Shown here: one piece after another, positions 1 through 64,000 of the stretch
Layout: each line of letters opens with the position of its first letter
How positions within the stretch are numbered: the first letter of the stretch is position 1
Assembly (NCBI GenBank): GCA_965200835.1
Contig: OZ241390.1
Span: forward strand, 450,518 to 514,517
Direction: 5' to 3'
Length of the DNA: 64,000 nt
DNA from: Acidimicrobiia bacterium
GTDB lineage: Bacteria; Actinomycetota; Acidimicrobiia; Spongiisociales; Spongiisociaceae
Notes under the pieces: generated by a model
The model's database searches: none
Told to the model about the DNA's origin: nothing
The model's input: only the letters and a program-made list of their open reading frames with translations
Translations under genes and position numbers: made by a program

Positions 1-1148
1 CCGACCTGGATCTGCCGGAATACCAATGGAGACCGTTCACGCCGGTGGTCCCCGAGCGTATCGTCGGCGGTGAAGACTTCTTCGATGTGATCAGCCAGGG
101 CGACCTGCTGGTCCATCATCCGTACGAGTCCTTCGCAGCATCGACTGCCGAGTTCGTACACCGAGCGGCCCATGACCCGCATGTCCTAGCCATCAAGCAA
201 ACCCTGTATCGCACCTCACCCGACAGTTCTATCGCCCGCTCGCTGGTGACGGCCGCCGAGCTGGGCAAGCAGGTGGTGGCTCTGGTGGAACTCAAGGCAC
301 GCTTCGACGAGCAGCGGAACATCGAGCGAGCCCAAGCTCTGGAGGAGGCAGGCGTCCATGTGGTGTACGGGCTGGTGGGTTTGAAGACACATGCCAAGTT
401 GTGCTTGGTGGTACGCCAGGAGAATGGAATGCTGGCTCGCTACGTCCATACGGGCACCGGCAACTACAACGAACGTACTGCCCGGTTGTACGAGGACGTG
501 GGGATGTTCACCAAGGATCCCGACATCGGAGCGGACGTAAGCGACCTGTTCAACCAGCTCACCGGATACAGCAAGCAGAAGTCCTACCGGAAGCTGGTGG
601 TGGCGCCCGCCGAGCTGCGGTCCTTTGTCATCGAACTCATCCGGCGCGAAGGGGAGCACGAGGATGGCCATATCGTGGCCAAGCTCAACGGGCTGGTAGA
701 CGAGCAGACCATCCTGGCGATGTACGAAGCCTCCTGCCGGGGCACCCGGATCGATCTCATCGTGCGGGGAGTTTGCAGCCTCCGCCCCGGGGTCCCCGGG
801 ATGAGCGAGAACATAACGGTCCGGTCTATCGTGGGGCGCTTCCTGGAGCACTCGAGAATCTTCCGGTTCGGACGGCCGGAGCGCGGATTCCGCTATTACA
901 TAGGGTCGGCCGACCTCATGCCCCGCAACCTCGACCGGCGGGTCGAGGCCCTGTTTCCGGTCGAGGACCGGGAGGCGCAACGGAGGCTGGAAGAGGTCCT
1001 GGACCTGTGCAGAGCCGATGACCACCTGGCATGGGCCCTCCAGCCGGACGGGTCTTATCTTCCAAGAGGGCTTCGGAACGACGTGGACGTCCACCAGTCA
1101 TTGATGGACGTCACCCTGGCACGATCCCGCCTCACGAGAGAGCTCTGA
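1..1148 (+). CDS. ppk: polyphosphate kinase 1, C-terminal portion; 5' end lies outside the window, in-frame codons begin at nt 3
   Basis: The 367-aa ORF plus in-frame upstream codons ([15 protein letters not shown]...) reach the window edge without a stop. Typical PPK1 C-terminal PLD-like segments are present ([27 protein letters not shown]). Confidence 0.88.
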
Positions 1149-1151
1149 CCA

Positions 1152-1664
1152 GTGCCTGCCTTGATGCTGCTACGGCACGCCAAGTCCGACTGGAAGGTCG
1201 ACTACCGCGGGGATCGGATGCGACCCTTGAACAAGCGCGGCGTCAGGTCGGCTCGGGCGGTGGGTGAGTTCGTCTCGAGCCAGGGCTTGGTGCCCGAGCT
1301 GATCTTCACCTCGCCAGCGGTACGAACCGCTACCACCGCTGATCTAGCCGTCGAGGCAGGCGGATGGGACAGTGAGATAGTCACGGTGCCCGACCTGTAC
1401 GGGGCCCACCCGGCTCGGGTGCTGGAACTGGTCAGGGAGGTTCGGAATGTGAACCGCCTCATGGTGGTGGGGCACGAGCCGACCATGTCCGGCGTGCTCG
1501 GGCGGATGTCGGGAAGCCGGGTGCGCGTACCGACCGCCGCCCTGGCCTCCCTCCGGCTCCACCACGATCACTGGGCCGAGATCGCATGGGGAACCGCGGA
1601 GCTGGAATTGTTCATCAGGCCCCGATTGCTGGTCGCGATATCCCAGCAGCGCTACCAGCCTTGA
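1152..1664 (+). CDS. histidine phosphatase superfamily protein (SixA / phosphoglycerate-mutase-like)
   Basis: 170-aa ORF with an N-terminal RHG-type motif (LLRHAKSDW) and an internal VVGHEP motif. It lies immediately downstream of ppk, as in other actinobacteria. Confidence 0.6.
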   Translation: MPALMLLRHAKSDWKVDYRGDRMRPLNKRGVRSARAVGEFVSSQGLVPELIFTSPAVRTATTADLAVEAGGWDSEIVTVPDLYGAHPARVLELVREVRNVNRLMVVGHEPTMSGVLGRMSGSRVRVPTAALASLRLHHDHWAEIAWGTAELELFIRPRLLVAISQQRYQP

Positions 1665-1711
1665 GGGCCGGCGGTGCATTAACCTCGGTGCTGCGCCAGC
1701 AGATCGCCAGA

Positions 1712-3547
1712 GTGAGCACAGCCAGCACACCGATTCTCGACCAGATCCAGGGACCTGAAGACCTCAAGTCCCTGGATGCTCGCGACCTCCGGCGCCTGGC
1801 TGCCGAGATCCGTCGCCTCATCATCACCACGGTCAACCGCAATGGCGGTCACCTGGGATCCAACCTGGGAATCGTCGAGCTGACCATCGCCCTGCATCGA
1901 GTCTTCGACTCCCCGCACGACCCCATACTGTTCGACACCGGGCATCAGACCTATCCTCACAAGCTCCTGACCGGTCGCCAGCCAAACTTCGGCAGCCTTC
2001 GCCAAGCGGACGGGATGTCGGGTTATCCCAGCCGGGTCGAGTCGGCCCATGATTGGATCGAGAACAGCCACGCCTCGACCGCCCTCGCCTATGCCCACGG
2101 GCTGGCCTCGGCCCTGAAGAGCAGAGGCGAGGATCGAAGAGTTGTGGCAGTGGTAGGAGACGGCTCCCTGACCGGGGGAATGGCACTAGAAGGCCTGAAC
2201 AACATCGGTCACTCCGATAGCAAGGTCACGATCATCCTCAATGACAATGGGCGCTCGTATGCCCCCACAGTCTCCAAACTGTCGGAGAGCCTTATCAAGT
2301 TGCGTGCCAGCCCGGTATACATGCGCAGGCAGGAACGTATAGAAAGCATCGCCGAGTCGGTTCCCTGGGTGGGAGACCTGCTACGTCGGGGCATCGGCGC
2401 CACCAAGATGGCCATCCGCCAGATGTGGGATCCGCCGGCCGTCTTCGAACAGCTTGGCATCCATTATGTCGGCCCGTACAACGGCCATGAGATCACAGAG
2501 CTCGAGGAAGTGCTGCACAAGGTCAAGCAGTTCGAAGGACCGACCGTGGTGCATGTGATCACCCAGAAGGGACGGGGCTACCGCCCGGCGGAGCGTGACC
2601 CTATCAAGAACATGCACGACCTCTCTTCCATCCAGCAGGGCAGCTATACCGCCGCCTTCGCTCAGCACCTCGTCGAGCTAGGCGATCGGCATCCCGAGCT
2701 AGTAGCAGTAACTGCCGCCATGCCGGACTCCACTGGATTACTGCCTTTCATCGACCGTTTCCCGGACCGGGCGTTCGACGTGGGAATCGCCGAGCAGCAT
2801 GCCGTGACGATGGCTACCGGGATGGCGATGGGCGGGTTGCGTCCGGTGGTCGCCATCTACTCGACCTTCCTCACCCGAGCCCTGGACCAGATCAATCTGG
2901 ACACCGCCCTCCACCGCTGTCCCGTGGTGTTCTGCATAGACCGGGCGGGGATAACGGGGGATGACGGAGCATCCCACCACGGTCTGCTCGACATGGTGCT
3001 CCTGTCGAAGATCCCGGGCATGACCATCTTCGCGCCCTCGTCCTATGAGGAACTTCCCGCCATGCTGGATGCCGCGCTGGGCATAACCTACGGTCCCTCC
3101 GCCATCCGCTGGCCGAAAGGACCCGCACCTCCGATCCCCGAATGGGAGTTGGCATCGGAGCTATCGGCCAGGCGGGCTCGGGAGGGCACCGAGATTTGCC
3201 TGATCGGGGTGGGCAAGATGTTCACCAGTGCCTGCGAAGCAGCCGATCTACTGGAACTCGAAGGAGTCAGCTGCTCGGTATGGGATCCCAGGGTCGTCAA
3301 GCCGCTCGACCCGGTGATGATCAGCGACGCTGCCCACCATCGCCTGGTGGTCACGATCGAGGATGGACTGCGAGAGGGCGGGATCGGCCAAGCCATCCGG
3401 GACCGGATCTCAGCATCCGCCCCCACTCCGGTGGTGGTGCTCGGTATTCCCACCACCCATATACCTCACGGAGCGGTGGACCGGATCCTGGCCGATTACG
3501 GACTCGACGCTGCGGGCATCGTCGCCACCGCCCTGAAGCACCTGTAA
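1712..3547 (+). CDS. dxs: 1-deoxy-D-xylulose-5-phosphate synthase
   Basis: Strong DXS hallmarks (GHLGSNLG, DTGHQ, thiamine-PP binding GDG..TGGMALE, transketolase-like C-terminus). The start was moved to the in-frame GTG at 1712 because the longer ORF would overlap the upstream gene. Confidence 0.93.
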   Translation: MSTASTPILDQIQGPEDLKSLDARDLRRLAAEIRRLIITTVNRNGGHLGSNLGIVELTIALHRVFDSPHDPILFDTGHQTYPHKLLTGRQPNFGSLRQADGMSGYPSRVESAHDWIENSHASTALAYAHGLASALKSRGEDRRVVAVVGDGSLTGGMALEGLNNIGHSDSKVTIILNDNGRSYAPTVSKLSESLIKLRASPVYMRRQERIESIAESVPWVGDLLRRGIGATKMAIRQMWDPPAVFEQLGIHYVGPYNGHEITELEEVLHKVKQFEGPTVVHVITQKGRGYRPAERDPIKNMHDLSSIQQGSYTAAFAQHLVELGDRHPELVAVTAAMPDSTGLLPFIDRFPDRAFDVGIAEQHAVTMATGMAMGGLRPVVAIYSTFLTRALDQINLDTALHRCPVVFCIDRAGITGDDGASHHGLLDMVLLSKIPGMTIFAPSSYEELPAMLDAALGITYGPSAIRWPKGPAPPIPEWELASELSARRAREGTEICLIGVGKMFTSACEAADLLELEGVSCSVWDPRVVKPLDPVMISDAAHHRLVVTIEDGLREGGIGQAIRDRISASAPTPVVVLGIPTTHIPHGAVDRILADYGLDAAGIVATALKHL

Positions 3548-3671
3548 GGCCAGCTAATCAACTCGGTTGACCTATAATCCAGCCGGACAGTGGGTTGCCG
3601 TCGAACGGAACCCACGAGGCCGATTTGGGTCTCATAGGCGACACGGGAAGGAACGAAAGGTTCGACAGCTT

Positions 3672-4838
3672 ATGATCAAGAAACTAATACCCCTATTTTG
3701 CGTGCTGGCTCTGATAGTCAGCGCTTGTGGCGGGGATTCCACATCGGAACCCGAGGCCACGACCGCGGCGACCGAGGCTGCCACTACCACCGCCGCCGCC
3801 ACGACAGCCGAGACGATGGCAGAGGAACCGGAAGAAGTGACAGTGGACCTGAGCCAGGGTGGAACGCTCGCTGAGGTTCAAGCCCGTGGATCCCTGCGAT
3901 GCGGGGTCTCCACCAGCGCCATCGGTTTCGCTGAGCCGCAACCCGACGGTTCATACAACGGATTCGACGCCGATTTCTGCCGCGCAGTAGCCGCCGCAGT
4001 GCTGGGCGATGCCAGTGCGGTCGAGTTCGTAGGAACCACCGCGGCCGAGCGCTTCAACGTGCTGGCTGCCGGTGAGATCGATGTGCTCTTCCGGAACACC
4101 ACCTGGACCCAGAGCCGTGACACCGAGATCGGTGGCGACTTTGGACCGACCACCTTCTACGATGGCCAGCAGGTGATGGGCAAGGCCGACTTCGGCTTCA
4201 CCGATGCATCGACCCTGGCCGACGTGGATGGCGCCCGTCTTTGCACCAATGCGGGAACCACCACCGAGAAGAACATCACCGAGGGTGCTCGCGTCGTGGG
4301 CGCGGAGATCGAGCTGGTGACGGTCGAGGCCTTCCCGGAGGCCATGGAGCTGTTCCGCCAGGGATCCTGCGACCTGGTGACCACCGATGGCTCGGCCCTG
4401 TTCGGCCATCGCTACTCGTCAGTCCAGAACGGTGAGATCGCGGAGGGTGAGTGGATCATCTTCCCGACCACTCCGATCTCCAAGGAGCCGCTCGGGCCCA
4501 TGTACCGGCAGAACGACAGCCAGTGGGCTGACGTCATCAACTGGTTGGTCTTCGCGCTGGTGATCGCCGACGAGAAGGGCGTTACGTCCATGAATGTCGA
4601 CGAGATGGCCGCCAACCCACCCGATCCGGAGGTTGGTCGCCTCCTCGGCGTGGGTGAGGACGAGCTCCAGTCCAAGATGGGGATCCCGGCCGACGGGTTC
4701 CAGCAGGCGATCCGCCAGGTTGGGAACTACGACGAGATCTACGTCAACAACCTGGAATCTCTCGGTTTCACCAGGATTGGCTCCGCCAATGCCCGCTGGA
4801 CCGAAGGTGGTCTGATCTACGCTCCTCCGGCGCGCTGA
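3672..4838 (+). CDS. ABC transporter substrate-binding lipoprotein, polar/general amino-acid family (AapJ/BztA-like)
   Basis: Signal peptide plus lipobox (LIVSACGG), Ala/Thr-rich linker, family-3 solute-binding fold motifs. It is the first gene of a four-gene SBP-permease-permease-ATPase operon. Start taken at ATG 3672 (MIKKLIP). Confidence 0.8.
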   Translation: MIKKLIPLFCVLALIVSACGGDSTSEPEATTAATEAATTTAAATTAETMAEEPEEVTVDLSQGGTLAEVQARGSLRCGVSTSAIGFAEPQPDGSYNGFDADFCRAVAAAVLGDASAVEFVGTTAAERFNVLAAGEIDVLFRNTTWTQSRDTEIGGDFGPTTFYDGQQVMGKADFGFTDASTLADVDGARLCTNAGTTTEKNITEGARVVGAEIELVTVEAFPEAMELFRQGSCDLVTTDGSALFGHRYSSVQNGEIAEGEWIIFPTTPISKEPLGPMYRQNDSQWADVINWLVFALVIADEKGVTSMNVDEMAANPPDPEVGRLLGVGEDELQSKMGIPADGFQQAIRQVGNYDEIYVNNLESLGFTRIGSANARWTEGGLIYAPPAR

Positions 4839-4864
4839 TCGACACATTTTCTTGACCTTGAGAA

Positions 4865-4894
4865 GGGGGCACCGCCAACGGTGCCCCCTTTTCC
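4865..4894 (+). terminator. intrinsic terminator/attenuator hairpin between the SBP gene and the first permease gene
   Basis: GGGGGCACCG-CCAA-CGGTGCCCCC perfect 10-bp stem followed by TTTTCC, 27 nt after the SBP stop codon. Confidence 0.65.
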
Positions 4895-4939
4895 GCGTTC
4901 TGAGTTGGTATGATTTAGGTACTGAACGCGGGCGGTCGC

Positions 4940-6493
4940 ATGTCAACACCAACCGACAGAACATCTGAGGGCCGGGTTCCCATATGGCGGAATGTGGTCG
5001 TCATCAAGTGGGCGACCCAGTTCGCAGTTCTCGTGGGTGTGATCTGGATGGGATTCATCCTGATCACCCAGGCCAACTCCAACCTACTGGCCACCGGTAT
5101 CCCCTTTTCATGGGACTTCCTAGGAGAGCCGCTCGGCGTGAAGCTCCTCGAGGGACTCAACACCGATCCCGAGTCCGGTCTGGAAGCCTTGGCCGTCGGG
5201 ATGGTCAACATGATCCGGATTGCCTGGAGTGGCGTGATCGCCGCCACCATCCTCGGCACGGTGATTGGCGTGGCCAGATTGTCCTCCAACTGGATCGTCA
5301 CCAGAATCGCCAACTCCTACATCGAGTTCTTCCGCAACATCCCCCTCCTGGTCCAGATCTTCTTCTGGCAGGCGCTGATCATCGGCGTGCTTCCCGACCT
5401 GACACCGGATATGGCTGGAAGCGGGTGGTTCTTCGGCAGCCCGAAGGGGATCGCCATGCCATGGTTCACTCCCCAAGCCGGCCGCTGGCAATACACCGCG
5501 CTGGTGATCGTGGGCGTCGTCGTGGCGCGCTGGGTCTATCGTCGGCGCGTCGATCTGCTCGAACGGGAAGGCCGCGAGACCAATGCCCTGAGCTGGGGAT
5601 TAGGCACCTTTGCGTTGTTCCTCGTTGGTGGATGGTTTGTCCACCCGATCCTCGGCGTGCTGGGCTGGGTCTTTGCAGGTCTCGCCTGGGTAGCCGGAAC
5701 ATTGCCGGTGTTCGCCTTCCAGGTGATTCTGGCTGTGGCCGCAGTCGGGTTAGCCGTCCGTTACATCCTCCGGTACCTGCAAGGACTCCGCACCCCTGCC
5801 GGAATGGCTCAACCCACAGACGACGACATCTTCCGCCTAGTTGTGGCAGCAGTAATAGCGGTGGGTCTGGCCATCTTCCTGTTCTCGGGAGCCGGGGAAG
5901 CTACGGTCGCTCGGTTCTTCGGCAGGACCATGACGTACAAGATGAACTGGGGACTCGAGCCCCTGTTCGAGTTCCTGGCTTCCCGATTCCAGTTCGCTGG
6001 AGGGGCCCCGCTCAGCTTCACCCTCCCGGAGGTGATCGTTCCCACCAACTTCCCCCGGTACTCTGGGGAGGTCGGAAAGGCCCTCACGCCGGGATTCGTG
6101 GCCGTCTGGATGGGTGTCACCTTCTATACGGCAGCCTTCATAGCCGAGATCGTCCGGGCCGGAATCATGGCAGTGCCGCGGGGCCAGAGCGAAGCCGCTA
6201 CGGCGATGGGTCTAAAGAGGGGCCAGGCGCTGCGCTTGGTGGTGCTCCCTCAGGCCTTCCGGATCATCCTTCCTCCCCTCGGCTCCCAGTACCTCAACCT
6301 GGCCAAGAACACCTCGCTGGGAATCGCGGTCGCCTACGCCGACATAGTCCAGGTGGGACAGACGATCATCAACCAGGAAGCTCAATCCTTGGCCGTGTTC
6401 ATGATCTGGATGATGTTCTACTCCATGGTGAGTCTGATCCTGTCCGGCATCGTCAACTATTACAACCGTAAGATGGCCCTGGTGGAGCGCTGA
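4940..6493 (+). CDS. amino-acid ABC transporter permease (AapQ/BztB-like)
   Basis: 517-aa polytopic membrane protein. The C-terminal half carries the His/Glu/Gln/Arg/opine permease signature region (EAATAMGLKRGQALRLVVLPQA...). Confidence 0.8.
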   Translation: MSTPTDRTSEGRVPIWRNVVVIKWATQFAVLVGVIWMGFILITQANSNLLATGIPFSWDFLGEPLGVKLLEGLNTDPESGLEALAVGMVNMIRIAWSGVIAATILGTVIGVARLSSNWIVTRIANSYIEFFRNIPLLVQIFFWQALIIGVLPDLTPDMAGSGWFFGSPKGIAMPWFTPQAGRWQYTALVIVGVVVARWVYRRRVDLLEREGRETNALSWGLGTFALFLVGGWFVHPILGVLGWVFAGLAWVAGTLPVFAFQVILAVAAVGLAVRYILRYLQGLRTPAGMAQPTDDDIFRLVVAAVIAVGLAIFLFSGAGEATVARFFGRTMTYKMNWGLEPLFEFLASRFQFAGGAPLSFTLPEVIVPTNFPRYSGEVGKALTPGFVAVWMGVTFYTAAFIAEIVRAGIMAVPRGQSEAATAMGLKRGQALRLVVLPQAFRIILPPLGSQYLNLAKNTSLGIAVAYADIVQVGQTIINQEAQSLAVFMIWMMFYSMVSLILSGIVNYYNRKMALVER

Positions 6494-6494
6494 C

Positions 6495-8543
6495 ATGGCT
6501 AAAGAGACACCCGACTTGACCACTGTCGATCCGGTCGAGCGAGCGCCCGATCCTCCGCCGGCCGGACCCTGGCGGTGGATGCGGGAGAACCTGTTCATCG
6601 GTCACACCCCTCGTCAGATCGGCTTCAACGCCTTCCTGACGGTGGTTTTCATACTGATCCTGCTGAACATCCTGCGCTTCGTGACGTCCTACATGTTTTC
6701 CCCGGGACGTAGGTGGTCGGCCGTCACGTACAACATGAAGCTGATGATGGTGCAGGCCTACCCACAGGAGGATCTGATCCGGATCTGGTCCTCCCTAGGC
6801 ATCTTCGTGGTGCTAACGGTCTGGTCGATGGCCTCCTGGAAAGTGGGTGGTCGCCTCGAACTCTCCACCTTCGCTAGGGGAGTCCGGACCGGGGCGGCCC
6901 TGGTGGCCGTCGCCGCCATCATGCACCATGCGGCCGAGGCCGCCAGTTTCGGTATCCCTCTCTTGATGTTCGACTCCCCGGCCGACTGGAGCACCCTCCG
7001 GACAGGGGTCTTCCTGGTCGCAGTTGCCCTGGCTGTGGTGGCTCATCTCGTGGGGCAACGGGCCCGCGCGGCCGACCCTTCACCAACCATCCCGACCCTG
7101 GCGGTACCCGTGATAATCATGGCTGCCCTGGTCGCCGCTATGTGGACAGTCGAACTGCCGGTTCCGCTGGAACAGTACGACGAGAACACCGCCCGGATCG
7201 CCTCCACCACCACCGGACCCTGGACGATCCTATTTGCCCTGGCCGTAGTGGCGTACATGGTGGGCCTGAGGATCGAGCGGCACCGGCCTCGTACCCTACG
7301 GCGGTTCCTGGTCTGGGCGTGGATACTTTCCTATCCGGTCATCATCTTCATCATCCAACGCAACCCCGTCCTCGACTGGTCGGACATACTCGGTTTCGGC
7401 GAGACCCCTTTCCTACGCTCGGACCTGGGAACGCTGTTGCTGGTCGGCCTGCTTGGGAGTGCCGCCCTATGGGTGCTGGCGCTTCCCAACAGCCGCAAGG
7501 CCGCTGGCATCGTGGTAATCATCGTCGGCTTGGTAGTGGCTGGTTTGCCCTTCGCCTTCGGAAGTGAAGCACCCTTCTGGGCCACCGCGGGAGTGCTACT
7601 GGTGGGGGCGGGAGTGGTGCTGGCCGGTCTGTTGATACCGGACTCTATCGAGTCGATCAGGGCCGCCGGCGCCGGACTGGCACTGGTGTGCCTGCTGGTG
7701 TGGTTCGTTCCCATGCCGTTCATCTACCGAATCCTGATAGTGGTCTTCACGCTGTTCCTGGTGGTCACCCCAACCTTCGGCGGAACCGAAAAGGGACGCT
7801 TCACCCTCGTGCGAGCCTGGCTATTGATGGTGCTGGCAGTGGTAACTGCCTTCCGACTTGGTGCTGCCCCTACCTCGCTGGAGTTCCAAGGCACCACCTT
7901 CCTGGGCGGTTTCAACCTCACCATCCTGCTGGCGGTAACCGGGATTGCCCTGTCACTTCCCGTTGGTCTGGTTCTCGCACTGGCCCGCACCTCGTCCTTG
8001 CCGATCTTCCGCATACTTGCCACTGGATACATCGAGCTGGTTCGGAGCATTCCCCTCATCACCTGGCTCTTCTTCGGAGCAAACATGCTCGCCGCTTTCT
8101 TGCCTGCAGGGGTGGAGTTCGACGAGATCGTGCGGACCGTGGCGGTCGTCTGCATCTTCAACTCTGCGTATGTGGCTGAGAACATTCGGGGAGGACTGCA
8201 AGCCATCAATCGGGGCCAGCACGAAGCAGCGCGTGCCGTGGGGCTGACCATCGTGCAGTCCAACTCACTGGTGATCCTTCCCCAGGCGGTGAGAACCGTG
8301 ATTCCGGCGATAATCGGATCGATCATTGTCTCATTCAAGGACACTTCCCTGGTGGCGATCATCGGGCTGGCCGACATACTGCTGATCGCCCGATTCTTCA
8401 TACCCAATCAGAGCGATCCAAACTTCCAGGGAACCCTGCCCCAGATGATGTTCTTCATGGCACTGTTCTATTGGATCATCACCTTCACGATCTCCCGACT
8501 GGGCATGCGTTACGAACGCAGCCAAGGTCTCGGAGAGCGCTGA
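6495..8543 (+). CDS. amino-acid ABC transporter permease (AapM/BztC-like) with an unusually long (~290 aa) extra multi-TM insertion
   Basis: 682 aa with an AapM-like N-terminus (WMRENLFIGHTPRQIG...) and a C-terminal permease domain (EAARAVGLTIVQSNSLVILPQAVR...). Its start is 2 nt after the previous stop. Confidence 0.75.
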   Translation: MAKETPDLTTVDPVERAPDPPPAGPWRWMRENLFIGHTPRQIGFNAFLTVVFILILLNILRFVTSYMFSPGRRWSAVTYNMKLMMVQAYPQEDLIRIWSSLGIFVVLTVWSMASWKVGGRLELSTFARGVRTGAALVAVAAIMHHAAEAASFGIPLLMFDSPADWSTLRTGVFLVAVALAVVAHLVGQRARAADPSPTIPTLAVPVIIMAALVAAMWTVELPVPLEQYDENTARIASTTTGPWTILFALAVVAYMVGLRIERHRPRTLRRFLVWAWILSYPVIIFIIQRNPVLDWSDILGFGETPFLRSDLGTLLLVGLLGSAALWVLALPNSRKAAGIVVIIVGLVVAGLPFAFGSEAPFWATAGVLLVGAGVVLAGLLIPDSIESIRAAGAGLALVCLLVWFVPMPFIYRILIVVFTLFLVVTPTFGGTEKGRFTLVRAWLLMVLAVVTAFRLGAAPTSLEFQGTTFLGGFNLTILLAVTGIALSLPVGLVLALARTSSLPIFRILATGYIELVRSIPLITWLFFGANMLAAFLPAGVEFDEIVRTVAVVCIFNSAYVAENIRGGLQAINRGQHEAARAVGLTIVQSNSLVILPQAVRTVIPAIIGSIIVSFKDTSLVAIIGLADILLIARFFIPNQSDPNFQGTLPQMMFFMALFYWIITFTISRLGMRYERSQGLGER

Positions 8544-8571
8544 TGGCCCGGTTTAGTCGAGGGAGGACGGC

Positions 8572-9327
8572 ATGAGCAGCAACGGAGAAGGTAGGGCCTC
8601 AGAGGCGATCGTTTGCGAGGACATCAAGAAGTGGTTCGGTGACTTCCAGGCCCTGACCGGGGTGAGCACCTCCATCGGCTGGGGGGAAGTGGTAGTAGTC
8701 ATCGGTCCCTCCGGCTCCGGTAAGTCCACCTTCATACGGTGCATCAACCGGCTCGAGAACCACCAGAAGGGTCGCATCGTCGTGGATGGCATCGAGCTGA
8801 CCAACGACGTCCGCAATATCGACGCCATCCGACGGGAGATCGGCATGGTCTTCCAGCAGTTCAATCTGTTCCCTCACCTCACCGTCCTGCAGAACATAAC
8901 GCTGGCTCCCATATGGGTACGCAACCGGACCCGTACTGACTCCGAAGGCGAAGCCATGAAGCTGCTCGAGAGGGTGGGTATTCCCGAGCAGGCCGACAAG
9001 TATCCGGGCCAGCTGTCGGGCGGCCAGCAGCAGAGGGTTGCCATAGCCCGTGCCCTGGCCATGAACCCTGAGATCATGCTGTTCGACGAGCCTACTTCCG
9101 CTCTCGACCCGGAGATGATCAAGGAAGTGCTGGACGTGATGAAGGAGTTGGCCAAGTCGGGCATGACGATGATCGTGGTGACCCATGAAATGGGATTCGC
9201 CCGCGAGGTTGCCGACCGGATCCTCTTCTTCGACTACGGCACGATCGTCGAGGAAGGAACGCCCGAGCACTTCTTCACCAACCCCCAGCACGACCGCACC
9301 AAGCTGTTCCTCAGCCAGATTCTCTAA
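8572..9327 (+). CDS. amino-acid ABC transporter ATP-binding protein (AapP/GlnQ-like)
   Basis: Walker [13 protein letters not shown] signature [15 protein letters not shown], Walker [13 protein letters not shown]-loop VTHEMGFA. Confidence 0.92.
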
Positions 9328-9358
9328 ACAAACTCAACCCCCTCATACGGGTGTTGGC

Positions 9359-9391
9359 GGGCAGGACGTGTCCCTCCTGCCCGTTTTCGTT
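9359..9391 (+). terminator. intrinsic terminator of the ABC transporter operon
   Basis: GGGCAGGA-cgtgtccc-TCCTGCCC 8-bp perfect stem followed by GTTTTCGTT, 32 nt after the ATPase stop. Confidence 0.7.
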
Positions 9392-9458
9392 GAGAGTCCC
9401 CTGCGGCGCGGCGGTCGGATCACCTGCCCCTCTCGCGTCCAGTGCCCGCCCGCCTCTC

Positions 9459-9498
9459 AAAGCGTGAGACCCGGGTCGGTTCCCGGGTCTCACGCTTT
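9459..9498. terminator. long perfect palindrome between convergent genes (probable bidirectional terminator / structured element)
   Basis: AAAGCGTGAGACCCGGG-tcggtt-CCCGGGTCTCACGCTTT: 17-bp perfect inverted repeat with A-run and T-run flanks, 19 nt from the SPFH gene stop on the minus strand. Confidence 0.55.
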
Positions 9499-9516
9499 CA
9501 CTGAATTGGGAGGGGA

Positions 9517-10458
9517 TCAGCCGGTCATGTCTGCCTTATCACCGGAGTTGACACCGTCTTTGAACATCTCTCCGATGGAGCCTACCGCTCCCAGCAACCC
9601 CGACGTGTCGAGCGGGAGGAAGATCTTGGTGGCCTGACCATTGGCCACCCCCTCCAACGTCTCCAGGTAGCGGATGGCGATCAGGTCGTCAGTCGGATCT
9701 CCAGTGTGGATTGCCTGGAATACCCGTTCGATGGCTTGTCCTTCACCTTCCGCCACGGTGAGCTTCTGGTACTTCTCGGCATCGGCCACTCGCTTGATCG
9801 CCTCGGCTTCACCCTCGGCCCGCAGGATGGCTGACTCCTTGACACCCTCCGCCTGGAGAATGGCCGAGCGCTTCTCACCCTCAGCCTCGGTCACCGCCGC
9901 CCTACGATCCCGCTCCGCCTTCATCTGGCGGTGCATGGCATCGGCCACGTCCGGCGGCGGCTCGATCCGCTGGATCTCGACCCGAACCACCCGGGTTCCC
10001 CACTTGTCGGTGGCATCGTCGAGTATCTGGCGCAGCTTGGTGTTGATCAGCTCACGGGAGATCAGCGCCTCGTCGAGCTGCAGGTCACCGACCACGTTCC
10101 TGAGGTTGGTCTGGGCCAACTTGGTGATGGCCAGGATGAAGTTGCCGACCGCATACTTGAGCTTCACAGGGTCGGTCGCCTCGTAATAGATGACCGCGTC
10201 GACCGTCACCACCACGTTGTCCTTGGTGATGACCTCCTGGGGTGGAACATCCACCACCTGCTCGCGCATGTCCACCTTCAACATCCTCTGTACGAAGGGG
10301 ATCACGAACCGCAGCCCGGGTGACACGGTGTTGCGGTATTTGCCCAATACCTCAATCAAGCCCTGCTCGTATGGTCGCACGATCCGGAACCCGCTGGCGG
10401 CGATGATGAGCACCGCCAGCGCCACGACGATTAGCAGGATTACAGGAGCAAGATCCAT
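9517..10458 (-). CDS. SPFH/band-7 domain protein (stomatin/prohibitin-like, QmcA/YbbK type)
   Basis: N-terminal TM anchor followed by an SPFH domain and a coiled-coil Ala/Glu-rich C-terminus. Paired with an upstream NfeD gene. Confidence 0.85.
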
Positions 10459-10495
10459 GTGTTTTTCCTTTCTTATCGAATCTTATCGAACTTGG

Positions 10496-10933
10496 TCATC
10501 CACGTTGCGCGACCACCAGCCGCGTACCCCGGACTTCGAGGATCTCCACGGTTGCTCCCTCGGGAATCGAGTCGCCATCGGTGGTAGCCCGCCACTCCTC
10601 AGTCTCGACCCTGATCATCCCAGTGTTGGTGACCCTATCGATCTTCTGGAGGGCAAGGGCCTCCATCCCTACGTAGCGGCCTGGACCGACCCGGAGCTTC
10701 TGGTCCTGGCTCTGCCTCTTCATGAACCGGCGGACGATCAGCATCACTATTCCAGTACCTGCGAAGAAGAGTATCCACTGGGTCACATCGGACAGACCGA
10801 TCCAGGCTGCTACGGCGGCCAGGCCTGCACCGATCGCGAAGGGCAGCAGGAAGAAGCCGGCGGTGAGTATCTCCCCAAGCCCCATGACCAATGCCACACC
10901 GGTCCAAACCCATCTCCAGAGCTCGTTGTCCAT
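10496..10933 (-). CDS. NfeD-family membrane protein (short form; partner of the stomatin-like protein)
   Basis: 145 aa, two N-terminal TM helices and a C-terminal OB-fold-like beta domain (GMIRVETEEWRATTDG...ILEVRGTRLVV). Classic nfeD-SPFH operon order. Confidence 0.7.
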   Translation of the reverse strand: MDNELWRWVWTGVALVMGLGEILTAGFFLLPFAIGAGLAAVAAWIGLSDVTQWILFFAGTGIVMLIVRRFMKRQSQDQKLRVGPGRYVGMEALALQKIDRVTNTGMIRVETEEWRATTDGDSIPEGATVEILEVRGTRLVVAQRG

Positions 10934-11098
10934 AGTGCTCTCCTTCCTGCCTATTCCGAGGGTAGTGGCCCGCGGCTACCAACCGCGACCGGGCCGGCAC
11001 CCACGACCGGGCTGACACGATCCAGAAGGGAGTCAGGTCAGATCCGGCCTCGGGATAGTATGGCTACCAGGCCGTGCACACGCACATAGAATGGCTCC

Positions 11099-11302
11099 AT
11101 GTACGGTCCCCTCAACGGTGTCAGGGTGGCACTCGTGACCTTGGCGGTGATCGCCGCTCTCGTCGCGGCCGTGTTGGGCTACTGGATGGTAAGCCTGATA
11201 CTCGTGATCGGGGTGGCGTTGCACGGGTTCGGCTGGCTCTACCTGGCACAGCAGGCCGATCAAAAGCCGGAGCAAGACCCAACGCCCAGCGAACCGCGCT
11301 GA
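11099..11302 (+). CDS. hypothetical small membrane protein (two predicted TM helices)
   Basis: 67-aa ORF in an otherwise gene-free 430-nt gap. Hydrophobic segments are the only support. Confidence 0.25.
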   Translation: MYGPLNGVRVALVTLAVIAALVAAVLGYWMVSLILVIGVALHGFGWLYLAQQADQKPEQDPTPSEPR

Positions 11303-11364
11303 GATTCGGGTTATCAGATACCCCTTAACGCTGGTCGGTAGCTGGTACCGTTAGTGCGACCTGG

Positions 11365-12264
11365 TCAGTAGTGCCAGGGAAATCGAGAGAAGTCCTTCGG
11401 TCTCTTTTCGACGAAGGCGTCCCGCCCCTCCCCTGCCTCATCGGTCATGTAACCGAGGCGGGTGGCCTCCCCAGCGAAGATCTGCTGGCCCACCAGACCG
11501 TCGTCGATCAGGTTGAAGGCATACTTGAGCATCCGCTGGGACATGGGGCTCTTGGCATTGATCGTGCGCGCCCACTCCAGAGCGGTCTTCTCCAGCTCCT
11601 CATGGGCCACTACCCGGTTCACCATTCCCATCCGGAAAGCTTCCTCCGCCGAGTAGTCCTGTCCGAGGAAGAAGATCTCTCGAGCCCGCTTCTGGCCCAC
11701 CATCCGGGTCAGGTAGGCCGAACCGAATCCGGCATCGAAGGAGGCGACGTCGGCATCGGTCTGCTTGAAAACCGCGTGCTCTCGCGAGGCCAGGGTGAGA
11801 TCGCACACCACATGGAGACTATGGCCGCCACCCACCGCCCAGCCGGGCACCACCGCGATAACCACTTTGGCCATGAACCGGATCAGCCGCTGCACCTCGA
11901 GGATGTGGAGCCGCCCCAGGCGGGCCGGATCGATGACCTCAGCGCTCTCTCCCTCGGCGTACATGTAGCCGGCCTTGCCCCTGATGCGCTGATCCCCACC
12001 TGAGGAGAACGCCCAGCCGTCGTCCTTCGGAGATGGGCCATTGCCGGTGAGCAGCACCGTACCCACATCGCTCCATTGGCGGGCGTGATCCAGGGCCAAG
12101 TACAGCTCGTCCACGGTACGGGGCCGGAAGGCGTTGCGAATCTCCGGCCGATCGAACGCCACCCGGACCGTACCCTGGTCGACCGCCCGGTGATAGGTGA
12201 CATCGGTGAAGTCGAAGCCTTCGACCTCCCGCCAGGCGGACGGATCGAAAATCTCTGAGACCAT
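11365..12264 (-). CDS. menB: 1,4-dihydroxy-2-naphthoyl-CoA synthase
   Basis: Crotonase fold with the MenB-specific SGGDQ..RG and GYMYAEG / WAVGGGH segments. Start set at MVSEIFD (ATG 12262-12264). Confidence 0.8.
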   Translation of the reverse strand: MVSEIFDPSAWREVEGFDFTDVTYHRAVDQGTVRVAFDRPEIRNAFRPRTVDELYLALDHARQWSDVGTVLLTGNGPSPKDDGWAFSSGGDQRIRGKAGYMYAEGESAEVIDPARLGRLHILEVQRLIRFMAKVVIAVVPGWAVGGGHSLHVVCDLTLASREHAVFKQTDADVASFDAGFGSAYLTRMVGQKRAREIFFLGQDYSAEEAFRMGMVNRVVAHEELEKTALEWARTINAKSPMSQRMLKYAFNLIDDGLVGQQIFAGEATRLGYMTDEAGEGRDAFVEKRPKDFSRFPWHY

Positions 12265-12289
12265 CAGGACGGGCCCCCCTCGGTAGTCC

Positions 12290-13261
12290 TCACGTGCGGG
12301 GGGTGAGTTCGGGCACGCACACCCCGCAGGCGATGGTGGACCCATGATTCCGCCGGGCGGCTAGCTCGTCATCATGGTGCTGGTACTGGGGCGTGTCGTG
12401 GCGAGCAGTGCGGTGGTCAACTGGACGGCGGGCCTCCTCCTTCCACTCCTCATCCCACCGGTAGCCCAGGTCCACGATAGAACCAGGTTCATCGAGGCTC
12501 TCGAACAGCGCCAGAGCATCCGACATGATGGCCTTCTGCAGTCCGGGACGGTCAGGTGGCCCGCAAGTGTGCCCCAGCGGGAAGTCGGTGAAGGCGGCCC
12601 GGGGCGGGTTGGCCGAGGCGGTTATGGACCCGGCACTAGTCATCGACACGGTAGGTATGCCCTTCGCCTCGATCGCTCTGCTGATCAGTCCAACTGACTG
12701 ATGGCAGACCGGTCAGACAGGCACCAGGAGCACCGCGTCCAATCGCAGATCCAGGGCGCGGTCCACCAGGGCAGGGATCAGTTCACTAGCCAGACGGCGC
12801 TGTGAGTAGATGCCTCCCATAAAGGTGAGGGCGACGGGCGCCAGCTCGCCGATCACCCCGTCGGCGGCCAGAGCCCGCAAGGCTTCGATCGGAAACACCA
12901 CGTTGGGATCACGGCGGGGATTCGCCAGGTCGAAGGCGAAGTGGGTCACCCGCAGCTCCGAGGTGGGTACTCCGGTGGGTATCTCGCGATGGGTAACGTC
13001 GTCGCGGTGAGTGAACGCCACCTGCCCGTGACGGTAGATGCCACCCGAGGCGATCAACCCGAGACGGGCTTCGGAGAGCGGCTTGCGTAGAGTGGCCCAG
13101 GCAGGCTGATCCTCATTCTGGGCCCAGCGGTAAGGCGAGTACCCGAGGCGTCCGTAGGCCTCTTTCGTGACGGCGATGTAATCGACAGGGGTGGGATCGG
13201 GTTCCATGGCATCTATTCTAGGAGACTGCGGGCAGCCGGTATCGATCTCCCCATGGGTCAC
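12290..13261 (-). CDS. putative selenoprotein of the glycine/sarcosine/betaine/D-proline reductase B-subunit family (GrdB/PrdB-like); in-frame TGA at 12713-12715 (plus-strand coordinates) read as selenocysteine
   Basis: ORFs 12713..13261 and 12290..12649 are in the same frame, separated only by a TGA and 21 stop-free codons. Read-through gives ...LLVPV-U-PVCHQSVGLISRAIEAKGIPTVSMTSAG...FPLGH.... The U-x-x-C motif and following segment match what I recall of the Sec region of PrdB/GrdB. A hairpin starts 11 nt after the UGA. Confidence 0.55.
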
Positions 13262-13267
13262 GCCTGG

Positions 13268-13708
13268 TCAGCTGTTCGGCGGCCAGTCAGGATCCAGTTG
13301 CCGCAGGAAATCGGCGCAGCGCTCCTCCTCGTGATGCTCGCCTATCTGTCCAGCCATACGCTGTAGTCCGGCCAGGCACCGCAGGAAGCCGCGGTTCGGC
13401 TCGTCCGCCCACCGGACCAGCTGACTCCCCCGCCACCCATTCTGCCGGAGAGCATCCAGCCCCCGGTGGTAGCCGATCCGGAAGCTCGCATAGGCTTGTA
13501 CAACAGCAAGGGTCGAACCGGCAGACCGCTCCTGCCATTCCCCCAGTGCCGCCCACCCATCCATAGAATCAGGATTATCGGCCACGATCGTCGCTAGCTC
13601 CTCAAGCGTCTCAGCCTGGTCTAGGTCAGCGATCAGCCCTGGATCGGGTATAGGAAGCACCACCCGGGGCCTCCCTCCCATACTCAGGTGTACCTGCTCG
13701 CCCGCCAT
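13268..13708 (-). CDS. conserved hypothetical protein (resembles actinobacterial DUF3151-type proteins)
   Basis: 146-aa ORF ending 6 nt before the selenoprotein candidate start, so probably co-transcribed. Family assignment is from memory only. Confidence 0.45.
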   Translation of the reverse strand: MAGEQVHLSMGGRPRVVLPIPDPGLIADLDQAETLEELATIVADNPDSMDGWAALGEWQERSAGSTLAVVQAYASFRIGYHRGLDALRQNGWRGSQLVRWADEPNRGFLRCLAGLQRMAGQIGEHHEEERCADFLRQLDPDWPPNS

Positions 13709-13752
13709 CAGCTCAGCTTAGGTGTAGCTGGTGGGACTACCGCGTCGGTCAG

Positions 13753-14691
13753 TCAATGACGGGGCTTGCCGCTCTCTAGGTGGTAGCCGCCCAGACGGCG
13801 CTCGACCTCTGCAATCGCGGCCCGGACGTGCGAAGCTTCCCACCCCGGCGCTTGCAATTGATCGACCGCATATGAAGCGACCTCGCAGGCAACTTCTGCC
13901 ATCGTCCGGACCTCTCCGGAGGTAGGAGGCTCCATCGGTGAGTCTGGCGTATAACGGGAGTCTTGATGCCAGCGCGTCAGTTCTTCAAACCCCACCCGTG
14001 CCAGTCGAGCACTGATCTCGCCACGATAGGGCTCTACCAGCTGGGCACACAGTTCAGCGATGTCGTGTCCTCGAATGGCTCGTTCACACCCTGCCACATG
14101 CACTAGGGACTTGATGGCAGATTCGACGGTACGTTGGATCTGGCCGCAGGCCCCCTCGAATCTCACAACAAGCAAGTAGAGGGCCTCCTCGTAGTCGCCG
14201 GACCTCCGTGCCTTCAACTCCCGATCATTGGGCCTCAAGAACATCTCTAGCGCTATCAATGCACCACTAACCTCGCGCAAGCGCCTCATGGTGGCTTCGT
14301 GGCTATTGGTTGGCAAGACCATCTCCTTATCCCAGTCGACCTCACCGATACCGTGATCAACGAGCAAGACCCCGTATCCTGCGATCCAACTTTCCAGCGA
14401 AGTAACGATGTTCTCGGTGCGAACCTTCCACTCAGGCCGGTCGGTGACCAAGACATCGACCGGATAACCGACTTCTGCTGTCGCTAACCTGGCAAGCTCC
14501 TGCTCGCGGGTGAACCGCGCTGTGTAATCCAGGTCGTCATAGATCGCCACCAGATCTATGTCACTACTCTCGGTTGCCTCGCCACGAGCCGTAGAACCGA
14601 ACAGCCACACCGCGCTCACTCCCGCCAACGTGAACAACTCCGCCACCCGCTCGGCATCAGCCCGGGATGGAGCCCTTGTAACTAAAGACAT
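13753..14691 (-). CDS. nucleotidyltransferase (minimal NTase, MNT) - HEPN domain fusion protein
   Basis: N-terminal Pol-beta-type NTase motif LFGSTARGEATESSDIDLVAIYDD. C-terminal helical domain with an R-x4-H HEPN-like motif (ERAIRGHD). GC (~52-58%) is lower than the flanks. Confidence 0.65.
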   Translation of the reverse strand: MSLVTRAPSRADAERVAELFTLAGVSAVWLFGSTARGEATESSDIDLVAIYDDLDYTARFTREQELARLATAEVGYPVDVLVTDRPEWKVRTENIVTSLESWIAGYGVLLVDHGIGEVDWDKEMVLPTNSHEATMRRLREVSGALIALEMFLRPNDRELKARRSGDYEEALYLLVVRFEGACGQIQRTVESAIKSLVHVAGCERAIRGHDIAELCAQLVEPYRGEISARLARVGFEELTRWHQDSRYTPDSPMEPPTSGEVRTMAEVACEVASYAVDQLQAPGWEASHVRAAIAEVERRLGGYHLESGKPRH

Positions 14692-14781
14692 GATCCAGAG
14701 CGCTGTCCTTCCTGGCGGACTGTCACACTCGGCACCGCAAGACTAACTCCCCCTACGTCCTTTGCGGCGGCCGCACCGTGG

Positions 14782-15186
14782 TCAGTGTGGTGGTTCGAGG
14801 AAACTAACCACATCTCGTCGGAGGACGATCTCGTTCGGCACAGACCGGCGGTGGGCGTCCCGGGCCGCCATCGTCTCCTCCATTAGCTTGAGCCTCCGAC
14901 GTAGGTGGCTGACCTCCGAACGGAGCGCCCGGTTCTCTGCCTGGAGCTGCATGATCCGCTTGACACCCTCGATGTTGATGCCCTGGCTGGTCAGGTCCTG
15001 GATCAGCGAGAGGCGTTCGAGATCCGCGTTGGAGTAGCGGCGGGTTCCGCCCGGCGTACGGAAGGGCTCGATGAGACCCCGCCGCTCGTAGATCCGCAGC
15101 GTCTGGGGGTGCATTCCTGCCAGGCTGGCCGCCACCGAGATGACGTAGACCGCCTCCAACTTATCCGGGATCTGTTTCTTGGCCAT
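14782..15186 (-). CDS. hspR: MerR-family heat-shock repressor HspR
   Basis: MerR-type HTH (VYVISVAASLAGMHPQTLRIYERRGL) plus coiled-coil C-terminus. It is the last gene of the dnaK-grpE-dnaJ-hspR operon. Start at MAKKQ (ATG 15184-15186). Confidence 0.85.
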   Translation of the reverse strand: MAKKQIPDKLEAVYVISVAASLAGMHPQTLRIYERRGLIEPFRTPGGTRRYSNADLERLSLIQDLTSQGINIEGVKRIMQLQAENRALRSEVSHLRRRLKLMEETMAARDAHRRSVPNEIVLRRDVVSFLEPPH

Positions 15187-15204
15187 CCTGCCCTTCCTTC
15201 TCAC

Positions 15205-16299
15205 CTAGAGGTTATCGCGTGGGTTCTCCGTTTCGTACCGCTCTCTGAACTCCTCGAGCATCTTTCGGGCGTCTCTCGGGAGCCGCGGGGGGACCGCCAC
15301 CTGTACCGTCACCAGCAGGTCACCGGGTCGGCTACGGGGACGCCGCACCCCCTCCTTACGCACCCGGAAGGTCCGGCCGGAGGAGGTGCCAGCCGGTATC
15401 TTGAGCGTCACCTTCCCGTCGAGGGTAGGCACCTGCACCCTGGCACCCAGGGCTGCCTCGGTGAAGGTGATCGGCAGCTTCATGGCTAGGTCGTCGTCGC
15501 GCCGGGTGAACAGCGGATGCGATCCCACCCTGATCTGGACCAGTACATCGCCGGGAGGCCCACCTCTCACTCCGGAGGAACCCCTACCGCGCAGCTTGAT
15601 CGTGTTTCCGTCCTTGACACCGGGCGGGATCCTCACCCGCAGCGTCCGGGCGGCCCGGTCCTGGCCGGACCCGCGACAATTACGGCAGGGCGACTCCATC
15701 TGCCGACCGGAACCTTGGCAGGTCCGGCAGGGGTTGGTGAAGGAGAAGAAGCCCTGATTGGACGCAACCGTGCCCGTCCCGCCGCAGGCGGAACACACGT
15801 CGATGGAGGTTCCTGGCTCCGCTCCCCCACCCCCGCACCGGCTGCAGGTCGCCGGGCTCTCGATGGTCACCGCCGCGGTGGTGCCCCTGACGGACTCCTC
15901 GAACGTCAGGTCGAGAGTGGCGGAAACATCCGAGCCCCGCTGGGGTCCACTCCTGTTTCCGCCGAATCCGAACAGGCCGCCCAGACCGCCGCCGACCCCT
16001 CCGAGAATGTCTTCGAAGCGCACCTGCCCACCTCCGAAGGTCCCAGACCTGCCGCCAAACCCCCGAGAGCCGAGCAAGCGAACCTGGTCGTACTCCTTCC
16101 GCCTGTCCGGATCTGAGAGCACCGAGTAGGCCTCCGACACCTCCTTGAAACGCTCGGCAGCGGCATCATCGTCCGGGTTGGCGTCGGGATGCAGCTTCTG
16201 GGCGAGGCGTCGATAGGACTTCTTGATGGTGGCCTGGTCGGCCTGCTTACCCACCTCCAGAAGACGGTAGAAGTCCTTGTTGAGCCAGTCGCGGTTCAT
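15205..16299 (-). CDS. dnaJ: chaperone DnaJ
   Basis: J domain with HPD (KKSYRRLAQKLHPDANPDD), Gly-rich region and four CxxCxGxG zinc-finger repeats. Start at MNRDWLNKDFY (ATG 16297-16299). Confidence 0.95.
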   Translation of the reverse strand: MNRDWLNKDFYRLLEVGKQADQATIKKSYRRLAQKLHPDANPDDDAAAERFKEVSEAYSVLSDPDRRKEYDQVRLLGSRGFGGRSGTFGGGQVRFEDILGGVGGGLGGLFGFGGNRSGPQRGSDVSATLDLTFEESVRGTTAAVTIESPATCSRCGGGGAEPGTSIDVCSACGGTGTVASNQGFFSFTNPCRTCQGSGRQMESPCRNCRGSGQDRAARTLRVRIPPGVKDGNTIKLRGRGSSGVRGGPPGDVLVQIRVGSHPLFTRRDDDLAMKLPITFTEAALGARVQVPTLDGKVTLKIPAGTSSGRTFRVRKEGVRRPRSRPGDLLVTVQVAVPPRLPRDARKMLEEFRERYETENPRDNL

Positions 16300-16318
16300 G
16301 CTCCAGTACCCCTCGCCC

Positions 16319-16993
16319 TCACGGCGTCTCGGGGTCCTCCCCGGCCTGGTCCTCTCCGGACGGCTCCTCCACGGCGGCGGACAGGTAACCGACCGCCACC
16401 AGCGTGGCCCTGATGACCCTTCCATTGAGCGTGTAGCCGCGGCGCCACTCGGCCTCCACCACCATGGTGCCGCTGCCTTCGCCGATGTGAGCAGCCTCAT
16501 GCAGGTTGGGGTCGAACACCTTCCCCAGCGCGTCGATGGGCTCCAAACCTTCCTTGGCGAGGGTCGAGAGCAGCAGATCCCGGGTACCGACCAGACCCTG
16601 GCGCAGGCCCTGCTCCGAGGTTCCGGCCTCCATGGTGAGAGCCGAGTCGAGGCTATCGAGGACGGGTAGCAGGCTGCCCACCACCCGTTCGGAGGCTCGA
16701 GCGATCATGGCGGCCTGGTCACGCTGGGAGCGCTTCCGGTAGTTGTCGAACTCCGCGGCGGTCCGCTTCCATCTGTCCACCGCTCCGGCGGTGGCGGCCT
16801 GGGCGACCACCACCTCTCCTAGCAGGAGGGAGATTGCCTCGGCCGGATCTTCGGGCAGCTCGAAATCCGCTACCGGATCCGGCTCTTCCTCGACTACCTC
16901 GGCCTCGGGATCCGGATCGACCACGGCCGGTTCCTCACCGGTCTCGAGCCGGTCCTCCACCCCGTCGGGCATCGCCTGCTCAGCGGCGGGCAT
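16319..16993 (-). CDS. grpE: nucleotide exchange factor GrpE (start position uncertain, 16972-17002)
   Basis: GrpE core (AEFDNYRKR...LLPVLDSLD...GLEPI...FDPNLHEA). The N-terminus overlaps or abuts the dnaK stop. Confidence 0.88.
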
Positions 16994-18815
16994 CGTTGTC
17001 ATCGTCGATGATCTCCGCCTCGACGATGTCCTCGTCGTCGCCCCCCCGATCGGTGCCTGCACCGGGTTGCTCGGCAGTCTGGGCCTCATACATCTTCTGG
17101 GCAAGCACCTGGGAAGCCTTGAAGGTGTCCTCTATCTTCGACTGGATGTCCTCGACGGTGGCCGACTCATCGTCCTTGACCGCCCGCAGGTCTGTCACCG
17201 CGGCGTCGATGGCCTCCCGCTCGGAGTCGTCCAGCTTGTCAGCGTGCTCTTCGAGCAAGCTCTCGGTCTGGTTGATCACCTGGTCGGCCTGGTTGCGGAC
17301 GTCCACCAGCTCCCGCTTCTTGGCGTCTTCCTCCGCATAGCGTTCGGCATCCTCGACCATCCGGTCGATCTCGTCCTGAGAGAGGGCGGTCCCCCCGGTG
17401 ATGGTCATGGCCTGCTCGCGACCGGTTCCCAAATCCTTGGCGTTCACCGACACGATGCCGTTGGCGTCGATGTCGAAGCTGACCTCGATCTGTGGCATAC
17501 CCATAGGAGCGGGGGGAATGCCGGTCAGACGGAACTTGCCGAGGCTCTTGTTGTCGAAAGCCATGGGTCGCTCCCCCTGGAGCACGTGGATCTCCACCTC
17601 CGGCTGGTTGTGCTCCGCGGTAGTGAAGGTCTCCGTCCGCTTGGTAGGAATGGTGGTGTTGCGCTCGATCATCTTGGTCATCACGGCGCCCTTGGTCTCG
17701 ATGCCCAGCGTGAGGGGCGTCACGTCGAGCAGCAGGATGTCCTTGACATCCCCGGTCAGGACACCGGCCTGCAGGGCAGCGCCCGCCGACACCACTTCGT
17801 CCGGGTTGACTCCCCGGTGAGGCTCCTTGCCGGTTAGCCTTCCCACCAGGTCCTGGATGGCTGGCATCCGGGTCGATCCTCCCACCAGCACCACGTGATC
17901 GATGCCCGCGGTGGTAACCCCAGCGTCCGCCACCGCCCTCCGGAAGGGTCCTTCGGTTCGCTTGACCAGGTTTCGGGTCATCCGCTGGAACTCGGCGCGA
18001 GTAAGCCGTTGCTGGAGATGCAAGGGGCCGCTCGAAGTTGCGGTGATGAAGGGGAGGTTGACCTCGGTCTCGGAAACGCTCGACAGCTCGATCTTGGCCT
18101 TCTCGGCCGCTTCCTTGAGGCGCTGGGCAGCCATCCGGTCATCCGAGAGATCCACGCCACTCTCGTTCCTGAAACCGGTGACCAGCCAGTCGATGATCGC
18201 CTCGTCCCAGTCGTCACCGCCTAGCTGGGTGTCTCCACTGGTGGACTTCACTTCGAATACTCCGTCACCGATCTCGAGGATCGAGACATCGAAGGTCCCG
18301 CCCCCCAGATCGAACACCAGGATGGTCTGCTCGTCGTCCTCCTTGTCGAGTCCGTAAGCGAGGGCGGCGGCGGTCGGCTCGTTGACGATCCGCAGTACAT
18401 CCAAGCCAGCGACCTGGCCTGCTTCCTTGGTGGCCTGCCGCTGGGCATCGTTGAAATAGGCCGGCACGGTGACCACGGCCGAGGTCACGTCGGTACCCAG
18501 GTAGGCTTCGGCATCCCGCTTGAGCTTCATCAGGATCCGCGCCGAGATCTCCTGGGCGCTGTAACGCTTGCCATCCACCTTGGTGTTCCAGCCGGTGCCC
18601 ATGTGGCGCTTCACCGAGCGGATCGTATGGTCGGGATTGGTGATGGCCTGGCGCTTGGCCACCTCTCCTACCAGTACCTCACCTTCCTTGAAGGCAACTA
18701 CCGAGGGGGTGGTGCGGCCACCCTCGGCGTTGGCTACCACGGTGGGTTCGCCTCCCTCCAATACCGCGATCACGCTGTTGGTAGTGCCTAGATCGATTCC
18801 GACGGCGCTCGCCAT
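16980..18815 (-). CDS. dnaK: chaperone DnaK (Hsp70)
   Basis: [19 protein letters not shown] and full-length Hsp70 architecture, 611 aa. Confidence 0.97.
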
Positions 18816-19094
18816 TCGAGTCTCCTCTTCCCTTGTGGGACCAAGCTACAATTGTTCTCAGTCTGTCTGATAGGTATAACCTGAGTCGTACCCTATCATA
18901 TTCCGAGACTACTTCGCCTACCGAGAGTTGTTGCCAACCCGGGATCAACGATGGAACGATGCCATTCCTGCTGTCCCCAAAGAGTGTGTAAGCAAATACG
19001 CCGTCTTTAAGGAGATTCGCTAAAGACCGTAGAAACGCTTACAAACCGAGTTGGCTGGTCACGGACAAATGGAACCACCGCTCAGTTGTGTACA

Positions 19095-20408
19095 TCAGAC
19101 TGACCTGCGCCGCATGAACCGATCGAACATCGGTACTGTGAAGTCGATGACCCCGTGTCGAGGTGAGTAACACAATCCCCGCTTGATGAGACTATCCCGA
19201 TATGGGCCCACCTGAGCTGTCGTCCGGTGCATCGCCGCGGCTACGTCACCCGACCGGTACGGACCTGCACCGAGGGAAGCCATGGCGGACAGATAGGCGC
19301 GTTCCCTCTCTGTCCTCCGATCGAACCGTATGCGAAAGAACCCGGTGTCAAGCTCGTCGGTGGCGATTGGAATGGCCGTGTCGACATCGTGGGCAGTGAT
19401 CACCTCATGACCCTCCGACACATTCCACACCTGCTTACCGAACTCCTGGAGGAAGTAAGGATACCCACCGGTTTCGGTAACCACCCGTTCCAGGGCACCA
19501 GAGTGCCAGCGGACACCCTCGGCTTCCGCTGGTTCGACCAGAGCAGCCCTGGCCTCTGCCACCCCCAAGCTGTTGATGACTCTGAACTCGAACAGTCGCT
19601 CGGCGTAGGATCGAGCTTCACCGACCTGAGCCAGAAGGGATGGCAAGCCCGCGCCTGCCACCATAAAGGGAAGCTGCTCCTGGCTGATTCGGTGCAGGCT
19701 TAGCAGGAGGGCCGTCAGCTGACGACGACCCAGGTATTGCATCTCGTCGATTGTAAGCAGGACCCCCACTCCTCGAGCCTTGGCTAGTTCGCCCACCTCT
19801 AGAAACAGGTCTACCAGATCATGGTCGAGTACTCCCGAGTCCGCGTAACCAGGCGCCGGGTCGAATCCCGCCACGACCTCCCCGTTACTCGGGAGCTTCC
19901 ATCGAAGCTGGAACGATCGGAGAACGCCCCATGCGCGATGGGCCGGCTCGGTGACCCGCCCTCCGGCCGACAGGCGCAGGATTGACTTCCGCACCAGGAT
20001 GGACAGGTTCTCGGGCAGATCCAGGTTCTCGGTGGCTTCGATACTCTGGTATACCCATCCGCTTCCCTCGGCGATCCGGCCGAACTCCCTCAGCAGTACG
20101 GTCTTGCCGACCCCTCGCAGACCGGTCAGCAATATGCTGCGCGCTGACCGGCCCAGCGCGACCGCTGGACGGCGATGTCGAACGTCCGGATAGAATCCTC
20201 GCGACCTACCAGAGCGGGCGGAGGCAAGCCCGCCCCCGGATTGTAAGGGTTGCGCGCCGGATTCATGACCCGATGACAAGAGGCATGGAACGGTCCGGCG
20301 GTCGAAAGGCTTCAGATCTCCCGGTGACGGCGGCTGGAGATGACCCCGGTGTCGAACCCGGCCAGGTTGAGGCGGCCCGAGAAGCGGGCGTGCTCGATCT
20401 TGAGACAC
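19095..20408 (-). CDS. AAA-type ATPase with C-terminal winged-helix-like region (resembles arch_ATPase PF01637 + DUF234 architecture); true start probably near 20300
   Basis: Walker A LLTGLRGVGKT and Walker B LLTIDEMQYL. The ORF's 5' end overlaps the upstream CoA-binding gene by ~100 nt, so the real start is downstream. GC (~53%) is below the local average. Confidence 0.5.
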   Translation of the reverse strand: MSQDRARPLLGPPQPGRVRHRGHLQPPSPGDLKPFDRRTVPCLLSSGHESGAQPLQSGGGLASARSGRSRGFYPDVRHRRPAVALGRSARSILLTGLRGVGKTVLLREFGRIAEGSGWVYQSIEATENLDLPENLSILVRKSILRLSAGGRVTEPAHRAWGVLRSFQLRWKLPSNGEVVAGFDPAPGYADSGVLDHDLVDLFLEVGELAKARGVGVLLTIDEMQYLGRRQLTALLLSLHRISQEQLPFMVAGAGLPSLLAQVGEARSYAERLFEFRVINSLGVAEARAALVEPAEAEGVRWHSGALERVVTETGGYPYFLQEFGKQVWNVSEGHEVITAHDVDTAIPIATDELDTGFFRIRFDRRTERERAYLSAMASLGAGPYRSGDVAAAMHRTTAQVGPYRDSLIKRGLCYSPRHGVIDFTVPMFDRFMRRRSV

Positions 20409-20791
20409 CTATCCTGCACTACTTCCAAGCCGGCATCCATGGCAGTACGGGCTGCCTCGTCGTGGCGCAGACCCAGCTGGAACCACACTACTTTGGCGCC
20501 GATGGCGATCGCCTCGTCGACCACCCCCGGAAGAGCCTCGCGCCTGCGGAACACGTCGACTATGTCGGGAACCTCGGGCAAGGAAGCCAGGGAGGGATAG
20601 CATTTGAGGCCCAGTATCTCGTCGTACATCGGATTGACCGGATAGACCCGGAAGTGGGTCCTGACCAGGTAGGTAGCGACGAAGTTGGAGGACCGCAGCA
20701 CATTTCCCGACACCCCTACCAGAGCTACCGATCTGGCCTGGCGGATAATCCGAAGCCGGGTCTTGGGGTCGGCCTCGAGCACCTTGGTCAT
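20312..20791 (-). CDS. CoA-binding domain protein (YccU/YneT-like)
   Basis: 159-aa product with an SVALVGVSGN...VYPVNP...IDVF CoA-binding Rossmann-like signature. Its ATG shares one nucleotide with the metY stop (TGATG overlap). Confidence 0.7.
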   Translation of the reverse strand: MTKVLEADPKTRLRIIRQARSVALVGVSGNVLRSSNFVATYLVRTHFRVYPVNPMYDEILGLKCYPSLASLPEVPDIVDVFRRREALPGVVDEAIAIGAKVVWFQLGLRHDEAARTAMDAGLEVVQDRCLKIEHARFSGRLNLAGFDTGVISSRRHREI

Positions 20792-22086
20792 CAGCCCCTC
20801 CCCATCGCCTGGTCGAGATCCCAGATTATGTCCTCGATGTTCTCCAGCCCGATCGATATGCGGATCATGTCGTTTCCGACCCCGCCGGCCTCCCGCTGCT
20901 CGGGCGGGACCTGCTGGTGGGTGGTGCTGGCTGGGTGGATGATCAGCGTCTTGGCATCCCCCACGTTGGCCAGGTGGCTGGCGAGCTGAGCCCGTTCGAT
21001 GAAGCTCACGCCCGCCTCGTAACCGCCCGCCAGTCCGAAGGTGAACACCGCTCCGGGTCCGTCCGGCACGTACTTGCGTGCCAGGTCGTAGGTGGGGTGG
21101 GCTGGCAACCCCGCATACGACACCCAGGACACCCGGGAGTCGTTGTCGAGAAACTCGGCCACCGCCATGGTGTTGGCGACGTGGCGTTCCATCCGGATCG
21201 AGAGAGTCTCGAGGCCCATCAGTAGCAGGAAGGAACTGAAGGGTGAGAGAGCCGCTCCGATGTCCCTGAGCAATTCGGTGCGGGCCTTCATCAGGTAGGC
21301 ATACTCCCGGAAGTTCTCCCAGAACCGGAGGTTGTGGTAAGCGGCTGATGGCTCGACGATCGCCGGGAAGCGCCCGTTGTTCCAAGGGAACCGGCCGTTC
21401 TCGACGATCACTCCGGCAATCACCGTGCCGTGCCCGCCGATGAACTTGGTAGCCGAATGGACCACCACATCGGCTCCGTGCTCGATGGGACGGCAGAGAG
21501 CGGGGCTGGCGAAGGTGTTGTCCACTACCAGCGGCAAGCCGTAGGCATGGGATACCTCGGCGATCGCCTCGAGGTCCAGCACATCACCGGCCGGATTGCC
21601 GATCGTCTCGCCGTAGACCAGGCGGGTTCGGTCACCGATGGCAGCCTCGATGGCGTCGGTGTCGTTGGTGTCGACGAAGGTGGTCTCGATCCCCATACGG
21701 CGCAGGGTCACATCGAACTGGGTGAACGTTCCACCGTAGAGGGACCGGTTGGTGATGATGTGGTCCCCCGCCTCGCACACGGTGAGGATCGAAAGGAGCT
21801 GGGCCGACATACCCGAGGAGGTAGCCAGACCACCCAACCCGCCCTCGAGCGAGGCCATGCGCTCCTCGAAAGCGGCATTGGTCGGGTTGCTGATTCGGGT
21901 GTAGATGTTGCCGAAGCTCTGGAGGGAGAACAGGTCGGCTGCGTACTGGGGATCATCGAAAACGTACGAGGTGGTTTGGTAGATGGGCATGGCCCGGGCA
22001 CCCGTCTCCGGATCCGGCCGCTGCCCGGCGTGGATCGAACGGGTGTCGAAGCCAAAGGTGTGCTCGTCCAAAGGCGTGGTGTTCAT
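20791..22086 (-). CDS. metY: O-acetylhomoserine aminocarboxypropyltransferase (O-acetylhomoserine sulfhydrylase)
   Basis: PLP-dependent Cys/Met-metabolism fold with the lysine motif SATKFIGGHG. 431 aa, immediately downstream of metX. Confidence 0.9.
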   Translation of the reverse strand: MNTTPLDEHTFGFDTRSIHAGQRPDPETGARAMPIYQTTSYVFDDPQYAADLFSLQSFGNIYTRISNPTNAAFEERMASLEGGLGGLATSSGMSAQLLSILTVCEAGDHIITNRSLYGGTFTQFDVTLRRMGIETTFVDTNDTDAIEAAIGDRTRLVYGETIGNPAGDVLDLEAIAEVSHAYGLPLVVDNTFASPALCRPIEHGADVVVHSATKFIGGHGTVIAGVIVENGRFPWNNGRFPAIVEPSAAYHNLRFWENFREYAYLMKARTELLRDIGAALSPFSSFLLLMGLETLSIRMERHVANTMAVAEFLDNDSRVSWVSYAGLPAHPTYDLARKYVPDGPGAVFTFGLAGGYEAGVSFIERAQLASHLANVGDAKTLIIHPASTTHQQVPPEQREAGGVGNDMIRISIGLENIEDIIWDLDQAMGRG

Positions 22087-22093
22087 AGTTCGC

Positions 22094-23263
22094 TCAACAT
22101 GGGAATCCCGACTCCGATTCCAGATGATAACGGAGGTGGGGTTCGAACAGATGTGGCTCTAGGAGGAAGGCGTCGTGGCCCTTCTCGGAGTGGACGGTTA
22201 TCCAATTGAAGGGAATGCCGGCCTGCTTGAGTTCCTCGGTCAGCTCCTCCTGCTCGGACCGGTAGTAGCACACGTCGGAGTCGATAGAGAACACCAGGTA
22301 TTCGTGGGAACCCTCTCCAGCCGCCAGCAGCCGGCGCAGGGTGGTTCCCCGGCGAGCGGCTTCGGTATACAGATCGAAGTCCTGCCAGGCCCACATGGTG
22401 CGCAGATAGGCGTTTGCATCGAACCGTTTCACGAACTTCTGTCCCTGATGCCACATGTAGCTTTCGAGCGGGAGGCGCACCCGCTCGTCAGCGGCGGGGA
22501 CTACCTCCCCCCTGGCCCGCTCTCGCATCTGATCCAAGGACACGAACGTCTTGTGCCCGATCATCCTGGCCAGGGAGAGGCCGGCATCAGGCGGAGGCCC
22601 TTCGTAATAGTCGCCACCCCGGAAGTTGGGATCGTTGTAGATGGCGTTGACCTGCTCGAAGTCATGGATGATCTGCAAGGCGGTGGCCCGGAGACCGGCC
22701 GCGATCGGGATGACGAAGCGCACCCGATCGGGGTAGCGGGTGGCGACGTCGAGGCACATCATGCCCCCTACGCTCCCGCCTACCACCGCATGCAAGCGTT
22801 CGATCCCAAGCCCGTCCAGGAGCCGGAAGTGAGCCCGGACCGTGTCGGCCGCTGACACCCGCGGGAATGAACCTCCATAAGGCTTCCCGGTCACCGGGTC
22901 GATGCTGGTGGGACCGGTGGAGCCATAGCAGTGGCCCACCCAGTTGGCACAGATTATGGCGAACTTCTCGGTGTTCAGAGACCGGCGGGGACCGATGAAG
23001 GCGTCCCACCATCCTTCGTGGATCTCCTCGATCCAGCGGGCACCGGTATCCGGAACAGCCGGGTTGTAGCCGGCCGCGTGGTGGCTTCCTGTCAGGGCAT
23101 GGAACAGGAGTATGGCGTTGTCCCGCGCCTCGTTGAGCTCCCCGTAAATCTCATAGGCCAGCGTTATCTCCGGCAGGGTTGCTCCGCTGTCGAAGACGAA
23201 CGGATCCTTCTCGCTACCGAAGGTGAAGAATTTGGTTTCGACCGGGCCTACGCCCCCATGCAT
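22094..23263 (-). CDS. metX: homoserine O-acetyltransferase
   Basis: alpha/beta hydrolase with GGSVGGMM nucleophile elbow and typical MetX N-terminus (FVFDSGATLPEITLAYEIYG). 389 aa. Confidence 0.9.
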   Translation of the reverse strand: MHGGVGPVETKFFTFGSEKDPFVFDSGATLPEITLAYEIYGELNEARDNAILLFHALTGSHHAAGYNPAVPDTGARWIEEIHEGWWDAFIGPRRSLNTEKFAIICANWVGHCYGSTGPTSIDPVTGKPYGGSFPRVSAADTVRAHFRLLDGLGIERLHAVVGGSVGGMMCLDVATRYPDRVRFVIPIAAGLRATALQIIHDFEQVNAIYNDPNFRGGDYYEGPPPDAGLSLARMIGHKTFVSLDQMRERARGEVVPAADERVRLPLESYMWHQGQKFVKRFDANAYLRTMWAWQDFDLYTEAARRGTTLRRLLAAGEGSHEYLVFSIDSDVCYYRSEQEELTEELKQAGIPFNWITVHSEKGHDAFLLEPHLFEPHLRYHLESESGFPC

Positions 23264-23452
23264 GTGTCCATCCCAAAGCTGGCGGGGTCAGGAACTACGT
23301 TATCCAACCGGGCACGATATCAAGGAATCGGCCGGAACCAGAAGCCGTCGATCCCTGGCTGGCCGGGGCTGGTTCTATTGCCCGGGTTGGGTTATCGGAT
23401 CCCTGGGGTGCCCTCTGGAGGGTAGTCGTACTGGGCGAGTACGATCCTTGGG

Positions 23453-25342
23453 GTGGAGTATCAGGCGCTCTATCGCAAGTATCGGCCGCAGCGATTCGCC
23501 GAGGTCATCGGCCAGGACCACGTTACCCACACCTTGGCAAGAGAGATTTCCGAGGGTCGGGTAGCGCACGCCTATCTGTTCGCCGGTCCGCGCGGCACTG
23601 GCAAGACGACCACGGCCCGGATCCTCGCCAAAGCCCTCAACTGCCCGGATCGGGAGGGAGCCGGGGAGCCCTGCGGAAGATGCATCTCCTGCACAGCGGT
23701 GGCCGGCTCTTCCTCGATGGATGTCCTGGAGCTGGACGCGGCCTCCCACAACAAGGTGGAGGACATCCGGGACCTCAGGGCCAGCGTGTCCACGGTTGCC
23801 TCGGCGGGAGGTGCCAAGCGGGTCTTCATCCTCGACGAGGCCCACATGCTCACCAAGTCCGCCGGGAATGCGCTGCTCAAGACGCTCGAGGAGCCCCCCG
23901 ATCATGTCCACTTCGTACTCGCCACCACCGAGCCCTACCGATTGCTCGACACCATCCGGTCCCGCAGCCAGCGGTTCGACTTCCATCTCGTACCCTCCGA
24001 GCTCATAGCCGCTCACCTGGAAGGGATCAGCCGGGCGGAAGGCTATCGGGCCTCCCCCGAAGCGCTCAGTGCGGTAGCCCAGCGAGCGGCCGGTTCGGTG
24101 CGTGACGCCCTCAGCCTGCTCGAGCAGATCGCCGCCCGGGATGGTTCGGTCACCATGGAGGGGATCGGCAACGCCCTTGGAGTAGCCGGGCCCGAGGCGA
24201 TAGAAACCCTGATACGAGCGCTGGAGATATCCGATGCCGGACTGGCGCTCGAGCTGGTGGCCGGCTTGGCAGGGCAGGGAGTGGACCTCCGGCGGTTCAC
24301 CGGGGATGTGCTGGCGTTCTTCCGCGGGGTATTCCTAACCATGTACAGCCCGGACGTCAGCAACATCACTGGCGACTCGGCCGAGGTAGTGGCCGGCTGG
24401 GAGGCGGCCTCGGGCAGGCTCCCGCGTTCGGTGGTGATGCGAACGATCGACCTTCTGGGGGAAGCGCTGGTCAAGCTCCGGGAGGGCCGCGAGGAGCGAG
24501 TAATGCTGGAGCTGGCCGTCCTGAAGCTGGTGCGACCCGAACTGGACAGCAACTCCGACGCTCTGCTCAGCCGGATCGAGCGGCTGGAGCGGCGCCTGAC
24601 CAAAGCCATGGAGCGGCCTCAGCCCATGCCCGAAGCGGCCGAACCGGTCCCGGATGCAACGCAGCCGGCGGCTGGAGGTGGTCGGCCCCCATTCCGCAAG
24701 GCGGCCCGGCCGGCACCGGTGCCCGAGACCCCCACCTCCGGGCCAGGACTGAGAGGTTCAGCTGTCCCCGAGCCGGATCCAGCACCCTCCAAGTCCCATC
24801 CGATGGAAGTACCGGAACCGTCGAAGGACAGACGTAGCCCGGTGCGCGCCGATCCAGAACTCGAGCGGATCTGGCCACAGCTGGTCGCCGGCGTCAGGGA
24901 CAACCTCGGCCCGCGGCGTACAGCGCTGTTCGAGAGTGCCATCCCAGCTGGACTCGAAGGATCCGCCCTGGTGTTCGAGGTGGTCGACCACTACTACCTG
25001 ACTCAGCTGTCTTCGGACCGCAAGCTGAAGAACTATCTGGCCAAGCGGGCCGCCCAGCTGCTGAAGCGTGACACGTCGGTCCTATTTCGCGCCTCGGCCA
25101 GCGCTGATCAGGTACCGGCTTCGGCTCCGATCACTTCTCCGGCTCCGACCCCTGCTCCGGAGCGTCCCATCAGGCAGGAACCTCCGATGGAGCAAGAGCC
25201 CCCGCCCGAGGCTATCACAGAGCCATCTCCCCATACCGAACCGTCCTCCGATGCAGAACCCTCCTTCAATCTGGACATCTTTTCTCTGCTCCAAAGGGAA
25301 CTGGGGGCTAGAGAGGTGCATGAGGATGAGCGAAGGCCCTGA
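23453..25342 (+). CDS. dnaX: DNA polymerase III subunits gamma/tau
   Basis: YRKYRPQRF...GPRGTGKTT (Walker A), zinc module C..CxxC, sensor motifs, Pro/Ala-rich tau linker. GTG start at 23453. Confidence 0.92.
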   Translation: MEYQALYRKYRPQRFAEVIGQDHVTHTLAREISEGRVAHAYLFAGPRGTGKTTTARILAKALNCPDREGAGEPCGRCISCTAVAGSSSMDVLELDAASHNKVEDIRDLRASVSTVASAGGAKRVFILDEAHMLTKSAGNALLKTLEEPPDHVHFVLATTEPYRLLDTIRSRSQRFDFHLVPSELIAAHLEGISRAEGYRASPEALSAVAQRAAGSVRDALSLLEQIAARDGSVTMEGIGNALGVAGPEAIETLIRALEISDAGLALELVAGLAGQGVDLRRFTGDVLAFFRGVFLTMYSPDVSNITGDSAEVVAGWEAASGRLPRSVVMRTIDLLGEALVKLREGREERVMLELAVLKLVRPELDSNSDALLSRIERLERRLTKAMERPQPMPEAAEPVPDATQPAAGGGRPPFRKAARPAPVPETPTSGPGLRGSAVPEPDPAPSKSHPMEVPEPSKDRRSPVRADPELERIWPQLVAGVRDNLGPRRTALFESAIPAGLEGSALVFEVVDHYYLTQLSSDRKLKNYLAKRAAQLLKRDTSVLFRASASADQVPASAPITSPAPTPAPERPIRQEPPMEQEPPPEAITEPSPHTEPSSDAEPSFNLDIFSLLQRELGAREVHEDERRP

Positions 25343-25414
25343 CGAAGACCCTCGCCCGGACGGGAATCGCCAGATCCGCACTCGGACACCGGCCCGAGGC
25401 TACGCTGGAGCACG

Positions 25415-26008
25415 ATGTTCGAGAGGCCCGTCCAGCGACTTATCGACGAGCTGACCCGGCTGCCGGGGATTGGCCGCAAGTCTGCCCAGCGCCTGACCTT
25501 CCATCTGCTGAATGTCGACGAGATGGACGCCCGCGGCCTGGCTCGGGCGATCATCGATCTACGGGATCAAACCTCCCTCTGCTCCCGCTGCTACAACGTG
25601 ACCGCGGCGAGCGAGTGTTCGATCTGTCTCGACCCCCGCCGCGACCCCGGGGTCATCTGCGTGGTCGAACGACCTCAGGACATCGCGGTGGTCGAGCGAA
25701 CTCGGGAGTTCACCGGCCGGTATCACGTGCTGGGAGGGGCCCTGTCTCCCATCGACGGAATCGGACCGGCTCAGCTACGGATCGAGGAACTGAGGAGTCG
25801 CGTGCCGACCGAGATGGTCACCGAGCTGATAGTGGCTACCAATCCCACCATCGAAGGAGATACGACCGCTATGTACCTGGCCCGCTACTTCAAGCCGCTC
25901 GGGGTGACAGTTTCCCGCCCGGCCAGCGGCCTGCCGGTGGGTGGCGACATGGACTACGCGGATGAGATCACGCTCGGAAGGGCACTCACCGGCCGCCGGG
26001 CCCTTTGA
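25415..26008 (+). CDS. recR: recombination protein RecR
   Basis: HhH (LPGIGRKSAQRL), C4 zinc finger (CSRC...CSIC) and Toprim domain. 197 aa. Confidence 0.95.
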   Translation: MFERPVQRLIDELTRLPGIGRKSAQRLTFHLLNVDEMDARGLARAIIDLRDQTSLCSRCYNVTAASECSICLDPRRDPGVICVVERPQDIAVVERTREFTGRYHVLGGALSPIDGIGPAQLRIEELRSRVPTEMVTELIVATNPTIEGDTTAMYLARYFKPLGVTVSRPASGLPVGGDMDYADEITLGRALTGRRAL

Positions 26009-26370
26009 CCATCCACACTGCCTGGATAGTCGGACCTCTGGACGGATGATGGACCGCCCAGAAAGGTACACCACCCATGAGCGGCCAGCCATAGAGCCCG
26101 CAAGGGGGTTGAAAGTGTCACATAACTGGCGCATCATGAGGGTTACCAGGCACTTGCGCGGGAAGATTAGGCGTCACTCGACCGCACCAGGGAACATCAC
26201 ATGGGCACAGGGCAGCTCCGGCATTGCATAGCTGCACACGTCCGATCCCGGCTAGGCGGTGGTGGGGGAGGGCCCGAGCGGGGTCTCCCGTGGGGCGATT
26301 TTCGCGACCTTTGGATCCGAGCCGGATGGACTGCCTTCAATCGAATGATCCAACTTAGGAGCGGGGGTGT

Positions 26371-27354
26371 ATGGAGGATCACTTGATCCGGGTCAACCGG
26401 CTCGAGCGAGAGAGGCGAGAACGACACTTCCTCGCTCCGATCGCTACCCGATCTGCTGACTCGAAGGGTCGGGAGATACCCGAGGAGGCGGATCCGCTTC
26501 GCACGGCCTTCGAGCGGGACCGGGATCGGATCGTACACAGCAACGCCATCCGCCGCCTGGCGCGCAAGACCCAGGTGTTCATCGACCCCGACAACGATCA
26601 CTTCTTGACCCGGCTGACCCACACTCTCCAGGTGGCCCAGATCGGGCGGTCCATGGCGATCGCGCTGGGGTTGAACGAGCCTCTCACCGAAGCGATCTGC
26701 CTGGGACACGACATCGGCCATGCGCCCTTCGGTCACACCGGCGAGGATGCCCTGGCCGAGATCCTCGAGGGAGGGTGGGTGCACTCGGATCATTCAGTCC
26801 GGGTTCTGTCCGTTCTCGAACCCCTGAACCTCACGTGGGAAACCATCGACGGGATCCGTGCCCACTCGTGGAAGGTGACACCGCCGCCCGCCACACCGGA
26901 AGGGCTCTTGTGCCGTTATGCCGACCGGGTCGCCTACCTGAGCCACGATCTGATCGACGCTATGCGGGCTGAAATCATCCGTTACCGTGACTTACCCTTC
27001 CGGGCTCAGGCACTGCTAGGCGACCGACACGGCCGCTGGGTTACCGCCATGGTGCATGCGGTGGTGGATCAGTCGACCGTGTCCGGGGAAGTTACGATGG
27101 ACCCGGATGTAGCCGACGCTATGGCCGAGCTCAGAGCTTTCATGTTCGAACGGGTCTATCTCCGGCCCGAAACCACCCCACACCGCCGCCGGGCGATGAG
27201 GATCGTCCAAGACCTGGTGAGCCACTACCGGGCTAATCCCACGGAGATTCCCGGATACCAAGAGGAGCGGGGAGCTCTGGAGAGCGCGGTCGACTACGTG
27301 GCCGGCATGACCGACCGGTTTGCGTTCCGGACCCATGCGGAGCAATGCGGATAG
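26371..27354 (+). CDS. dGTPase-like HD-domain phosphohydrolase (Dgt family)
   Basis: RDRDRIVHS, HTL/H..D HD motif (RLTHTLQVAQIG...LGHDIGHAPFGH). Confidence 0.8.
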   Translation: MEDHLIRVNRLERERRERHFLAPIATRSADSKGREIPEEADPLRTAFERDRDRIVHSNAIRRLARKTQVFIDPDNDHFLTRLTHTLQVAQIGRSMAIALGLNEPLTEAICLGHDIGHAPFGHTGEDALAEILEGGWVHSDHSVRVLSVLEPLNLTWETIDGIRAHSWKVTPPPATPEGLLCRYADRVAYLSHDLIDAMRAEIIRYRDLPFRAQALLGDRHGRWVTAMVHAVVDQSTVSGEVTMDPDVADAMAELRAFMFERVYLRPETTPHRRRAMRIVQDLVSHYRANPTEIPGYQEERGALESAVDYVAGMTDRFAFRTHAEQCG

Positions 27355-28463
27355 GTTCGAACCCGACCGCGCCGGGAGCTCCTAGGCTGATCCCGGTGAT
27401 CCTGGCGGGCGGCATGGGGACCCGCCTGTGGCCGGTGTCGCGTCCCAGCTATCCGAAACCTCTGATCCGGTTGACCGGCGACCGGTCCCTGATCCAGGAG
27501 ACGGTGCTACGGGCGGCCGCCATCCCGGGGATCGGCAAGCCAGTCGTCGTATGCGGCGTAGCCCACTTCCCTCCCATCGCCGACCAGCTAGCCGAGATCG
27601 AGCAGCCACTGCAAACTGCTCTTCTGGAACCGGTGGGTCGCGGTACCGCGCCTGCCGCGGCCGCCGCCGCCCTGGCCGCTCACCCGGACGACATCCTGAT
27701 CGTGATGCCGGCCGACCACCTCGTGGAAGATCTGGCAGCCTTCACTAGGGCAGTCGACCTCGCCGCCGAAGCGGCCGGCGACGGGTGGTTGGTCACCTTC
27801 GGGGTGGTGCCGGACCGGGCCGAAACCGGCTACGGCTACATCGAAGCCGGCGCCCCCGTCGATGAAGGGGCCTGCGCACTCCGGATCGTCGCCTTCCGGG
27901 AGAAGCCGGACCCGGCCACCGCCCGGCGCTACTTCGAAAGCGGTCGCTACTCCTGGAATAGCGGGATGTTCGTATTCCGGGCCGGTGCCTATCTGGATGA
28001 ACTCCAGCAGTCGGACCCCGAGATGGTGCGGATGGTCAGCGCGGCCCTGGCAATCCCCCTCGACAGGGAAAGGCAGCCAGATGGCCGCGCCATCGAGCTC
28101 GACCATGCCAGCTTCGCCGCCTGCCCACCCGGTTCGATCGACCGGACGGTTATGGAGCGCACCCGGCGGGGAGCCATGGTCCCGCTGGAGGCGGGATGGA
28201 GCGACGTAGGATCATGGCGCTCGCTATGGGAAGTCGGTCGCAAGGACGGGCGCGGAAATGTCGTGGCAGGCCCGAGCCGCCTGGAGGACGTGTCGTCCAG
28301 CTACATACGTGCTACCGACCGGCCGGTGGTAGTGATCGGACTGGACGACGTGATAGTCGTGGATGACGGGCAGGCCGTGCTGGTTGCCAGCACGGCCCAT
28401 GCCCAACAGGTCAGACCGTTCGGAGAGGTGGACCCCCACCAACCGGCCGCGCCGGCCGGTTAA
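27345..28463 (+). CDS. mannose-1-phosphate guanylyltransferase (GDP-mannose pyrophosphorylase)-like nucleotidyltransferase
   Basis: N-terminal sugar-nucleotidyltransferase motif [11 protein letters not shown] and C-terminal left-handed beta-helix region. Overlaps the upstream gene by 10 nt. Confidence 0.78.
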
Positions 28464-31400
28464 CGAAACACGCCAGCGGGATCGGTGAGGTCCGCCCCCC
28501 CGTAATGGCTGTCCCCGTTCTCGTCGAGATCGGACATCTGCAAGGAAGCCAGCCAGTCGGCCCCCAGATCGGTAGGTAGGGCGCTGGCCTCCGGAAGGTG
28601 CGGTTGGATCGACTGGTAACGAGCGGCCCCGGTTCCCGCCGGCACCAGCTTGCCGATGATCACGTTCTCCTTCAGCCCGCGCAGATAGTCCGAACGACCG
28701 TTGATGGCCGCCTCCGTAAGCACCCGGGTCGTCTCCTGGAAGGAAGCCGCTGACAGCCAGGAATCGGTGGCGAGCGACGCCTTGGTGATCCCCATCAGCT
28801 CGCGACGCCCCTCGGCCGGCTGCTTGCCCTCGATCAGCAGCTGCTTGTTGACCTCCCGGAACTCCCCTTCGTCCACCATCTGCTGGGGCAGGAACTCGGA
28901 GTCGTTGGCGTTCACGATCTTCACCTTCCGGAGCATCTGGCGAACTATCAGCTCAATGTGCTTGTCGTGAATGTCAACACCCTGGGAGCGGTAGACCTCC
29001 TGTACTTGCCCGACCAGGTAGGTCTGGCAAGCCTTCACACCCTGGAGCTGGCAGACCTCCTTGGGGTCGAGCGGTCCCTCCGTCAAGGCGGTACCCGCCC
29101 TGACGTGATGGCCGTCGCGGACGGTTAGGCGGGCCCGCCGGGAGACCTTGTAGGTCTTCTCCCCGTGGCCGTCCGAAGCCTGGACCACGATGGCCCGGCC
29201 TTCCTCTCCCGAGTCCTCCAGCCGCACCGTGCCGCTCAGCTCCGACAGGGTTGCCTTACCCTTCGGGGAGCGAGCCTCGAACAGCTCCACCACCCGCGGA
29301 AGGCCGTGGGTGATGTCCAGGCCGGCCACCCCTCCGGTGTGGAAGGTACGCATGGTCAGCTGGGTACCCGGTTCCCCGATGGACTGAGCAGCCATGATGC
29401 CGACCGCTTCACCCGGTTCTACCATCCGGCCGGTAGCCATGCTCAGACCGTAGGACGCCCGGCTGATCCCGTAGCGGCTCTCATCGGTGAGCGGTGAACG
29501 AACCCTGATCCGGCGCACCGAGGATGCCTCTTCGAGAGCTACCATCCCGTAGCGGTCGATCACCTCCCCGGCTACCAGCTGGTGTCCGTCCCTGGTGACC
29601 AGTGGCTCACCATCGACCGTCACATCATCGACCAGTACCCTTCCGAAAACCCGGTTGCGCAGGTTGCGGATCACTTGGTCACCCTCACCCAGACGTATCG
29701 GTATGTCGATCCCCCGGTCCTCGGTGTCCTCGTCATGCACGATGATCTCCTGAGCCACATCGACCAGCCGGCGGGTGAGATAACCGGAGTCGGCCGTTCT
29801 CAACGCGGTGTCGGCCAGACCCTTGCGGGCGCCGTGGGTGGAGTTGAAATACTCCAGTACCGAGAGTCCCTCCCGGAAGTTGGAAGTGATCGGGCGGGGA
29901 ATGATGTCCCCTTTGGGATTGGCCACCAGACCACGCATACCGGCAATCTGGCGCACCTGCATCATATTTCCCCGGGCACCCGAGGTCAGCATCATGTCGA
30001 TCGGGTTGAAAAGCCCCGCCGAGAGCGACTCCCGCATCGAGTTGGTGACCGCCTCGGTGGCTTCCGTCCAGTTCTCGATCAGCTCCTGATCACGCTCAGC
30101 ATCGGTGATTATCCCTCTCTGATACTGGAGATCGTACTTGTCGGCCCGCTTCTGGAACCTGTTGATGATCCTCTTCTTGTCCTTGGGGGTAAGTACGTCG
30201 CTCAAACCGATCGTGAGCCCGGCCCTGGTGGCGTACTCGAAACCGAGTCGTTTTATCCCGTCGAGGGTGCGCTGCACCTCGTTCTTGTTGTAACGCTCGA
30301 TGATCTCGCGGATCAGGTCCCGGGCATCGCTCTTGAGAATGCGGGAGTCCAGCACCGGGAAGTCGGACGGCAGCACACTGCTGAGCAAAGTCCTGCCCAG
30401 GGTGGTCTCGACCAGCTCATCCGGTGCGACCGGTTCGTCGGTTATCAGGTGGGAAATGAACGCCTTCAACTCGGCGTGAACCTCAGGATCACCGGCGATG
30501 TCGCCCATCCGCAGCGTGATGGGTGCGTGGAGGGACAGCTCCCCCAGGTCGTATGCCATGACCGCTTCGTCGATGTCGACGAAGCTTCTCCCTGCTCCCT
30601 TGGCGTTCGGAACCTTCTCGGACAGGTAATAGATGCCGATGACCATGTCCTGGGAGGGGGTCACGATCGGCCGGCCGCTGGCCGGGGACAGGACGTTGTT
30701 GGTGGACAGCATCAACACCCGCGCCTCGGCCTGGGCTTCAGCCGATAGGGGGAGATGCACCGCCATCTGATCCCCGTCGAAGTCGGCGTTGAACGCTTCA
30801 CACACGAGCGGATGTATCTGGATGGCCTTCCCCTCCACCAGGACGGGCTCGAAAGCCTGGATACCCAACCTATGCAGGGTGGGAGCCCGGTTCAGGAGGA
30901 CCGGATGCTCCTGGATCACCTCCTTCAGAACGTCCCACACCTGACTACGCTGGCGCTCCACCATCCGCTTGGCCGACTTGATGTTCTGGGCCAGATCCCG
31001 ATCCACCAGCCTCTTCATGACGAAGGGCTTCAACAGTTCGAGCGCCATTACCTTGGGCAGTCCACACTGGTGAAGATGGAGGTCGGGGCCGACGATGATG
31101 ACCGAGCGACCCGAGTAGTCGACCCTCTTCCCGAGCAGGTTCTGGCGGAACCGGCCCTGCTTGCCCTTCAACATGTCCGACAAAGACTTGAGAGCGCGCT
31201 TCCCCTGAGCGGTCACCGCCTTGCCCCGCCTGCCGTTGTCGAACAGGGCGTCCACTGCCTCCTGGAGCATGCGCTTCTCGTTGTTGACGATGATCTCCGG
31301 GGCGTTCAGATCGAGCAATCTCTTGAGCCGGTTGTTACGGTTGATGACCCTTCGGTACAGATCGTTCAGGTCCGAGGTGGCGAACCTGCCTCCGTCCAGC

Positions 31401-32449
31401 TCCACCATGGGACGCAGATCGGGCGGGATCACCGGCACCGCCTCGACTATCAGGCTCTCGGCCGAGTGCTTGCCCTCCCAAAAAGGCTTCACCACCTTGA
31501 TGCGCTGTGAGGCCCTATGGCGTCGCTGCGCCGACCGTGCCACCAGGTTCTCCCGTAACAGCTCCATCTCGGCATCCAAGTCGATCCGCGACAGCAGGGT
31601 CTTGACCGCTTCCGCACCCATGCCTCCTGCTAAATACTCCGAGTAGCTTCCCTCGAGCTCCCGCCACAGTGGCCCGGAATCGATCAGCTGCTTGGTCTTG
31701 AGCGAGCGGAACTCCTGGAACGCCTCCTCGATCAACCCAGCTTCATGGACCGCACCTTCCTCACGATCCTTGATCTCCCGTTCGACGTCGGCGCAGCGGG
31801 CCTTGATCTCCTGCGGCTTGGCGCCACCTTCCTCCATCCGGGCGACTTCCTGCTCGAGCCGGGCGAGCCGCTCTTCCTTCCACTCCTCGAACTCCTCACT
31901 CACCACCTCGAGCTCGGCGTCCTTCCTCCGCTCCAGGTCGGGTAGATCGGTGAGCCGCTTCCTCTCATCGAGGTGGGTTATCACGTACGCGGCGAAGTAG
32001 ATCACCTTCTCCAGGTTCTTGGGGGACATGTCGAGCAGGTAGCCGAGGCGGGAAGGAACCCCTTTGAAGAACCAGATGTGGGTTACCGGCGCGGCCAGCT
32101 CTATGTGGCCCATCCGTTCCCGGCGGACCTTGCTCCGGGTTACCTCCACATTGCACTTCTCGCAAGTGATGCCCTTGTAGCGGATGCGCTTGTACTTGCC
32201 GCAGGCGCACTCCCAGTCCTTCTGGGGACCGAAAATACGCTCGTCGAACAGGCCCTCCTTCTCGGGCTTCAGGGTGCGGTAGTTGATGGTCTCCGGCTTC
32301 TTTACCTCACCGAACGACCATGACCGCACCTGGTCGGACGAGGCGAGGCCGATCTTGAGCTCGTCGAACAGATCGCTCGCGGCGGGACCATCATGGCCCC
32401 GGTAGTTCGTGTAGTGGCCATACTGTTCAGGTCTGGAACCCCAATCCAC
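28460..32449 (-). CDS. rpoC: DNA-directed RNA polymerase subunit beta'
   Basis: Full-length beta' motifs (zinc finger CxxC..CxKC, NADFDGD). Start set at GTG 32447-32449, just past the rpoB stop; the ORF track start overlaps rpoB by 100 nt. Confidence 0.96.
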
Positions 32450-32453
32450 GATG

Positions 32454-35400
32454 TCAACCTTCTTCCCTGCGCTCGGGGCGCGACAGATCAATGCCCAGTG
32501 ATTCTGCAGTCCGGTAGAGATCTTCGTCCAGGTCTCTGAACTGGATCTCCTCACCCGCCGATAGCAGCTCTACGTTGAGACACAGACTTTGCATCTCTTT
32601 GATGAGAACTTTGAAGGAGGCCGGCACTCCCGGCGGCGGGATGTTGTCGCCTTTTACGATCGACTCGTACACCTTTACCCGGCCCAGCACATCGTCGGAC
32701 TTGATGGTCAGCAGCTCCTGGAGTGCGTAGGCGGCGCCGTATGCCTCCAACGCCCAAACCTCCATCTCCCCAAAACGCTGGCCGCCGAATTGAGCCTTTC
32801 CTCCCAGCGGCTGCTGGGTGATCATGGAATAGGGTCCGGTGGAACGGGCATGAAGCTTGTCGTCGACCAGGTGCACCAGTTTGAGTATGTAGAGATAGCC
32901 GACGGTTATCGCCTGATCGAACGGCAGACCGGTACGGCCGTCGTACAAGGTGGCCTTGCCATCTTCGTCGATCAGACGGTCGCCGTCCCGGTTCGAGCGG
33001 CTGTAGCGCAGGACCTTCGCGATCTCCTCCTCACGCGCGCCGTCGAAGACCGGGGTGGCCACCCGCGACCAGGGCGGCATCCCGCCGGCGGCCGGACCGC
33101 CTCCTCGGAAGGACCGCCAGCCATGAGCAGCCGCCCAGCCGAGATGGGTCTCGAGAACCTGCCCGAGGTTCATACGAGAGGGGACCCCCAGCGGGGACAG
33201 GACGATGTCGACCGGGGTGCCGTCCGCCAGGAACGGCATGTCCTCCTCGGGAAGGATCTTGGCGATCACCCCCTTGTTGCCATGGCGACCGGCCAGCTTG
33301 TCCCCTTCCGAGATCTTGCGCTGGCTGGCTACATACACCCTGACCAGGTCGTTCACACCGGGGGGAAGATCGTCGAATCCTTCGTCACGCCGGAACACTT
33401 TCACATCGATTACCTTGCCGGCCTCCCCGTGGGGAACCTTAAGGGAGGAGTCCCGAACCTCCCGGGCCTTCTCACCGAAGATGGCCCTCAGCAGGCGCTC
33501 CTCCGGGGTCATCTCGGTTTCACCCTTGGGGGTGACCTTCCCGACCAGATAGTCGCCCGGACCCACATCGGCCCCTACCCGAATGATTCCCTCGTCATCC
33601 AGGTCCTTGAGGACCTCCTCGGCCACGTTGGGAATGTCGCGGGTTATCTCCTCGGCGCCCAGCTTGGTGTCCCGCGCATCGATCTCGTACTCCTCGATGT
33701 GGATCGAGGTCAGCACGTCCTCCTTGACCAAGCGCTGGCTGAGCACGATGGCGTCCTCGAAGTTGTGACCCTTCCAGGGCATGAAGGCGGCCAGCAGGTT
33801 CTTTCCGAGGGCCAGCTCGCCCCCATCGGTGGAGGGACCATCGGCGATCACGGTTCCCTCCTGCACCTGTTGACCCACCGAGACCACCGGCTTCTGGTTG
33901 ATGGACGTACCCTGGTTGGAGCGTTCGAACTTCCGGAGAGGGAAGCGGTGGGCATCGCCGTTCCCGGACCCGGCCACCACTATCTCGTCCCCGGTCACCG
34001 AGATGACTTCGCCCGCCACGTCGGAGATGATCAGATCTCCGGAGTCCTGGGCCGCTCTGGCCTCCACTCCGGTGCCGACCAGAGGAGCGTCCGTTTGCAG
34101 GAGTGGGACGGCCTGGCGCTGCATGTTGGAGCCCATCAGGGCCCGGTTGGCGTCATCGTGCTCCAGGAACGGTATGAGAGAGGTAGCCACCGAGACGATC
34201 TGCTTGGGAGACACGTCCATGAAGTCGACATCCCCCGGCGGCACTCGGTCGTTGACCCCGCCGTCCCTTCGCACCGAGATCCGATCCTCCTCCAAGAGTC
34301 CATCCTCCCCCAGGCGAGCGTTGGCCTGCGCGATGACGTATCTCTCCTCGTCCGATGCGGTCAAGTACTTGATCTCCTCGGTCACCCGGCCGCTCTCGAC
34401 CTTCCGATAAGGGGTCTCGATGAAACCGAACTTGTTGACCCGGGCGTAGCTGGCCAATGAACCGATCAACCCGATGTTGGGACCCTCAGGGGTCTCTATC
34501 GGACACATCCTCCCGTAATGCGAGGTATGAACATCCCGCACCTCGAACCCGGCCCGCTCCCTGGAGACGCCGCCGGGACCCAGGGCGGACAGCCGGCGGC
34601 GGTGCGTCAGCCCGGCCAGCGGGTTGGGCTGGTCCATGAACTGGCTGAGCTGGCTGGAGCCGAAGAACTCTTTGATCGATCCCACCACGGGCCGGATATT
34701 GATGAGGCTCTGGGGAGTGATCGAATCGGGATCCTGGGTGGTCATCCGCTCCCGGACCTGGCGCTCCATCCGGCTGAGACCCACCCGTATCTGGTTCTGT
34801 ACCAGCTCCCCGACAGTCCGCACCCGCCGGTTACCGAAGTGGTCCGTGTCATCGGTCTGCACCGGTATCGGATTGCCCAAGGCGGTGGTCATCACCGGCT
34901 TGCGCTCGTGCAGATGGACCATGTAGCGGATCGTGTCGACCAGGTCATCGGCGCTGAGGAGGCCGTTGCCCTCCCCATGCCCATCGGGGTGCCGGAACTT
35001 CTGGTTGACCTTGTAACGGCCGACGTGGGTGAGGTCGTAACGCCTCGCGTTTCTGAAGACAGAGTCGATGAGTCCCCGAGCCGACTCCGCCGTGGTTGGT
35101 TCGCCCGGCCGTTGCTTCCGGTAGAAATCGAGCAGGGCCTCGTCGGGGTCCTTTACCGGGTCACGTTCCAGCGTGGTACGGATGACCTTGGATCCGTCGA
35201 ACATCTCGATGATCTGTTCATCGGAGTCCGCGATACCGAGGGCCCGGATGAAGGCGGTTATGTACTGGCGTCGTTTGCGGTCGACCTTGACACCCAGCGT
35301 GTCACGCTTGTCGATATCGAATTGCAGCCAGGCGCCCTGACCGGGAATTATCTTGGCACCGTACAGATCCCTGTGGGACGTCTTGTCGATGGAATGGTCG

Positions 35401-35858
35401 AAGTAGACACCCGGCGAGCGCACCAGCTGGCTCACCACCACGCGCTCGGTTCCGTTGATGATGAACGTCCCGTTGCGGGTCATCATGGGAAAGTCACCTA
35501 GGAACACCCGCTGCTCCTTTATCTCACCCGTACCTCGGTTCACGAAGCGGGCGATTACGTGGAGCGGTTGGGAGTAGCTCGTATCGCGTTCCTTGGCCTC
35601 CTCGACGGTCATCAGCGGATCACCGAAGTAGTGTTTGCTGAGATCCAGAGCGAGGGACCCCGAGAAGTCTTCAATCGGAGAAACCCGCTTGAAGATCCGA
35701 CTCAACCCCTGCTCCAGGAACCACGAGAAGGATTCCTTCTGAACCGAAATCAAGTCGGGTAGCGTAAGAACTTCGGGAATCTTGGAGAACGACAAGCGTT
35801 CCGCGGCTTGAGCTATGGCCAAAGTTTCCTCCTCGAGACTTGCGACCGGACTCCACAC
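32454..35858 (-). CDS. rpoB: DNA-directed RNA polymerase subunit beta
   Basis: 1134 aa with canonical beta-subunit blocks. GTG start at 35856-35858. Confidence 0.97.
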
Positions 35859-36227
35859 GAACCCGCGCCGGGTCCTTTCGTCAATCCGTTACTGTCGTGG
35901 TCCCCCTCAAGACCTTCCGGACCCGGGCACCACACCCCCCGGACCCGTTGACGGTGATGCTGGCTGGGACTAAAGGGATGCGGACATGGCAAAAGGCAGG
36001 AAGGCACGCGGCCGCCCCGCCTCTACCAGGCCCAAGCAAAAATTCAGTTGCTATCGACGGACTCCCCGCTGCATCTTCCTCCGGGCGACACCGTCCACTT
36101 CCCGTGCCATTTTAGGGGAAGGCGGCTACGGAAGTCAAGGGTTTTCCGGCACGTCCTCCTGCCAGCTGGAGAAAGTGGCTGGAACCGCACCCGGGTGTAA
36201 TCGTGTCCAGACAACATAGTTCGGTGA

Positions 36228-36611
36228 CTAGCGTACCTCTACACTGCCTCCCACGGCCTCGATCTTCGCCTTGGCCGCCTCCGCCTCCTCCTTGGACACG
36301 GCTTCGAGCACGGTGTTGGGAATGCCGTCCACCAGCGCCTTGGCCTCCTTGAGTCCCAACCTGGTCATGGCCCGGACTTCCTTGATGACCTGGATCTTCT
36401 TCTGGCCGGACGAGGTCAGGACCAAGTCGAACTCGACCTGCTCCTCCTCTGGTTCAGCATCCGCCTCGGTGCCGGGTGCCATGGCGACGCCCATCGAGAC
36501 GGCCGCGGTCACATCGAAGTGGCTCTCGAATGCATCCAAGAATTCCTTCAGTTCGAGGACGGTCATCTCCTCGAAGACGCTCAACAACTCTGCATTGCTC
36601 ATCCTGGCCAT
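36228..36611 (-). CDS. rplL: 50S ribosomal protein L7/L12
   Basis: Typical L12 N-terminal dimerisation helix, Ala/Glu hinge, and C-terminal domain (KIQVIKEVRAMTRLGLKEAKALVD). Confidence 0.95.
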   Translation of the reverse strand: MARMSNAELLSVFEEMTVLELKEFLDAFESHFDVTAAVSMGVAMAPGTEADAEPEEEQVEFDLVLTSSGQKKIQVIKEVRAMTRLGLKEAKALVDGIPNTVLEAVSKEEAEAAKAKIEAVGGSVEVR

Positions 36612-36655
36612 GATCTCTCCTTATAGGTGGGATAGGTACTTCCGGCGTCCTAGGG

Positions 36656-37198
36656 CTATCCGGAGTCGGATCCGCCCTCCGCCGCCTCTTTCTTCTCGAT
36701 GAGTTGGGAGAACACCGATGCGGCCTCCCTGGTGAACGAACCCACCAGGAACGCGGCCTTGGACAGGGGCCCCTTCACCGCACCAGCTATCTTCGCCAGC
36801 AGCACATCTCGACCTTCGATGGCCGCGATGGCCCGTATCTGATCGGGGTCCACCACTTGATGCTGCAAGAGCCCGGCCTTCACGACCAAGCCGTCGTTCT
36901 CCTTGCTGAAATCGATCAGGGCCTTGGCGGCCGGCACCGGGTCGTCCTTCACGAATGTGACGGCTGTGGGACCGGTCAGCCACTCATCCAGGTCCTCATG
37001 GCCCAGCTCGTGCAATGCCCTCCGGGTGAGGGTCATCTTCAAGACCTTGTAGCGCGCCCCCGCTTCGCCCAGTGCCCTCCGGAGCTCCTGCTGGTGGGGA
37101 ACGGTCAGACCGCGATACTCGGTCAGGAAGGAAGCCGAAGAACCGGCAAAGTGTTCCTTTATTTCTGCGATGGCCCGGACCTTTTCGGGACGTGGCAT
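36656..37198 (-). CDS. rplJ: 50S ribosomal protein L10
   Basis: L10 fold, immediately upstream of rplL. Start at MPRPEKV (ATG 37196-37198). Confidence 0.9.
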   Translation of the reverse strand: MPRPEKVRAIAEIKEHFAGSSASFLTEYRGLTVPHQQELRRALGEAGARYKVLKMTLTRRALHELGHEDLDEWLTGPTAVTFVKDDPVPAAKALIDFSKENDGLVVKAGLLQHQVVDPDQIRAIAAIEGRDVLLAKIAGAVKGPLSKAAFLVGSFTREAASVFSQLIEKKEAAEGGSDSG

Positions 37199-37512
37199 CA
37201 ATCCTCCGCTGTTCTCGTGATGGTGCCTCGCCTGGCACCGTCTCCGTAGGGCGGGCGCGTCCACCCGAGGCGGCGACAGCGAGGGGGGATGGAGAGAACC
37301 GGCAACGGCATCTCCGATCGACCTCGGCAGGCGGATCCGTCGGTGGGATCCCTTTAGGCCGCCCTGCGGGAGGTACCCGCACAGTCGGCACCGGCTGTCT
37401 GTGGCCCGGGTCGGGAATACACCCTAACCGGCTACAGATTAGACGATCGACCAGCACAAGCAAAACGGTCGTTTGTGAAGCGGCTAGTGCCCGACGTCGA
37501 CCTGCTGGATCC
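37199..37512 (-). promoter_or_regulatory. rplJ 5' leader (expected site of the L10-L12 autoregulatory leader)
   Basis: A 314-nt untranslated spacer between rplA and rplJ. It is assigned by position and by established knowledge of L10 operon autoregulation; the structure was not verified. Confidence 0.35.
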
Positions 37513-38229
37513 TCATCGTCGCTGGGCTATCAGGCGGTCGATCCGCGCCACCTCGACCTTGACGCCGGGTCCCATGGTGGATGAGACCGAGAGGTTCTTC
37601 AGGTAGGTTCCCTTAGCGGCAGCCGGCTTCACCCGGATGATCTCTCCCACCAGCGCGGCCAGGTTCTCGGTCAGGCGGTCAGCTGTGAACGAAGCCTTGC
37701 CGATGGGAGCTGCGATGTTGCCGTACCGGTCGTTGCGGTACTCGATCTTCCCACCCTTGAACTCCCGAACGGTGGTCGCCACATCCCTGGTTATCGTGCC
37801 CGCTTTGGGGTTGGGCATTAGACCGCGCGGCCCGAGCAACCTCCCCAGACGACCCACCCTCGGCATCATGTCAGGAGTGGCTATCGCCACGTCGAAATTG
37901 ATCTCACCACCCCCGGCCAGCCGATCGACCAGGTCCTGGCCTCCGACCACCTCGGCCCCGGCCCGCTCGGCCTCCAGCTGCTGGTCACCCCCTGTGAACA
38001 CCGCCACCCGCACGCTCTTTCCGGTTCCGTGCGGGAGCTGAACCGTTCCCCGGACCAGCTGGTCGGCTCGGCGGGGATCGATACCGAGCTTCATCACCGC
38101 CTCGACCGTCTCGTCGAAGCGGGCTGATGCCATCTGTTTGACCAGCTTGACCGCCTCGGAAGGGGAATGGCTCTCGTACTTGTCGAACGTAGCGGCCATC
38201 TGGTTGTACCGCTTGCCCCTTCGGGCCAT
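37513..38229 (-). CDS. rplA: 50S ribosomal protein L1
   Basis: L1 family sequence. Start at MARRGKRY (ATG 38227-38229). Confidence 0.92.
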
Positions 38230-38313
38230 GGTTCCTCCTTGTGGTACTTGCGAGCCGCTCTCGGGCGGCTCTCCCAACTGTGTTCTCGACTGGGATTGGT
38301 CCCCAGCCGGTGG

Positions 38314-38745
38314 CTATCGATCAGCTATTACTATCCCCATCGACCTGGCCGTGCCTGCCACGATCTTCATCGCCCCTTCGATGTCGTTGGTGTTGAGATC
38401 CGGGAGCTTGGTAGTGGCTATCCGGCGAAGCTGATCTGTGGAAAGGGTGGCGACTTTCTCGCGGTTGGGCTCCGCAGATCCCTTTTCGATGCGGGCGGCC
38501 TGCCGGAGTAGGACGGCGGCCGGGGGTGTCTTGGTCACGAACGTGAAGGACCGGTCGCCGTAGATCGTCACTTCCGCGGGAACGATGGTTCCCAGCTGGG
38601 CCTTGGTCGCCTCGTTGTAAGACCTGACGAACTCCATGATGTTGATGCCGTATTGGCCCAGGGCGGGCCCCACCGGGGGCGCCGGGCTGGCCTCCCCAGC
38701 CGGAATCTGGAGCTTCAGAATTGCTGTGACCCGTTTTCTACCCAT
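38314..38745 (-). CDS. rplK: 50S ribosomal protein L11
   Basis: L11 N-terminal domain with the PPVGPALGQ motif. 143 aa. Confidence 0.93.
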
Positions 38746-38809
38746 GATGGCCGTTGTCCTCTGTACTAGATCTTTCCATATTGGCTAACCGGCCGGCATA
38801 CCTTGCCGG

Positions 38810-40735
38810 TCACTGCTTCTGGATGTCCTCGAAGCCGAGCTCCATAGGGGTGTCCCGGCCGAAGATCTCCACCAGCACGGTGACCTTCTGCTGATCCACA
38901 TTGATGTCCTCGACCACTCCGTTGAAGTCCGCGAAAGGTCCCGAAGCCACCCGGACAGTCTCGCCTATCTCCCAGGCCGGCTTGAAGCGGGGAGCCTTCT
39001 TGGCGGCTTCCTTCCTGAGACCCAGGAAGCGCTCGACCTCTCGCCTGGACAGGGGGGTGGGCCGGACACCACTCCCCATACCGACGAAGGCAGTTACCCC
39101 GGGAGTGTCACGCACGGCCCGCCACGAGTCGTCGTCGAGATACATGCGGATAAGGAGATAACCGGGGAACATCCGCTTATCCACTTCTTTCTTACGCCCC
39201 TGACGTATCTCGACCACCTTCTCGGTCGGGATGACCACCTCGAAGACACGATCCTGCATGTGCAGCGACTCGGTGCGCTTGGAGAGGTTGGCCTTGACCT
39301 TCTTCTCGTGACCCGAATAGGCATGGATCACATACCACGAACCCGGCTTCTCGTAGGGGCTGACCGGTTCCTCTTCCTCGATAAGCACATCTGCTGGGTC
39401 GGGAACGGGCGCCTCGGTACGGCGGGAAGCCGCCTGCCTGGCCGGCTCGGCGGCACGAGAGACGGCAGGCTCAGGTTCGGCCGCTGCCGGGGCAGCGGAT
39501 GCTGGCTCGGGCCGGACTTCCGGCAGCGATCCATCCGCCCCGAATCCCGCCGAGAGCAGGGCTGCCCCCAACGAACCGAAAGAATCCCCCTCACCCGCTG
39601 GAGCTCCCGAAGCGATACCTGACTCCCGGCCAGCCGGCCCATCCTGTTCCGGCGGAGCGGATGTCGTGCCCTCCTCGAATGCGGAGTCCCCGACCTCTGC
39701 CCCAGTTTCGGTATCGGCACCTGGGGACCCGAAGACCTCCTCGGACACCGACTCGGTAACCGGCGGCTCAGCAACAGCTCCATCACCATCCCGCATCAGC
39801 TTGTAGAGCTCCCGGAGCAAGGAGTCCCGATGCTCCCTGACCCGCTTCTTCTGTACAATGGCACCGAATGCCCCCAGAATCCGCTCGATGGTGTCGAGGG
39901 TGCGCTGAGCGTCATAGAAGGAAATGGTGCGGTAGGAATGGAGAAAGGTGGAGTAGGCCTCCTCTACCCAGCCTCTTACGTGACGTCCGTGCTTCAGTGA
40001 CCAGACGTCATCCCACGTCGCAATGACACCTCCCAGCAGGAACGCGATGCCGTCGGTCGGGATCGAGTCGGAAGGATTGTCCACCCGCTGGTTGACCGTG
40101 TCGCGCCAGCTCTTGCCATATTGTTTGGACCATCTCCTCCGGCATCGAAGGGCCAGACCCTGCTTCAGCTCCTCCCAGCAAGCCTCGATGACTTCCGGAT
40201 CGCGGATCGAAGCCTCCCCACCCACGGATGCCGACGTGGTCGCGATAGCGGGTTTGGTGACTGCTCCCGGTGAGCCGTTCCCGCGGGTGGCTTCCTTCCC
40301 GATCAGCTTCTTGAAGCGCTGCCGCCTCAGGGCCTCCCGGTGACGTTCCACCTTCTGCAGCGCAGCAACGGCGTCGAGGGAGCGGAGCAGCCGCTCGATC
40401 GTTTCGGTAGCTCTGTCGGCGTCATCGAGACTGAAGTTCTCGAATCTGGCAACCCGGCCCCGGAACTGATCGATCTCCCACACCCAGCGCAACTCGTCAG
40501 TACCGAGCCCGGGCACCGCGCTCCATATCTCATCCCAGGTGGCGATCATGCCCTTGAGCAGGAAGGCCGGGTCGTCGGTCGATGGTTCGGAGAAGGGTCG
40601 CTCGAGCTGGCCGTTGACGGTAACTCGCCATTGCGGACCGTAGCGGTCGGACCAATGACGCCTCCCGATGGGCACGATGGCTTCCCGCAAGACAGCCAGG
40701 CCGTCGTCCACCCGAGCGCGGTTGGCTATCGCCAT
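38810..40735 (-). CDS. nusG: transcription termination/antitermination factor NusG with a ~466-aa N-terminal extension (two ~135-aa tandem repeats of an unrecognised domain plus an acidic Pro/Ala-rich linker)
   Basis: The C-terminal 175 aa (38813-39337) are a canonical NusG NGN + KOW (WYVIHAYSGHEKKV...KAPRFKPAWEIGETVRV...). The ORF continues stop-free upstream to 64 nt below the secE stop. Upstream aa 10-140 and 180-312 are clear paralogous repeats. Confidence 0.8.
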   Translation of the reverse strand: MAIANRARVDDGLAVLREAIVPIGRRHWSDRYGPQWRVTVNGQLERPFSEPSTDDPAFLLKGMIATWDEIWSAVPGLGTDELRWVWEIDQFRGRVARFENFSLDDADRATETIERLLRSLDAVAALQKVERHREALRRQRFKKLIGKEATRGNGSPGAVTKPAIATTSASVGGEASIRDPEVIEACWEELKQGLALRCRRRWSKQYGKSWRDTVNQRVDNPSDSIPTDGIAFLLGGVIATWDDVWSLKHGRHVRGWVEEAYSTFLHSYRTISFYDAQRTLDTIERILGAFGAIVQKKRVREHRDSLLRELYKLMRDGDGAVAEPPVTESVSEEVFGSPGADTETGAEVGDSAFEEGTTSAPPEQDGPAGRESGIASGAPAGEGDSFGSLGAALLSAGFGADGSLPEVRPEPASAAPAAAEPEPAVSRAAEPARQAASRRTEAPVPDPADVLIEEEEPVSPYEKPGSWYVIHAYSGHEKKVKANLSKRTESLHMQDRVFEVVIPTEKVVEIRQGRKKEVDKRMFPGYLLIRMYLDDDSWRAVRDTPGVTAFVGMGSGVRPTPLSRREVERFLGLRKEAAKKAPRFKPAWEIGETVRVASGPFADFNGVVEDINVDQQKVTVLVEIFGRDTPMELGFEDIQKQ

Positions 40736-40799
40736 TGGCCGGTCTTCCTCCGCAGCGAGCGGGCCACCATCGACTCTGGCAACAGGAATGCGCTCATCA

Positions 40800-41117
40800 T
40801 CAACCGATGAGGGCTCGGATCAGGGTCAGCACCGTCCGGCTGAAGGCCAGATCCACCAACACTATGTAGCCCGTCAGGATGCCCGCCGTGACGACGGTCA
40901 CCGTGGTGAAGGCGATCATCTGCTGGCGGGTGGGCCATGCGACCCTCTTGAGTTCGGTCCTTACCTCACGGAGGAACTGGACCAGTCGAGCCCAACGGCT
41001 CAGTTGCTCCTTTCCGCGGCCTCCCGTTCCAGCAATGGGCGAACGGCGGCCCCGGTTTCCCTTCTGCTTGCTGCGCCGCTCCTCGCGATCGGCGAGCCGG
41101 CGCATCTCGCGGTTCAT
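40800..41117 (-). CDS. secE: preprotein translocase subunit SecE
   Basis: Basic N-terminus, a single C-terminal TM helix (LREVRTELKRVAWPTRQQMIAFTTVTVV...), and its position between tRNA-Trp and nusG. Confidence 0.8.
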   Translation of the reverse strand: MNREMRRLADREERRSKQKGNRGRRSPIAGTGGRGKEQLSRWARLVQFLREVRTELKRVAWPTRQQMIAFTTVTVVTAGILTGYIVLVDLAFSRTVLTLIRALIG

Positions 41118-41173
41118 CGTATGTGTTCCTGTCCTGTATGAGTTCTACCGGCGGATCTAGCCCCGGATGAGCC

Positions 41174-41250
41174 TGGCAGGGGCGGAGGGACTCGAACCCT
41201 CAACCTCCGGTTTTGGAGACCGGCGCTCTGCCAATTCGAGCTACACCCCT
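41174..41250 (-). tRNA. tRNA-Trp (anticodon CCA), CCA 3' end encoded
   Basis: Cloverleaf by eye: acceptor AGGGGTG/CGCCCCT, D-arm GCTC..GAGC, anticodon loop CUCCAAA, T-arm GAGGG-TTCGAGT-CCCTC, discriminator G, CCA. Confidence 0.9.
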
Positions 41251-41305
41251 CGGCCGTGGGCAAGAGTATAAGAAGTGGCGGGGCCCAGTGTAAACCGGAG
41301 GCTGG

Positions 41306-41704
41306 TCAACCGGACTGCAATCGGAGCCGGCGACCCACCAACACCAGACCGATGGCAGCCACGGTAGCCACCGAAGCCACTGCCGCGGCCGCGACCGGAA
41401 CCCGCCGGGAGGCGGGAGTCTCGACGGGCCGATCAGACAGGATGCCGGTCGGATGGTCCAAAACGGGGGTCATATCGTACGGCAGCGGCTCATGCTCCTC
41501 CCGCAGGGACCGGAGACCGCTCATGATCTGACGCTGCCGGACGGTGGCTACCTGGCAGAGGAGACAGGCCTGGCGGTGACTCTCGAGCGCCAGGGGAAGT
41601 CCGTGAGCTCCGGACTCGACGTCGTACAGGATGGACCTGGTCATCCAGCAGGCGGCGCCTCGTGGCAGGCGGTCGAACATGTTGCGGGCCATTGTCGGGC
41701 TCAC
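41306..41704 (-). CDS. zinc-binding (ZAS-type) anti-sigma factor, membrane-anchored
   Basis: H-x3-C-x2-C motif (HRQACLLC) in the N-terminal domain and a C-terminal TM helix (VAAAAVASVATVAAIGLVLV). Overlaps the upstream ECF sigma gene by 4 nt. Confidence 0.6.
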   Translation of the reverse strand: MSPTMARNMFDRLPRGAACWMTRSILYDVESGAHGLPLALESHRQACLLCQVATVRQRQIMSGLRSLREEHEPLPYDMTPVLDHPTGILSDRPVETPASRRVPVAAAAVASVATVAAIGLVLVGRRLRLQSG

Positions 41705-42264
41705 ACCGCCTCCCGGAGCATCTCACGCAACCGTAGGTGGGCGCGGTGGAGGCGTACCTTGGAAGCGGTCACGGAAATGGACATGGACTCGGCGATCTCC
41801 CGGTGTGACCAGCCGTAGATGTCCTTGAGTACCACCACCGCCCGCTGGTTACGGGGAAGGCGCTGCAGCGCCCTCTTCAGAATGGCCCTCAGTTCCGTCC
41901 GCTCTCCCGCCGCCTCGGGATCCCCGCTGCTGTCAGCGCGGGGCTGGTGGATCATCTGGTCGAGGTCGTAGGTGGACTGGCGGGCTGCGCGGCCCTTGAG
42001 GGTCCAAGCCACGTTGGCGGTGATCCGGTAAAGCCAGGTACTGAAGCTGGCGTCTCCCCGGAACCGGTCGATTGCCCTCCAAGCGCGCACCAGGGCCTCC
42101 TGGGTGACATCCGCCGCCAGGGTTCGATCCCCCGTCAAGCGAACCGCCAATGTGTATACCTCGTGTTGATGTAAACGGACCAGCTCCCCGAAGGCGGACT
42201 GATCACCTCGGCGCGATCGCTCCACCAGCTCGCTGATATCGGTTTCGACCCGCTCCCCCGGCAT
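41701..42264 (-). CDS. ECF (group IV) sigma-70 family RNA polymerase sigma factor
   Basis: Region 2 (LVRLHQHEVYTLAVRLTGDRTLAADVTQEALVRAW) and region 4 (VVLKDIYGWSHREIAESMSISVTASKVRLHRA). Start at MPGERVE (ATG 42262-42264). Confidence 0.85.
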   Translation of the reverse strand: MPGERVETDISELVERSRRGDQSAFGELVRLHQHEVYTLAVRLTGDRTLAADVTQEALVRAWRAIDRFRGDASFSTWLYRITANVAWTLKGRAARQSTYDLDQMIHQPRADSSGDPEAAGERTELRAILKRALQRLPRNQRAVVVLKDIYGWSHREIAESMSISVTASKVRLHRAHLRLREMLREAV

Positions 42265-42268
42265 CAGG

Positions 42269-43156
42269 TTACCGGCTCTCACTTGCCCGGCGGGTTCGCG
42301 CCTCGATGGAAGCCACCACGTGGCTGCCCGCATCGGAGATCACCGACGCTCGGACGGTCGCCCGGCGTTCGGTCCGGCTCTTGACGGTGGTCTCCACCCG
42401 GGCGGCTAGAGCAGGATGTAGAGGGTGCCGGAACCGGAATCGTCCCTTTACCAGAGGATCGGGCCGGTCGATCGTGGCGGTGACCGGCTGCATCGCCCAG
42501 GCTGCCATCAACAAACCGTGACAGATGACCCCGCCGACTCCGGAGTCCACCGCCCGGCCATGATCCCAATGGACCGGGTTGAAGTCCTCGGATGCGGCAG
42601 CGTAACGGACGAGATCCGACCGGGATGCCGACTTGGCCAGGGCGGGAAGGGCTATCCCGGGAACCGGTAGCTCACAGGCAGCCGGAGAAGCGTTCTGCCG
42701 GCGAGCATCAGGCTGAGGTTCCTCCCGCTCGCTGAACCCGCCTCCCGGCGGTTGGCTGTCGGACATCAGGAACAACGACCGGGAAGAGAGAACACTTCGA
42801 TCGTGGTCATCCTTCACTTCCACGCCGAAGGTGACGAAGGAAGTGGCGCCACGCTGTCGCAGGCGAGTGATCCGGCCCTCGACGGACAGGTGGGACCCAA
42901 TCCGCCAGGGTGCCTTCCAGGAGAATGCCTGCTCGCCGTGAATCATCAGGCGAATATGCGCGGCCATGTCGGGATCGGCGAAGAAGGCAGGCGCCACCTT
43001 GAACAGCACCGCGGCCGCGAACGAAGGTGGCGCACAGTTACTCCACCGATGGGGATCGTCGCCCGTGGCTGCTACGTAGGCCGCTACTTGGGCTTCGCTG
43101 ACCCGAAAGGTTACCGGTCCGTAGGAACGACCAGCTAGTTGCTCGAGGTCGCTCAC
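42269..43156 (-). CDS. double-hotdog (two MaoC-like domains) dehydratase, HadAB-like (3R)-hydroxyacyl-ACP dehydratase candidate
   Basis: 295 aa with two hotdog halves. It sits between rpmG and tRNA-Trp/secE, where hadA/hadB sit in mycobacteria. GTG start. Confidence 0.65.
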   Translation of the reverse strand: MSDLEQLAGRSYGPVTFRVSEAQVAAYVAATGDDPHRWSNCAPPSFAAAVLFKVAPAFFADPDMAAHIRLMIHGEQAFSWKAPWRIGSHLSVEGRITRLRQRGATSFVTFGVEVKDDHDRSVLSSRSLFLMSDSQPPGGGFSEREEPQPDARRQNASPAACELPVPGIALPALAKSASRSDLVRYAAASEDFNPVHWDHGRAVDSGVGGVICHGLLMAAWAMQPVTATIDRPDPLVKGRFRFRHPLHPALAARVETTVKSRTERRATVRASVISDAGSHVVASIEARTRRASESR

Positions 43157-43166
43157 CTCCGGTCCA

Positions 43167-43349
43167 CTAACGCTTCTCGCGATGAAGGGTATGCCTCCGC
43201 AGGAAGGGGTTGTACTTCTTGAGTGCCAACCTACCGCGGGTGTTGTTACGGTTCTTGGTGGTGATATAGCGGGAGGGGGGTTTCCCTTCCGCCCGCGCCT
43301 CGGTACATTCGAGGGTGATCTTGATACGGCTCCCCTTCTTCTTGGCCAT
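43167..43349 (-). CDS. rpmG: 50S ribosomal protein L33
   Basis: 60-aa sequence ([17 protein letters not shown]...[17 protein letters not shown]) is typical of L33. Confidence 0.9.
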
Positions 43350-43409
43350 GGTGGACGCCCTTCTCCTGGCTGACTGGTAACTAGGTGCAGGTAGCTTTGG
43401 TGGTTGTGG

Positions 43410-44597
<1,188 letters not shown>

Positions 44598-44676
44598 GTG
44601 TTTACTCCTCTGATTCGGGCCGGAAGAGGCTCATACGTTCCATCGGTCGGCCATCTGCAATAGACGAGCCGACCGC

Positions 44677-44754
44677 TGGTAGCGGCGGGCAGACTCGAAC
44701 TGCCGACCTCTCGATTATGAGTCGAGCGCTCTTACCACACTGAGCTACGCCGCC
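44677..44754 (-). tRNA. tRNA-Met (anticodon CAT, elongator-like), CCA encoded
   Basis: Acceptor GGCGGCG/CGCCGCT, anticodon loop CUCAUAA, T-arm GGCAG-TTCGAGT-CTGCC. Confidence 0.85.
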
Positions 44755-44799
44755 TCGGGCTGGGTAGGGTCCACCTGATCGGCAGACGCCTGCCTGTCG

Positions 44800-44873
44800 A
44801 GCCCCCTTCCGGATTCGAACCGGAGACCTCCTCCTTACCATGGAGGCGCTCTGGCCTACTGAGCTAAGGGGGC
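44800..44873 (-). tRNA. tRNA-Thr (anticodon GGT)
   Basis: Acceptor GCCCCCT/AGGGGGC, D-arm GCTC..GAGC, anticodon loop AUGGUAA, T-arm TCCGG-TTCGAAT-CCGGA. No CCA encoded. Confidence 0.85.
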
Positions 44874-44908
44874 AAGGTTCCGACGGGCGTAGCTGCCCGC
44901 CGTCCTAG

Positions 44909-44991
44909 TGCCGGGAGAAGGATTCGAACCTCCGTAGGCATCCACCGGCAGATTTACAGTCTGCTCCCTTTGGCCGCTCGGGCATCCCGGC
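44909..44991 (-). tRNA. tRNA-Tyr (anticodon GTA) with long variable arm
   Basis: Acceptor GCCGGGA/TCCCGGC, D region CCCGAGCGGCCAAAGGG, anticodon loop CUGUAAA, long variable arm, T-arm GGAGG-TTCGAAT-CCTTC. Confidence 0.85.
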
Positions 44992-45063
44992 ATGGTTTGC
45001 GTAGCGCGTGGATCTTAGTCGCAACCGTCGTTAGTGAGAACCGGGACCGTCCACGCCAGCTGT

Positions 45064-45912
45064 TCAGGTGCGGTAATACATCTGCTCGAGCCGTTCGATC
45101 CTCTTCTCGATGGGGGGATGGGTCGAGAACAGAGCCATCGACCCACCACGACGACCGAACGCCTTTAGGGGATCAGCGATGAACAGCTGGCTCACCGCCG
45201 GATTGACATCCATCGGAACCCGCCTGGTAGTGCTGCCCAACTTGTCGAGGGCCCGAGCCAGATTGAGCGGCTGGCCGGTCATCCGGGCGCCGGAGGCATC
45301 GGCCTGATACTCGCGGGCCCGTGAGATGGCCATCTTAATGATCATCCCGGCGATCGGTGCCAGGATCACCGCTGCCAGGGTGATGACCAGGCCGGCGGGA
45401 TTGTCGCGCCGGTCCCCCCCACCGAACCAGAAGGCTATCCGGCTGAAGATGGTGAGGGCGGCGGCCAACATGGCGGCCACGGATGAGATCAGGATGTCGC
45501 GGTTCTTCACGTGGGCCAGCTCGTGGGCCAGCACCCCTTCCAGCTCCTCGTCCCGCATGATGTGAAGAATTCCGGTGGTCACCGCCACCGCCGCGTGCTT
45601 CGGGTTGCGCCCGGTGGCGAAGGCGTTGGGCTGGGGGGAGTCGATCAGGTGGATGGACGGCATCGGCATGTCCTCGCTAGCAGCGAGGCGGCGGATCATG
45701 CCGTAGACCTTGGGCAGCTCGTGCTCCTCGACCGGGCGAGCCTTGCTCATCTTCAGGGCAAGCTTGGCGGAGAAGAAGTAGGCCGCGAAGTTCACGACCC
45801 CCGCAAAGAGCAACCCGAGGATCAGCCCGCGCTCGTCGAACAAGACATAGCCAAGCAGAACGGCGAGGGCGCCTATGAGGCTAAGGAGAGCGACCGTCCG
45901 AAGGTTGTTCAT
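45064..45912 (-). CDS. htpX: zinc metalloprotease HtpX (peptidase M48)
   Basis: HEXXH motif HELAHVKNRD, N-terminal TM helices, 282 aa. Confidence 0.85.
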   Translation of the reverse strand: MNNLRTVALLSLIGALAVLLGYVLFDERGLILGLLFAGVVNFAAYFFSAKLALKMSKARPVEEHELPKVYGMIRRLAASEDMPMPSIHLIDSPQPNAFATGRNPKHAAVAVTTGILHIMRDEELEGVLAHELAHVKNRDILISSVAAMLAAALTIFSRIAFWFGGGDRRDNPAGLVITLAAVILAPIAGMIIKMAISRAREYQADASGARMTGQPLNLARALDKLGSTTRRVPMDVNPAVSQLFIADPLKAFGRRGGSMALFSTHPPIEKRIERLEQMYYRT

Positions 45913-45973
45913 GGCGACCGATACTAGCTACCAACGCGCCCAACCAGTACCCGGGCACCAGGACACTGCCGAC

Positions 45974-47026
45974 TCAACGGTGGGCCACCAGCACGAGGAA
46001 GTCACCGAGACCTCTAGGGTGAAGGAGGGTCTCGATGTCCTTGGTCCTGCTCCGCACTACGAGCCGCTCCTCCCAGCTACCCGCTCGAGCAAGGGCGAGT
46101 TCCTCCTTCCGCAGCCCAGCCAGGCGGTCACGGAGCCCGAGACGGGTGAGCAGCTCGTGCTGCCGCTCCAGCTCGGCGGTCAACCCATGATCGACCGCCA
46201 CATCCGCCAGCGCTGTGAAGTTCACATCGGCAGTCAGGTCGGTCATACCCGGTTCGGCCAGGGGGTGAGGTCCGAGGTGATGGTTGCGGTAGGTGCGCAA
46301 AGTCCCGTCCTTGCGCCGGGGAATCAGACCGGCCGCCGTGTCGCCATAGTCGATCACCAGGATCGACCCGGCCACCATCCGCTCGGCCAGCCCCGACAGC
46401 CAGGCTTCCGCTCCCAACTGGCACTCCACCACCCCACCTTCCGGGGGTCCGGGCGCGAACCTATCCAGCCAAGCCGACACCTCCGGACGGACGGGTGCTT
46501 GGACGAAGGCCAGATCCCCTCCGTCCCGACCCACCCAGCGTTCCGTCCAGCCGCTCGCTTCGCGCACCGCGATCGCCATTGGCAGGTTGTCCGCCACCTC
46601 GTTGGCGACTACCACCCCTCGCAGTCGAGCTGGAGTACCACCGGGAGGCACGACTTCCGCGTGGGGGAGGCGTTTCCTGATGGTCCCTCGGGCTGCGGAC
46701 GACACCTCGACAGCCACCACGCGCGGGCTGAAGGACAGGTGTTCGACCAGCGGTTCGAGCAGCGAGCCCGACCCGGCGCCCACCTCGACCAAGGTGAAGT
46801 CAGATGGTGCTCCCAGGCGCAGGTACTCCCCCTCCACATACCGGGCCAGGGTGGCACCGAACTCCGGGCTCACTTCCGGGCTGGTCAGGAAGTCCCCGCC
46901 GGAGTGTGAACGGAGCGGCCCGGAGGTGAAGTACCCCCCGTCCGGGTCGTAGAGGACCAGGTCCATGTAGACATCGAACGGGATCGGCCCCTGCCGAGCG
47001 ATCCGGTCCAAGATCATGTCGTTCAC
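45974..47026 (-). CDS. class I SAM-dependent methyltransferase, MidA/DUF185 family
   Basis: LVEVGAGSGSL SAM-binding motif and overall MidA-like length (350 aa). Confidence 0.65.
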   Translation of the reverse strand: MNDMILDRIARQGPIPFDVYMDLVLYDPDGGYFTSGPLRSHSGGDFLTSPEVSPEFGATLARYVEGEYLRLGAPSDFTLVEVGAGSGSLLEPLVEHLSFSPRVVAVEVSSAARGTIRKRLPHAEVVPPGGTPARLRGVVVANEVADNLPMAIAVREASGWTERWVGRDGGDLAFVQAPVRPEVSAWLDRFAPGPPEGGVVECQLGAEAWLSGLAERMVAGSILVIDYGDTAAGLIPRRKDGTLRTYRNHHLGPHPLAEPGMTDLTADVNFTALADVAVDHGLTAELERQHELLTRLGLRDRLAGLRKEELALARAGSWEERLVVRSRTKDIETLLHPRGLGDFLVLVAHR

Positions 47027-47129
47027 AAGGACCGCTCTTTACCTGGCACCACCAGAACCCTGCCGATCGACACGACGTGGTAGCAGAGCAGCGCAGAAGA
47101 ACGGCACGACTCCGCGCGGTAAGTCCGTC

Positions 47130-47954
47130 CTAAAGCCTTGGGAGCAGGGCAGTGAACAGAGCGGCGAAACGGCCGGATGCTTGGTTGGCGCACTCGATTA
47201 CCTCCTCACCCGTGAGCCGGTGGCCAGCGAGTCCGGCCGCCCGGTTGGTGCATAGGGAGATGGCCAGCACGTCCGCTCCCATGTGGCGAGCGGCGGTCGC
47301 CTCGGGCACCGTCGACATGCCCACCAGGGATGCCCCCAGCGTGATCGCCATCCTGATCTCGGCGGGTGTTTCGAACATCGGACCGTGCCACCACAGATAG
47401 ATGCCTTCCCGAAGCTGGACCCCCGCTTCTGCTGCCGCCGACCGGGCCTTGTCCTGGAGGGCCGGGGTGTATACGTCGGTCATGTCCGGGAAGCGGGGGC
47501 CCAATCGCTCGTCGTTGTCCCCCCTGAGGGGACTAATTCCGGCCAGGTTGAGGTGGTCAGTGATCAGAACCAGGTCCCCCGGTCCGATCCCCTCGCCGCA
47601 TCCCCCAGAGGCATTGGTGAGCACGACGGTGCGGCATCCGGCCAGCACAGCCGTGCGGACGGCGAAGGTGATCTCGTCCGCGGCATATCCTTCATAGGCA
47701 TGGACCCGTCCGGAAAGGAGCAATACCCGGTTGCTACCGACTCTCACAGAGTAGGCAGTTCCGCCATGACCCATAGCGGCCGGTAGGGGGAACCCCCGTA
47801 TGTCGGAGTACGGAACGGGCACCGCGTCGGGAAACCGGTCCGGGTAGCCACCTAGTCCGGAGCCCAGCACCACCACCATGTCGTGGCGGTCCTGGCCGGT
47901 GTGTCGGGCCAGGTCGCCTGCAGCCTGTGTCAGACGTTGGTACAGATCACTCAT
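47130..47954 (-). CDS. purine nucleoside phosphorylase (trimeric PNP/MTAP-type, PunA-like)
   Basis: Phosphate-binding GSGLG, LTNASGG, MSTVPE motifs of the PNP/MTAP family. Confidence 0.85.
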   Translation of the reverse strand: MSDLYQRLTQAAGDLARHTGQDRHDMVVVLGSGLGGYPDRFPDAVPVPYSDIRGFPLPAAMGHGGTAYSVRVGSNRVLLLSGRVHAYEGYAADEITFAVRTAVLAGCRTVVLTNASGGCGEGIGPGDLVLITDHLNLAGISPLRGDNDERLGPRFPDMTDVYTPALQDKARSAAAEAGVQLREGIYLWWHGPMFETPAEIRMAITLGASLVGMSTVPEATAARHMGADVLAISLCTNRAAGLAGHRLTGEEVIECANQASGRFAALFTALLPRL

Positions 47955-47993
47955 GAGTACCTAGCCGGCCGTCCGCCACGGTGCCACCAGTCA

Positions 47994-48713
47994 TCACGTA
48001 ATGAGAGCATCGAGACCGACCCTTACCATCGCTTCAACACCTTCGTATACCACCACCCGGTGGGGATCGTAGACCTTCTCCCGGTGGATCGGATTGCCGT
48101 CCGCCGCCAGGATCGCTCCGGTCTCGACCCCGTTCAGCGCACCGTTGACGAACAGAGCTGCGCACTCCATCTCGACCGCCACCGCACCCGCTCGGTGCCA
48201 TAGATCCAGGTCACCGCCCAATACCTCACCCGGATAGAACAACGAGTGGGTAAGCACTACCCCCTCGTGAAACCGTCGGCCAGCTGCGGTAGCCGCCCGC
48301 CGTAGGGCCATCGTCACGTCCACCGAGGCAACCGCCGGGAAGGAGGCGGGCAACATCGAGCCGGTCACGCCGTCCTCCCGGATGGCCGCCGTCACGATCA
48401 CCAGGTCACCGTCCTCCACTTCGATCTTCAGCCCACCGCAGGTGCCGGTGCGGATGATCCGCTTCACCCCGGCCCGGCTAAGTTCCTCGAAGCAGATAGC
48501 CGCGCCCGGTGCTCCGACACCGTGCGAGGTGACCGCTACCTCCACTCCATTGTGCAGACCGGCGTAGGTGACGTATTCGCGGTAACGCCCGAGCAGGCGG
48601 GCATCCTGCAGGCAGGTGGAAGCCAACTTGGCCCGGCTCGGGTCACCCATGACCAACACTCCCTCGGGGATCTCATCAGGATCCACCCTGAGGATCGGGG
48701 TTCTTTCGGCCAT
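47994..48713 (-). CDS. nucleoside phosphorylase, PNP/UDP family 1 (DeoD/Udp-like)
   Basis: PF01048-like fold (VLVMGDPSRA...TGTCGG...VEMECAAL). 239 aa. Confidence 0.7.
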   Translation of the reverse strand: MAERTPILRVDPDEIPEGVLVMGDPSRAKLASTCLQDARLLGRYREYVTYAGLHNGVEVAVTSHGVGAPGAAICFEELSRAGVKRIIRTGTCGGLKIEVEDGDLVIVTAAIREDGVTGSMLPASFPAVASVDVTMALRRAATAAGRRFHEGVVLTHSLFYPGEVLGGDLDLWHRAGAVAVEMECAALFVNGALNGVETGAILAADGNPIHREKVYDPHRVVVYEGVEAMVRVGLDALIT

Positions 48714-48822
48714 CCGGCTACCTCCTCGCTCGTCTTGCCTGGTCTACCAGGGCACTGATTCAACCAGTATGGATCGACTGGGCGGCGGCGCCGCGTCGGT
48801 TTCCCGGCCGTGGCCCAGCGGA

Positions 48823-50847
48823 TCAGACAACTCGGGCGTCGCCTCCATCGATCGGGATCTGGGCGCCGGTAGTGGCCGCGAAAGCGTTGCCGCAGAGCAG
48901 GCCAACGACCCTGGCGACCCTGTGAGAGTCAACCTCAGTGCCTAGCAGGTTCCGGGTGCGGTACTGCTGGGGGGTCATGCCATAGGCGGTGGCCCGCTGA
49001 GCGATCAGTTCCTCACTCCATAGACCGGTGTCGAACACACCGTCGGGATGGACCAAATTCACCCGGATTCCCTCAGGTGCCCACTCGAGGGCCGCCACCC
49101 TGGCCAGCTGCGTCACCGCCGCCTTGGAAGCCGAGTAGGCGACTGCCTCTCGCCCGGGCGCCGCCACGTTCTTCGATCCGATGATCGCTACCCGACCACC
49201 TACCGGAGAGCAAGCCAGCAGCGGGTAAGTGGAGGCAAAGAGGCTCGCCACCGCGTCCGCGTTGATCGCCAGAGTCGACCGCCAACCTCCCAGGTCCAGA
49301 TCCCCGATGGCCGCGGACCGGCCGAACACTCCGGCCGCGGACACCACTATGTCCACCCCTCCGAACCTCTCGACCGTTCTATCCAGCGCGGCCGACTGTG
49401 CCGAGGGATCGGTCACGTCGACTTCCAGCCCCAGCCAGGCCGACCCATCGAACGTTCCCTCCACTGACGGATCCCGATCGAAGCCAGCCACCGCGCAGCC
49501 GTTGGAGAGAAGCTCTGCCGCACAGGCCCGCCCGATGCCCGATGCGGCTCCGGTTACCACCGCCACCATCCCGGCGAACTCCGGTGGTTCGCCGGCGCGA
49601 CGAAGCTTGGCCTGCTCCAGATCCCAGTACTCAACTTCGAACAAGTCGCCGGCACCCAACGCCACATAACCCTCCAGATGATCCTCCGAACGCTCGAGAA
49701 CCGGCATGGTGTGCCGGTAGATGTCGGCCGCGACCGCGGCAGCCTTGGAAGTCTCGCCCACCGTGAGGACCCCGAGGGCCGGATCGACCACGACCCGCGG
49801 TGCCGGGTCGAGCATGGTCAGCTCCGTACGACCCCGGTGCCGGTTCTCCGCGAAGTACTGCCGGTAACTCTCGATGTAGCCATCTACGTCCCGGCCGACC
49901 ATGGGGAGGCGCTTGGTCCTGATCACATGGTCGGGAGTGAGAGGGCCGCGGGTGGCCAGGCTTTCGAGATCGGGCCGCTGCACGAACCGAGCCGCCGCGG
50001 CATCCGCATGGCGGGCCATGATCATGGGTCGGCCGGCGGCCTCCGAAATACGCCGCCGGAGGTCAGCGAGGTCCGATGGGCAGGCGGCGGGGAGAGGGGT
50101 GGGGTCGGAAGTGTCCGGCAGCGGGGCGTGGACCTCGAGCCAGCGCTCCACGGTGGTGATCAGGTCTATATGGCAGTCATAGGCGGTTCTGGTGGTATCT
50201 CCGAAGGTAAACAGCCCATGGTTAAGCAGCACCATGCCGATCGTCCCGTCGTGGTGCTGCTCCTCCCACACCTCGACTACCGCCCGGGCGAGGTCGAAGC
50301 CTGGCATCACGTAGGGAACCACCATCACGGAGGAGCCCAACACCTCCCTGACCAGCCCTTCCCCGTCAGCCACGTTGGTGAGGGTGACGACCGCATCGGC
50401 ATGGCTGTGCTGGACCGCTCGGTAAGGAATGAAACCGTGCAGGAGGGTCTCGACGGAGGGCTGGGGGGCGGCGGGATCGAGCCGGGCCGCCGAGAGTTCC
50501 CTCATCATGTCCGGGTCTGACAGGTGGTCGAGCGCGAGCAGTTGCTGCAGCCGGTCGAGTGGGAGCGGTGTGAACCCGGGTGCCTCGATGGTTGCCATGT
50601 CCCAACCGGAGCCCTTCACGTAGAGCGCCGGTATCACCCGTCCCGTTATGTCCTGGAAGGGGGCTTTGATAGAAGTGTTGCCCCCGCCGTGCAATACCAG
50701 GTGAGGGTCACCACCGAGCAACCGGGACCCGTAGACACACTCCCCCAGTGGACCCTCGAAGGTAGCTGCGTGGTCACCCCGCCATCGGTTTCGCATTCGA
50801 TCCAATCTCCGTTCGTAGTAGGGAAGGCTAGACAATGGCCGGCTCAC
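48823..50847 (-). CDS. bifunctional class II aldolase (rhamnulose-1-phosphate-aldolase-like) / short-chain dehydrogenase fusion protein
   Basis: N-terminal class II aldolase/adducin domain (HGGGNTS...HSHAD) fused to a C-terminal SDR (VAVVTGAASGIGRA...YSASKAAV). 674 aa. Confidence 0.8.
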   Translation of the reverse strand: MSRPLSSLPYYERRLDRMRNRWRGDHAATFEGPLGECVYGSRLLGGDPHLVLHGGGNTSIKAPFQDITGRVIPALYVKGSGWDMATIEAPGFTPLPLDRLQQLLALDHLSDPDMMRELSAARLDPAAPQPSVETLLHGFIPYRAVQHSHADAVVTLTNVADGEGLVREVLGSSVMVVPYVMPGFDLARAVVEVWEEQHHDGTIGMVLLNHGLFTFGDTTRTAYDCHIDLITTVERWLEVHAPLPDTSDPTPLPAACPSDLADLRRRISEAAGRPMIMARHADAAAARFVQRPDLESLATRGPLTPDHVIRTKRLPMVGRDVDGYIESYRQYFAENRHRGRTELTMLDPAPRVVVDPALGVLTVGETSKAAAVAADIYRHTMPVLERSEDHLEGYVALGAGDLFEVEYWDLEQAKLRRAGEPPEFAGMVAVVTGAASGIGRACAAELLSNGCAVAGFDRDPSVEGTFDGSAWLGLEVDVTDPSAQSAALDRTVERFGGVDIVVSAAGVFGRSAAIGDLDLGGWRSTLAINADAVASLFASTYPLLACSPVGGRVAIIGSKNVAAPGREAVAYSASKAAVTQLARVAALEWAPEGIRVNLVHPDGVFDTGLWSEELIAQRATAYGMTPQQYRTRNLLGTEVDSHRVARVVGLLCGNAFAATTGAQIPIDGGDARVV

Positions 50848-50904
50848 AGATGGCTGCGAAGCGGACCGCCGGGTGTCCGAGGCTGAGGCCAGCGGATCGG
50901 CTCG

Positions 50905-51687
50905 TCAGTAAGGAGTGTCTCCCCCGTCGACATTGATGGCCTGGCCTCTGATGATCAGGGCGTGATCCGAGAGCAGGAAGGCGATCACCCGACCGACCTC
51001 CACGGGCGCGACCCGCCTGCCGAGCTGGGCCGGTCCCATCCCGGCCAGGAGCTGATCGGCCGGTATGTCGAGATGGGGCGATAGCCAATCCGCCACTTCC
51101 CGCAACATGGGGGTGTCGACCCCACCGGGACACACCGCATTCACGTTTATATCGTGCTCGGCCCACTCCATCGACAGTGACCGGGTGAGTCCGAGCACTG
51201 CCGACTTGGAGGCGTTGTAGGCGGCCATGTTACGGTAGCCGACCTTCCCGCAGTTGGACGAGACGTTGACGATGGCCCCTCCGCCACGCTCTCTAAGATG
51301 CCGGCCCACCGCCTGCGCAACCAGGAAGCTGCCCGTCACGTTCACATCCAGCTGGTGACGCCAGTCGGCCGCGCTGGCCTGCCAGGCCTCGTCGAGGGCC
51401 ACCACGCCGGCGTTGTTGACCGCTCCGTCGAGCCGTCCGAGGTGATCCAGGGTGGCTTGGACCATTCGTGTCACCTCATCCTCCGAGGTCACATCCGCTC
51501 GGAAGGCAGCCGTCCCGGCGCCGGCGGGATCGACCTGTGCCGCCACTTCCCGCGCACCTGCCAGATCTCGATCGACCAGGGCAACCCGGCCGCCCTCCTC
51601 CAGGATTGCTCGGGTGACCCCAGCCCCGATCCCTCCGGCCGCGCCGGTGACCACGTACACCCGTTCGTCCAGCCGGCGGTCACTCAT
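50905..51687 (-). CDS. SDR-family oxidoreductase
   Basis: VTGAAGGIG Rossmann motif and YNASK catalytic motif. Confidence 0.75.
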   Translation of the reverse strand: MSDRRLDERVYVVTGAAGGIGAGVTRAILEEGGRVALVDRDLAGAREVAAQVDPAGAGTAAFRADVTSEDEVTRMVQATLDHLGRLDGAVNNAGVVALDEAWQASAADWRHQLDVNVTGSFLVAQAVGRHLRERGGGAIVNVSSNCGKVGYRNMAAYNASKSAVLGLTRSLSMEWAEHDINVNAVCPGGVDTPMLREVADWLSPHLDIPADQLLAGMGPAQLGRRVAPVEVGRVIAFLLSDHALIIRGQAINVDGGDTPY

Positions 51688-51696
51688 CCGGTGTAC

Positions 51697-52470
51697 CTAC
51701 CAGGTGGGACGGCTGAGCACGCCGCCGTCCACCACCAGGTTGGCGCCGGTGATCCAGCGAGCCAGGTCGGAACAGAGGAATACACATGCATCCCCGATGT
51801 CCTCCGGCGTGCCGAGCCGCCCCATGGGACAGGCTTCCTGCCAGCGGCGGACCCCTTCGGGCCAGGCTGTTTCGATACCGGAGCGATGGATGAGACCAGG
51901 TGAGACGGTGTTGACCCGGACTCCCGAAGGTCCGTAGGTAAGAGCGGCCGCCCGGGCATGGATGATGAGGGCGGCCTTGGAGACCGAGTAATGGCCATGT
52001 CCCGGCGCAGGGTTGGTTCCTTCTATGGAGGAGATGTGAACTATCGAGCCGCCCCGGCCTTGGGAGATCATGGCAGCAGCGGCGCTCTGGGTGAGCCTAT
52101 GCACCGCGGTCAGGTTGGTGTCGATCATCTCCGACCAATCGGCCTCGGTCAGGCCGGCGAAGTCCGCCACCGGTTGGATGCCGGCATTGTTGACCAGACC
52201 GTCCAGACGGCCGTACTCCTCAATGACCCCCTCCACGAGGGTGGCCGGGCCATCATCAGCGGTCAGATCGGCGACCATGGCCACCACCGGCTTCCCTGTG
52301 CCATCGTGCAGGTGATCCACGGGCGAGGCTCGCGTGTGGGCCACCACCGTGGCTCCCACCGCCACCATCCGGCGCACAATGCCGGATCCGATATTGCCTC
52401 CCGCGCCGGTCACCAGCACGACCCGGTCCGCCAGATCGAGCATCCGGGCAGGAGAGGGGAGATCGTTCAT
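51697..52470 (-). CDS. SDR-family oxidoreductase
   Basis: VTGAGGNIG and YSVSK motifs. Start at MNDLPSP (ATG 52468-52470). Confidence 0.72.
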   Translation of the reverse strand: MNDLPSPARMLDLADRVVLVTGAGGNIGSGIVRRMVAVGATVVAHTRASPVDHLHDGTGKPVVAMVADLTADDGPATLVEGVIEEYGRLDGLVNNAGIQPVADFAGLTEADWSEMIDTNLTAVHRLTQSAAAAMISQGRGGSIVHISSIEGTNPAPGHGHYSVSKAALIIHARAAALTYGPSGVRVNTVSPGLIHRSGIETAWPEGVRRWQEACPMGRLGTPEDIGDACVFLCSDLARWITGANLVVDGGVLSRPTW

Positions 52471-52913
52471 GACCTGACCAATAGGGCGATCCGATCCGCC
52501 GCCTCGGGAAAACGCGCCACCAGGTCGGCTGCACATCCCAGCTCGAATGCGTCGTCACGGTAGGGCGGGGACATGGTTGCTCCGACCAGTGACCAGGCTC
52601 CGGTAGTCCGAGCACCCATCCAGACGCCGGTGGGGACTGCTACCAAGGGACGCTGCCCGGCGACCAGATCGTCCCCCAACACGGGACATTGCACCCGACC
52701 CTGTGGACCCAGCAGCAGCATCTCCACGGCCGCACCTGCATAGTGATGCCACAGCTCGGGACCGTCCAGGCGATGCATGGCCGAGAAGTCATCCGGCTGG
52801 AGCAGGTAGTAGATGGCGCTGCTGTGGTCGTCCTTCCAGGTCCGAGCCCATCTTCCTCCCTCGTGGGGAAGGGGGGACAGATCGAGTAGCTCCGCTACCT
52901 CGGGACCGGTCAC
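52467..52913 (-). CDS. cupin-domain protein
   Basis: 148-aa beta-rich sequence. Overlaps the downstream SDR by 4 nt and the upstream deaminase by 4 nt, so it is translationally coupled within the cluster. Confidence 0.45.
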   Translation of the reverse strand: MTGPEVAELLDLSPLPHEGGRWARTWKDDHSSAIYYLLQPDDFSAMHRLDGPELWHHYAGAAVEMLLLGPQGRVQCPVLGDDLVAGQRPLVAVPTGVWMGARTTGAWSLVGATMSPPYRDDAFELGCAADLVARFPEAADRIALLVRS

Positions 52914-54214
52914 TGTGCCAGCCGCACCGCTCTCCGGGTCATCTCTGCTCTGGTAGCCGCCAGATCGATCGAGGTCACCCGGCCGTTCTCGACCACTTGC
53001 TTGCCGCCCACCCAGACGGAGCTGACCGCCTCGGGCGAACCGGACCAGACCAGCCGGGAGACCGGATCATCCTCTCCCGGCACCACCGGATGGAAGGCCG
53101 AAGTCTCGGGCGAGATCACCACCATGTCCGCGTTCGCCCCGGCAGTCAGACGGCCCAGATCCGGACGATCGAGGCAGTCGGCTGCCCCAGCTGTGGCCAT
53201 CCGCAGAGCCTGATCGGCCAGAAGAGCGCCTGCGTCGCCAGATTTCAACCGGGCCAGCTGCATGGCGGTTCTCATCTCCTCGAAGAGGTCCAGGCGATAG
53301 TGGGAAGCCGGTCCATCGGTTCCCAGCCCCACTCGAACACCGGCTGAGATCAGGTCCTGCACCCTGGCAACCCCGGAACCATGCTTCGAGTTCGAACAGG
53401 GACAGTGGGCCACCGCCACCTGCCCGCGGGCAAGGATGTCGATGTCCTCATCGGACAGCCAGACTGCATGAGCCGCCAGCGTCCGGCCCTCGAACATCCC
53501 CACCGATTCCAGATAGGCCGGGGCCGACATGGCCGACCTGTCGCGCACGGCAGCGTCCTCCCACTCCTCCTCGGCCACATGGATATGGACGAGCATCCCG
53601 GTGTCGGTCGCTATCTCGGCCACCCGCCGCAGGCATCCGTCCGAGAGGGAGTAAGCGGCGTGAGGACCGAGACCCACCTCGATGAGGTCGTTCGAGGCCC
53701 ACCGCTCCCTGGTGGCAACCATCTCCTCCAGCTGCCCCTCCCATGACCCGAGATGATCGAACTCGGCGTCCTCGATGATCGGGGCAGTCACTAGGGATCG
53801 CAGCCCTGCGTCGGCTGCCCCCCGAGCTACCGCATCCGCGTAGAAGTACATCTCTACCGAGGTCGTTATGCCGTTGGCGAGTAGTTCGGCAGCTCCGGCT
53901 CTCATAGCCACCCGTACGTCTTCCGGGGTGAGCCGTGCTTCCCGGGGCCACATGACCTCCTTTAGCCAGCGGTCCACCGGCAGCCCTTCCCCGGCGCCCC
54001 TCACCAGCACCATCGGGGTATGGCAATGGATGTTGACCATTCCCGGCATCAGGATGCCCTCCACCCGATGGATCGTCGCTCCGGGTACATCGGGTGCCTC
54101 CGATGCCGGGCCCGACCAGGTGACCAGCCCCTCATCCACATCTACCACTCCACGGGTGATGGGATCCGCCTCCCCGGACATAGTGATCAATGTGTCGGCT
54201 GCGTAGCGATCCAT
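52910..54214 (-). CDS. amidohydrolase of the MTA/SAH (or 5'-deoxyadenosine) deaminase family (MtaD/DadD-like)
   Basis: HxH metal motif (NIHCHT), HVAEE catalytic segment, and ~434 aa from start MDRYAADTLITM (ATG 54212-54214). Confidence 0.7.
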   Translation of the reverse strand: MDRYAADTLITMSGEADPITRGVVDVDEGLVTWSGPASEAPDVPGATIHRVEGILMPGMVNIHCHTPMVLVRGAGEGLPVDRWLKEVMWPREARLTPEDVRVAMRAGAAELLANGITTSVEMYFYADAVARGAADAGLRSLVTAPIIEDAEFDHLGSWEGQLEEMVATRERWASNDLIEVGLGPHAAYSLSDGCLRRVAEIATDTGMLVHIHVAEEEWEDAAVRDRSAMSAPAYLESVGMFEGRTLAAHAVWLSDEDIDILARGQVAVAHCPCSNSKHGSGVARVQDLISAGVRVGLGTDGPASHYRLDLFEEMRTAMQLARLKSGDAGALLADQALRMATAGAADCLDRPDLGRLTAGANADMVVISPETSAFHPVVPGEDDPVSRLVWSGSPEAVSSVWVGGKQVVENGRVTSIDLAATRAEMTRRAVRLAQ

Positions 54215-54262
54215 CTTCCACTCCTGCGTCGCGGGCGTACCCGACTCCCGTATGATAAGGAC

Positions 54263-55318
54263 ATGGACCCACTCGGCGGCCGCTCGCTCGACTGGTCGGG
54301 CGGTGCCGTGCTCATGGTCGACCAGACCCGGCTGCCCGACCAATACGAAGTGCTCCGGATCGAGTCCGTTCCCGACATGGTGGCCGCCATCCGGCGGCTC
54401 TCCGTCCGGGGAGCCCCTGCTATCGGGGTTGCCGGAGCCTTGGGAGTGGTGCTGGCCATCCAGACGCACGGGAATTCCGGAGCCGCCTTCGACGCCGCGG
54501 TGGCCAGTCTCAGAGGGGCCCGTCCCACCGCCGTGAACCTGGCCCGTATGGTCGATAGGGTGGCAGCGCTAGCACCTGAGGGCTTGGACCGGGCCTTGGA
54601 GGAGGCCCTCCGGATACGGGACGAGGAGATCGCGGCATCGATATCGATGGGCGAGTACGGAGCCGACCTGGTGATGGAGCTGATCGCCCGGCCGGATGCC
54701 CGCACTATGACGATCTGCAATACCGGAGGTCTGGCCACCATAGAGCGAGGGACTGCGCTGGCAGTGATCCAGACCCTTCACGAGCGGGGAGCACTGGCGG
54801 AGGCACTCGCCCTGGAAACTCGACCTCTCCTCCAGGGAGCTCGGCTGACCACCTGGGAACTGGGCAGGATGGGGGCACCACATCGCCTGCTGGTGGACTC
54901 GGCGGCACCTTTCATGCTGGCCCGGCGCCAGGCCGACGTGGTTCTCACCGGGGCTGACCGGGTCGCGGCCAACGGCGACACCGCCAACAAGATCGGAACC
55001 TTTTCCCTGGCCCTGGGTGCCCGGAACGCCGGAGTGCCGTTCATCGTGGTAGCACCCGAATCCACCCTGGATCTCGACACTCCGAGCGGCAATGCGATCC
55101 CGATCGAGGACCGAGAGGCGGATGAGGTAGTCACCGTCAAGAGAACGGTCACCGCTCCGGAGAACACCAAGGCTGCCAACCCGGCCTTCGACATCACCCC
55201 CTTCTCGTTGATAACCGCCATCGTCACCGATCGCCGGGTGGTCCGGCTGGACCATGGTGATAGCCTTGGCTCCGTTCCACTGGGAGACCTCAGGCAACCC
55301 TCGGGGATATGTCAGTAA
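54263..55318 (+). CDS. mtnA: S-methyl-5-thioribose-1-phosphate isomerase (MtnA; eIF-2B alpha/beta/delta family)
   Basis: eIF-2B-like fold with conserved ICNTGGLAT, TGADRVAANGDTANKIGT and the catalytic region. Divergently arranged with the deaminase (49-nt spacer). Confidence 0.8.
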   Translation: MDPLGGRSLDWSGGAVLMVDQTRLPDQYEVLRIESVPDMVAAIRRLSVRGAPAIGVAGALGVVLAIQTHGNSGAAFDAAVASLRGARPTAVNLARMVDRVAALAPEGLDRALEEALRIRDEEIAASISMGEYGADLVMELIARPDARTMTICNTGGLATIERGTALAVIQTLHERGALAEALALETRPLLQGARLTTWELGRMGAPHRLLVDSAAPFMLARRQADVVLTGADRVAANGDTANKIGTFSLALGARNAGVPFIVVAPESTLDLDTPSGNAIPIEDREADEVVTVKRTVTAPENTKAANPAFDITPFSLITAIVTDRRVVRLDHGDSLGSVPLGDLRQPSGICQ

Positions 55319-55381
55319 ACAATCCGAAAGTAAGACCCGTCCCATGAATGGAGCGGAAACACATCTGGAAATAGAAGGAGG

Positions 55382-56485
55382 TTGTACATGATCATAAGGA
55401 GCTCCAGGATCATCATCCTGGCGTTGGCACTCACCCTGGCCGGGGCAGCCTGTGGCGGCCCCGAGCCGGAGATAGAGTCGTCGGCCGATGCCGACGCGGT
55501 AGCAACGACTGCGGCTCCGGCCACCGAGGCAACGACCACCACTGCGGCAGAGGACCGGATCAGCCTCATCTACGTCAGCCCCAATCCCCTGGGTGTCAAC
55601 AACTTCCTGATTCTCGGCGAGGTCGGAACCGAGCGGGCGGCCGAACGACATGGTGGTACCTGGAAGACCTTCGAGTCGGTGGACGACTCGACCCGGCGCG
55701 CCAATATCGAAGCGGCCATCGACGAAGCACCCGACATCGTCGTGCTAACCACCTTCACTCTGGTCGAGATGGCGGACGAGTATTCCAAGGCCCACCCCGA
55801 TCAGAAGTTCATCATCATCGACGCATGTCCTGAGGAACCTGCCCCCAACCTGCACTGTGGGGTATTCCGGGAGCACGAAGGCGCTTACTTGTTGGGCGTG
55901 ATGGCAGGCCATCTGTCGGAGGCCAAGCAGATCGGCTCGGTGGCAGCCCTCGATATCCCGTTCTTCAAACGTTGGTGGGAGAGCTTCGCCATGGGCGCTC
56001 AGTCGGTCGATTCTTCCATCGAGAACTCCGTGGTGTTCATCGCCGGGGACAACCCCTTCTCCGATCCGGCCCGGGCCAAGGAGCTGGCCCTCTCGCTAGC
56101 CGCCCAAGGACCCGACCACATATTTGCCGTGGGCGCGGGTTCCAACGGCGGCGTGTTCGAAGCCGCTGAGGAGGCGGGCTTCCTGGCTTACGGCGTGGAT
56201 GTCAACGAATGTCCCAGCGCACCCGGCTTCATCGTGGACAACAACCTGAAGGTGGTGGATGCGGTCGTCGACCAGCTCATCGAGCAGGTTCTCGACGGAA
56301 CGGCCGGACCGGTGGTCGACTTCGGGTTGGCCGAGGGCGGGACCGGCGTGATGGCCCTGTCCCCTGACCTGGCCGACAGCCAATGCGTGATCGCCGACAA
56401 TCCTGAGGTCGTCGAGGAGGTCAGGCGTATCGCCGACGGGATCATCGATGGCTCCATCGTCGTCCCGGATCCATTGTTCGGCTAA
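55382..56485 (+). CDS. BMP-family ABC transporter substrate-binding lipoprotein (nucleoside-binding, PnrA/Med-like)
   Basis: Signal peptide plus lipobox (LTLAGAACGG) and a BMP fold. Confidence 0.75.
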   Translation: MYMIIRSSRIIILALALTLAGAACGGPEPEIESSADADAVATTAAPATEATTTTAAEDRISLIYVSPNPLGVNNFLILGEVGTERAAERHGGTWKTFESVDDSTRRANIEAAIDEAPDIVVLTTFTLVEMADEYSKAHPDQKFIIIDACPEEPAPNLHCGVFREHEGAYLLGVMAGHLSEAKQIGSVAALDIPFFKRWWESFAMGAQSVDSSIENSVVFIAGDNPFSDPARAKELALSLAAQGPDHIFAVGAGSNGGVFEAAEEAGFLAYGVDVNECPSAPGFIVDNNLKVVDAVVDQLIEQVLDGTAGPVVDFGLAEGGTGVMALSPDLADSQCVIADNPEVVEEVRRIADGIIDGSIVVPDPLFG

Positions 56486-56528
56486 CCGGAGGCCATGAAT
56501 AGTTGATCGGTAGGTCGTTCGCCAGGCG

Positions 56529-58052
56529 GTGACACCGGCACTGGAGTTCCGAGGTGTAACCAAGCGGTTCCCCGGCGTCCTGGCGAACGACTCCGTCGAC
56601 ATGACAGTCCATTCCGGCGAGATACACGCGGTGGTGGGTGAGAACGGAGCCGGGAAGACCACTCTGATGTCGATCCTGTTCGGCCTCCTGCCGGCGGATT
56701 CCGGGGATATCCAGGTGGACGGGAAGCCGGTCCGGTTCACTTCAGCCCTCGAGGGGATCCGGGCCGGGTTGGGCATGGTGCATCAGGCGTTCCGCCTGTT
56801 CCCCTCTCTCACGGTGGCCGACAATGTGGTCTTCCGGGAAGAACCGACCCGGCGAGGTCTGCTAGATCGGTCCGAGAGCATCCGCCAGGTGGGCGAGCTA
56901 GCCGATCGTTACGGCTTGGCGGTGGACCCAAAGGCGGTGATCGAAACGTTGCCGGTAGGGGTGCTGCAGCGGGTAGAGATCCTCAAGGCGCTCTACCGGG
57001 ATGCCCGCATCCTGATCCTCGACGAACCCACCGCGGTCCTGACTCCCCAGGAGCGGGACAAGTTGTTCGAGATCATCAGACGCCTGCGCGACTCCGGCCG
57101 GACGATCCTGTTCATCACCCACAAGCTCGGCGAGGTGATGTCACTCTCGGATCGGGTGACGGTGCTCCGGGACGGCCGGGCGATGGCCCACCTGGTTACG
57201 GCGGAGACCAACCCGGCAGAGATCGCCCGGCACATGACCGGCCGGTCGGTAGATCTGGATCGGCGGGCACCGGACCACCGACCGGGGGACCCTATCCTGT
57301 CGGTTTCCGACCTGGACGTGAGAGGTCGCCATGACCGGTTGGTAGTGAAGGAAGCTACCTTCGAAGTCTGTTCCGGCGAGATCGTCGGGATCGCGGGCAT
57401 TGCCGGGAACGGCCAGACCGAGCTCATCGAAGCAGTGGCCGGGCTCCGGGAGGCATCAGGCGGCTCCATCCATCTGAACGGGATCGACCTCGAAGGATCG
57501 GACGTGTCGAGGAGACGCTCGGCAGGGATGGCCTACGTGCCGGAGGATCGTCACGGGGTGGGTACCAGCCATCGTTCCTCGGTCCAGGCCAATCTACTGC
57601 TGGGTCACCAGCGCCGCCCGGGGATGCAGCGGAGAGGCTGGTTCCATCTGCGGGCCGTCCGGGATCACGCTCGCCGGCTGGTGGAGGCGTACGGGATCCG
57701 GTCGGGCCCGATCAGCTCGCCGGTGGCCACTCTATCGGGCGGCAACCTCCAGAAGGTGGTGGTGGCCCGGGAGATGTCGCATGGAGCGCCGCTGCTGATT
57801 GCCGAGCAGCCCTCGCGCGGTCTCGACATCGCCGCCATCGAGTTCATCCACGACCGCTTGATCCGATTCCGTGACGAAGGGGGCGCCGTCCTGCTGGTGT
57901 CGGCGGAGCTGTCCGAGATCCTGGCGCTCAGCACCCGCGTTCTGGTGATGTTCGGAGGAGAGATGGTGGCCGAGCTCGACCCTTCCGGTGTCACCGAGGC
58001 CGAAATCGGCATCTACATGACCGGGGCTCATCTCGAGGGTGCCCATGTCTGA
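56529..58052 (+). CDS. ABC transporter ATP-binding protein with duplicated ABC domains (sugar/nucleoside CUT2-type)
   Basis: Two Walker A motifs (GENGAGKTT, GIAGNGQTE) and LSGGNLQKV signature. 507 aa. Confidence 0.85.
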   Translation: MTPALEFRGVTKRFPGVLANDSVDMTVHSGEIHAVVGENGAGKTTLMSILFGLLPADSGDIQVDGKPVRFTSALEGIRAGLGMVHQAFRLFPSLTVADNVVFREEPTRRGLLDRSESIRQVGELADRYGLAVDPKAVIETLPVGVLQRVEILKALYRDARILILDEPTAVLTPQERDKLFEIIRRLRDSGRTILFITHKLGEVMSLSDRVTVLRDGRAMAHLVTAETNPAEIARHMTGRSVDLDRRAPDHRPGDPILSVSDLDVRGRHDRLVVKEATFEVCSGEIVGIAGIAGNGQTELIEAVAGLREASGGSIHLNGIDLEGSDVSRRRSAGMAYVPEDRHGVGTSHRSSVQANLLLGHQRRPGMQRRGWFHLRAVRDHARRLVEAYGIRSGPISSPVATLSGGNLQKVVVAREMSHGAPLLIAEQPSRGLDIAAIEFIHDRLIRFRDEGGAVLLVSAELSEILALSTRVLVMFGGEMVAELDPSGVTEAEIGIYMTGAHLEGAHV

Positions 58053-59202
58053 GGTCAGGACCGAGACCCCCGCCCTGCTCGGCAACCGAATCGTAACGAT
58101 CCTGTCCCATCCGGTGCTCTTCTCTCTGGTGTTTGCGTTCGCGGTGGGTTGGGCGATCGTCTGGCTTACCGGCAGTGATCCGGGGTTTGCCTACCGGTCC
58201 ATGTTCGATGGCGCAGTCAGCGGATCGGGTCTGCGCAACACACTGGGTAGGGCGATACCGATCATCGGAATGGCCCTGGCCGTGTCGGTCGCCTTCCGGT
58301 CCGGGGTCATCAACCTGGGCGGAGAAGGACAGATGGTGGTCGGCGGCCTGGCAGGAAGCCTGGTGGCGATCTACCTCCCGGGACCTGGACTGGTGGTGAT
58401 TCCCCTGGCCATGCTGGCAGGGGCCCTGGCAGGCGCGGTCTGGGCAGTGCTACCGGCCCTCGGACAGACCCGCCTCCAGCTTCCTATTCTGATCACCAGC
58501 CTGCTGCTCAACTATGTGGCCAGAGCTGTCACCGGCTACCTGGTCCGGTTCCAGTTCCTGGATGACACGGTCACCCTGACCTCCACCGAGCAGGTCCCCA
58601 TGACGGCTCGCATGCCCAAGATGCCTCTGTTCGGAGGCGTCAGCCTGTCCCTGGTGCTGGTCATCCTGCTGGTGTTGGTCGCCTGGGTGGTCTACGCCAG
58701 AACCGTAGCGGGCTACGAAACCCGGATGGCCGGCCTGAACGGGCGCTTTGCCCGCTACGGGGGAATCCAGGTGGAGCGCCAGACGGTGGGAGTGATGATG
58801 GTTGCCGGTGCCATCGGCGGAGTAATCGGCACCCACCTGATAATCGGCGACGCCTACCGCTTCATCGACGGTGAGCTGGTGTTGAGCGGGCTGGCCTGGA
58901 CCGGTTTGCTGGTGGCTCTGCTGGCCGCCAATCACCCAGCCCTCATCCTGGTGGCCGGGTTGCTGTTCTCCGGCCTGCAGATCGGAGGTCTGGCCATGCA
59001 GCGAGAGCCGGAAGGCGTGTCGTGGCGGCTGTCCCAGGTGTTGCAAGCCCTGGTGATCGTGGCAGTTGCCAGCCGGCTCACTTTCGGATGGTTCAAGCAA
59101 CGGGCGGGACGTGCCGCACCCGCAGGAGAGCCGGATACGGCCGCGGTGGGAGAGGTCTTATGTTCGACCAGCTGTTCGACGCTGCCCTGCTCGACTCGGT
59201 GA
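58039..59202 (+). CDS. ABC transporter permease (CUT2/BMP system)
   Basis: Polytopic membrane protein immediately after the ATPase gene (overlap 14 nt). Confidence 0.75.
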   Translation: MPMSEVRTETPALLGNRIVTILSHPVLFSLVFAFAVGWAIVWLTGSDPGFAYRSMFDGAVSGSGLRNTLGRAIPIIGMALAVSVAFRSGVINLGGEGQMVVGGLAGSLVAIYLPGPGLVVIPLAMLAGALAGAVWAVLPALGQTRLQLPILITSLLLNYVARAVTGYLVRFQFLDDTVTLTSTEQVPMTARMPKMPLFGGVSLSLVLVILLVLVAWVVYARTVAGYETRMAGLNGRFARYGGIQVERQTVGVMMVAGAIGGVIGTHLIIGDAYRFIDGELVLSGLAWTGLLVALLAANHPALILVAGLLFSGLQIGGLAMQREPEGVSWRLSQVLQALVIVAVASRLTFGWFKQRAGRAAPAGEPDTAAVGEVLCSTSCSTLPCSTR

Positions 59203-60080
59203 TCCGGGCGATGATCCCGATCCTGCTGGCCGCTCTGGGCGGGATGATCTGCGAGCGGGCCGGCGTCTTCCAGATCGCCATGGAAGGGATGATGCTGGCC
59301 GGTGCCTTCGCAGCCGTGGCTGGCTCCTACCTAGTGGTGTATAGCGGCCTCGGGGTGCTGTTCGCGGTTTGTGCTGGAGTACTGGTGTCCCTGATGCTGG
59401 CCTTCGGTACCGTCAGCCGCCGTGGCGATCCGATCGTGCTCGGTATCGCCCTCAACCTGATGGCCCTCGGTCTGACCGGATTCCTCCTACCCCAGATTTT
59501 CGGGGTGAGGGGCGTGTTCCGGCATGAGCGGATCGACGGATTGGATCGCCTACCCATCCCCGGGCTGTCCGACCTCCCATGGATTGGACCGGTGCTGTTC
59601 AACCAAACCATCCTGGCCTACCTGGCCTTCCTGCTGGTACCCGCTATCTGGCTGCTCATGTTCCGGACCCCGGTTGGCCTCAGGCTGAGAGGTGTCGGGG
59701 AACGGCCGCTGGCCGCCGAGTCCCTCGGAGTGAACCCCACCGCCTATCAGTACGGCGCGGTGATCCTGTCGGGGGTGCTCTCGGGTCTGGCCGGAGCACA
59801 GCTGGCGCTGGGCAACGTGGTGCAGTTCGCCGAGAACATGTCCAGTGGTCGGGGATGGGTGGCAGTGGTAGCCGTCATGCTCGGTCGCGCCCATCCGTTC
59901 GCAGTCTTCGGGGCCAGCCTGCTGTTCGCCTTCGCCGAAGGTCTGGGCTTCCGCCTCCAGGGGAACGGCCTACCTGTGCAGATCACCGACGCCTTGCCCT
60001 TCGTGGTGACCCTGATCGCTCTGATCGCGGCCCGAAAGCGCTTCGCCCGACTGCTGGATCTGACCACCGCCCACAACTGA
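59160..60080 (+). CDS. ABC transporter permease (CUT2/BMP system, second subunit)
   Basis: Polytopic membrane protein. Start taken at MFDQLFD (ATG 59160). Confidence 0.72.
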   Translation: MFDQLFDAALLDSVIRAMIPILLAALGGMICERAGVFQIAMEGMMLAGAFAAVAGSYLVVYSGLGVLFAVCAGVLVSLMLAFGTVSRRGDPIVLGIALNLMALGLTGFLLPQIFGVRGVFRHERIDGLDRLPIPGLSDLPWIGPVLFNQTILAYLAFLLVPAIWLLMFRTPVGLRLRGVGERPLAAESLGVNPTAYQYGAVILSGVLSGLAGAQLALGNVVQFAENMSSGRGWVAVVAVMLGRAHPFAVFGASLLFAFAEGLGFRLQGNGLPVQITDALPFVVTLIALIAARKRFARLLDLTTAHN

Positions 60081-60111
60081 TCCAGATCCACCGGCCCGTC
60101 GCCCAAGTCGA

Positions 60112-61020
60112 CTACTCGAGGATCGCCCCGGACCGGTTGGCTGATTTCACCAGCCTGAGCAGCTTGCGCGCCCGCGGGTCGAGCTCGGCATCCGACCTCC
60201 AGACCCCTTCGATCCTGCGAAGGGCCACCAGCGGACCTTCCTCGAGGTCCGGATCCTCTCCCCCGGATGCGGCAACCTGGCGAGGGAGCACCGTGCGGGC
60301 AAATCCGAATACCGCCATCTGGCGAAGGACAGACGGGTTGCCCGACTCGAGCGCAACCTGGTACCGGATCCCGAGCCGGGCCAATCCCTGATCGACCAGC
60401 TGCCGGGTTCGGGATCCAGGAGGGTAGAAGGCCCAACTATCGGCAGCGGTTTCGGCTGGTGATCGGTCCCGAGCTCTCTGGACCGTCGGCAAGCCTCGTC
60501 GTGAGTAGATATGCATTCGCTCGGTGGCAATCGGCGTGGCGTCGTACCGGGGCCCGGCCGGACCGACTACGAAGGCTAAGTCCAGCTGAAAGTCGTCCAG
60601 CATCGACAGCAGCTCGGCGGACTCGTCCACCACCAACTGAAGGTCTATGCCTGAATGCTCCTCCTGCATCCGGTAGAGGCCGGCGGGGATGGTGTAGAGG
60701 CCGACGGTATCGATCATGCCTACCCGGAGGGTTCCCACCTCACCCTTCTCCCATCCATCCAGCCATCTGAGCAGGTCGGAGGTCTGGCCCAGGACTCCGT
60801 CCGCGTAACGGGCGACCCGAGTGCCAGCTTCGGTCAGGACCCGTCGCCGGCCGTCCTTCCTGAACAGCTGCGCGCCCAGCCGTTTCGACAGCTCGGCCAG
60901 CGAGTGGGACAGGGCTGGTTGGCTGATCCCGAGCTCCAGCGCCGCATCGGTGAACGAACCGAGGCGTTCCACCTCCTGCAGGCAGCGCAGGCTCCTGAAG
61001 TTGAGAAGCGGTGTATCCAT
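60112..61020 (-). CDS. LysR-family transcriptional regulator
   Basis: N-terminal HTH (FTDAALELGISQPALSHSLAELSKRLG) plus LysR substrate-binding domain. Divergent from ino1. Confidence 0.85.
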   Translation of the reverse strand: MDTPLLNFRSLRCLQEVERLGSFTDAALELGISQPALSHSLAELSKRLGAQLFRKDGRRRVLTEAGTRVARYADGVLGQTSDLLRWLDGWEKGEVGTLRVGMIDTVGLYTIPAGLYRMQEEHSGIDLQLVVDESAELLSMLDDFQLDLAFVVGPAGPRYDATPIATERMHIYSRRGLPTVQRARDRSPAETAADSWAFYPPGSRTRQLVDQGLARLGIRYQVALESGNPSVLRQMAVFGFARTVLPRQVAASGGEDPDLEEGPLVALRRIEGVWRSDAELDPRARKLLRLVKSANRSGAILE

Positions 61021-61114
61021 AAGTATCTCTTATGGGTTATGGTACATCTATTTATTGGACTGAAGTGAATCGGCTGCCCAAGCTATGCCACACGAGAACT
61101 GAGAGGAAGTAGAC

Positions 61115-62182
61115 ATGTCAGAGATAAGGGTGGCGATCGTCGGGGTTGGTAACTGCGCCTCCTCCCTGATCCAGGGAGTCGAGTTCTACCGGGACGCTCC
61201 TGCCGACCAGATGATTCCCGGTCTCATGCATCCGGTGCTGGGTAACTACCACATAGGTGACATCCGGTTCGTAGCGGCCTTTGACGTGGATGCCACCAAG
61301 GTGGGCCAGGATCTATCCAAGGCCATCAGCGCGGGTGAGAACAACACCATCCCTTTTACCGAGGTTCCCCAGCTGGATGTGACGGTGCAGCGGGGCCCCA
61401 CCCTCGACGGGATAGGCGCATATCTATCCGGCGTGATCGAGGAATCGGCGGCCCCGGAGGTCGACGTAGCTGCGGTGTTGCGGCAGACCAAGGCGGATGT
61501 GGTGGTCTCCTACCTCCCGGTCGGTTCGCAAGAGGCGACCGAATTCTATGTGGAACAAGCCCTGGCGGCGGGATGCGCCTTCGTCAACTGCATACCCGTG
61601 TTCATCGCTCGGACCGAGGAGTGGGCTGATCGGTTCCGGGCGGCGGGCGTACCCATCGTCGGTGATGACATCAAATCCCAGGTCGGAGCCACGATCCTCC
61701 ACCGCACCCTGGTGAACCTGTTCCAGGACCGCGGCGTGAAGGTCGACCGGACCTACCAGCTCAACTTCGGGGGCAACACCGATTTCCTGAACATGCTGGA
61801 GCGAAGCCGCCTAGTGTCGAAGAAGGAGTCCAAGACCAAGGCGGTAACCAGCCAGCTGGAAACCCGCATACAGGTAGACGACGTCCATGTCGGTCCCTCC
61901 GATCACGTCCCGTGGCTAACCGACCGCAAGTGGGCACACATTCGCCTGGAAGGCACCGGATTCGGAGAAACCCCACTCAATGCCGAAGTGAAGCTGGAGG
62001 TGTGGGACAGTCCCAACTCGGCGGGGGTAGTCATCGACGCCCTCCGCTGCGCCAAGCTGGGACTAGATCGAGGCTTATCCGGCCCGCTCTACGAAGCCAG
62101 CGCCTACTTCATGAAGTCACCACCCAGGCAGATGCGTGACGAAGTCGCCCGCGAAGAGGTGGAAAAGTTCATCGCGGGATGA
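61115..62182 (+). CDS. ino1: inositol-3-phosphate synthase (myo-inositol-1-phosphate synthase, actinobacterial/archaeal type)
   Basis: N-terminal NAD-binding [13 protein letters not shown] plus conserved core. 355 aa. Confidence 0.85.
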
Positions 62183-62457
62183 CTAGCTCGTCATCGTAGT
62201 GTCGAGGACAGAGCACCTATGTGTGCGTGACGGGAGTCCTAACATTAGGGAAGGGTGACGAGTCTCACCGAACATCTGGCTTCGGCATATCGATCGACCC
62301 CGATTGATGGACCGAGCAACCTACGAAGAGCCGGAATGCCTCCCGTGGGGTATCGAATGGGTCATCGTCGGCGGGTCGATCGCAGTAGATCCGGCCGGTC
62401 CCACCGGACACCTAGGTGGTGGGGTTGCGCGCCGGTGCTCCTTTGGCTCGTGATGCT

Positions 62458-63834
62458 ATGGTGGCTCGCTTAGTGCGTAACTTCGACCTGATGATCATCG
62501 GCACAGGATCCGGCAACTCGGTGATCGGACCCGAACATGACGGCTGGGACATTGCCATCGTCGAGCGGGATCGCTTCGGTGGGACTTGCCTCAACGTGGG
62601 CTGCATCCCCTCCAAGATGTTCGTGTACGCAGCGGAAATGGCCGAGTTGGCCTCGGACAGTGATCGGCTGGGTGTCCGAACCAGTTTCAACGGCGCCGAC
62701 TGGCCGGCCATCCGCGACCGCATCTTCGGTCGGATCGATCCCATCGCCGAGGGCGGCCGCCTCTACCGGGAGGGACTTCCCAACGTCACTGTCTATACCG
62801 GCACCGGCCGCTTCGTCGGACCCAGAACCGTGGCGGTGGGTGACGAGGTTATTTCGGCTGACCGGGTCGTGATAGCGGCAGGCGGGCGGCCCACGGTGCC
62901 TCCGGTTCCGGGCTTGGCCGATTGCGGTTACCACACATCGGACACGATCATGCGTCTCGACGATCTGCCCGATCGGCTAGCGGTAATCGGCGCCGGATAC
63001 ATCGCGGCTGAGCTGGGTGGGGTCATGGGAGCTCTCGGCTCGACGGTAACTTTCTTGTTGCGAGGTGACACCTTCCTGCGGCGGGAAGATCACGACATCA
63101 GCAGCCGCTTCACCGCGGCCTACACCCGGCGTTTCGACGTGCGGATGCATACCCAACCGATAGATGTCCGTAGAGATGGTTCCGAGGTGGTCCTCCGCAT
63201 GTTCGATCGGGAAGGCACCCGACAGGAGTTGAGGGCCGACGAGGTACTGGTGGCCACCGGTCGGAAGCCCAATACCGATTGGCTAGACGTAGCCGCAGCT
63301 GGGATCGCGGTAAGCGATCGGGGATTCGTGATCACCGACGAGCAGCTCCGCACCAACGTCGAAGGGGTGTGGGCGCTGGGCGACATCACCAACCCGATCC
63401 AGCTGAAGCATGTTGCCAACCATGAGGCCCGGGTCGTCCGGCATAACCTGACCAATCCCGATAACCCAGCAACCGTCGATCATCGCTTCATCCCCCACGC
63501 AGTCTTCGGTTACCCCCAGATTGCCAGTGTGGGACTCACGGAGCGGGAGTGCAAGAGGGACGGGATCCCCTACGTCAGCCACACCCAGCCCTATGCGGCC
63601 GCCGCCTATGGATGGGCCATGGAGGACACCGAAAGCGCGGCCAAGGTGATAGCGCACGCCGAGACCCGCCGTCTCCTAGGGGCCCACATCATCGGCCCGC
63701 AAGCACCCACCCTGATCCAGCAGCTCATCCAAGGTATGCACTTCGATCTGACAGTCGACCAGATGGCCCGTGGTCAGTACTACATCCATCCTGCCCTACC
63801 CGAAGTAGTAGAACAGGCCCTCTTGGAACTCTGA
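62458..63834 (+). CDS. mtr: mycothione reductase (pyridine nucleotide-disulfide oxidoreductase class I)
   Basis: GTGSGNS FAD motif and redox-active GGTCLNVGCIPSKM. Very close, block by block, to the M. tuberculosis Mtr sequence as recalled (VANHEARVV..HNL, AYGWAMEDT, LLGAHI.G, MARGQYWIHPALPEVVE.ALL.L). Start set at ATG 62458. Confidence 0.8.
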   Translation: MVARLVRNFDLMIIGTGSGNSVIGPEHDGWDIAIVERDRFGGTCLNVGCIPSKMFVYAAEMAELASDSDRLGVRTSFNGADWPAIRDRIFGRIDPIAEGGRLYREGLPNVTVYTGTGRFVGPRTVAVGDEVISADRVVIAAGGRPTVPPVPGLADCGYHTSDTIMRLDDLPDRLAVIGAGYIAAELGGVMGALGSTVTFLLRGDTFLRREDHDISSRFTAAYTRRFDVRMHTQPIDVRRDGSEVVLRMFDREGTRQELRADEVLVATGRKPNTDWLDVAAAGIAVSDRGFVITDEQLRTNVEGVWALGDITNPIQLKHVANHEARVVRHNLTNPDNPATVDHRFIPHAVFGYPQIASVGLTERECKRDGIPYVSHTQPYAAAAYGWAMEDTESAAKVIAHAETRRLLGAHIIGPQAPTLIQQLIQGMHFDLTVDQMARGQYYIHPALPEVVEQALLEL

Positions 63835-64000
63835 GCCAAGTAAAGATAACGATGTCCCTCCGTTATCACAGCTAGAGGCACTCATCAACGCTTGTTAGTG
63901 ACCGCAATGCCAGTTGACATAGTGAGATTCCCCCCGCCAAACCGGGTCAACTCACGTAGAAAAAACTCCAAGTGGCTCGTCACGTCTCCGAGCTTCCAAG

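What the first reader, a model, noticed from the sequence alone, without database searches (positions are those of the whole stretch)
12290..13261. Stand-alone GrdB/PrdB-family selenoprotein candidate with in-frame UGA and a U-x-x-C motif
Two minus-strand ORFs (12713..13261 and 12290..12649) share one reading frame. They are separated only by TGA (12713-12715, plus-strand coordinates) and 21 stop-free codons. Reading UGA as Sec gives ...RLDAVLLVPV-U-PVCHQSVGLISRAIEAKGIPTVSMTSAGSITASANPPRAAFTDFPLGH.... This matches the layout I recall around the Sec of D-proline reductase PrdB and glycine reductase GrdB (...hydrophobic-U-x-x-C... then ..IE.xGIP.V.., then ..PLG..). A hairpin (ATCAGTC-agttg-GACTGAT, plus-strand coordinates 12684-12702 on the minus strand) begins 11 nt after the UGA, which is the usual position for a bacterial SECIS. 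None of the usual partners (grdA/grdC/grdE, prdA) are in the window. Neighbours are a DUF3151-like gene (6-nt spacing, probably co-transcribed) and menB. Stand-alone PrdB/GrdB-like selenoproteins in actinobacteria have no assigned substrate, so this may be an orphan reductase.
Basis: partly seen in the sequence, partly recalled or inferred. Interest (0 to 1): 0.75.

Follow-up and report, generated by a model that had tools for sequence, protein, structure and literature searches.

The report
Orphan PrdB-like selenoprotein gene, confirmed
This is very probably a real selenocysteine-encoding gene of a widespread PrdB-like family that was already reported as a selenoprotein; it lacks the partners of proline or glycine reductase, and its substrate is unknown.

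Summary
On the minus strand one reading frame runs from ATG 13207 to the stop at 12290-12292, interrupted only by TGA 12713-12715.

Four results support reading that TGA as selenocysteine:
- All 80 best relatives from GTDB species genomes, across many phyla, carry TGA at this codon, followed by conserved PVCHQSVGL.
- Full-length homologues have Cys there (a few have Thr).
- The annotated Sec codon of a genuine prdB aligns on the same position (U-x-x-C-H).
- The sequence after the TGA evolves under the same purifying selection as the sequence before it.

A conserved hairpin (12684-12702) starts 11 nt after the UGA. It shows U-A/C-G covariation, keeps G-U in its loop, and is absent from the Cys/Thr homologues examined.

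The protein is not D-proline reductase PrdB or GrdB. It scores below their curated cut-offs, has extra N- and C-terminal segments, and has no prdA, grdE or grdA neighbour in the window or beside about 75 related loci. Here it appears co-transcribed with menB.

Relatives sit next to, or are fused with, CoA-activating enzymes, which hints at an acyl-CoA substrate.

"PrdB" selenoproteins with a UxxC motif were already reported as abundant in marine metagenomes, so this is a new member of a known kind. The selA/B/C/D genes could not be checked.

The parts
12290..13207 (-). Coding sequence of the PrdB-like selenoprotein: 305 residues including Sec165, plus the terminal TGA stop at 12290-12292.
   Evidence: Translation. 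NCBIfam PrdB model TIGR04483, E = 5.6e-44, over model positions 17-235 of 238; Pfam GRDB 26.4 bits against a cut-off of 22. The start at ATG 13207 follows from the conserved Met in homologues and from the 164-aa product on record.
12713..12715 (-). In-frame UGA, read as selenocysteine (residue 165).
   Evidence: TGA at the homologous codon in 80 of 80 related genome loci and in 3 Logan assemblies. Cys in full-length homologues. Aligns with the Sec codon of an annotated prdB.
12704..12715 (-). U-P-V-C motif (Sec165, Cys168), followed by invariant His169 and Gln170.
   Evidence: Invariant columns in alignment A3. In the AlphaFold model of Cys homologue P0001 the motif lies between strand 167-171 and helix 175-190.
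12670..12715 (-). Extended SECIS-like stem-loop that starts at the UGA.
   Evidence: RNA fold of -21.5 kcal/mol, z = -3.9 against 200 shuffles.
12684..12702 (-). Conserved upper hairpin of the SECIS (AUCAGUC-aguug-GACUGAU). It starts at the 11th nt after the UGA and has a conserved G-U in the loop.
   Evidence: RNAalifold consensus on 81 sequences. 92.9% of cells paired; U-A changes to C-G at pair 15:31 (42 against 24 sequences) and G-C to A-U at pair 18:28. Absent from the Cys/Thr homologues examined.
11365..12264 (-). menB (1,4-dihydroxy-2-naphthoyl-CoA synthase). It starts 25 nt after the selenoprotein stop, behind a GAGGGGGG Shine-Dalgarno-like run, and is probably in the same operon.
   Evidence: NCBIfam equivalog NF006186, 578 bits against a cut-off of 378. 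Sequence. An ECH_1 gene lies directly downstream in 13 of 73 related loci, mainly the closest Acidimicrobiia clade.
13268..13708 (-). Upstream DUF3151 gene. Same strand, 60 nt before the probable start. Not a conserved partner.
   Evidence: Pfam PF11349. DUF3151 is upstream in only 3 of 76 related loci.
11266..11283 (-). Terminator-like hairpin with a T-run after menB. It is the only such site on this stretch.
   Evidence: Consensus scan of 11200-14900 found one site, against 1.6 expected by chance, so the evidence is weak.

Best explanation
A functional selenoprotein gene lies at 12290-13207 on the minus strand. UGA 12713-12715 is most likely recoded to selenocysteine by the bacterial SelB route. 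In that route SelB-GTP-Sec-tRNA(Sec) binds the stem-loop that starts at the UGA, whose conserved upper hairpin begins 11 nt downstream, and delivers Sec to the ribosome. The product is a 305-residue protein with Sec165-Pro-Val-Cys168-His-Gln at the junction of a beta-strand and a helix in a Rossmann-like alpha/beta domain.

The protein belongs to the GrdB/PrdB superfamily, with Sec at the same position as in genuine PrdB. It represents a separate, widespread 'orphan' subfamily with extra N- and C-terminal segments and no pyruvoyl partner (PrdA or GrdE).

Inferred mechanism: the selenolate attacks the substrate, and Cys168 then resolves the adduct into a selenenylsulfide. That bond would be re-reduced by a cellular thiol system, as proposed for PrdB. 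The substrate is not D-proline or glycine bound to a pyruvoyl subunit. Gene context in relatives points to a carboxylic acid activated as a CoA thioester. In this genome the gene is probably co-transcribed with menB.

Shown here: the gene structure, the homology, the Sec/Cys pattern, the conserved SECIS and the selection on the downstream part. Inferred: actual Sec insertion, the redox cycle and the substrate class.
For: UGA and its context:
- TGA is conserved in 80 of 80 related loci from Acidimicrobiia, Chloroflexi, Deltaproteobacteria, Binatia, Gammaproteobacteria and other groups, always followed by PVCHQSVGL or PVCHQSIGL.
- Public gene calls for close homologues stop at ...LLVPV, while homologues of 290-315 aa carry Cys at that column.
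- dN/dS of the 140 codons after the UGA is 0.14-0.31, the same range as before it (0.09-0.34).
- TGA is the ordinary stop in this window (31 of 46 genes), so the code is not reassigned.

SECIS:
- The hairpin is conserved with covariation and is thermodynamically unusual.
- It is missing from the Cys/Thr homologues examined.

Family relationship:
- The Sec codon of Terrisporobacter prdB, in a prdC-prdA-prdB operon, aligns with the window UGA.

Lineage:
- Another order of Acidimicrobiia is reported to carry selA, selB, selC and selD (bioRxiv 10.64898/2026.04.03.716425).

Orphan status:
- No Gly_reductase/PrdA, GRDA or PrdC family appears among the families listed for the immediate neighbours of 76 upstream and 73 downstream genes, or anywhere in the window.

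CoA theme in relatives:
- A CoA_transf_3 gene overlaps the start of 3 of 3 Cys forms.
- An AMP-binding gene lies 8 nt downstream of another Cys form.
- Succ_CoA_lig and 4HBT genes lie beside two Thr forms.
- An ADP-forming acyl-CoA synthetase lies downstream in 3 Sec loci, and ECH/MenB in 13.
- Two AMP-binding::PrdB-like fusion proteins exist.
Against: - No selA, selB, selD or tRNA-Sec lies in the 64-kb window or in the flanks of the 80 related loci. The rest of the genome could not be read, so Sec decoding in this organism is inferred, not shown.
- Most Sec-form loci have unrelated neighbours, such as a methyltransferase, PEP carboxylase or the transhydrogenase subunit PntB.
- The clearest CoA links come from Cys/Thr subfamilies that are only 36-51% identical to the window protein.
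- The 13 ECH neighbours are mostly one clade, so they are not independent events.
- The Thr variants show that the first position of the motif is not always essential.
- No solved structure or biochemical study of this subfamily was found.
Confidence: 0.9

Rival explanations
1. The TGA is a true stop. The locus would then encode a 164-residue N-terminal protein and a separately initiated 119-residue C-terminal protein starting at GTG 12649 (a split gene).
For: Automatic gene callers produce exactly these fragments. A GTG lies 22 codons after the TGA.
Against: The 21 codons between the TGA and the GTG (PVCHQSVGLISRAIEAKGIPT) are the most conserved part of the family and include the invariant Cys168-His-Gln. 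All Cys/Thr homologues are single chains. A conserved, covarying hairpin sits at the SECIS position. There is no conserved restart codon.
Confidence: 0.03
2. The gene is a pseudogene inactivated by a nonsense mutation, or the TGA is an assembly or sequencing error for TGC/TGT.
For: A single base separates TGA from TGC/TGT, and Cys homologues exist.
Against: The same TGA is in three independent Logan assemblies of this organism and in 80 of 80 related species. The downstream 140 codons are under purifying selection, with no frameshift or further stop.
Confidence: 0.02
3. It is the selenoprotein subunit of a classical D-proline reductase (or glycine/betaine reductase) whose PrdA/GrdE, GrdA and PrdC/GrdC partners are encoded elsewhere in the genome.
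For: The best family match is PrdB (TIGR04483, 150 bits), and Sec lies at the homologous U-x-x-C-H site. Earlier surveys label such sequences 'proline reductase PrdB' (PMC1088965, PMC2398784). The rest of the genome was not available.
Against: The score is half the equivalog cut-off of 300. The GrdB/F/H models score 36-47 bits against cut-offs of 602-800. The protein has about 25 extra N-terminal and 55 extra C-terminal residues that genuine PrdB lacks. In genuine operons prdA is adjacent, yet no such partner appears among the listed neighbour families in about 75 loci on either side or in this window. The host looks like a mycothiol- and menaquinone-using actinobacterium rather than a Stickland fermenter.
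Confidence: 0.05

Closest known systems
PrdB, the selenoprotein subunit of D-proline reductase (NCBIfam TIGR04483), e.g. Terrisporobacter mayombei pTM1 prdB
   Same: Homologous over about 215 residues (32-33% identity). Sec lies at the same alignment column in a U-x-x-C-H motif, followed by ...RAIE..GIPTV. A UGA plus a downstream hairpin are used for Sec insertion.
   Different: The score is below the equivalog cut-off (150 against 300). There is no adjacent prdA, prdC, prdD or prdE. The window protein has an extra N-terminal segment (VDYI..Y..LGY.PYRWA) and a C-terminal extension of about 55 residues (W..WK..R..P.YQ..D). The glycine-rich MGGGGNQQK of PrdB is replaced by MGGIYSQRR.
GrdB/GrdF/GrdH, the substrate-specific selenoprotein B of glycine, sarcosine and betaine reductases (Pfam PF07355; TIGR01917/01918)
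   Same: Same Pfam family, above the gathering score (26.4 against 22). The UxxC selenocysteine motif is listed for GrdB in reviews (PMC13188914, PMC9312934).
   Different: Only the C-terminal third of the 431-435-residue models is matched (about model positions 225-387 across the five models). Scores are 36-47 bits against cut-offs of 602-800. There are no grdA, grdE or grdC neighbours. The third Cys of the UxxCxxC motif reported for GrdB is absent here (UPVCHQS).
'Proline reductase PrdB' selenoprotein family of the Sargasso Sea and GOS marine metagenomes (Zhang, Gladyshev and co-workers 2005, 2008)
   Same: A UxxC motif and a pfam07355 assignment, many Sec forms plus Cys homologues, and occurrence in aerobic marine and other non-fermenting bacteria (PMC1088965: 42 genes; PMC2398784: 235 Sec and 110 Cys sequences). 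The window family likewise includes marine and sponge-associated lineages.
   Different: That these are the same subfamily is my inference, because the metagenomic sequences were not compared directly. The papers treat the family as D-proline reductase and, in the passages read, do not discuss the missing PrdA partner or the extra terminal segments.
Escherichia coli fdhF-type bacterial SECIS (from general knowledge of the system)
   Same: A stem-loop directly after the UGA inside the coding sequence. The upper hairpin starts about 11 nt downstream and has G and U in the apical loop.
   Different: The sequence is unrelated and specific to this family. No Rfam model matched it. Binding to SelB was not tested.

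Membership tests
Bacterial SelB/SECIS-dependent selenoprotein gene | In-frame UGA with conserved protein-coding sequence on both sides | tested here: met
   80 of 80 loci; dN/dS 0.14-0.31 downstream, similar upstream.
Bacterial SelB/SECIS-dependent selenoprotein gene | Cys-containing homologues that align Cys with the UGA | tested here: met
   Cys is found in most full-length homologues and Thr in three.
Bacterial SelB/SECIS-dependent selenoprotein gene | Stem-loop immediately downstream of the UGA, conserved among Sec forms and absent from Cys forms | tested here: met
   92.9% of cells paired, two covarying pairs; z = -3.9; absent from the Cys/Thr homologues examined.
Bacterial SelB/SECIS-dependent selenoprotein gene | selA, selB, selC (tRNA-Sec) and selD present in the same genome | not testable with these tools
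   None is in the 64-kb window. The 2.8-Mb source contig could not be retrieved.
Bacterial SelB/SECIS-dependent selenoprotein gene | Physical incorporation of selenium into the protein | not testable with these tools
   Needs 75Se labelling or mass spectrometry.
GrdB/PrdB superfamily (Pfam PF07355 GRDB) | Profile score above the Pfam gathering threshold | tested here: met
   26.4 bits against 22.
GrdB/PrdB superfamily (Pfam PF07355 GRDB) | Sec or Cys in a U/C-x-x-C motif at the position of the PrdB selenocysteine | tested here: met
   Alignment with annotated Terrisporobacter PrdB: LLTAG-U-GTCHRS against LLVPV-U-PVCHQS.
D-proline reductase PrdB (TIGR04483 equivalog) | Score at or above the curated equivalog cut-off (300 bits) | tested here: not met
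   150.4 bits.
D-proline reductase PrdB (TIGR04483 equivalog) | Encoded with prdA (pyruvoyl proprotein) and prdC/prdD/prdE | tested here: not met
   A genuine operon is shown. No such genes are in the window or among the listed families of the immediate neighbours of 76 and 73 related loci. A distant location in the genome is not excluded.
D-proline reductase PrdB (TIGR04483 equivalog) | Protein of about 240 residues without terminal extensions | tested here: not met
   305 residues, with extra N- and C-terminal conserved segments.
Glycine/sarcosine/betaine reductase selenoprotein B (TIGR01917, TIGR01918, NF040794, NF040795) | Score at or above the curated cut-offs, and the full architecture of about 430 residues | tested here: not met
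   35.8-47.1 bits against 602-800, and 39.7 against 65.45 for the subfamily model. Only about model positions 225-387 are matched.
Glycine/sarcosine/betaine reductase selenoprotein B (TIGR01917, TIGR01918, NF040794, NF040795) | Neighbouring grdA, grdE and grdC/D genes | tested here: not met

The most novel reading that the evidence does not exclude
The orphan PrdB-like family may be a pyruvoyl-independent Sec/Cys reductase that acts on carboxylic acids activated as CoA thioesters (or acyl-adenylates). It appears to be the same family that earlier surveys counted among the most abundant marine selenoproteins under the name 'proline reductase'. In this reading the thioester carbonyl, rather than a pyruvoyl-iminium, would activate the alpha-carbon for selenolate attack and reductive cleavage. 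In this Acidimicrobiia lineage the enzyme would be tied to menB and naphthoyl-CoA chemistry. That would be a new enzyme activity and would give the family a testable function.
Probability: 0.2. Interest if true: 0.65.

Novelty: new member of a known kind. Interest (0 to 1): 0.35.

Why it matters
The gene shows how automatic annotation splits selenoprotein genes. Public records hold only the 164-residue N-terminal fragment, so the genome annotation should be corrected to a 305-residue Sec protein.

The family is widespread. Earlier surveys filed such sequences under D-proline reductase, an assignment that the missing PrdA partner, the extra terminal segments and the host lineages make unlikely.

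The recurrent adjacency or fusion to four unrelated kinds of CoA-activating enzyme gives a concrete hypothesis to test for an abundant environmental selenoprotein of unknown function.

For this window itself the finding is a sound annotation, not a discovery of a new kind of system.

Tried and rejected
- **Rfam.** Searches at gathering and at permissive thresholds found no SECIS model for the region. This was expected, because bacterial SECIS elements are family-specific.
- **Solved structures.** A sequence search of the PDB found no solved relative.
- **Structure of the window protein itself.** The Cys homologue P0001 was modelled instead.
- **Sec machinery.** tblastn with E. coli SelA, SelB and SelD against the window and all fetched loci hit only EF-Tu. 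tRNA scans found no tRNA-Sec.
- **Source contig.** Two attempts to retrieve the 2.8-Mb contig or its accession returned only short Logan contigs.
- **Other selenoprotein genes in the window.** A scan for other TGA-interrupted frames gave only antisense or adjacent-gene artefacts typical of high-GC DNA.
- **DUF3151 as a partner.** Rejected, because it is upstream in only 3 of 76 loci.
- **UGA reassignment.** Rejected, because TGA ends 31 of 46 genes in the window.
- **Lower SECIS stem.** I looked for one with a single conserved register. The lower stems form in different registers in different clades, so only the upper hairpin is claimed as conserved.
Full report
**1. The observation**

- ORF 12713..13261 ends in TGA at 12713-12715.
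- Twenty-one stop-free codons follow, and the frame stays open to TGA 12290-12292.
- The read-through peptide contains ...LDAVLLVPV-U-PVCHQSVGLISRAIEAKGIPTV...FPLGH.
- The hairpin AUCAGUC/GACUGAU is at 12684-12702, and its first base is the 11th nucleotide after the UGA.

The more likely start is ATG 13207 rather than GTG 13261. That Met is conserved in the closest homologues, and the 164-residue product from it is the sequence on record in public collections. The protein therefore has 305 residues with Sec at position 165, and the gap to the upstream DUF3151 gene is 60 nt.

**2. Is the UGA a selenocysteine codon?**

Homology:
- With Cys substituted for Sec, the protein matches NCBIfam PrdB (TIGR04483) at E = 5.6e-44 over model positions 17-235 of 238.
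- It also passes the Pfam GRDB gathering score.

Sec/Cys pattern among homologues:
- A search of 5.8 billion proteins returned two classes. One class has 290-315 residues and covers the whole query. The other has 167-197 residues and covers only the first 51-54%.
- In the alignment every short protein ends at ...LLVPV, which is exactly the residue before the UGA.
- The long proteins carry Cys at that column. Three carry Thr, and one carries Trp, probably a UGA read as Trp by a gene caller.

Conservation of the TGA:
- A scan of one genome per GTDB species returned 567 confirmed relatives.
- All 80 best loci carry TGA at this codon, followed by PVCHQS(V/I)GL. They come from Acidimicrobiia, Chloroflexi, Deltaproteobacteria, Binatia, Gammaproteobacteria, Methylomirabilota, Myxococcota, Acidobacteria and Verrucomicrobiales.
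- The closest are sponge-associated Candidatus Spongiisociaceae, at 73-77% identity.
- Three independent Logan assemblies of the same organism also carry the TGA, so it is not a sequencing error.

Selection and genetic code:
- Pairwise dN/dS between the window and 15 relatives is 0.14-0.31 for the 140 codons after the UGA and 0.09-0.34 for the part before it. The downstream part is therefore translated in this frame.
- TGA ends 31 of 46 genes in the window, including this gene itself, so UGA is not globally reassigned.

Comparison with a genuine prdB:
- A tblastn search of plasmid records found annotated prdB genes.
- In Terrisporobacter mayombei pTM1 the gene lies in a prdC-prdA-x-prdB cluster.
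- Its annotated in-frame TGA aligns on the window UGA: LLTAG-U-GTCHRSAVLVQRAIEEAGIPTV against LLVPV-U-PVCHQSVGLISRAIEAKGIPTV.

**3. The SECIS element**

- An ungapped alignment of the 60 nt from the TGA in 81 sequences gives a consensus hairpin at columns 14-20/26-32. In many sequences it extends by a C-G pair.
- Counted on 76 distinct sequences, 92.9% of cells pair, against 3.6-49.7% when the partner is slid by 1-3 columns.
- Pair 15:31 switches between U-A (42 sequences) and C-G (24). This couples a synonymous His codon change (CAU/CAC) to an Ile/Val change (AUC/GUC).
- Pair 18:28 has two G-C to A-U changes.
- The apical loop keeps G-U in nearly all sequences; three loci have A-U.
- In the window the 46 nt from the UGA fold into one extended stem-loop of -21.5 kcal/mol, z = -3.9.
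- Lower stems form in other clades too, but in different registers, so I claim only the upper hairpin as conserved.
- Nine Cys/Thr homologues from other loci lack this hairpin, and most have folding z-scores near zero.
- Their peptide after CHQ also varies (TTGIL, ATAIV, TMSML), whereas Sec forms keep S(V/I)GL in all 80 loci. This is what an RNA constraint laid over the coding sequence would produce.
- No Rfam family matches, which is usual for bacterial SECIS elements.

**4. What could not be shown**

No selA, selB, selD or tRNA-Sec is present in the window or in the flanks of the 80 loci. The only SelB-like hit is EF-Tu at 43413-44597.

A preprint reports selA, selB, selC and selD in all 84 complete genomes of Actinomarinales, another order of Acidimicrobiia. 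Sec decoding is therefore plausible in the class. For this genome it remains an inference from the conservation pattern.

**5. What the protein is, and is not**

It belongs to the GrdB/PrdB superfamily and has Sec at the PrdB position. It fails the tests for the two characterised enzymes.
- Scores: 150 bits against the PrdB equivalog cut-off of 300; 36-47 bits against 602-800 for GrdB, GrdF and GrdH; 39.7 against 65.45 for the 'various selenoprotein B' subfamily model.
- Architecture: compared with genuine PrdB (242 codons) it has a conserved N-terminal segment (VDYI..Y..LGY.PYRWA) and a C-terminal extension of about 55 residues (W..WK...R...P.YQ..D). It reads MGGIYSQRR where PrdB has MGGGGNQQK.
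- Partners: none is present. The precomputed Pfam table for -9 to +4 kb around the gene and my Pfam scan of the remaining ORFs of the window show ordinary chromosomal genes. These include ppk, dxs, ABC transporters, an SPFH/NfeD pair, the dnaK operon, dnaX, recR, rpoBC, ribosomal protein genes, nusG, secE, tuf, short-chain dehydrogenase genes, myo-inositol-1-phosphate synthase and mycothione reductase.
- Neighbours in relatives: among the immediate neighbours in 76 and 73 related loci, the commonest families are lineage-specific and unrelated. They are an MTS methyltransferase (15), PntB (7), luciferase-like monooxygenase (6), ECH (13) and PEP carboxylase (4). No PrdA/GrdE, GrdA or PrdC family is among the 25 most frequent families listed on either side. 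DUF3151 is upstream in only 3 loci.

**6. Context and a functional lead**

In the window menB follows 25 nt after the stop, behind a GAGGGGGG run. It is a true equivalog (578 bits against 378). No terminator-like site lies between the genes; the only one follows menB. The same order is kept in the closest Acidimicrobiia clade and in L020.

In relatives, different and non-homologous CoA-activating or CoA-ester enzymes recur next to the gene:
- a family III CoA-transferase overlaps the start codon in three separate Cys clades;
- an AMP-forming ligase gene lies 8 nt downstream of a fourth Cys form;
- an ADP-forming ligase domain protein and a 4HBT thioesterase lie beside two Thr forms;
- an ADP-forming acyl-CoA synthetase lies downstream in three Sec loci;
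- two proteins fuse an AMP-binding domain to a Cys-type PrdB-like domain.

This supports, but does not prove, a substrate activated as a CoA thioester. Two weaknesses apply. Most Sec loci show no such neighbour. The clearest cases are paralogous subfamilies only 36-51% identical to the window protein.

**7. Comparison with the literature**

- 'Proline reductase PrdB' with a UxxC motif was the third most abundant selenoprotein family in the Sargasso Sea data, with 42 genes (PMC1088965).
- It was among the most abundant in GOS, with 235 Sec and 110 Cys sequences assigned to pfam07355 (PMC2398784).
- 'Proline reductase' selenoproteins are also listed for Anaeromyxobacter and Geobacter (PMC1794560).
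- Recent reviews still list only D-proline reductase under this name.
- NCBI already names Cys and Sec members 'glycine/sarcosine/betaine reductase selenoprotein B family protein'.

The selenoprotein nature of the family is therefore known. What remains open is its function without PrdA. My full-text searches found no paper that treats these orphans separately.

**8. Verdict**

It is a new member of a known family, so the interest is modest. The useful outputs are:
- a corrected gene model;
- a defined family-specific SECIS;
- the demonstration that the family is not PrdB or GrdB in the strict sense;
- a testable CoA-linked hypothesis.

Noticed in passing
window 38810-40735 (-): An uninterrupted 641-residue ORF combines three parts. 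The first is two tandem Swt1-like HEPN repeats; only the first (about residues 13-120) is a Pfam match, the second (about residues 190-300) was seen by eye as a repeated motif. The second part is an acidic, Ala/Pro-rich linker. The third is a complete NusG (residues 466-640, TIGR00922, 197 bits). This is either an unusual HEPN-NusG fusion or an upstream gene in the same frame with no stop between them.
   Followed up: partly
window 13822-13908 (-): ARAGORN calls an 87-nt tRNA-Met inside the NTP_transf_2/MntA-like ORF 13753-14691. Rfam does not report it at the gathering threshold, although it confirms the other four tRNAs. It is probably a false positive.
   Followed up: partly
P0002, P0016, P0024; L092:5577-5624: Three full-length homologues have Thr instead of Sec or Cys at the first position of the U-x-x-C motif and keep the invariant second Cys. 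In L092 the Sec-type peptide HQSVGLI is retained, but the 3' arm of the hairpin has decayed. This suggests descent from a Sec form.
   Followed up: partly
L096:4040-5879: A metagenomic contig carries two PrdB-like paralogues in tandem. One is a Sec-type copy, called as fragments of 175 and 69 residues. The other is a full-length Cys-type copy directly downstream. An AhpD-like CMD gene lies just upstream.
   Followed up: no
P0144 (805 aa), P0138 (514 aa): These proteins fuse an AMP-binding (acyl-CoA synthetase-like) domain to a Cys-type PrdB-like domain. I used them as a lead to the substrate class.
   Followed up: partly
L098:5968-8353 (Roseomonas haemaphysalidis plasmid p546-2): A Cys-type family member lies tail-to-tail (5 nt apart) with a gene annotated as protein adenylyltransferase SelO.
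   Followed up: no
window 61115-63831 (+): Myo-inositol-1-phosphate synthase and a mycothione reductase (NF005884, 627 bits against a cut-off of 501) lie side by side. This suggests a mycothiol-using actinobacterium, which fits the Acidimicrobiia affinity of the closest relatives.
   Followed up: partly
P0046: One database homologue has Trp at the Sec column (FFPVWPVCHQ). A gene caller probably read the UGA as Trp under an alternative genetic code.
   Followed up: no
window 13753-14691 (-): A 312-residue nucleotidyltransferase (NTP_transf_2/Polbeta) lies between hspR and DUF3151. It has a weak, sub-threshold MntA-antitoxin match, so it may be a toxin-antitoxin-like or defence-type gene inside a housekeeping region.
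   Followed up: no

What the first reader, a model, noticed from the sequence alone, without database searches (positions are those of the whole stretch)
39338..40735. NusG fused to a 466-aa N-terminal extension of two tandem paralogous domains plus a disordered linker
The nusG reading frame runs stop-free from 64 nt below secE for 641 codons, whereas NusG is normally about 180-300 aa. Chance stop-free survival over ~460 codons at this GC is roughly 1e-5. The canonical NGN-KOW core is only the last 175 aa. Upstream, aa 10-140 and aa 180-312 are clear repeats. Shared pattern: RRxWSxxYGxxWRxTVN, DxxAFLLxGxIATWDxxW, TIERxL, and a basic KxxRxHR tail. After the repeats comes an acidic Gly/Pro/Ala/Glu-rich low-complexity linker (aa ~320-460). 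The repeat region has lower GC (~53-60%) than the ribosomal genes around it, which suggests a lineage-specific domain acquisition. I cannot assign the repeat to a known family. A core transcription elongation factor carrying a duplicated accessory module in the secE-nusG-rplK operon is unusual, and its partner is unknown (RNA polymerase, ribosome, nucleic acid?).
Basis: seen in the sequence. Interest (0 to 1): 0.7.

Follow-up and report, generated by a model that had tools for sequence, protein, structure and literature searches.

The report
NusG carrying a tandem HEPN cassette
The housekeeping transcription elongation factor NusG of this uncultured actinobacterium is fused in frame to two copies of a nuclease-type (HEPN) domain that came from an anti-phage defence protein. 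The add-on is a 1.3-kb cassette that close relatives carry, swap or lack, and here it has lost its catalytic residues.

Summary
Window 38810..40735 (-) is one 641-codon ORF between secE and rplK. Its last ~180 aa are canonical NusG. Amino acids 1-315 are two paralogous domains, and 316-455 form an acidic disordered linker.

It is the Swt1-like HEPN domain (Pfam PF18731), a ribonuclease-superfamily fold. Its nearest relatives sit at the N-terminus of HmaC/DUF499 defence ATPases.

Six further fused orthologues (639-668 aa) exist in other assemblies, including short-read ones, all in the same gene order. A seventh is split by one extra A in an A-run on a 3.3x contig. The HEPN domains evolve under purifying selection (dN/dS about 0.3) with native codon usage.

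HEPN2 lacks the Rx4H catalytic motif in every orthologue. HEPN1 keeps it in 5 of 7 but not in this window (RGRVAR). I therefore read the module here as a non-catalytic, RNA polymerase-tethered binding module.

The cassette is missing from very close relatives (flanks 90-94% identical) and its history differs from that of its flanks. One lineage also fused a paralogous HEPN to RpoB.

I found no description of this fusion in the literature searched. I class it as a new variant of a known kind. The function is inferred, not shown.

The parts
38810..40735 (-). Whole fused gene: HEPN1-HEPN2-acidic linker-NGN-KOW, 641 aa
   Evidence: ORF list. Pfam domains. An identical 641-aa protein, P0002, is in public collections on a 2.8-Mb contig.
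40301..40735 (-). HEPN1 (aa 1-145), Swt1-like HEPN domain. The N-terminus MAIANR... is collinear with the N-terminus of free-standing and HmaC-type HEPN proteins.
   Evidence: PF18731 match at aa 13-120. Alignment with 20 outgroup HEPNs. AF2 pLDDT about 85-92. dN/dS 0.28.
40445..40462 (-). Degenerate catalytic motif of HEPN1: R92-G-R-V-A-R97, where the family has R-N-x-W-A-H (His replaced by Arg).
   Evidence: Alignment. All 20 outgroups have RNxWAH. The orthologues have RNRVAH, RHRVAH, RDLVAH, RSRLEH and RNRVYR.
40196..40300 (-). Inter-domain linker (aa 146-180): variable and predicted disordered.
   Evidence: pLDDT below 50 for aa 152-178. pN/pS 0.88.
39791..40195 (-). HEPN2 (aa 181-315), a paralogous Swt1-like HEPN that lacks both R and H of the Rx4H motif in every orthologue (here STFLHSYRT, nt 39926-39952).
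   Evidence: Second PF18731 stretch. 36% identity to HEPN1. Alignment. dN/dS 0.33. The H2 clade has 100% bootstrap support.
39371..39790 (-). Acidic Gly/Pro/Ala/Glu-rich disordered linker (aa 316-455). The first part (aa ~316-382) belongs to the variable cassette.
   Evidence: Net charge -13, -3 and -5 in its three sections. pLDDT below 50. Cassette boundary mapped in L082 against L002.
39518..39583 (-). Conserved short motif SFGSLGAALLSAGFGADGSLPE inside the linker (aa 385-406), predicted as a short helix. It is also present in the HEPN-less NusG of sister lineages, so it is ancestral to the cassette.
   Evidence: Invariant G387, L389, G390, L394-F398 and D401-S403. tblastn and alignment to L002-L010. 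Helix at aa 388-395.
39026..39340 (-). NusG N-terminal (NGN) domain, aa 466-570.
   Evidence: PF02357, 103 bits. TIGR00922 equivalog above its cut-off. dN/dS 0.08 for the core.
38876..38965 (-). KOW motif, aa 591-620.
   Evidence: PF00467, 27.5 bits against a cut-off of 22.3.
40726..40800 (-). Short relay ORF (24 codons, MMSAFLLPESMVARSLRRKTGQWR). It starts in the TGATGATG overlap with the secE stop and ends at a TAG 7 nt inside the fused gene. Its start codon is homologous to the nusG start codon of HEPN-less relatives.
   Evidence: An equivalent ORF of 40-52 codons, ending in a TGATG overlap with the nusG ATG, is present in all 7 other HEPN+ loci.
40800..41117 (-). secE, upstream gene of the operon.
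   Evidence: PF00584.
41174..41250 (-). tRNA-Trp upstream of secE, with a promoter-like site at 41294..41265.
38314..38745 (-). rplK (L11), downstream gene. It fixes the locus as the canonical secE-nusG-rplK-rplA cluster.
   Evidence: ORF list. Synteny in the orthologous loci.

Best explanation
What it is (shown). This is the housekeeping nusG of an uncultured Acidimicrobiia lineage whose nearest named genomes are Candidatus Spongiisociaceae MAGs. It carries a ~1.3-kb 5' cassette that is translated in frame with NusG. The cassette encodes two tandem Swt1-like HEPN domains and an acidic disordered segment. The two HEPN copies arose from one capture followed by a tandem duplication. The source was a HEPN RNase domain of the type found at the N-terminus of HmaC/DUF499 defence ATPases.

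Where it sits (shown). The cassette lies between secE and the old nusG start. The old start codon now opens a short relay ORF that ends on the new ATG. This keeps secE-to-nusG translational coupling.

How it most likely works in this window (inferred). Both HEPN copies lack the Rx4H catalytic dyad, so the module is a pseudo-nuclease. HEPN1 and HEPN2 pack into an intramolecular pseudo-dimer, the usual HEPN working unit. A ~140-residue acidic tether leashes this pseudo-dimer to the NGN domain, which sits on the RNA polymerase clamp.

From that position the module can reach the nascent transcript or other parts of the elongation complex. It would act as a binding or sensing module for RNA or a nucleotide ligand, not as a cutter. 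The same role has been proposed for the inactive HEPN dyad of eukaryotic Swt1.

The cassette's presence/absence polymorphism, its allele exchange and its defence-system ancestry suggest that this extra layer of co-transcriptional RNA handling is tied to conflict with foreign genetic elements. It does not look like part of core NusG function.
For: Fusion is real and selected:
- 641-aa ORF.
- Six other full-length fused orthologues of 639-668 aa, from independent assemblies including short-read ones.
- The same tuf-rpmG-MaoC-sigma-antisigma-secE-[HEPN2-NusG]-rplK-rplA synteny.
- Linker lengths differ, yet the frame is always kept.
- dN/dS is 0.28 and 0.33 for the HEPN domains against 0.08 for the core. 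GC3 is 0.76-0.80 throughout.

Domain identity:
- PF18731 above the gathering score.
- All-helical AF2 model with pLDDT 81.7.

Pseudo-dimer: pTM of 0.76 for a two-domain model joined by a disordered loop.

Loss of catalysis: alignment against 20 outgroups that are all RNxWAH.

Origin:
- Exhaustive phmmer search.
- Pfam DUF499 and PADLOC HmaC hits on the nearest relatives.
- NusG-H1, NusG-H2 and the RpoB HEPN are monophyletic in 100 of 100 bootstraps.

Link to RNA polymerase: an independent N-terminal fusion of a paralogous, also motif-dead, HEPN to RpoB in L084.

Precedent: an inactive HEPN dyad proposed to act as an RNA sensor in Swt1 (PMC3710099).

Cassette behaviour.

Relay ORF.
Against: - No direct evidence of RNA or ligand binding, and none that the protein accumulates as a fusion.
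- The alignment behind the model has only 7 sequences.
- HEPN1 keeps R...H in 5 of 7 orthologues. Catalysis may therefore be the ancestral, and in some lineages the current, function.
- The domains are only mildly basic, and acidic in some orthologues. That is not a strong RNA-binding signature.
- Repeated absence in close relatives shows the module is dispensable.
Confidence: 0.5

Rival explanations
1. RNA polymerase-tethered active RNase. The cassette's selected function would be cleavage of nascent transcripts, for example as transcription-coupled defence or abortive infection, or as surveillance of untranslated or foreign RNA. The composite active site would form when the HEPN1 domains of two NusG molecules pair, or when HEPN1 pairs with another HEPN. 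Under this reading the copy in this window is a catalytically decayed derivative.
For: - HEPN1 keeps R-x4-H in 5 of 7 orthologues (RNRVAH, RHRVAH, RDLVAH, RSRLEH).
- The nearest relatives are HEPN domains of the Hma defence ATPase, all with an intact RNxWAH. PMC3710099 calls the Ava_2192/DUF499 branch 'active'.
- The cassette is present or absent between close relatives and its alleles are exchanged, as is typical of conflict genes.
- An unrelated protein, P0011, also has a one-dead, one-intact HEPN dyad.
Against: - In this window and in L085 the His is replaced by Arg, yet the domains remain under purifying selection with all clade-invariant residues kept.
- HEPN2 is dead in all orthologues, so an intramolecular site would have only half the usual catalytic residues.
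- The family's N and W (RNxWAH) are also altered in most orthologues.
- An RNase permanently attached to the essential elongation factor would need tight control, and nothing here suggests how that would work.
Confidence: 0.2
2. Protein-protein interaction or decoy module. The dead HEPN dyad would bind other HEPN-containing proteins or another partner. Candidates are the RpoB-borne HEPN, HEPN toxins of defence or toxin-antitoxin systems, or a phage factor that targets NusG. The effect would be extra anchoring of NusG to RNA polymerase, or neutralisation or sensing of a HEPN RNase or phage protein, with no RNA binding involved.
For: - HEPN domains work as dimers (established knowledge; PMC3710099).
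- A paralogous dead HEPN sits on RpoB in L084.
- Presence/absence polymorphism and defence ancestry.
- Strongly conserved surface-type motifs that are specific to the clade, such as PSTDDPAFLL and EKHGxxVRxWV.
Against: - The RpoB fusion was seen in only one contig. The other six lineages have an RpoB of normal length.
- If HEPN1 and HEPN2 already pair with each other (pTM 0.76), the dimer interface is occupied.
- No candidate partner gene is linked to the locus.
Confidence: 0.15
3. Not a functional fusion. The long ORF would be an assembly or annotation artefact. Alternatively, the HEPN module and NusG would be made as separate proteins, through internal initiation or as the split seen in L001, and the in-frame join would be incidental. 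A third possibility is that the cassette is a neutral passenger on its way to being lost.
For: - L001 encodes a 320-aa HEPN protein and a 340-aa NusG as separate genes 4 nt apart.
- Several close relatives have no cassette at all.
- There are no expression data.
Against: - The frame is kept in 7 independent lineages or assemblies despite many linker indels.
- The L001 split is one extra A in 'aagaaaacggg' on a 3.26x long-read contig. Homology continues in the +1 frame, and removing one A gives a 662-aa fused ORF.
- No conserved internal Met. No promoter-like or terminator-like site inside the gene.
- dN/dS of about 0.3 and native GC3 argue against neutrality.
Confidence: 0.07

Closest known systems
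Actinobacterial housekeeping NusG with an N-terminal extension (for example Mycobacterium tuberculosis NusG; PMC9963633)
   Same: Canonical NGN+KOW core in the secE-nusG-rplK-rplA locus, preceded by a non-conserved N-terminal extension. HEPN-less sister lineages here have NusG proteins of ~280-380 aa with a disordered acidic extension.
   Different: Known extensions are short and unstructured. Here ~315 aa of folded, duplicated HEPN domain are added upstream of the ancestral extension.
Eukaryotic Swt1 (PIN endonuclease plus a dyad of Swt1-like HEPN domains; PMC3710099)
   Same: Same Pfam family (PF18731). Both have a tandem dyad of HEPN domains with the Rx4H motif lost, attached to a protein that acts on newly made transcripts. 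The dyad is proposed to act as an RNA sensor rather than a nuclease.
   Different: Swt1 carries an active PIN nuclease and acts at the nuclear pore. Here the partner domain is NusG, no active nuclease domain is present, and the dyad arose independently by duplication within this bacterial clade.
HmaC / Ava_2192-type defence ATPases (N-terminal Swt1-like HEPN plus DUF499 AAA+ ATPase; Hma system in PADLOC)
   Same: Nearest sequence relatives of the HEPN domains (32-40% identity). The domain sits at the extreme N-terminus with the same M-x-x-x-N-x-E-R start.
   Different: Those proteins have a single HEPN with an intact RNxWAH motif plus an ATPase, and sit in defence operons. The window protein has no ATPase and no PADLOC hit. 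It has two motif-dead copies and sits in a ribosomal/transcription operon.
Specialised NusG paralogues (RfaH, LoaP, UpxY, ActX, TaA)
   Same: NusG-family proteins whose function has been diversified.
   Different: Those are extra gene copies with a plain NGN-KOW architecture, located in or near their target operons. This is the housekeeping copy: TIGR00922 scores above its cut-off, the LoaP, RfaH and UpxY models score below theirs, and the gene is in the canonical locus. It is diversified by domain accretion instead.
Single-chain two-HEPN effectors (Cas13) and HEPN homodimers (Csm6, RNase L, HEPN-MNT toxins)
   Same: Two HEPN domains are expected to face each other as the working unit. A tandem arrangement in one chain is the Cas13 solution.
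   Different: Those enzymes need both Rx4H motifs for cleavage. Here at most one motif is present, and none in this window. There is no guide RNA or CARF/sensor domain.

Membership tests
Swt1-like HEPN domain (Pfam PF18731) | Profile match above the curated gathering score | tested here: met
   59.1 bits for the full protein and 62.4 bits for aa 1-320, against a cut-off of 27.5, with two stretches. Orthologues score 75-85 bits.
Swt1-like HEPN domain (Pfam PF18731) | All-alpha HEPN helical-bundle fold | tested here: inconclusive
Catalytically active HEPN RNase | Conserved R-x4-6-H motif (RNxWAH in this family) | tested here: not met
   Window HEPN1 is RGRVAR and HEPN2 is STFLHSYRT. HEPN1 of 5 of 7 orthologues does keep R...H.
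Catalytically active HEPN RNase | Metal-independent endoribonuclease activity | not testable with these tools
   Needs a biochemical assay.
Housekeeping NusG (TIGR00922 equivalog; PF02357 + PF00467) | NGN and KOW domains above curated cut-offs | tested here: met
   TIGR00922 scores 197.3 bits against 135.7. PF02357 scores 103 bits and PF00467 scores 27.5 bits.
Housekeeping NusG (TIGR00922 equivalog; PF02357 + PF00467) | Location in the conserved secE-nusG-rplK-rplA cluster | tested here: met
   tRNA-Trp, secE, nusG, rplK and rplA lie on the minus strand. The order is the same in all orthologous loci.
Specialised NusG paralogues (RfaH / LoaP / UpxY) | Match to paralogue-specific models above the cut-off, as a second copy outside the secE-rplK locus | tested here: not met
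   LoaP scores 83 against 125, RfaH 69 against 144.5 and UpxY 60 against 100. The gene is in the canonical locus. Whether a second nusG exists elsewhere in the genome cannot be seen from a 64-kb window.
Hma defence system (HmaC) | HEPN fused to a DUF499 AAA+ ATPase in a helicase/methylase operon | tested here: not met
   No PADLOC hit for aa 1-320, whereas the relative P0020 matches HmaC at E = 1e-292. There is no ATPase domain and the neighbours are ribosomal/transcription genes.
Eukaryotic Swt1 | PIN endonuclease domain plus a C-terminal inactive HEPN dyad | tested here: not met
   An inactive dyad is present, but there is no PIN domain. The dyad arose within this bacterial clade.

The most novel reading that the evidence does not exclude
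The cassette would be a mobile, allelically exchanged immune module plugged into the universal elongation factor. It would be an RNA polymerase-borne HEPN sensor/effector that inspects every nascent transcript. In lineages with an intact HEPN1 motif it would cleave foreign (phage or mobile-element) RNA co-transcriptionally. Dead versions, such as the one in this window and the RpoB-borne copy, would act as regulators, decoys or sensors of the same conflict. That would be transcription-coupled innate immunity built into NusG/RpoB themselves.
Probability: 0.12. Interest if true: 0.85.

Novelty: new variant of a known kind. Interest (0 to 1): 0.6.

Why it matters
NusG/Spt5 is the only transcription factor conserved in all domains of life, and its housekeeping copy is normally architecturally rigid. 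This finding bears on several questions.

- **A core gene can host a swappable cassette.** Here NusG hosts a selected, exchangeable cassette derived from an anti-phage system. Close relatives provide natural plus, minus and allelic variants to compare.
- **Nuclease domestication.** It gives a bacterial case of a nuclease-superfamily domain turned into a probable non-catalytic module on the elongation complex. This parallels the inactive HEPN dyad of eukaryotic Swt1.
- **A testable partner hypothesis.** A second, independent fusion of the same domain to RpoB suggests that the partner lies in or at the transcription elongation complex.
- **Operon repair after insertion.** The relay ORF illustrates how translational coupling within an operon can be preserved after a domain insertion.

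If some alleles turn out to be active RNases, this would be a new kind of transcription-coupled defence.

Tried and rejected
- **Word-indexed search with aa 1-320.** It found only one relative. The full-length query was needed to find the fused orthologues.
- **GTDB species genomes scanned with the HEPN alignment.** There were 9 pattern matches and none was confirmed.
- **JGI metagenome contigs.** There were 155 pattern matches and none was confirmed. The fusion is therefore known only from ENA, Logan and NCBI assemblies.
- **PDB sequence search with the HEPN profile.** Only a chance hit at E = 0.63.
- **Foldseek against the PDB with the two-domain model.** Nothing below E = 0.8.
- **The afdb50 library.** Not available.
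- **PADLOC on aa 1-320.** No hit.
- **Search for more HEPN-RpoB fusions.** Candidates were swamped by ordinary RpoB and even the query protein was not returned, so this was uninformative. L088, the sister contig of L084, ends before rpoB.
- **Exact look-up of the window protein's contig.** Not on record.
- **Literature.** No paper combines HEPN and NusG in a relevant way.

Explanations rejected:
- Recent foreign acquisition inferred from GC.
- A specialised NusG paralogue.
- An assembly artefact, because there are seven lineages and two sequencing technologies.
- Two independent HEPN captures, because H1 and H2 are monophyletic.
Full report
**1. The observation**

Window 38810..40735 (-) is a single 641-codon ORF. 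It starts at an ATG 64 nt after the secE stop and is followed by rplK and rplA. With the local base composition, a stop-free run of 466 codons has a chance of about 2.7e-6.

Pfam places NGN at aa 466-570 and KOW at aa 591-620. The NCBIfam NusG equivalog TIGR00922 scores 197 bits against a cut-off of 135.7. The LoaP, RfaH and UpxY models all fall below their cut-offs. So this is the housekeeping NusG in its canonical tRNA-Trp-secE-nusG-rplK-rplA locus.

The two N-terminal repeats are real: 36% identity over 131 aa, E = 2e-20. The linker at aa 316-455 is strongly acidic and is predicted disordered.

One sub-claim fails. The repeat region is not GC-poor. It is 62.6% GC, against 63.5% for the window, 60.8% for the NusG core, 61.6% for rplK and 60.0% for tuf. 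GC3 is 0.76-0.80, the same as in the core.

**2. What the repeat is**

Each repeat is a Swt1-like HEPN domain, PF18731, scoring 59-62 bits against a gathering score of 27.5. HEPN is a ribonuclease superfamily whose active members carry an Rx4-6H motif.

AlphaFold2 on aa 1-319, from a 7-sequence alignment, gives two helical domains joined by a disordered loop. Mean pLDDT is 81.7 and pTM is 0.76. A pTM that high for two domains on a floppy loop implies a confident HEPN1-HEPN2 packing. I could not inspect the coordinates.

**3. Is the fusion real and translated?**

A full-length search found the identical protein on a 2.8-Mb contig. It also found five other fused proteins of 639-668 aa with 53-60% identity, all HEPN_Swt1+NusG+KOW.

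Their contigs share the gene order tuf-rpmG-MaoC-ECF sigma-antisigma-secE-[HEPN2-NusG]-rplK-rplA-rplJ-rplL-rpoB. They include short-read assemblies.

A seventh locus, L001, has a 320-aa HEPN gene followed 4 nt later by a 340-aa NusG. Homology continues in the +1 frame across 'cagaagaaaacggg'. Removing one A restores a 662-aa fused ORF. The contig is labelled 3.26x, so an indel error is the likeliest cause. A natural split variant is not excluded.

Nei-Gojobori estimates over the seven genes give these dN/dS values:

| Region | dN/dS |
|---|---|
| HEPN1 | 0.28 |
| HEPN2 | 0.33 |
| NusG core | 0.08 |
| Linkers | 0.5-0.85 |

Linker lengths differ in every lineage, yet the frame is always kept. 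No Met is conserved between M1 and M522. No promoter-like or terminator-like site lies inside the gene. The N-terminus MA(I/T)xNRERV is conserved and is collinear with the N-terminus of free-standing relatives.

The extension is therefore coding, under selection, and joined to NusG.

**4. Catalytic status**

I aligned the domains with 20 outgroup Swt1-like HEPNs, all of which have RNxWAH.

| Copy | Motif state |
|---|---|
| HEPN2, all seven lineages | Both R and H lost |
| HEPN1, five lineages | R...H kept (RNRVAH x2, RHRVAH, RDLVAH, RSRLEH) |
| HEPN1, L085 | H changed to R (RNRVYR) |
| HEPN1, this window | H changed to R (RGRVAR, aa 92-97) |

By the family's own criterion the window protein is a pseudo-nuclease.

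**5. Origin**

An exhaustive phmmer search of 1.84 billion cluster representatives found only the NusG fusions at high score. The next hits (E = 1e-23 and weaker, 32-40% identity) are proteins with one N-terminal HEPN. Many of these carry a DUF499 AAA+ ATPase. One matches the HmaC component of the Hma defence system at E = 1e-292.

This is the 'Ava_2192: HEPN fused to AAA+/DUF499, active' branch described by Anantharaman et al. 2013. The same paper describes eukaryotic Swt1 as an inactive HEPN dyad that probably senses RNA (PMC3710099).

In an NJ tree, NusG-HEPN1, NusG-HEPN2 and the RpoB-borne HEPN form one clade against all outgroups in 100 of 100 bootstraps (H2 alone 100, H1+RpoB 92). That indicates one capture followed by a tandem duplication.

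**6. Distribution: a variable cassette**

The 80 nearest nusG loci in GTDB species genomes have no HEPN within 4 kb. These are Acidimicrobiia MAGs, and the closest are labelled Candidatus Spongiisociaceae, with 79-86% core identity. Pattern scans of GTDB genomes and JGI metagenomes found no other copy.

In a NusG-core+L11+L1 tree, HEPN+ and HEPN- lineages are interleaved. L082 (HEPN+) and L002 (HEPN-) are 96% identical in these proteins and 90-94% identical in flanking DNA. Even so, 1333 bp in L082 (4856-6188) is replaced by 59 bp in L002.

The cassette runs from the end of secE to just before a conserved linker motif, SxGSLGAALLSAGFGxDGS. That motif is shared with the HEPN-less proteins.

Histories are discordant.
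- L001 and L087 are 81-93% identical in the cassette but only 74-83% in the flanks.
- L001 and L086 are 79-91% identical in the flanks but only 44-69% in the cassette.
- For L087-L001, pS is 0.23 in the HEPN region against 0.52 in the core.

The cassette is therefore as old as the clade. It has been lost and/or exchanged by recombination repeatedly, so it is dispensable, and it behaves like a conflict-type accessory allele.

**7. Relay ORF**

In HEPN-less relatives nusG starts at an ATG overlapping or adjacent to the secE stop. In all eight HEPN+ loci the same ATG opens a short ORF of 23-52 poorly conserved codons. In seven loci it ends in a TGATG overlap with the new nusG ATG. In this window it ends at a TAG 7 nt inside the gene (40726..40800).

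The intergenic lengths (64, 124, 142, 154 and 160 nt) are all 1 mod 3. The chance that this frame stays open in six lineages is about 6e-3 by shuffling. This suggests, but does not prove, that secE-to-nusG translational coupling is preserved through a termination-reinitiation relay. A Shine-Dalgarno-like GGAGGA/GGGGG also lies 10-15 nt upstream of the ATG.

**8. A second fusion to RNA polymerase**

In L084 the rpoB gene is 1423 aa, against about 1122-1134 aa elsewhere, including this window. Its first ~140 aa are a paralogue of NusG HEPN1. It is 46% identical to the window's HEPN1, and PF18731 scores 31.4 bits against 27.5. Its motif is dead (SGRVTR). About 170 aa of disordered linker follow.

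I found no further examples, but that search was weak. The RpoB fusion rests on a single contig. Even so, it points to the elongation complex as the place where this HEPN domain acts.

**9. Mechanism**

Shown:
- The fusion and its domain identity.
- Loss of the catalytic motif in this window.
- Purifying selection on the HEPN domains.
- Cassette behaviour and defence-system ancestry.

Inferred: the two HEPN domains form an intramolecular pseudo-dimer. A ~140-residue acidic tether holds it on the NGN domain, which binds the RNA polymerase clamp next to the non-template DNA (established for actinobacterial NusG, PMC9963633). From there the pseudo-dimer can reach the nascent RNA. It would act as a binding or sensing module rather than a nuclease, as proposed for Swt1.

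I give about 0.95 to the identity and architecture and about 0.35-0.4 to this specific mode of action. The combined figure is 0.5.

Rivals:
- An active RNA polymerase-tethered RNase in the lineages with an intact HEPN1, of which this copy is a decayed form (0.2).
- A protein-protein or decoy module (0.15).
- A non-functional fusion, separate proteins or an artefact (0.07).

**10. Novelty**

The parts are known families, and automated Pfam annotation already tags them. No paper in the searched library links HEPN and NusG in a relevant way. The HEPN survey (PMC3710099) was not among the papers holding both HEPN and NusG.

The combination of features is a new variant of a known kind: a housekeeping NusG carrying a duplicated, mostly dead HEPN cassette that is variably present and exchanged, has a relay ORF, and has a sister fusion to RpoB. 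Function is untested and the organisms are uncultured. I score interest at 0.6.

Noticed in passing
L084:10353-11920 (rpoB of the P0005 lineage): RpoB is 1423 aa instead of ~1125 aa. An N-terminal Swt1-like HEPN domain is fused in frame to the beta subunit through ~170 aa of disordered linker. It is a paralogue of NusG HEPN1, has the dead motif SGRVTR, and scores 31.4 bits on PF18731. It was seen on one contig only. RpoB in this window (32454..35858, 1134 aa) is normal.
   Followed up: partly
window 40726..40800 (-), and the secE-nusG spacers of L001, L082, L084-L088: A short relay ORF of 23-52 codons with poorly conserved sequence. It starts at the ancestral nusG ATG beside the secE stop and ends in a TGATG overlap with the new HEPN-nusG start (in this window, at a TAG 7 nt inside). 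All spacer lengths are 1 mod 3.
   Followed up: yes
window 39518..39583 (-), aa 385-406; also L002-L010: The only conserved element of the disordered linker is the motif SxGSLGAALLSAGFGxDGS(L)PE, predicted as a short helix. It is shared by HEPN-less NusG proteins of the sister lineages, so it predates the cassette. It may be a short linear binding motif with an unknown partner.
   Followed up: partly
L001:6910-6925: One extra A in 'cagaagaaaacggg' splits the fused gene into a 320-aa HEPN protein and a 340-aa NusG on a contig labelled 3.26x. This is probably an indel error, but it could be a natural split variant.
   Followed up: yes
window 41306..42333 (-): An ECF-type sigma factor (41701..42333) and a small downstream ORF overlapping it (41306..41704, a probable anti-sigma factor) sit between the MaoC-type dehydratase gene (42269..43156) and tRNA-Trp/secE. 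The arrangement is conserved in all HEPN+ relatives.
   Followed up: no
protein P0011 (537 aa): An unrelated protein with its own Swt1-like HEPN dyad. The first copy is motif-dead (STHTASA) and the second is intact (RTRNAWAH). A long Ser/Thr-rich linker and an unassigned C-terminal domain follow. Dyads with one dead and one intact copy therefore recur in this family.
   Followed up: no
window 41265..41294 (-): The only sigma-70-like promoter match in 38200-41400 (TTTACA-18-TATACT) lies just upstream of tRNA-Trp. This is consistent with a tRNA-Trp-secE-nusG transcription unit. No terminator-like site was found in the region.
   Followed up: no

What the first reader, a model, noticed from the sequence alone, without database searches (positions are those of the whole stretch)
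47130..55318. Candidate salvage pathway for MTA and 5'-deoxyadenosine: deaminase, phosphorylases, isomerase and an aldolase-dehydrogenase fusion (DHAP-shunt-like)
The following are co-localised on the minus strand and largely translationally coupled: two nucleoside phosphorylases (PNP/MTAP-type 47130..47954 and DeoD/Udp-type 47994..48713), a class II aldolase fused to an SDR dehydrogenase (48823..50847), two further SDRs, a cupin, and an MtaD/DadD-type adenosine-analogue deaminase (52910..54214). A divergent MtnA-type 5-thioribose-1-P isomerase (54263..55318) and a BMP nucleoside ABC transporter follow. The established chemistry fits. MtaD/DadD deaminates MTA or 5'-deoxyadenosine to the inosine analogues. 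A PNP then releases 5-methylthio- or 5-deoxy-ribose-1-P. MtnA (or the DrdI paralogue) isomerises it to the ribulose-1-P. Class II aldolases (Ald2/DrdA) cleave it to DHAP plus methylthioacetaldehyde or acetaldehyde, and a dehydrogenase then reduces the aldehyde. Here the aldolase and dehydrogenase steps would sit in one polypeptide. Homologues of that protein are normally annotated as bifunctional rhamnulose-1-P aldolase/lactaldehyde dehydrogenase in rhamnose clusters, but no rhaA/rhaB/rhaM are present. The cupin and the two extra SDRs have no obvious role and could handle the sulfur-containing aldehyde/alcohol products.
Basis: inference. Interest (0 to 1): 0.6.

Follow-up and report, generated by a model that had tools for sequence, protein, structure and literature searches.

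The report
Nucleoside operon with fused aldolase-dehydrogenase shunt
An Acidimicrobiia gene cluster combines nucleoside uptake, a deaminase, two phosphorylases, an MtnA-type sugar-phosphate isomerase and a fused aldolase-dehydrogenase, and comparison with about 80 genomes indicates that this misnamed "rhamnose" fusion is the undescribed cleavage enzyme of a variant of the known DHAP shunt for S-adenosylmethionine by-products.

Summary
The key new evidence is comparative. The 657-aa class II aldolase/SDR fusion belongs to NCBIfam NF006196, not to the rhamnose-type RhaEW models. In 83 distinct genomic loci holding its relatives (48-77% identity), an MtnA-type isomerase lies within 10 kb in 47 and within 300 bp in 29. 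These loci span Actinomycetota, Cyanobacteria, Beta- and Zetaproteobacteria and Verrucomicrobia. In three iron- or ammonia-oxidiser loci the pair sits with a bona fide MTA phosphorylase and a phosphoribosyltransferase. No rhamnose genes occur in the window or in any locus. The core reading, a DHAP-shunt variant, is therefore well supported, with a RhaE-like aldolase fused to a dehydrogenase in place of Ald2/DrdA. In Acidimicrobiia the pair is extended by a BMP nucleoside ABC transporter, an MtaD-like deaminase and PfPNP/Udp-like and PunA-type phosphorylases. A co-conserved Cupin_5 plus SDR module of unknown role is also present. Still open are the substrate (5'-deoxynucleosides versus ordinary ribose-1-phosphate), the direction of the dehydrogenase (oxidation is likelier) and the cupin/SDR function. 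I found no publication describing this. Verdict: a new variant of a known kind; interest about 0.6.

The parts
52910..54214 (-). MtaD/DadD-like amidohydrolase (adenosine-analogue deaminase), first gene of the minus-strand operon
   Evidence: Pfam Amidohydro_1, 1.2e-63. It is below every NCBIfam equivalog cut-off: best PRK09045 319/540, DadD PRK07228 256/522. The best solved relatives are MTA/SAH deaminases 4F0R (1e-61), 4DYK and 4GBD. It is conserved in the same position in at least 10 Acidimicrobiia loci.
52467..52913 (-). Cupin_5 (DUF985) protein of unknown function; 4-bp overlap with the deaminase stop
   Evidence: Pfam PF06172, 1.1e-29. Solved relatives 1ZNP, 1YUD and 3LOI are all uncharacterised. 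It co-occurs with the fusion in 14 loci, including the minimal ISO/SDR/FUS/cupin cluster of L027. It belongs to the same family as yeast Cff1p (PMC8092285).
51697..52470 (-). Classical SDR ('SDRb'); its ATG overlaps the cupin stop (ATGA)
   Evidence: adh_short_C2, 4.8e-58. The start was refined. The best solved relatives are 7B81/7DO5 and glucose 1-dehydrogenases. It is the SDR that travels with the cupin in L023, L025 and L027.
50905..51687 (-). Classical SDR ('SDRa'), with an NAD-type Asp after beta-2
   Evidence: adh_short, 4e-56. The best solved relative is 4GH5/4ITU at 1.2e-41. The motif was checked. It is present only in the full Acidimicrobiia clusters.
48823..50796 (-). Fusion of a class II aldolase-like domain (RhaE-like), a middle domain and an SDR; NCBIfam NF006196
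   Evidence: NF006196 903 > 831; TIGR02632 407 < 568; NF006189 389 < 634. Across 18-21 homologues the following are invariant: H130/H132/H193 and E116 (putative Zn ligands and base), TGxxxGxG and S541/Y554/K558. The aldolase domain matches only 3M4R among solved structures. Linkage to mtnA is shown.
47994..48713 (-). Hexameric-type nucleoside phosphorylase (Udp/PfPNP/DeoD-like, 'PNP2')
   Evidence: PNP_UDP_1, 1.3e-33; below all equivalog cut-offs. The best solved relatives are S. pyogenes Udp 3QPB, Plasmodium PNPs, T. thermophilus PNP and Sulfolobus MTAP 1JDS. It lies immediately downstream of the fusion in 11 loci, including the ISO-FUS-PNP2 trios of L022 and L024.
47130..47954 (-). PunA-type purine (inosine/guanosine) nucleoside phosphorylase ('PNP1'), last gene of the operon
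   Evidence: NF006054 313.8 > 218; MTAP/MTIP models are far below cut-off. It is present downstream only in the closest relatives L005, L007 and L008. A weak terminator-like hairpin lies at 47117-47104.
54263..55318 (+). MtnA-type (5-methylthio/5-deoxy)ribose-1-phosphate isomerase, divergent from the deaminase (48-bp spacer)
   Evidence: TIGR00512 353 > 279, whereas the R15P isomerase model TIGR00511 scores 142 < 314. The best solved relatives are MtnA 6A34, 1T9K and 2YVK, with the CN(T/A)G Cys and GADR Asp motifs conserved in the alignment. It lies within 10 kb of the fusion in 47 of 83 loci.
55382..56485 (+). BMP/PnrA-family substrate-binding lipoprotein of an ABC importer
   Evidence: Pfam Bmp, 1.1e-34. 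Solved relatives include PnrA/TmpC 2FQW and other BMP proteins. It is conserved next to the isomerase in the Acidimicrobiia loci at 64-90% identity.
56529..58052 (+). Double-domain ABC ATPase of the BMP transporter
   Evidence: Two ABC_tran stretches, 4.1e-47. Conserved synteny.
58039..59202 (+). ABC permease 1 (BPD_transp_2)
   Evidence: Pfam 2.1e-30. Synteny.
59022..60080 (+). ABC permease 2 (BPD_transp_2). This is the maximal ORF; the true start is probably near 59.2 kb, since homologues are about 305 aa
   Evidence: Pfam 5e-36. Homologue lengths are given.

Best explanation
The locus is a divergent pair of operons for taking up and dismantling adenosine-type nucleosides whose sugar cannot enter the pentose phosphate pathway. 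The most likely substrates are the S-adenosylmethionine by-products 5'-methylthioadenosine and 5'-deoxyadenosine. The route is a variant of the DHAP shunt.

Proposed steps:
1. The BMP ABC transporter imports the nucleoside (inferred).
2. The MtaD-like amidohydrolase deaminates it to the inosine analogue (inferred from family).
3. A phosphorylase releases hypoxanthine and 5-substituted ribose-1-phosphate (inferred). PNP2 (PfPNP/Udp-like) is the conserved one; PNP1 (PunA-type) is an accessory.
4. The MtnA-type isomerase makes the ribulose-1-phosphate. The family assignment is shown; the activity is inferred.
5. The NF006196 fusion converts this to DHAP plus a C2 product. Its RhaE-like metal-dependent aldolase domain does the C3-C4 cleavage. 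Its NAD-type SDR domain most likely oxidises, giving acetate or (methylthio)acetate, as RhaEW gives lactate. This step is inferred from homology and from genomic linkage.

The isomerase-fusion pair is the ancient, widely conserved core. In autotrophic proteobacteria it sits with mtnP and serves housekeeping disposal. Acidimicrobiia have added uptake and deaminase/phosphorylase entry steps, and a Cupin_5 plus SDR module whose role is unknown.
For: - Domain and family calls for all genes.
- The fusion passes NF006196 (903 > 831) and fails the rhamnose-type models. Eight fusions from distant phyla do the same.
- Of 83 distinct loci with a fusion relative, 47 have an MtnA homologue within 10 kb and 29 within 300 bp. 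These include Micromonosporaceae, Microthrix, Limnothrix, Burkholderiales, Nitrosomonadales, Gallionellaceae, Zetaproteobacteria and Chthoniobacter.
- L067 reads fusion-MTAP-PRTase-isomerase. L070 and L076 carry MTAP and a PRTase just upstream. Two of these MTAPs (L067, L070) were scored against NCBIfam and pass NF006492 (517 and 514 > 437).
- No rhaI, rhaM, rhamnulokinase or rhaS occurs in the window or in the 84 loci held at that point. A true rhamnose-cluster fusion is only 31% identical.
- The deaminase's closest solved relatives are MTA/SAH deaminases. PNP2's relatives include Plasmodium PNP and Sulfolobus MTAP. The isomerase matches MtnA structures with catalytic motifs intact.
- An unfused homologue of the fusion's first 400 residues (37% identity, E 2e-80) ends the S. 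meliloti lsr operon. The substrate there is phospho-DPD, another C5 phosphate with a terminal methyl group.
- Literature gaps fit. Cyanobacteria with only mtnP and mtnA have no Ald2 homologue and 'must employ another pathway' (PMC8102628). Beaudoin et al. allow for an 'unidentified aldolase' (PMC6079011). The dehydrogenase of the DHAP shunt was still unidentified in 2026 (PMC13474568).
Against: - There are no enzymatic or genetic data for any member of NF006196.
- The window has no MTAP, MtnN or MtnK.
- PNP1 is a canonical inosine/guanosine PNP. PNP2 scores best against uridine phosphorylase models. BMP transporters usually carry ordinary nucleosides.
- In six Microthrix-like loci the pair is flanked by UPRTase and pseudouridine-5'-phosphate glycosidase rather than by SAM-related genes.
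- The deaminase is below all curated equivalog cut-offs.
- The aldolase domain has no significant similarity to Ald2/DrdA/FucA-type enzymes, so its stereospecificity is unknown.
- The model leaves three conserved genes (the cupin and two SDRs) without a role.
- About 40% of loci with full flanks have no isomerase nearby.
- The rest of the genome could not be checked for mtnB-D, mtnP/N/K or deoB.
Confidence: 0.55

Rival explanations
1. General nucleoside ribose catabolism that does not need phosphopentomutase. Imported adenosine, inosine, guanosine or uridine are deaminated and phosphorolysed to ribose-1-phosphate. The MtnA homologue isomerises this to ribulose-1-phosphate. The fusion then cleaves and oxidises it to DHAP plus glycolate (or glycolaldehyde). 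This would be a bacterial, bisphosphate-free analogue of the archaeal non-carboxylating pentose bisphosphate pathway.
For: - The transporter is a BMP/PnrA-type nucleoside transporter.
- PNP1 passes the PunA equivalog, and PNP2's best NCBIfam hits are uridine phosphorylase models.
- Six related loci have UPRTase-isomerase-fusion followed by a BMP transporter, with PsuG upstream.
- The archaeal precedent has ribulose-1-P aldolase giving DHAP plus glycolaldehyde (PMC9700705).
- The review PMC6302742 cites a report, not read here, of B. subtilis methionine-salvage enzymes acting on ribose.
Against: - The pair sits with specific MTAPs in obligate autotrophs that have no reason to catabolise ribose this way.
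- The deaminase is MtaD-like, not Add-like.
- The isomerase passes the MtnA model and fails the R15P isomerase model.
- The unfused homologue in the lsr operon meets a 5-deoxy C5 phosphate.
- Most bacteria route ribose-1-P through DeoB. Its presence in this genome could not be checked.
Confidence: 0.25
2. The fusion is an ordinary RhaEW (L-rhamnulose-1-phosphate aldolase/L-lactaldehyde dehydrogenase), and the cluster is a rhamnose or 6-deoxyhexose locus that happens to lie next to nucleoside genes.
For: - The domain architecture is the same as RhaEW, with detectable homology (TIGR02632 at 407 bits).
- JGI names homologues 'rhamnose utilization protein RhaD'.
Against: - It falls below both rhamnose-type cut-offs while passing NF006196.
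- It is 31% identical to a fusion in a real rha cluster.
- No rhaI, rhaM, kinase or rhaS occurs in the window or in the 84 loci held at that point.
Confidence: 0.02
3. The aldolase-like domain is not an aldolase. Instead it is an MtnB-like dehydratase or an epimerase, and the cluster is a non-canonical methionine salvage pathway in which the SDRs and the cupin replace MtnC/MtnD.
For: - MtnB and sugar-phosphate 4-epimerases belong to the class II aldolase fold (PMC6302742).
- A cupin (ARD) ends the canonical pathway, and a cupin releases methanethiol in the MTA-isoprenoid shunt (PMC5893883).
- A MetX/MetY-like pair lies in the same window.
Against: - The nearest characterised relatives of the domain are aldolase/dehydrogenase fusions.
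- The profile match to the MtnB-like 2IRP is only E 0.41.
- The cupin is Cupin_5, not the ARD family.
- No enolase-phosphatase or transaminase is nearby.
Confidence: 0.05
4. The substrate is another, unidentified modified nucleoside or sugar-1-phosphate. The Cupin_5/SDR pair would remodel its sugar before cleavage.
For: - The conserved cupin plus SDR module has no role in the simple shunt.
- Cupin_5 is annotated as a predicted sugar epimerase.
- Several related genomes are named as candidate taxa Spongiisociaceae, Poriferisocius and Poriferisodalaceae. From the names I take these to be sponge-associated; this was not checked.
Against: - The isomerase-fusion pair works without the module in most lineages.
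- Nothing identifies such a substrate.
Confidence: 0.1

Closest known systems
DHAP shunt / 5-deoxyribose salvage (MtnP or MtnN+MtnK, MtnA/DrdI, Ald2/DrdA) of Rhodospirillum rubrum, ExPEC E. coli and Bacillus thuringiensis
   Same: - The logic is the same: nucleoside, then 5-substituted ribose-1-P, then ribulose-1-P, then DHAP plus a C2 unit.
- An MtnA-family isomerase is clustered with the cleavage enzyme.
- Relatives in L067, L070 and L076 include mtnP.
- Some known clusters also carry transporters and support growth on exogenous 5'-deoxynucleosides (PMC10986504, PMC6079011).
   Different: - The cleavage enzyme is not the roughly 215-aa FucA-like Ald2/DrdA. It is a RhaE-like domain with a middle domain and a fused SDR.
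- Entry is by deaminase plus PNP, not by MtnP or MtnN/MtnK.
- A BMP transporter is used.
- Extra Cupin_5 and SDR genes are present.
RhaEW (YuxG, Caur_2283): L-rhamnulose-1-P aldolase/L-lactaldehyde dehydrogenase
   Same: - The three-part architecture is the same and homology is clear.
- Metal-ligand His residues and the SDR catalytic residues are conserved.
- It probably has the same coupled cleave-and-oxidise chemistry, which needs NAD+.
   Different: - It belongs to a different NCBIfam equivalog and is about 31% identical.
- It is never seen with rha genes here and is linked to mtnA instead.
- The predicted substrate is a C5 5-deoxy or 5-methylthio ketose-1-P, not a C6 6-deoxyketose-1-P.
Deaminase-first MTA/5'-deoxyadenosine routes: P. 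aeruginosa MTA deaminase plus MTI phosphorylase, M. jannaschii DadD, Plasmodium ADA plus PNP (the first and last are recalled from my own knowledge; DadD is cited within PMC10986504)
   Same: - An MtaD/DadD-type amidohydrolase is followed by an inosine-type phosphorylase.
- PNP2 is most similar to the Plasmodium PNP/Udp group.
   Different: - In those organisms the enzymes are not clustered with an isomerase and aldolase.
- The window's phosphorylases do not pass the MTIP model (57 < 223).
Lsr processing of phospho-AI-2 (LsrG isomerase, LsrF thiolase giving DHAP plus acetyl-CoA)
   Same: - An unfused homologue of the fusion's aldolase and middle domains occupies the end of the S. meliloti lsr operon.
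- The LsrG product is described (recalled from my own knowledge of the literature) as 3-hydroxy-2,4-pentanedione-5-phosphate. By my own derivation this is formally 4-keto-5-deoxyribulose-1-P. The products would again be DHAP plus a C2 acid.
   Different: - LsrF is a class I aldolase-fold thiolase and LsrG a small non-cupin isomerase; neither is homologous to the proteins here.
- No AI-2 transporter or LsrK is present in the window.
Non-carboxylating pentose bisphosphate pathway of haloarchaea (PMC9700705)
   Same: [quoted passage not shown]
   Different: - That pathway goes through ribose-1,5-bisphosphate and RuBP and needs a kinase and a phosphatase.
- The window's isomerase fails the R15P isomerase model (142 < 314), and no kinase or phosphatase is present.

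Membership tests
DHAP shunt (MtnP or MtnN/MtnK + MtnA + Ald2/DrdA) | MtnA/DrdI-type 5-methylthio/5-deoxyribose-1-phosphate isomerase | tested here: met
   TIGR00512 353 > 279. The best solved relatives are MtnA, with the Cys and Asp motifs aligned.
DHAP shunt (MtnP or MtnN/MtnK + MtnA + Ald2/DrdA) | Entry enzyme MtnP, or MtnN plus MtnK | tested here: not met
   No MTAP is present in the cluster: PNP1 scores 67 against a cut-off of 275 on TIGR01694, and PNP2 is also below cut-off. A deaminase plus PNPs appear to replace it. MTAP is present next to the pair in L067, L070 and L076.
DHAP shunt (MtnP or MtnN/MtnK + MtnA + Ald2/DrdA) | Stand-alone FucA-like class II aldolase (Ald2/DrdA) | tested here: not met
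   The aldolase domain matches FucA-type structures only at E 0.019-0.45, even with a family profile. It is a RhaE-like domain fused to an SDR.
DHAP shunt (MtnP or MtnN/MtnK + MtnA + Ald2/DrdA) | Isomerase and cleavage enzyme encoded together | tested here: met
   The genes are 3.5 kb apart in the window. In 47 of 83 loci they lie within 10 kb, and in 29 within 300 bp.
DHAP shunt (MtnP or MtnN/MtnK + MtnA + Ald2/DrdA) | Cleavage of 5-methylthio/5-deoxyribulose-1-P to DHAP plus a C2 product | not testable with these tools
   This needs enzyme assays.
RhaEW rhamnulose-1-P aldolase/lactaldehyde dehydrogenase | Aldolase_II-like N-terminal domain fused to a C-terminal SDR | tested here: met
   Pfam Aldolase_II at residues 41-232 and adh_short at 428-611.
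RhaEW rhamnulose-1-P aldolase/lactaldehyde dehydrogenase | Passes the curated equivalog models (TIGR02632, NF006189) | tested here: not met
   407 < 568 and 389 < 634. Eight distant relatives give the same result.
RhaEW rhamnulose-1-P aldolase/lactaldehyde dehydrogenase | Encoded within rha loci (rhaA/rhaI, rhaB, rhaM, rhamnose transporter) | tested here: not met
   No hit to rhaI, rhaM, the FGGY kinase or rhaS in the window or in the 84 loci held at that point. The positive control was the Phyllobacterium rha cluster.
NCBIfam NF006196 (PRK08324.2-4) bifunctional aldolase/short-chain dehydrogenase | Full-length score above the curated cut-off | tested here: met
   903.4 > 831, aligned over positions 1-657 of 657.
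MtaD/DadD MTA-SAH-5'-deoxyadenosine deaminases | Amidohydrolase of the TRZ/ATZ group whose closest characterised relatives are MTA/SAH deaminases | tested here: inconclusive
   The best solved relative is 4F0R 'MTA/SAH deaminase' at 1e-61, ahead of 8-oxoguanine and guanine deaminases. However, all equivalog models are below cut-off: DadD 256/522 and MtaD 202/779.
Cupin_5 / Cff1p (MHF-associated cupins) | Pfam PF06172 above the gathering score | tested here: met
   103.7 > 25. The biochemical function of the family is unknown (PMC8092285).
Archaeal non-carboxylating pentose bisphosphate pathway | Ribose-1,5-bisphosphate isomerase, together with an R1P kinase and a RuBP phosphatase | tested here: not met
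   TIGR00511 142 < 314. No kinase or HAD phosphatase is present in the cluster.

The most novel reading that the evidence does not exclude
The cluster encodes an oxidative route for 5-deoxypentulose phosphates that joins SAM by-product disposal to AI-2/MHF chemistry.

Proposed mechanism:
- An SDR oxidises a ring or chain hydroxyl of 5-deoxy- or 5-methylthio-ribose/ribulose-1-P. The product is a phospho-DPD/P-HPD-like diketone.
- The Cupin_5 protein, of the same family as yeast Cff1p (required for 4-hydroxy-5-methyl-3(2H)-furanone), performs the proton-transfer or elimination step. This step would be carbonyl migration, or release of phosphate or methanethiol.
- The aldolase-like domain of the fusion cleaves the hydrated 4-keto intermediate to DHAP plus acetate. 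This is an oxidation-first mechanism, and it would also explain why RhaEW releases no DHAP without NAD+.

If true, it would give Cupin_5/Cff1p a substrate. It would supply candidates for the unknown aerobic methanethiol-releasing steps of the DHAP-methanethiol shunt. It would also explain the unfused homologue in the S. meliloti lsr operon.
Probability: 0.12. Interest if true: 0.85.

Novelty: new variant of a known kind. Interest (0 to 1): 0.6.

Why it matters
If correct, a large and widely distributed protein family gains a specific function. At least 580 of the species-representative genomes scanned matched the two family peptide patterns and encode a relative. The family is currently named only 'bifunctional aldolase/short-chain dehydrogenase', or wrongly 'rhamnose utilization protein RhaD'. 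The proposed function is the cleavage step of the DHAP shunt, with a built-in dehydrogenase.

This would fill stated gaps in the literature:
- The 'missing' aldolase in cyanobacteria that have only mtnP and mtnA.
- The unidentified aldolase option for 5-deoxyribose disposal.
- The still-unknown dehydrogenase of the shunt.

It would also show that abundant soil, freshwater and marine Acidimicrobiia can import and consume SAM-derived nucleosides. This bears on the cycling of methylthio compounds.

The co-conserved Cupin_5/SDR module and the lsr-operon homologue give concrete, testable leads on Cff1p/MHF biosynthesis and on aerobic sulfur recovery from MTA.

Tried and rejected
- **Rhamnose reading.** Rejected by HMM cut-offs, identity and absence of rha genes.
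- **Placing the aldolase domain among FucA/RhaD/DrdA/MtnB by sequence.** Neither a single-sequence nor a profile search of the PDB gives a significant hit except 3M4R, the same family.
- **Literature.** Searches for the fusion in a DHAP-shunt, mtnA or 5-deoxyribose context found nothing. The library lacks most subscription papers. North et al. 2020 and Pereira et al. 2008 could not be read.
- **Riboswitches and promoters.** No Rfam family other than tRNAs. Consensus promoter and terminator scans are at background level.
- **LysR gene at 60112-61020.** It is not conserved next to the cluster in relatives, so it is not counted as a part. Some relatives have a GntR regulator inside the operon instead.
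- **Methyltransf_28 gene at 45974-47026.** It is downstream only in the closest relatives (L005, L007) and follows a terminator-like site, so it is not counted.
- **DhaK/DhaL upstream of the pair in Micromonospora mangrovi.** Not conserved in other Micromonospora loci.
- **Shinella plasmid fusion (42% identity).** It has no isomerase nearby and belongs to another subfamily.
- **VOC proteins near the S. meliloti homologue and near the Microthrix-type clusters.** They are only weakly related to each other, E 3e-5 over 79 residues.
- **Cupin_5 context in Rhizobiales.** It is coupled to gloB, not to mtn genes. A family-wide link between Cupin_5 and SAM by-products is therefore not supported.
- **SDR assignments.** The closest solved relatives are too distant (about 1e-36 to 1e-41) to assign substrates.
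- **Genome-wide check for mtnB-E, mtnP/K/N, deoB and luxS.** Not possible, because only 10-kb flanks of related genomes could be fetched.

Full report
**What is there.** The window has 60-66% G+C. Its closest protein relatives come from Acidimicrobiia genomes assembled from metagenomes. On the minus strand, between 54214 and 47130, lie seven genes in this order:
- a TRZ/ATZ-MtaD-type amidohydrolase
- a Cupin_5 (DUF985) protein
- two classical SDRs
- a 657-aa fusion of a class II aldolase-like domain with an SDR
- a Udp/DeoD-like phosphorylase
- a PunA-type purine nucleoside phosphorylase

An MtnA-type isomerase is transcribed divergently, followed by a four-gene BMP-family ABC importer.

Start sites needed small corrections. 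The fusion starts at ATG 50796, matching database protein P0001. The second SDR starts at ATG 52470, overlapping the cupin stop. The first four genes are packed at -4, -4 and 9 bp, while the later junctions are 108, 109 and 39 bp. A weak terminator-like hairpin follows the last phosphorylase. There is no riboswitch.

**The cluster is conserved.** Homologues of the fusion at 60-77% identity in other Acidimicrobiia show the same arrangement. The isomerase plus BMP transporter are divergent from deaminase-cupin-SDR-SDR-fusion-Udp-like phosphorylase, sometimes with a GntR regulator inserted. The PunA-type phosphorylase and the downstream Methyltransf_28 gene appear only in the closest relatives. 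The adjacent LysR gene is not conserved.

**The decisive comparison.**
- A scan of one genome per species with an alignment of the fusion returned 80 loci at 48-77% identity from many phyla. At least 580 stretches encode a relative.
- I ran tblastn with the window's proteins against these loci and four metagenomic ones. An MtnA homologue lies within 10 kb of the fusion in 47 of 83 distinct loci and within 300 bp in 29. Among the 55 loci with at least 3 kb of sequence on both sides, 34 have it within 10 kb.
- The adjacent pairs occur in Micromonospora, Saccharothrix, Longispora, Microthrix, Limnothrix, Burkholderiales, Nitrosomonadales, Gallionellaceae, Zetaproteobacteria and Chthoniobacter. 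For a normally single-copy gene this cannot be chance.
- In the zetaproteobacterial locus L067 the order is fusion, MTA phosphorylase, phosphoribosyltransferase, isomerase. L070 and L076 carry the same phosphorylase and transferase just upstream. The two phosphorylases scored (L067 and L070) pass the MTAP equivalog NF006492, at 517 and 514 against a cut-off of 437.
- By their taxonomic names these three are iron- and ammonia-oxidising lineages, which I take to be autotrophs. In them the pair can hardly serve anything but disposal of MTA and 5'-deoxyadenosine.

**Not a rhamnose enzyme.**
- The window's fusion passes NF006196 (903 > 831). It fails the two rhamnose-type models, TIGR02632 (407 < 568) and NF006189 (389 < 634).
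- Eight fusions from distant loci, with or without an adjacent isomerase, behave the same way.
- A fusion located in a genuine rhamnose cluster (rhaS, ABC genes, rhaM, kinase, rhaI) on a Phyllobacterium plasmid is 31% identical.
- The rhamnose genes of that cluster have no counterpart in the window or in any of the 84 loci held at that point.
- Rodionova et al. state that RhaEW orthologues are always within rha loci (PMC3870299).

**Not Ald2/DrdA either.** The aldolase-like domain matches only 3M4R, the N-terminal domain of an uncharacterised archaeal protein of the same kind. FucA-type, MtnB-like and other class II aldolases appear only at E 0.02-0.45, even with a family profile. Three histidines and a glutamate are invariant across 21 homologues, as are the SDR glycine motif and the Ser-Tyr-Lys residues. 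These fit metal ligands and a catalytic base. The enzyme is therefore best described as a distinct RhaE-like lineage that has taken the place of Ald2/DrdA next to mtnA.

**Entry steps.**
- The deaminase is below every curated equivalog cut-off. Its closest solved relatives are MTA/SAH deaminases (4F0R at 1e-61, then 3LNP, 4DYK, 4GBD). These rank ahead of 8-oxoguanine, triazine and guanine deaminases.
- The phosphorylase most often found beside the fusion is the Udp-like one. It occurs in 11 loci, including isomerase-fusion-phosphorylase trios in L022 and L024.
- Its closest solved relatives are a streptococcal uridine phosphorylase, the Plasmodium PNPs, Thermus PNP and Sulfolobus MTAP. From memory, Plasmodium PNP accepts 5'-methylthioinosine made by its adenosine deaminase, a close functional parallel.
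- The PunA-type enzyme is a standard inosine/guanosine phosphorylase.

**The unexplained module.**
- In Ilumatobacteraceae (L023, L027) the cluster shrinks to isomerase, one SDR, fusion and Cupin_5, with unrelated flanks.
- The cupin and this SDR therefore belong with the sugar-phosphate chemistry, not with uptake.
- Cupin_5 includes yeast Cff1p. Cff1p is required for making 4-hydroxy-5-methyl-3(2H)-furanone, and its substrate is unknown (PMC8092285, PMC13267403).
- In Rhizobiales the family member is translationally coupled to glyoxalase II.
- The SDRs' closest solved relatives are too distant to assign substrates. For one they are 4GH5/4ITU, which I recall as a hydroxypropyl-CoM dehydrogenase. 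For the other they are sugar 1-dehydrogenases.

**A further lead.** In S. meliloti pSymB the lsr (AI-2) operon ends with a 416-aa 'class II aldolase'. This protein is the fusion minus its SDR. It is 37% identical to the window's protein over 400 residues (E 2e-80), closer than to the rhamnose-type fusion at 28%.
- The Lsr substrate, phospho-DPD, and its isomer P-HPD are C5 phosphates with a terminal methyl group. By my own derivation, P-HPD is formally 4-keto-5-deoxyribulose-1-phosphate.
- RhaEW releases no DHAP without NAD+.
- Together these suggest the fusions may oxidise C4 first and then cleave the hydrated diketone to DHAP plus an acid. This is inference only.
- It favours 5-deoxy substrates over ribulose-1-phosphate.

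**The main rival.** The pair might process ordinary ribose-1-phosphate.
- In favour: the BMP transporter, the canonical PNP, the Udp-like phosphorylase, and six Microthrix-type loci where the pair is preceded by UPRTase and pseudouridine-5'-phosphate glycosidase and followed by a BMP transporter.
- Against: the MTAP-linked loci, the MtaD-like rather than Add-like deaminase, and the lsr homologue.
- Promiscuity could make both true. I put the 5'-deoxynucleoside reading at 0.55 and the ribose reading at 0.25.

**Comparison with the literature.**
- The DHAP shunt is known in two characterised versions, starting with MtnP or with MtnN/MtnK. Its aldehyde-reducing enzyme is still unidentified (PMC13474568).
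- Rapp et al. note that cyanobacteria with only mtnP and mtnA lack an Ald2 homologue and 'must employ another pathway'.
- Beaudoin et al. list an 'unidentified aldolase' as one option.
- Miller et al. leave the aerobic methanethiol-releasing steps unknown.
- Full-text searches found no paper linking this fusion to mtnA or to SAM by-products. Many subscription papers are not searchable.
- I therefore rate it a new variant of a known kind.

**Limits.** Nothing here is biochemical. The rest of the genome could not be searched for mtnB-D, mtnP/N/K or deoB. ORF calling in the high-G+C loci was heuristic. Statements marked as recalled were not verified with the tools.

Noticed in passing
L089 7001-8251 (S. 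meliloti pSymB, CP140921.1 1047739-1048989): The lsr (AI-2 uptake and processing) operon lsrK-lsrR-lsrACDB ends with a 416-aa 'class II aldolase'. This protein is the window's fusion without its SDR (37% identity, E 2e-80) and sits where E. coli has lsrF/lsrG. It may be an undescribed phospho-DPD processing enzyme.
   Followed up: partly
L085 5231-6441 and L086 5231-6423 (Agrobacterium/Rhizobium): Cupin_5 (the Atu3615 family, solved as 1ZNP with no known function) is translationally coupled to glyoxalase II (Lactamase_B + HAGH_C). This hints at a role in dicarbonyl or thioester metabolism.
   Followed up: partly
window 38810-40735 (-): The nusG ORF, directly downstream of secE, is 641 aa. It carries an N-terminal HEPN_Swt1-like domain (6.5e-16, residues 13-120) about 340 residues ahead of the NusG NGN and KOW domains. 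This is an unusual architecture if the long start is real.
   Followed up: no
window 20791-23263 (-): A Cys_Met_Meta_PP enzyme (431 aa, MetY-like) lies next to an Abhydrolase_1 protein (389 aa, MetX-like). This looks like a direct-sulfhydrylation pair. Such enzymes can use methanethiol, which bears on sulfur recovery from MTA, but the pair is about 25 kb from the cluster.
   Followed up: no
L034, L035, L036, L041, L044, L047 (Microthrix-like Acidimicrobiales): Here the isomerase-fusion pair is preceded by uracil phosphoribosyltransferase, with pseudouridine-5'-phosphate glycosidase (Indigoidine_A) just beyond it. In L034, L036, L041 and L047, whose sequence extends far enough, a convergent BMP ABC transporter follows. 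These clusters have no cupin, extra SDRs or deaminase.
   Followed up: partly
L030 7193-8819 (Micromonospora mangrovi): The dihydroxyacetone kinase subunits DhaK and DhaL lie directly upstream of the isomerase-fusion pair. This is not seen in the other Micromonospora loci.
   Followed up: yes
L090 5697-8059 (S. meliloti pSymB): mtnK-mtnA lie beside a sugar ABC transporter and regulator, with no aldolase gene next to them. The only relative of the fusion's aldolase domain that I located on pSymB is the lsr-operon gene, found in another strain's pSymB record (L089).
   Followed up: partly
window 45974-47026 (-): A Methyltransf_28 (NDUFAF7-like, SAM-dependent) gene lies just downstream of the operon. 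It is also downstream in the closest relatives L005 and L007. The link is probably not functional.
   Followed up: partly
window 3567-8543 (+): An SBP_bac_3 binding protein is followed by two unusually long BPD_transp_1 permeases (517 and 682 aa). DXP synthase lies just upstream at 1586-3547.
   Followed up: no
window 41177-41250 and 44680-44991 (-): Four tRNA genes flank the tuf / secE-nusG / rplKA / rplJ / rpoBC region. The nucleoside cluster therefore sits beside the core transcription and translation gene block.
   Followed up: no
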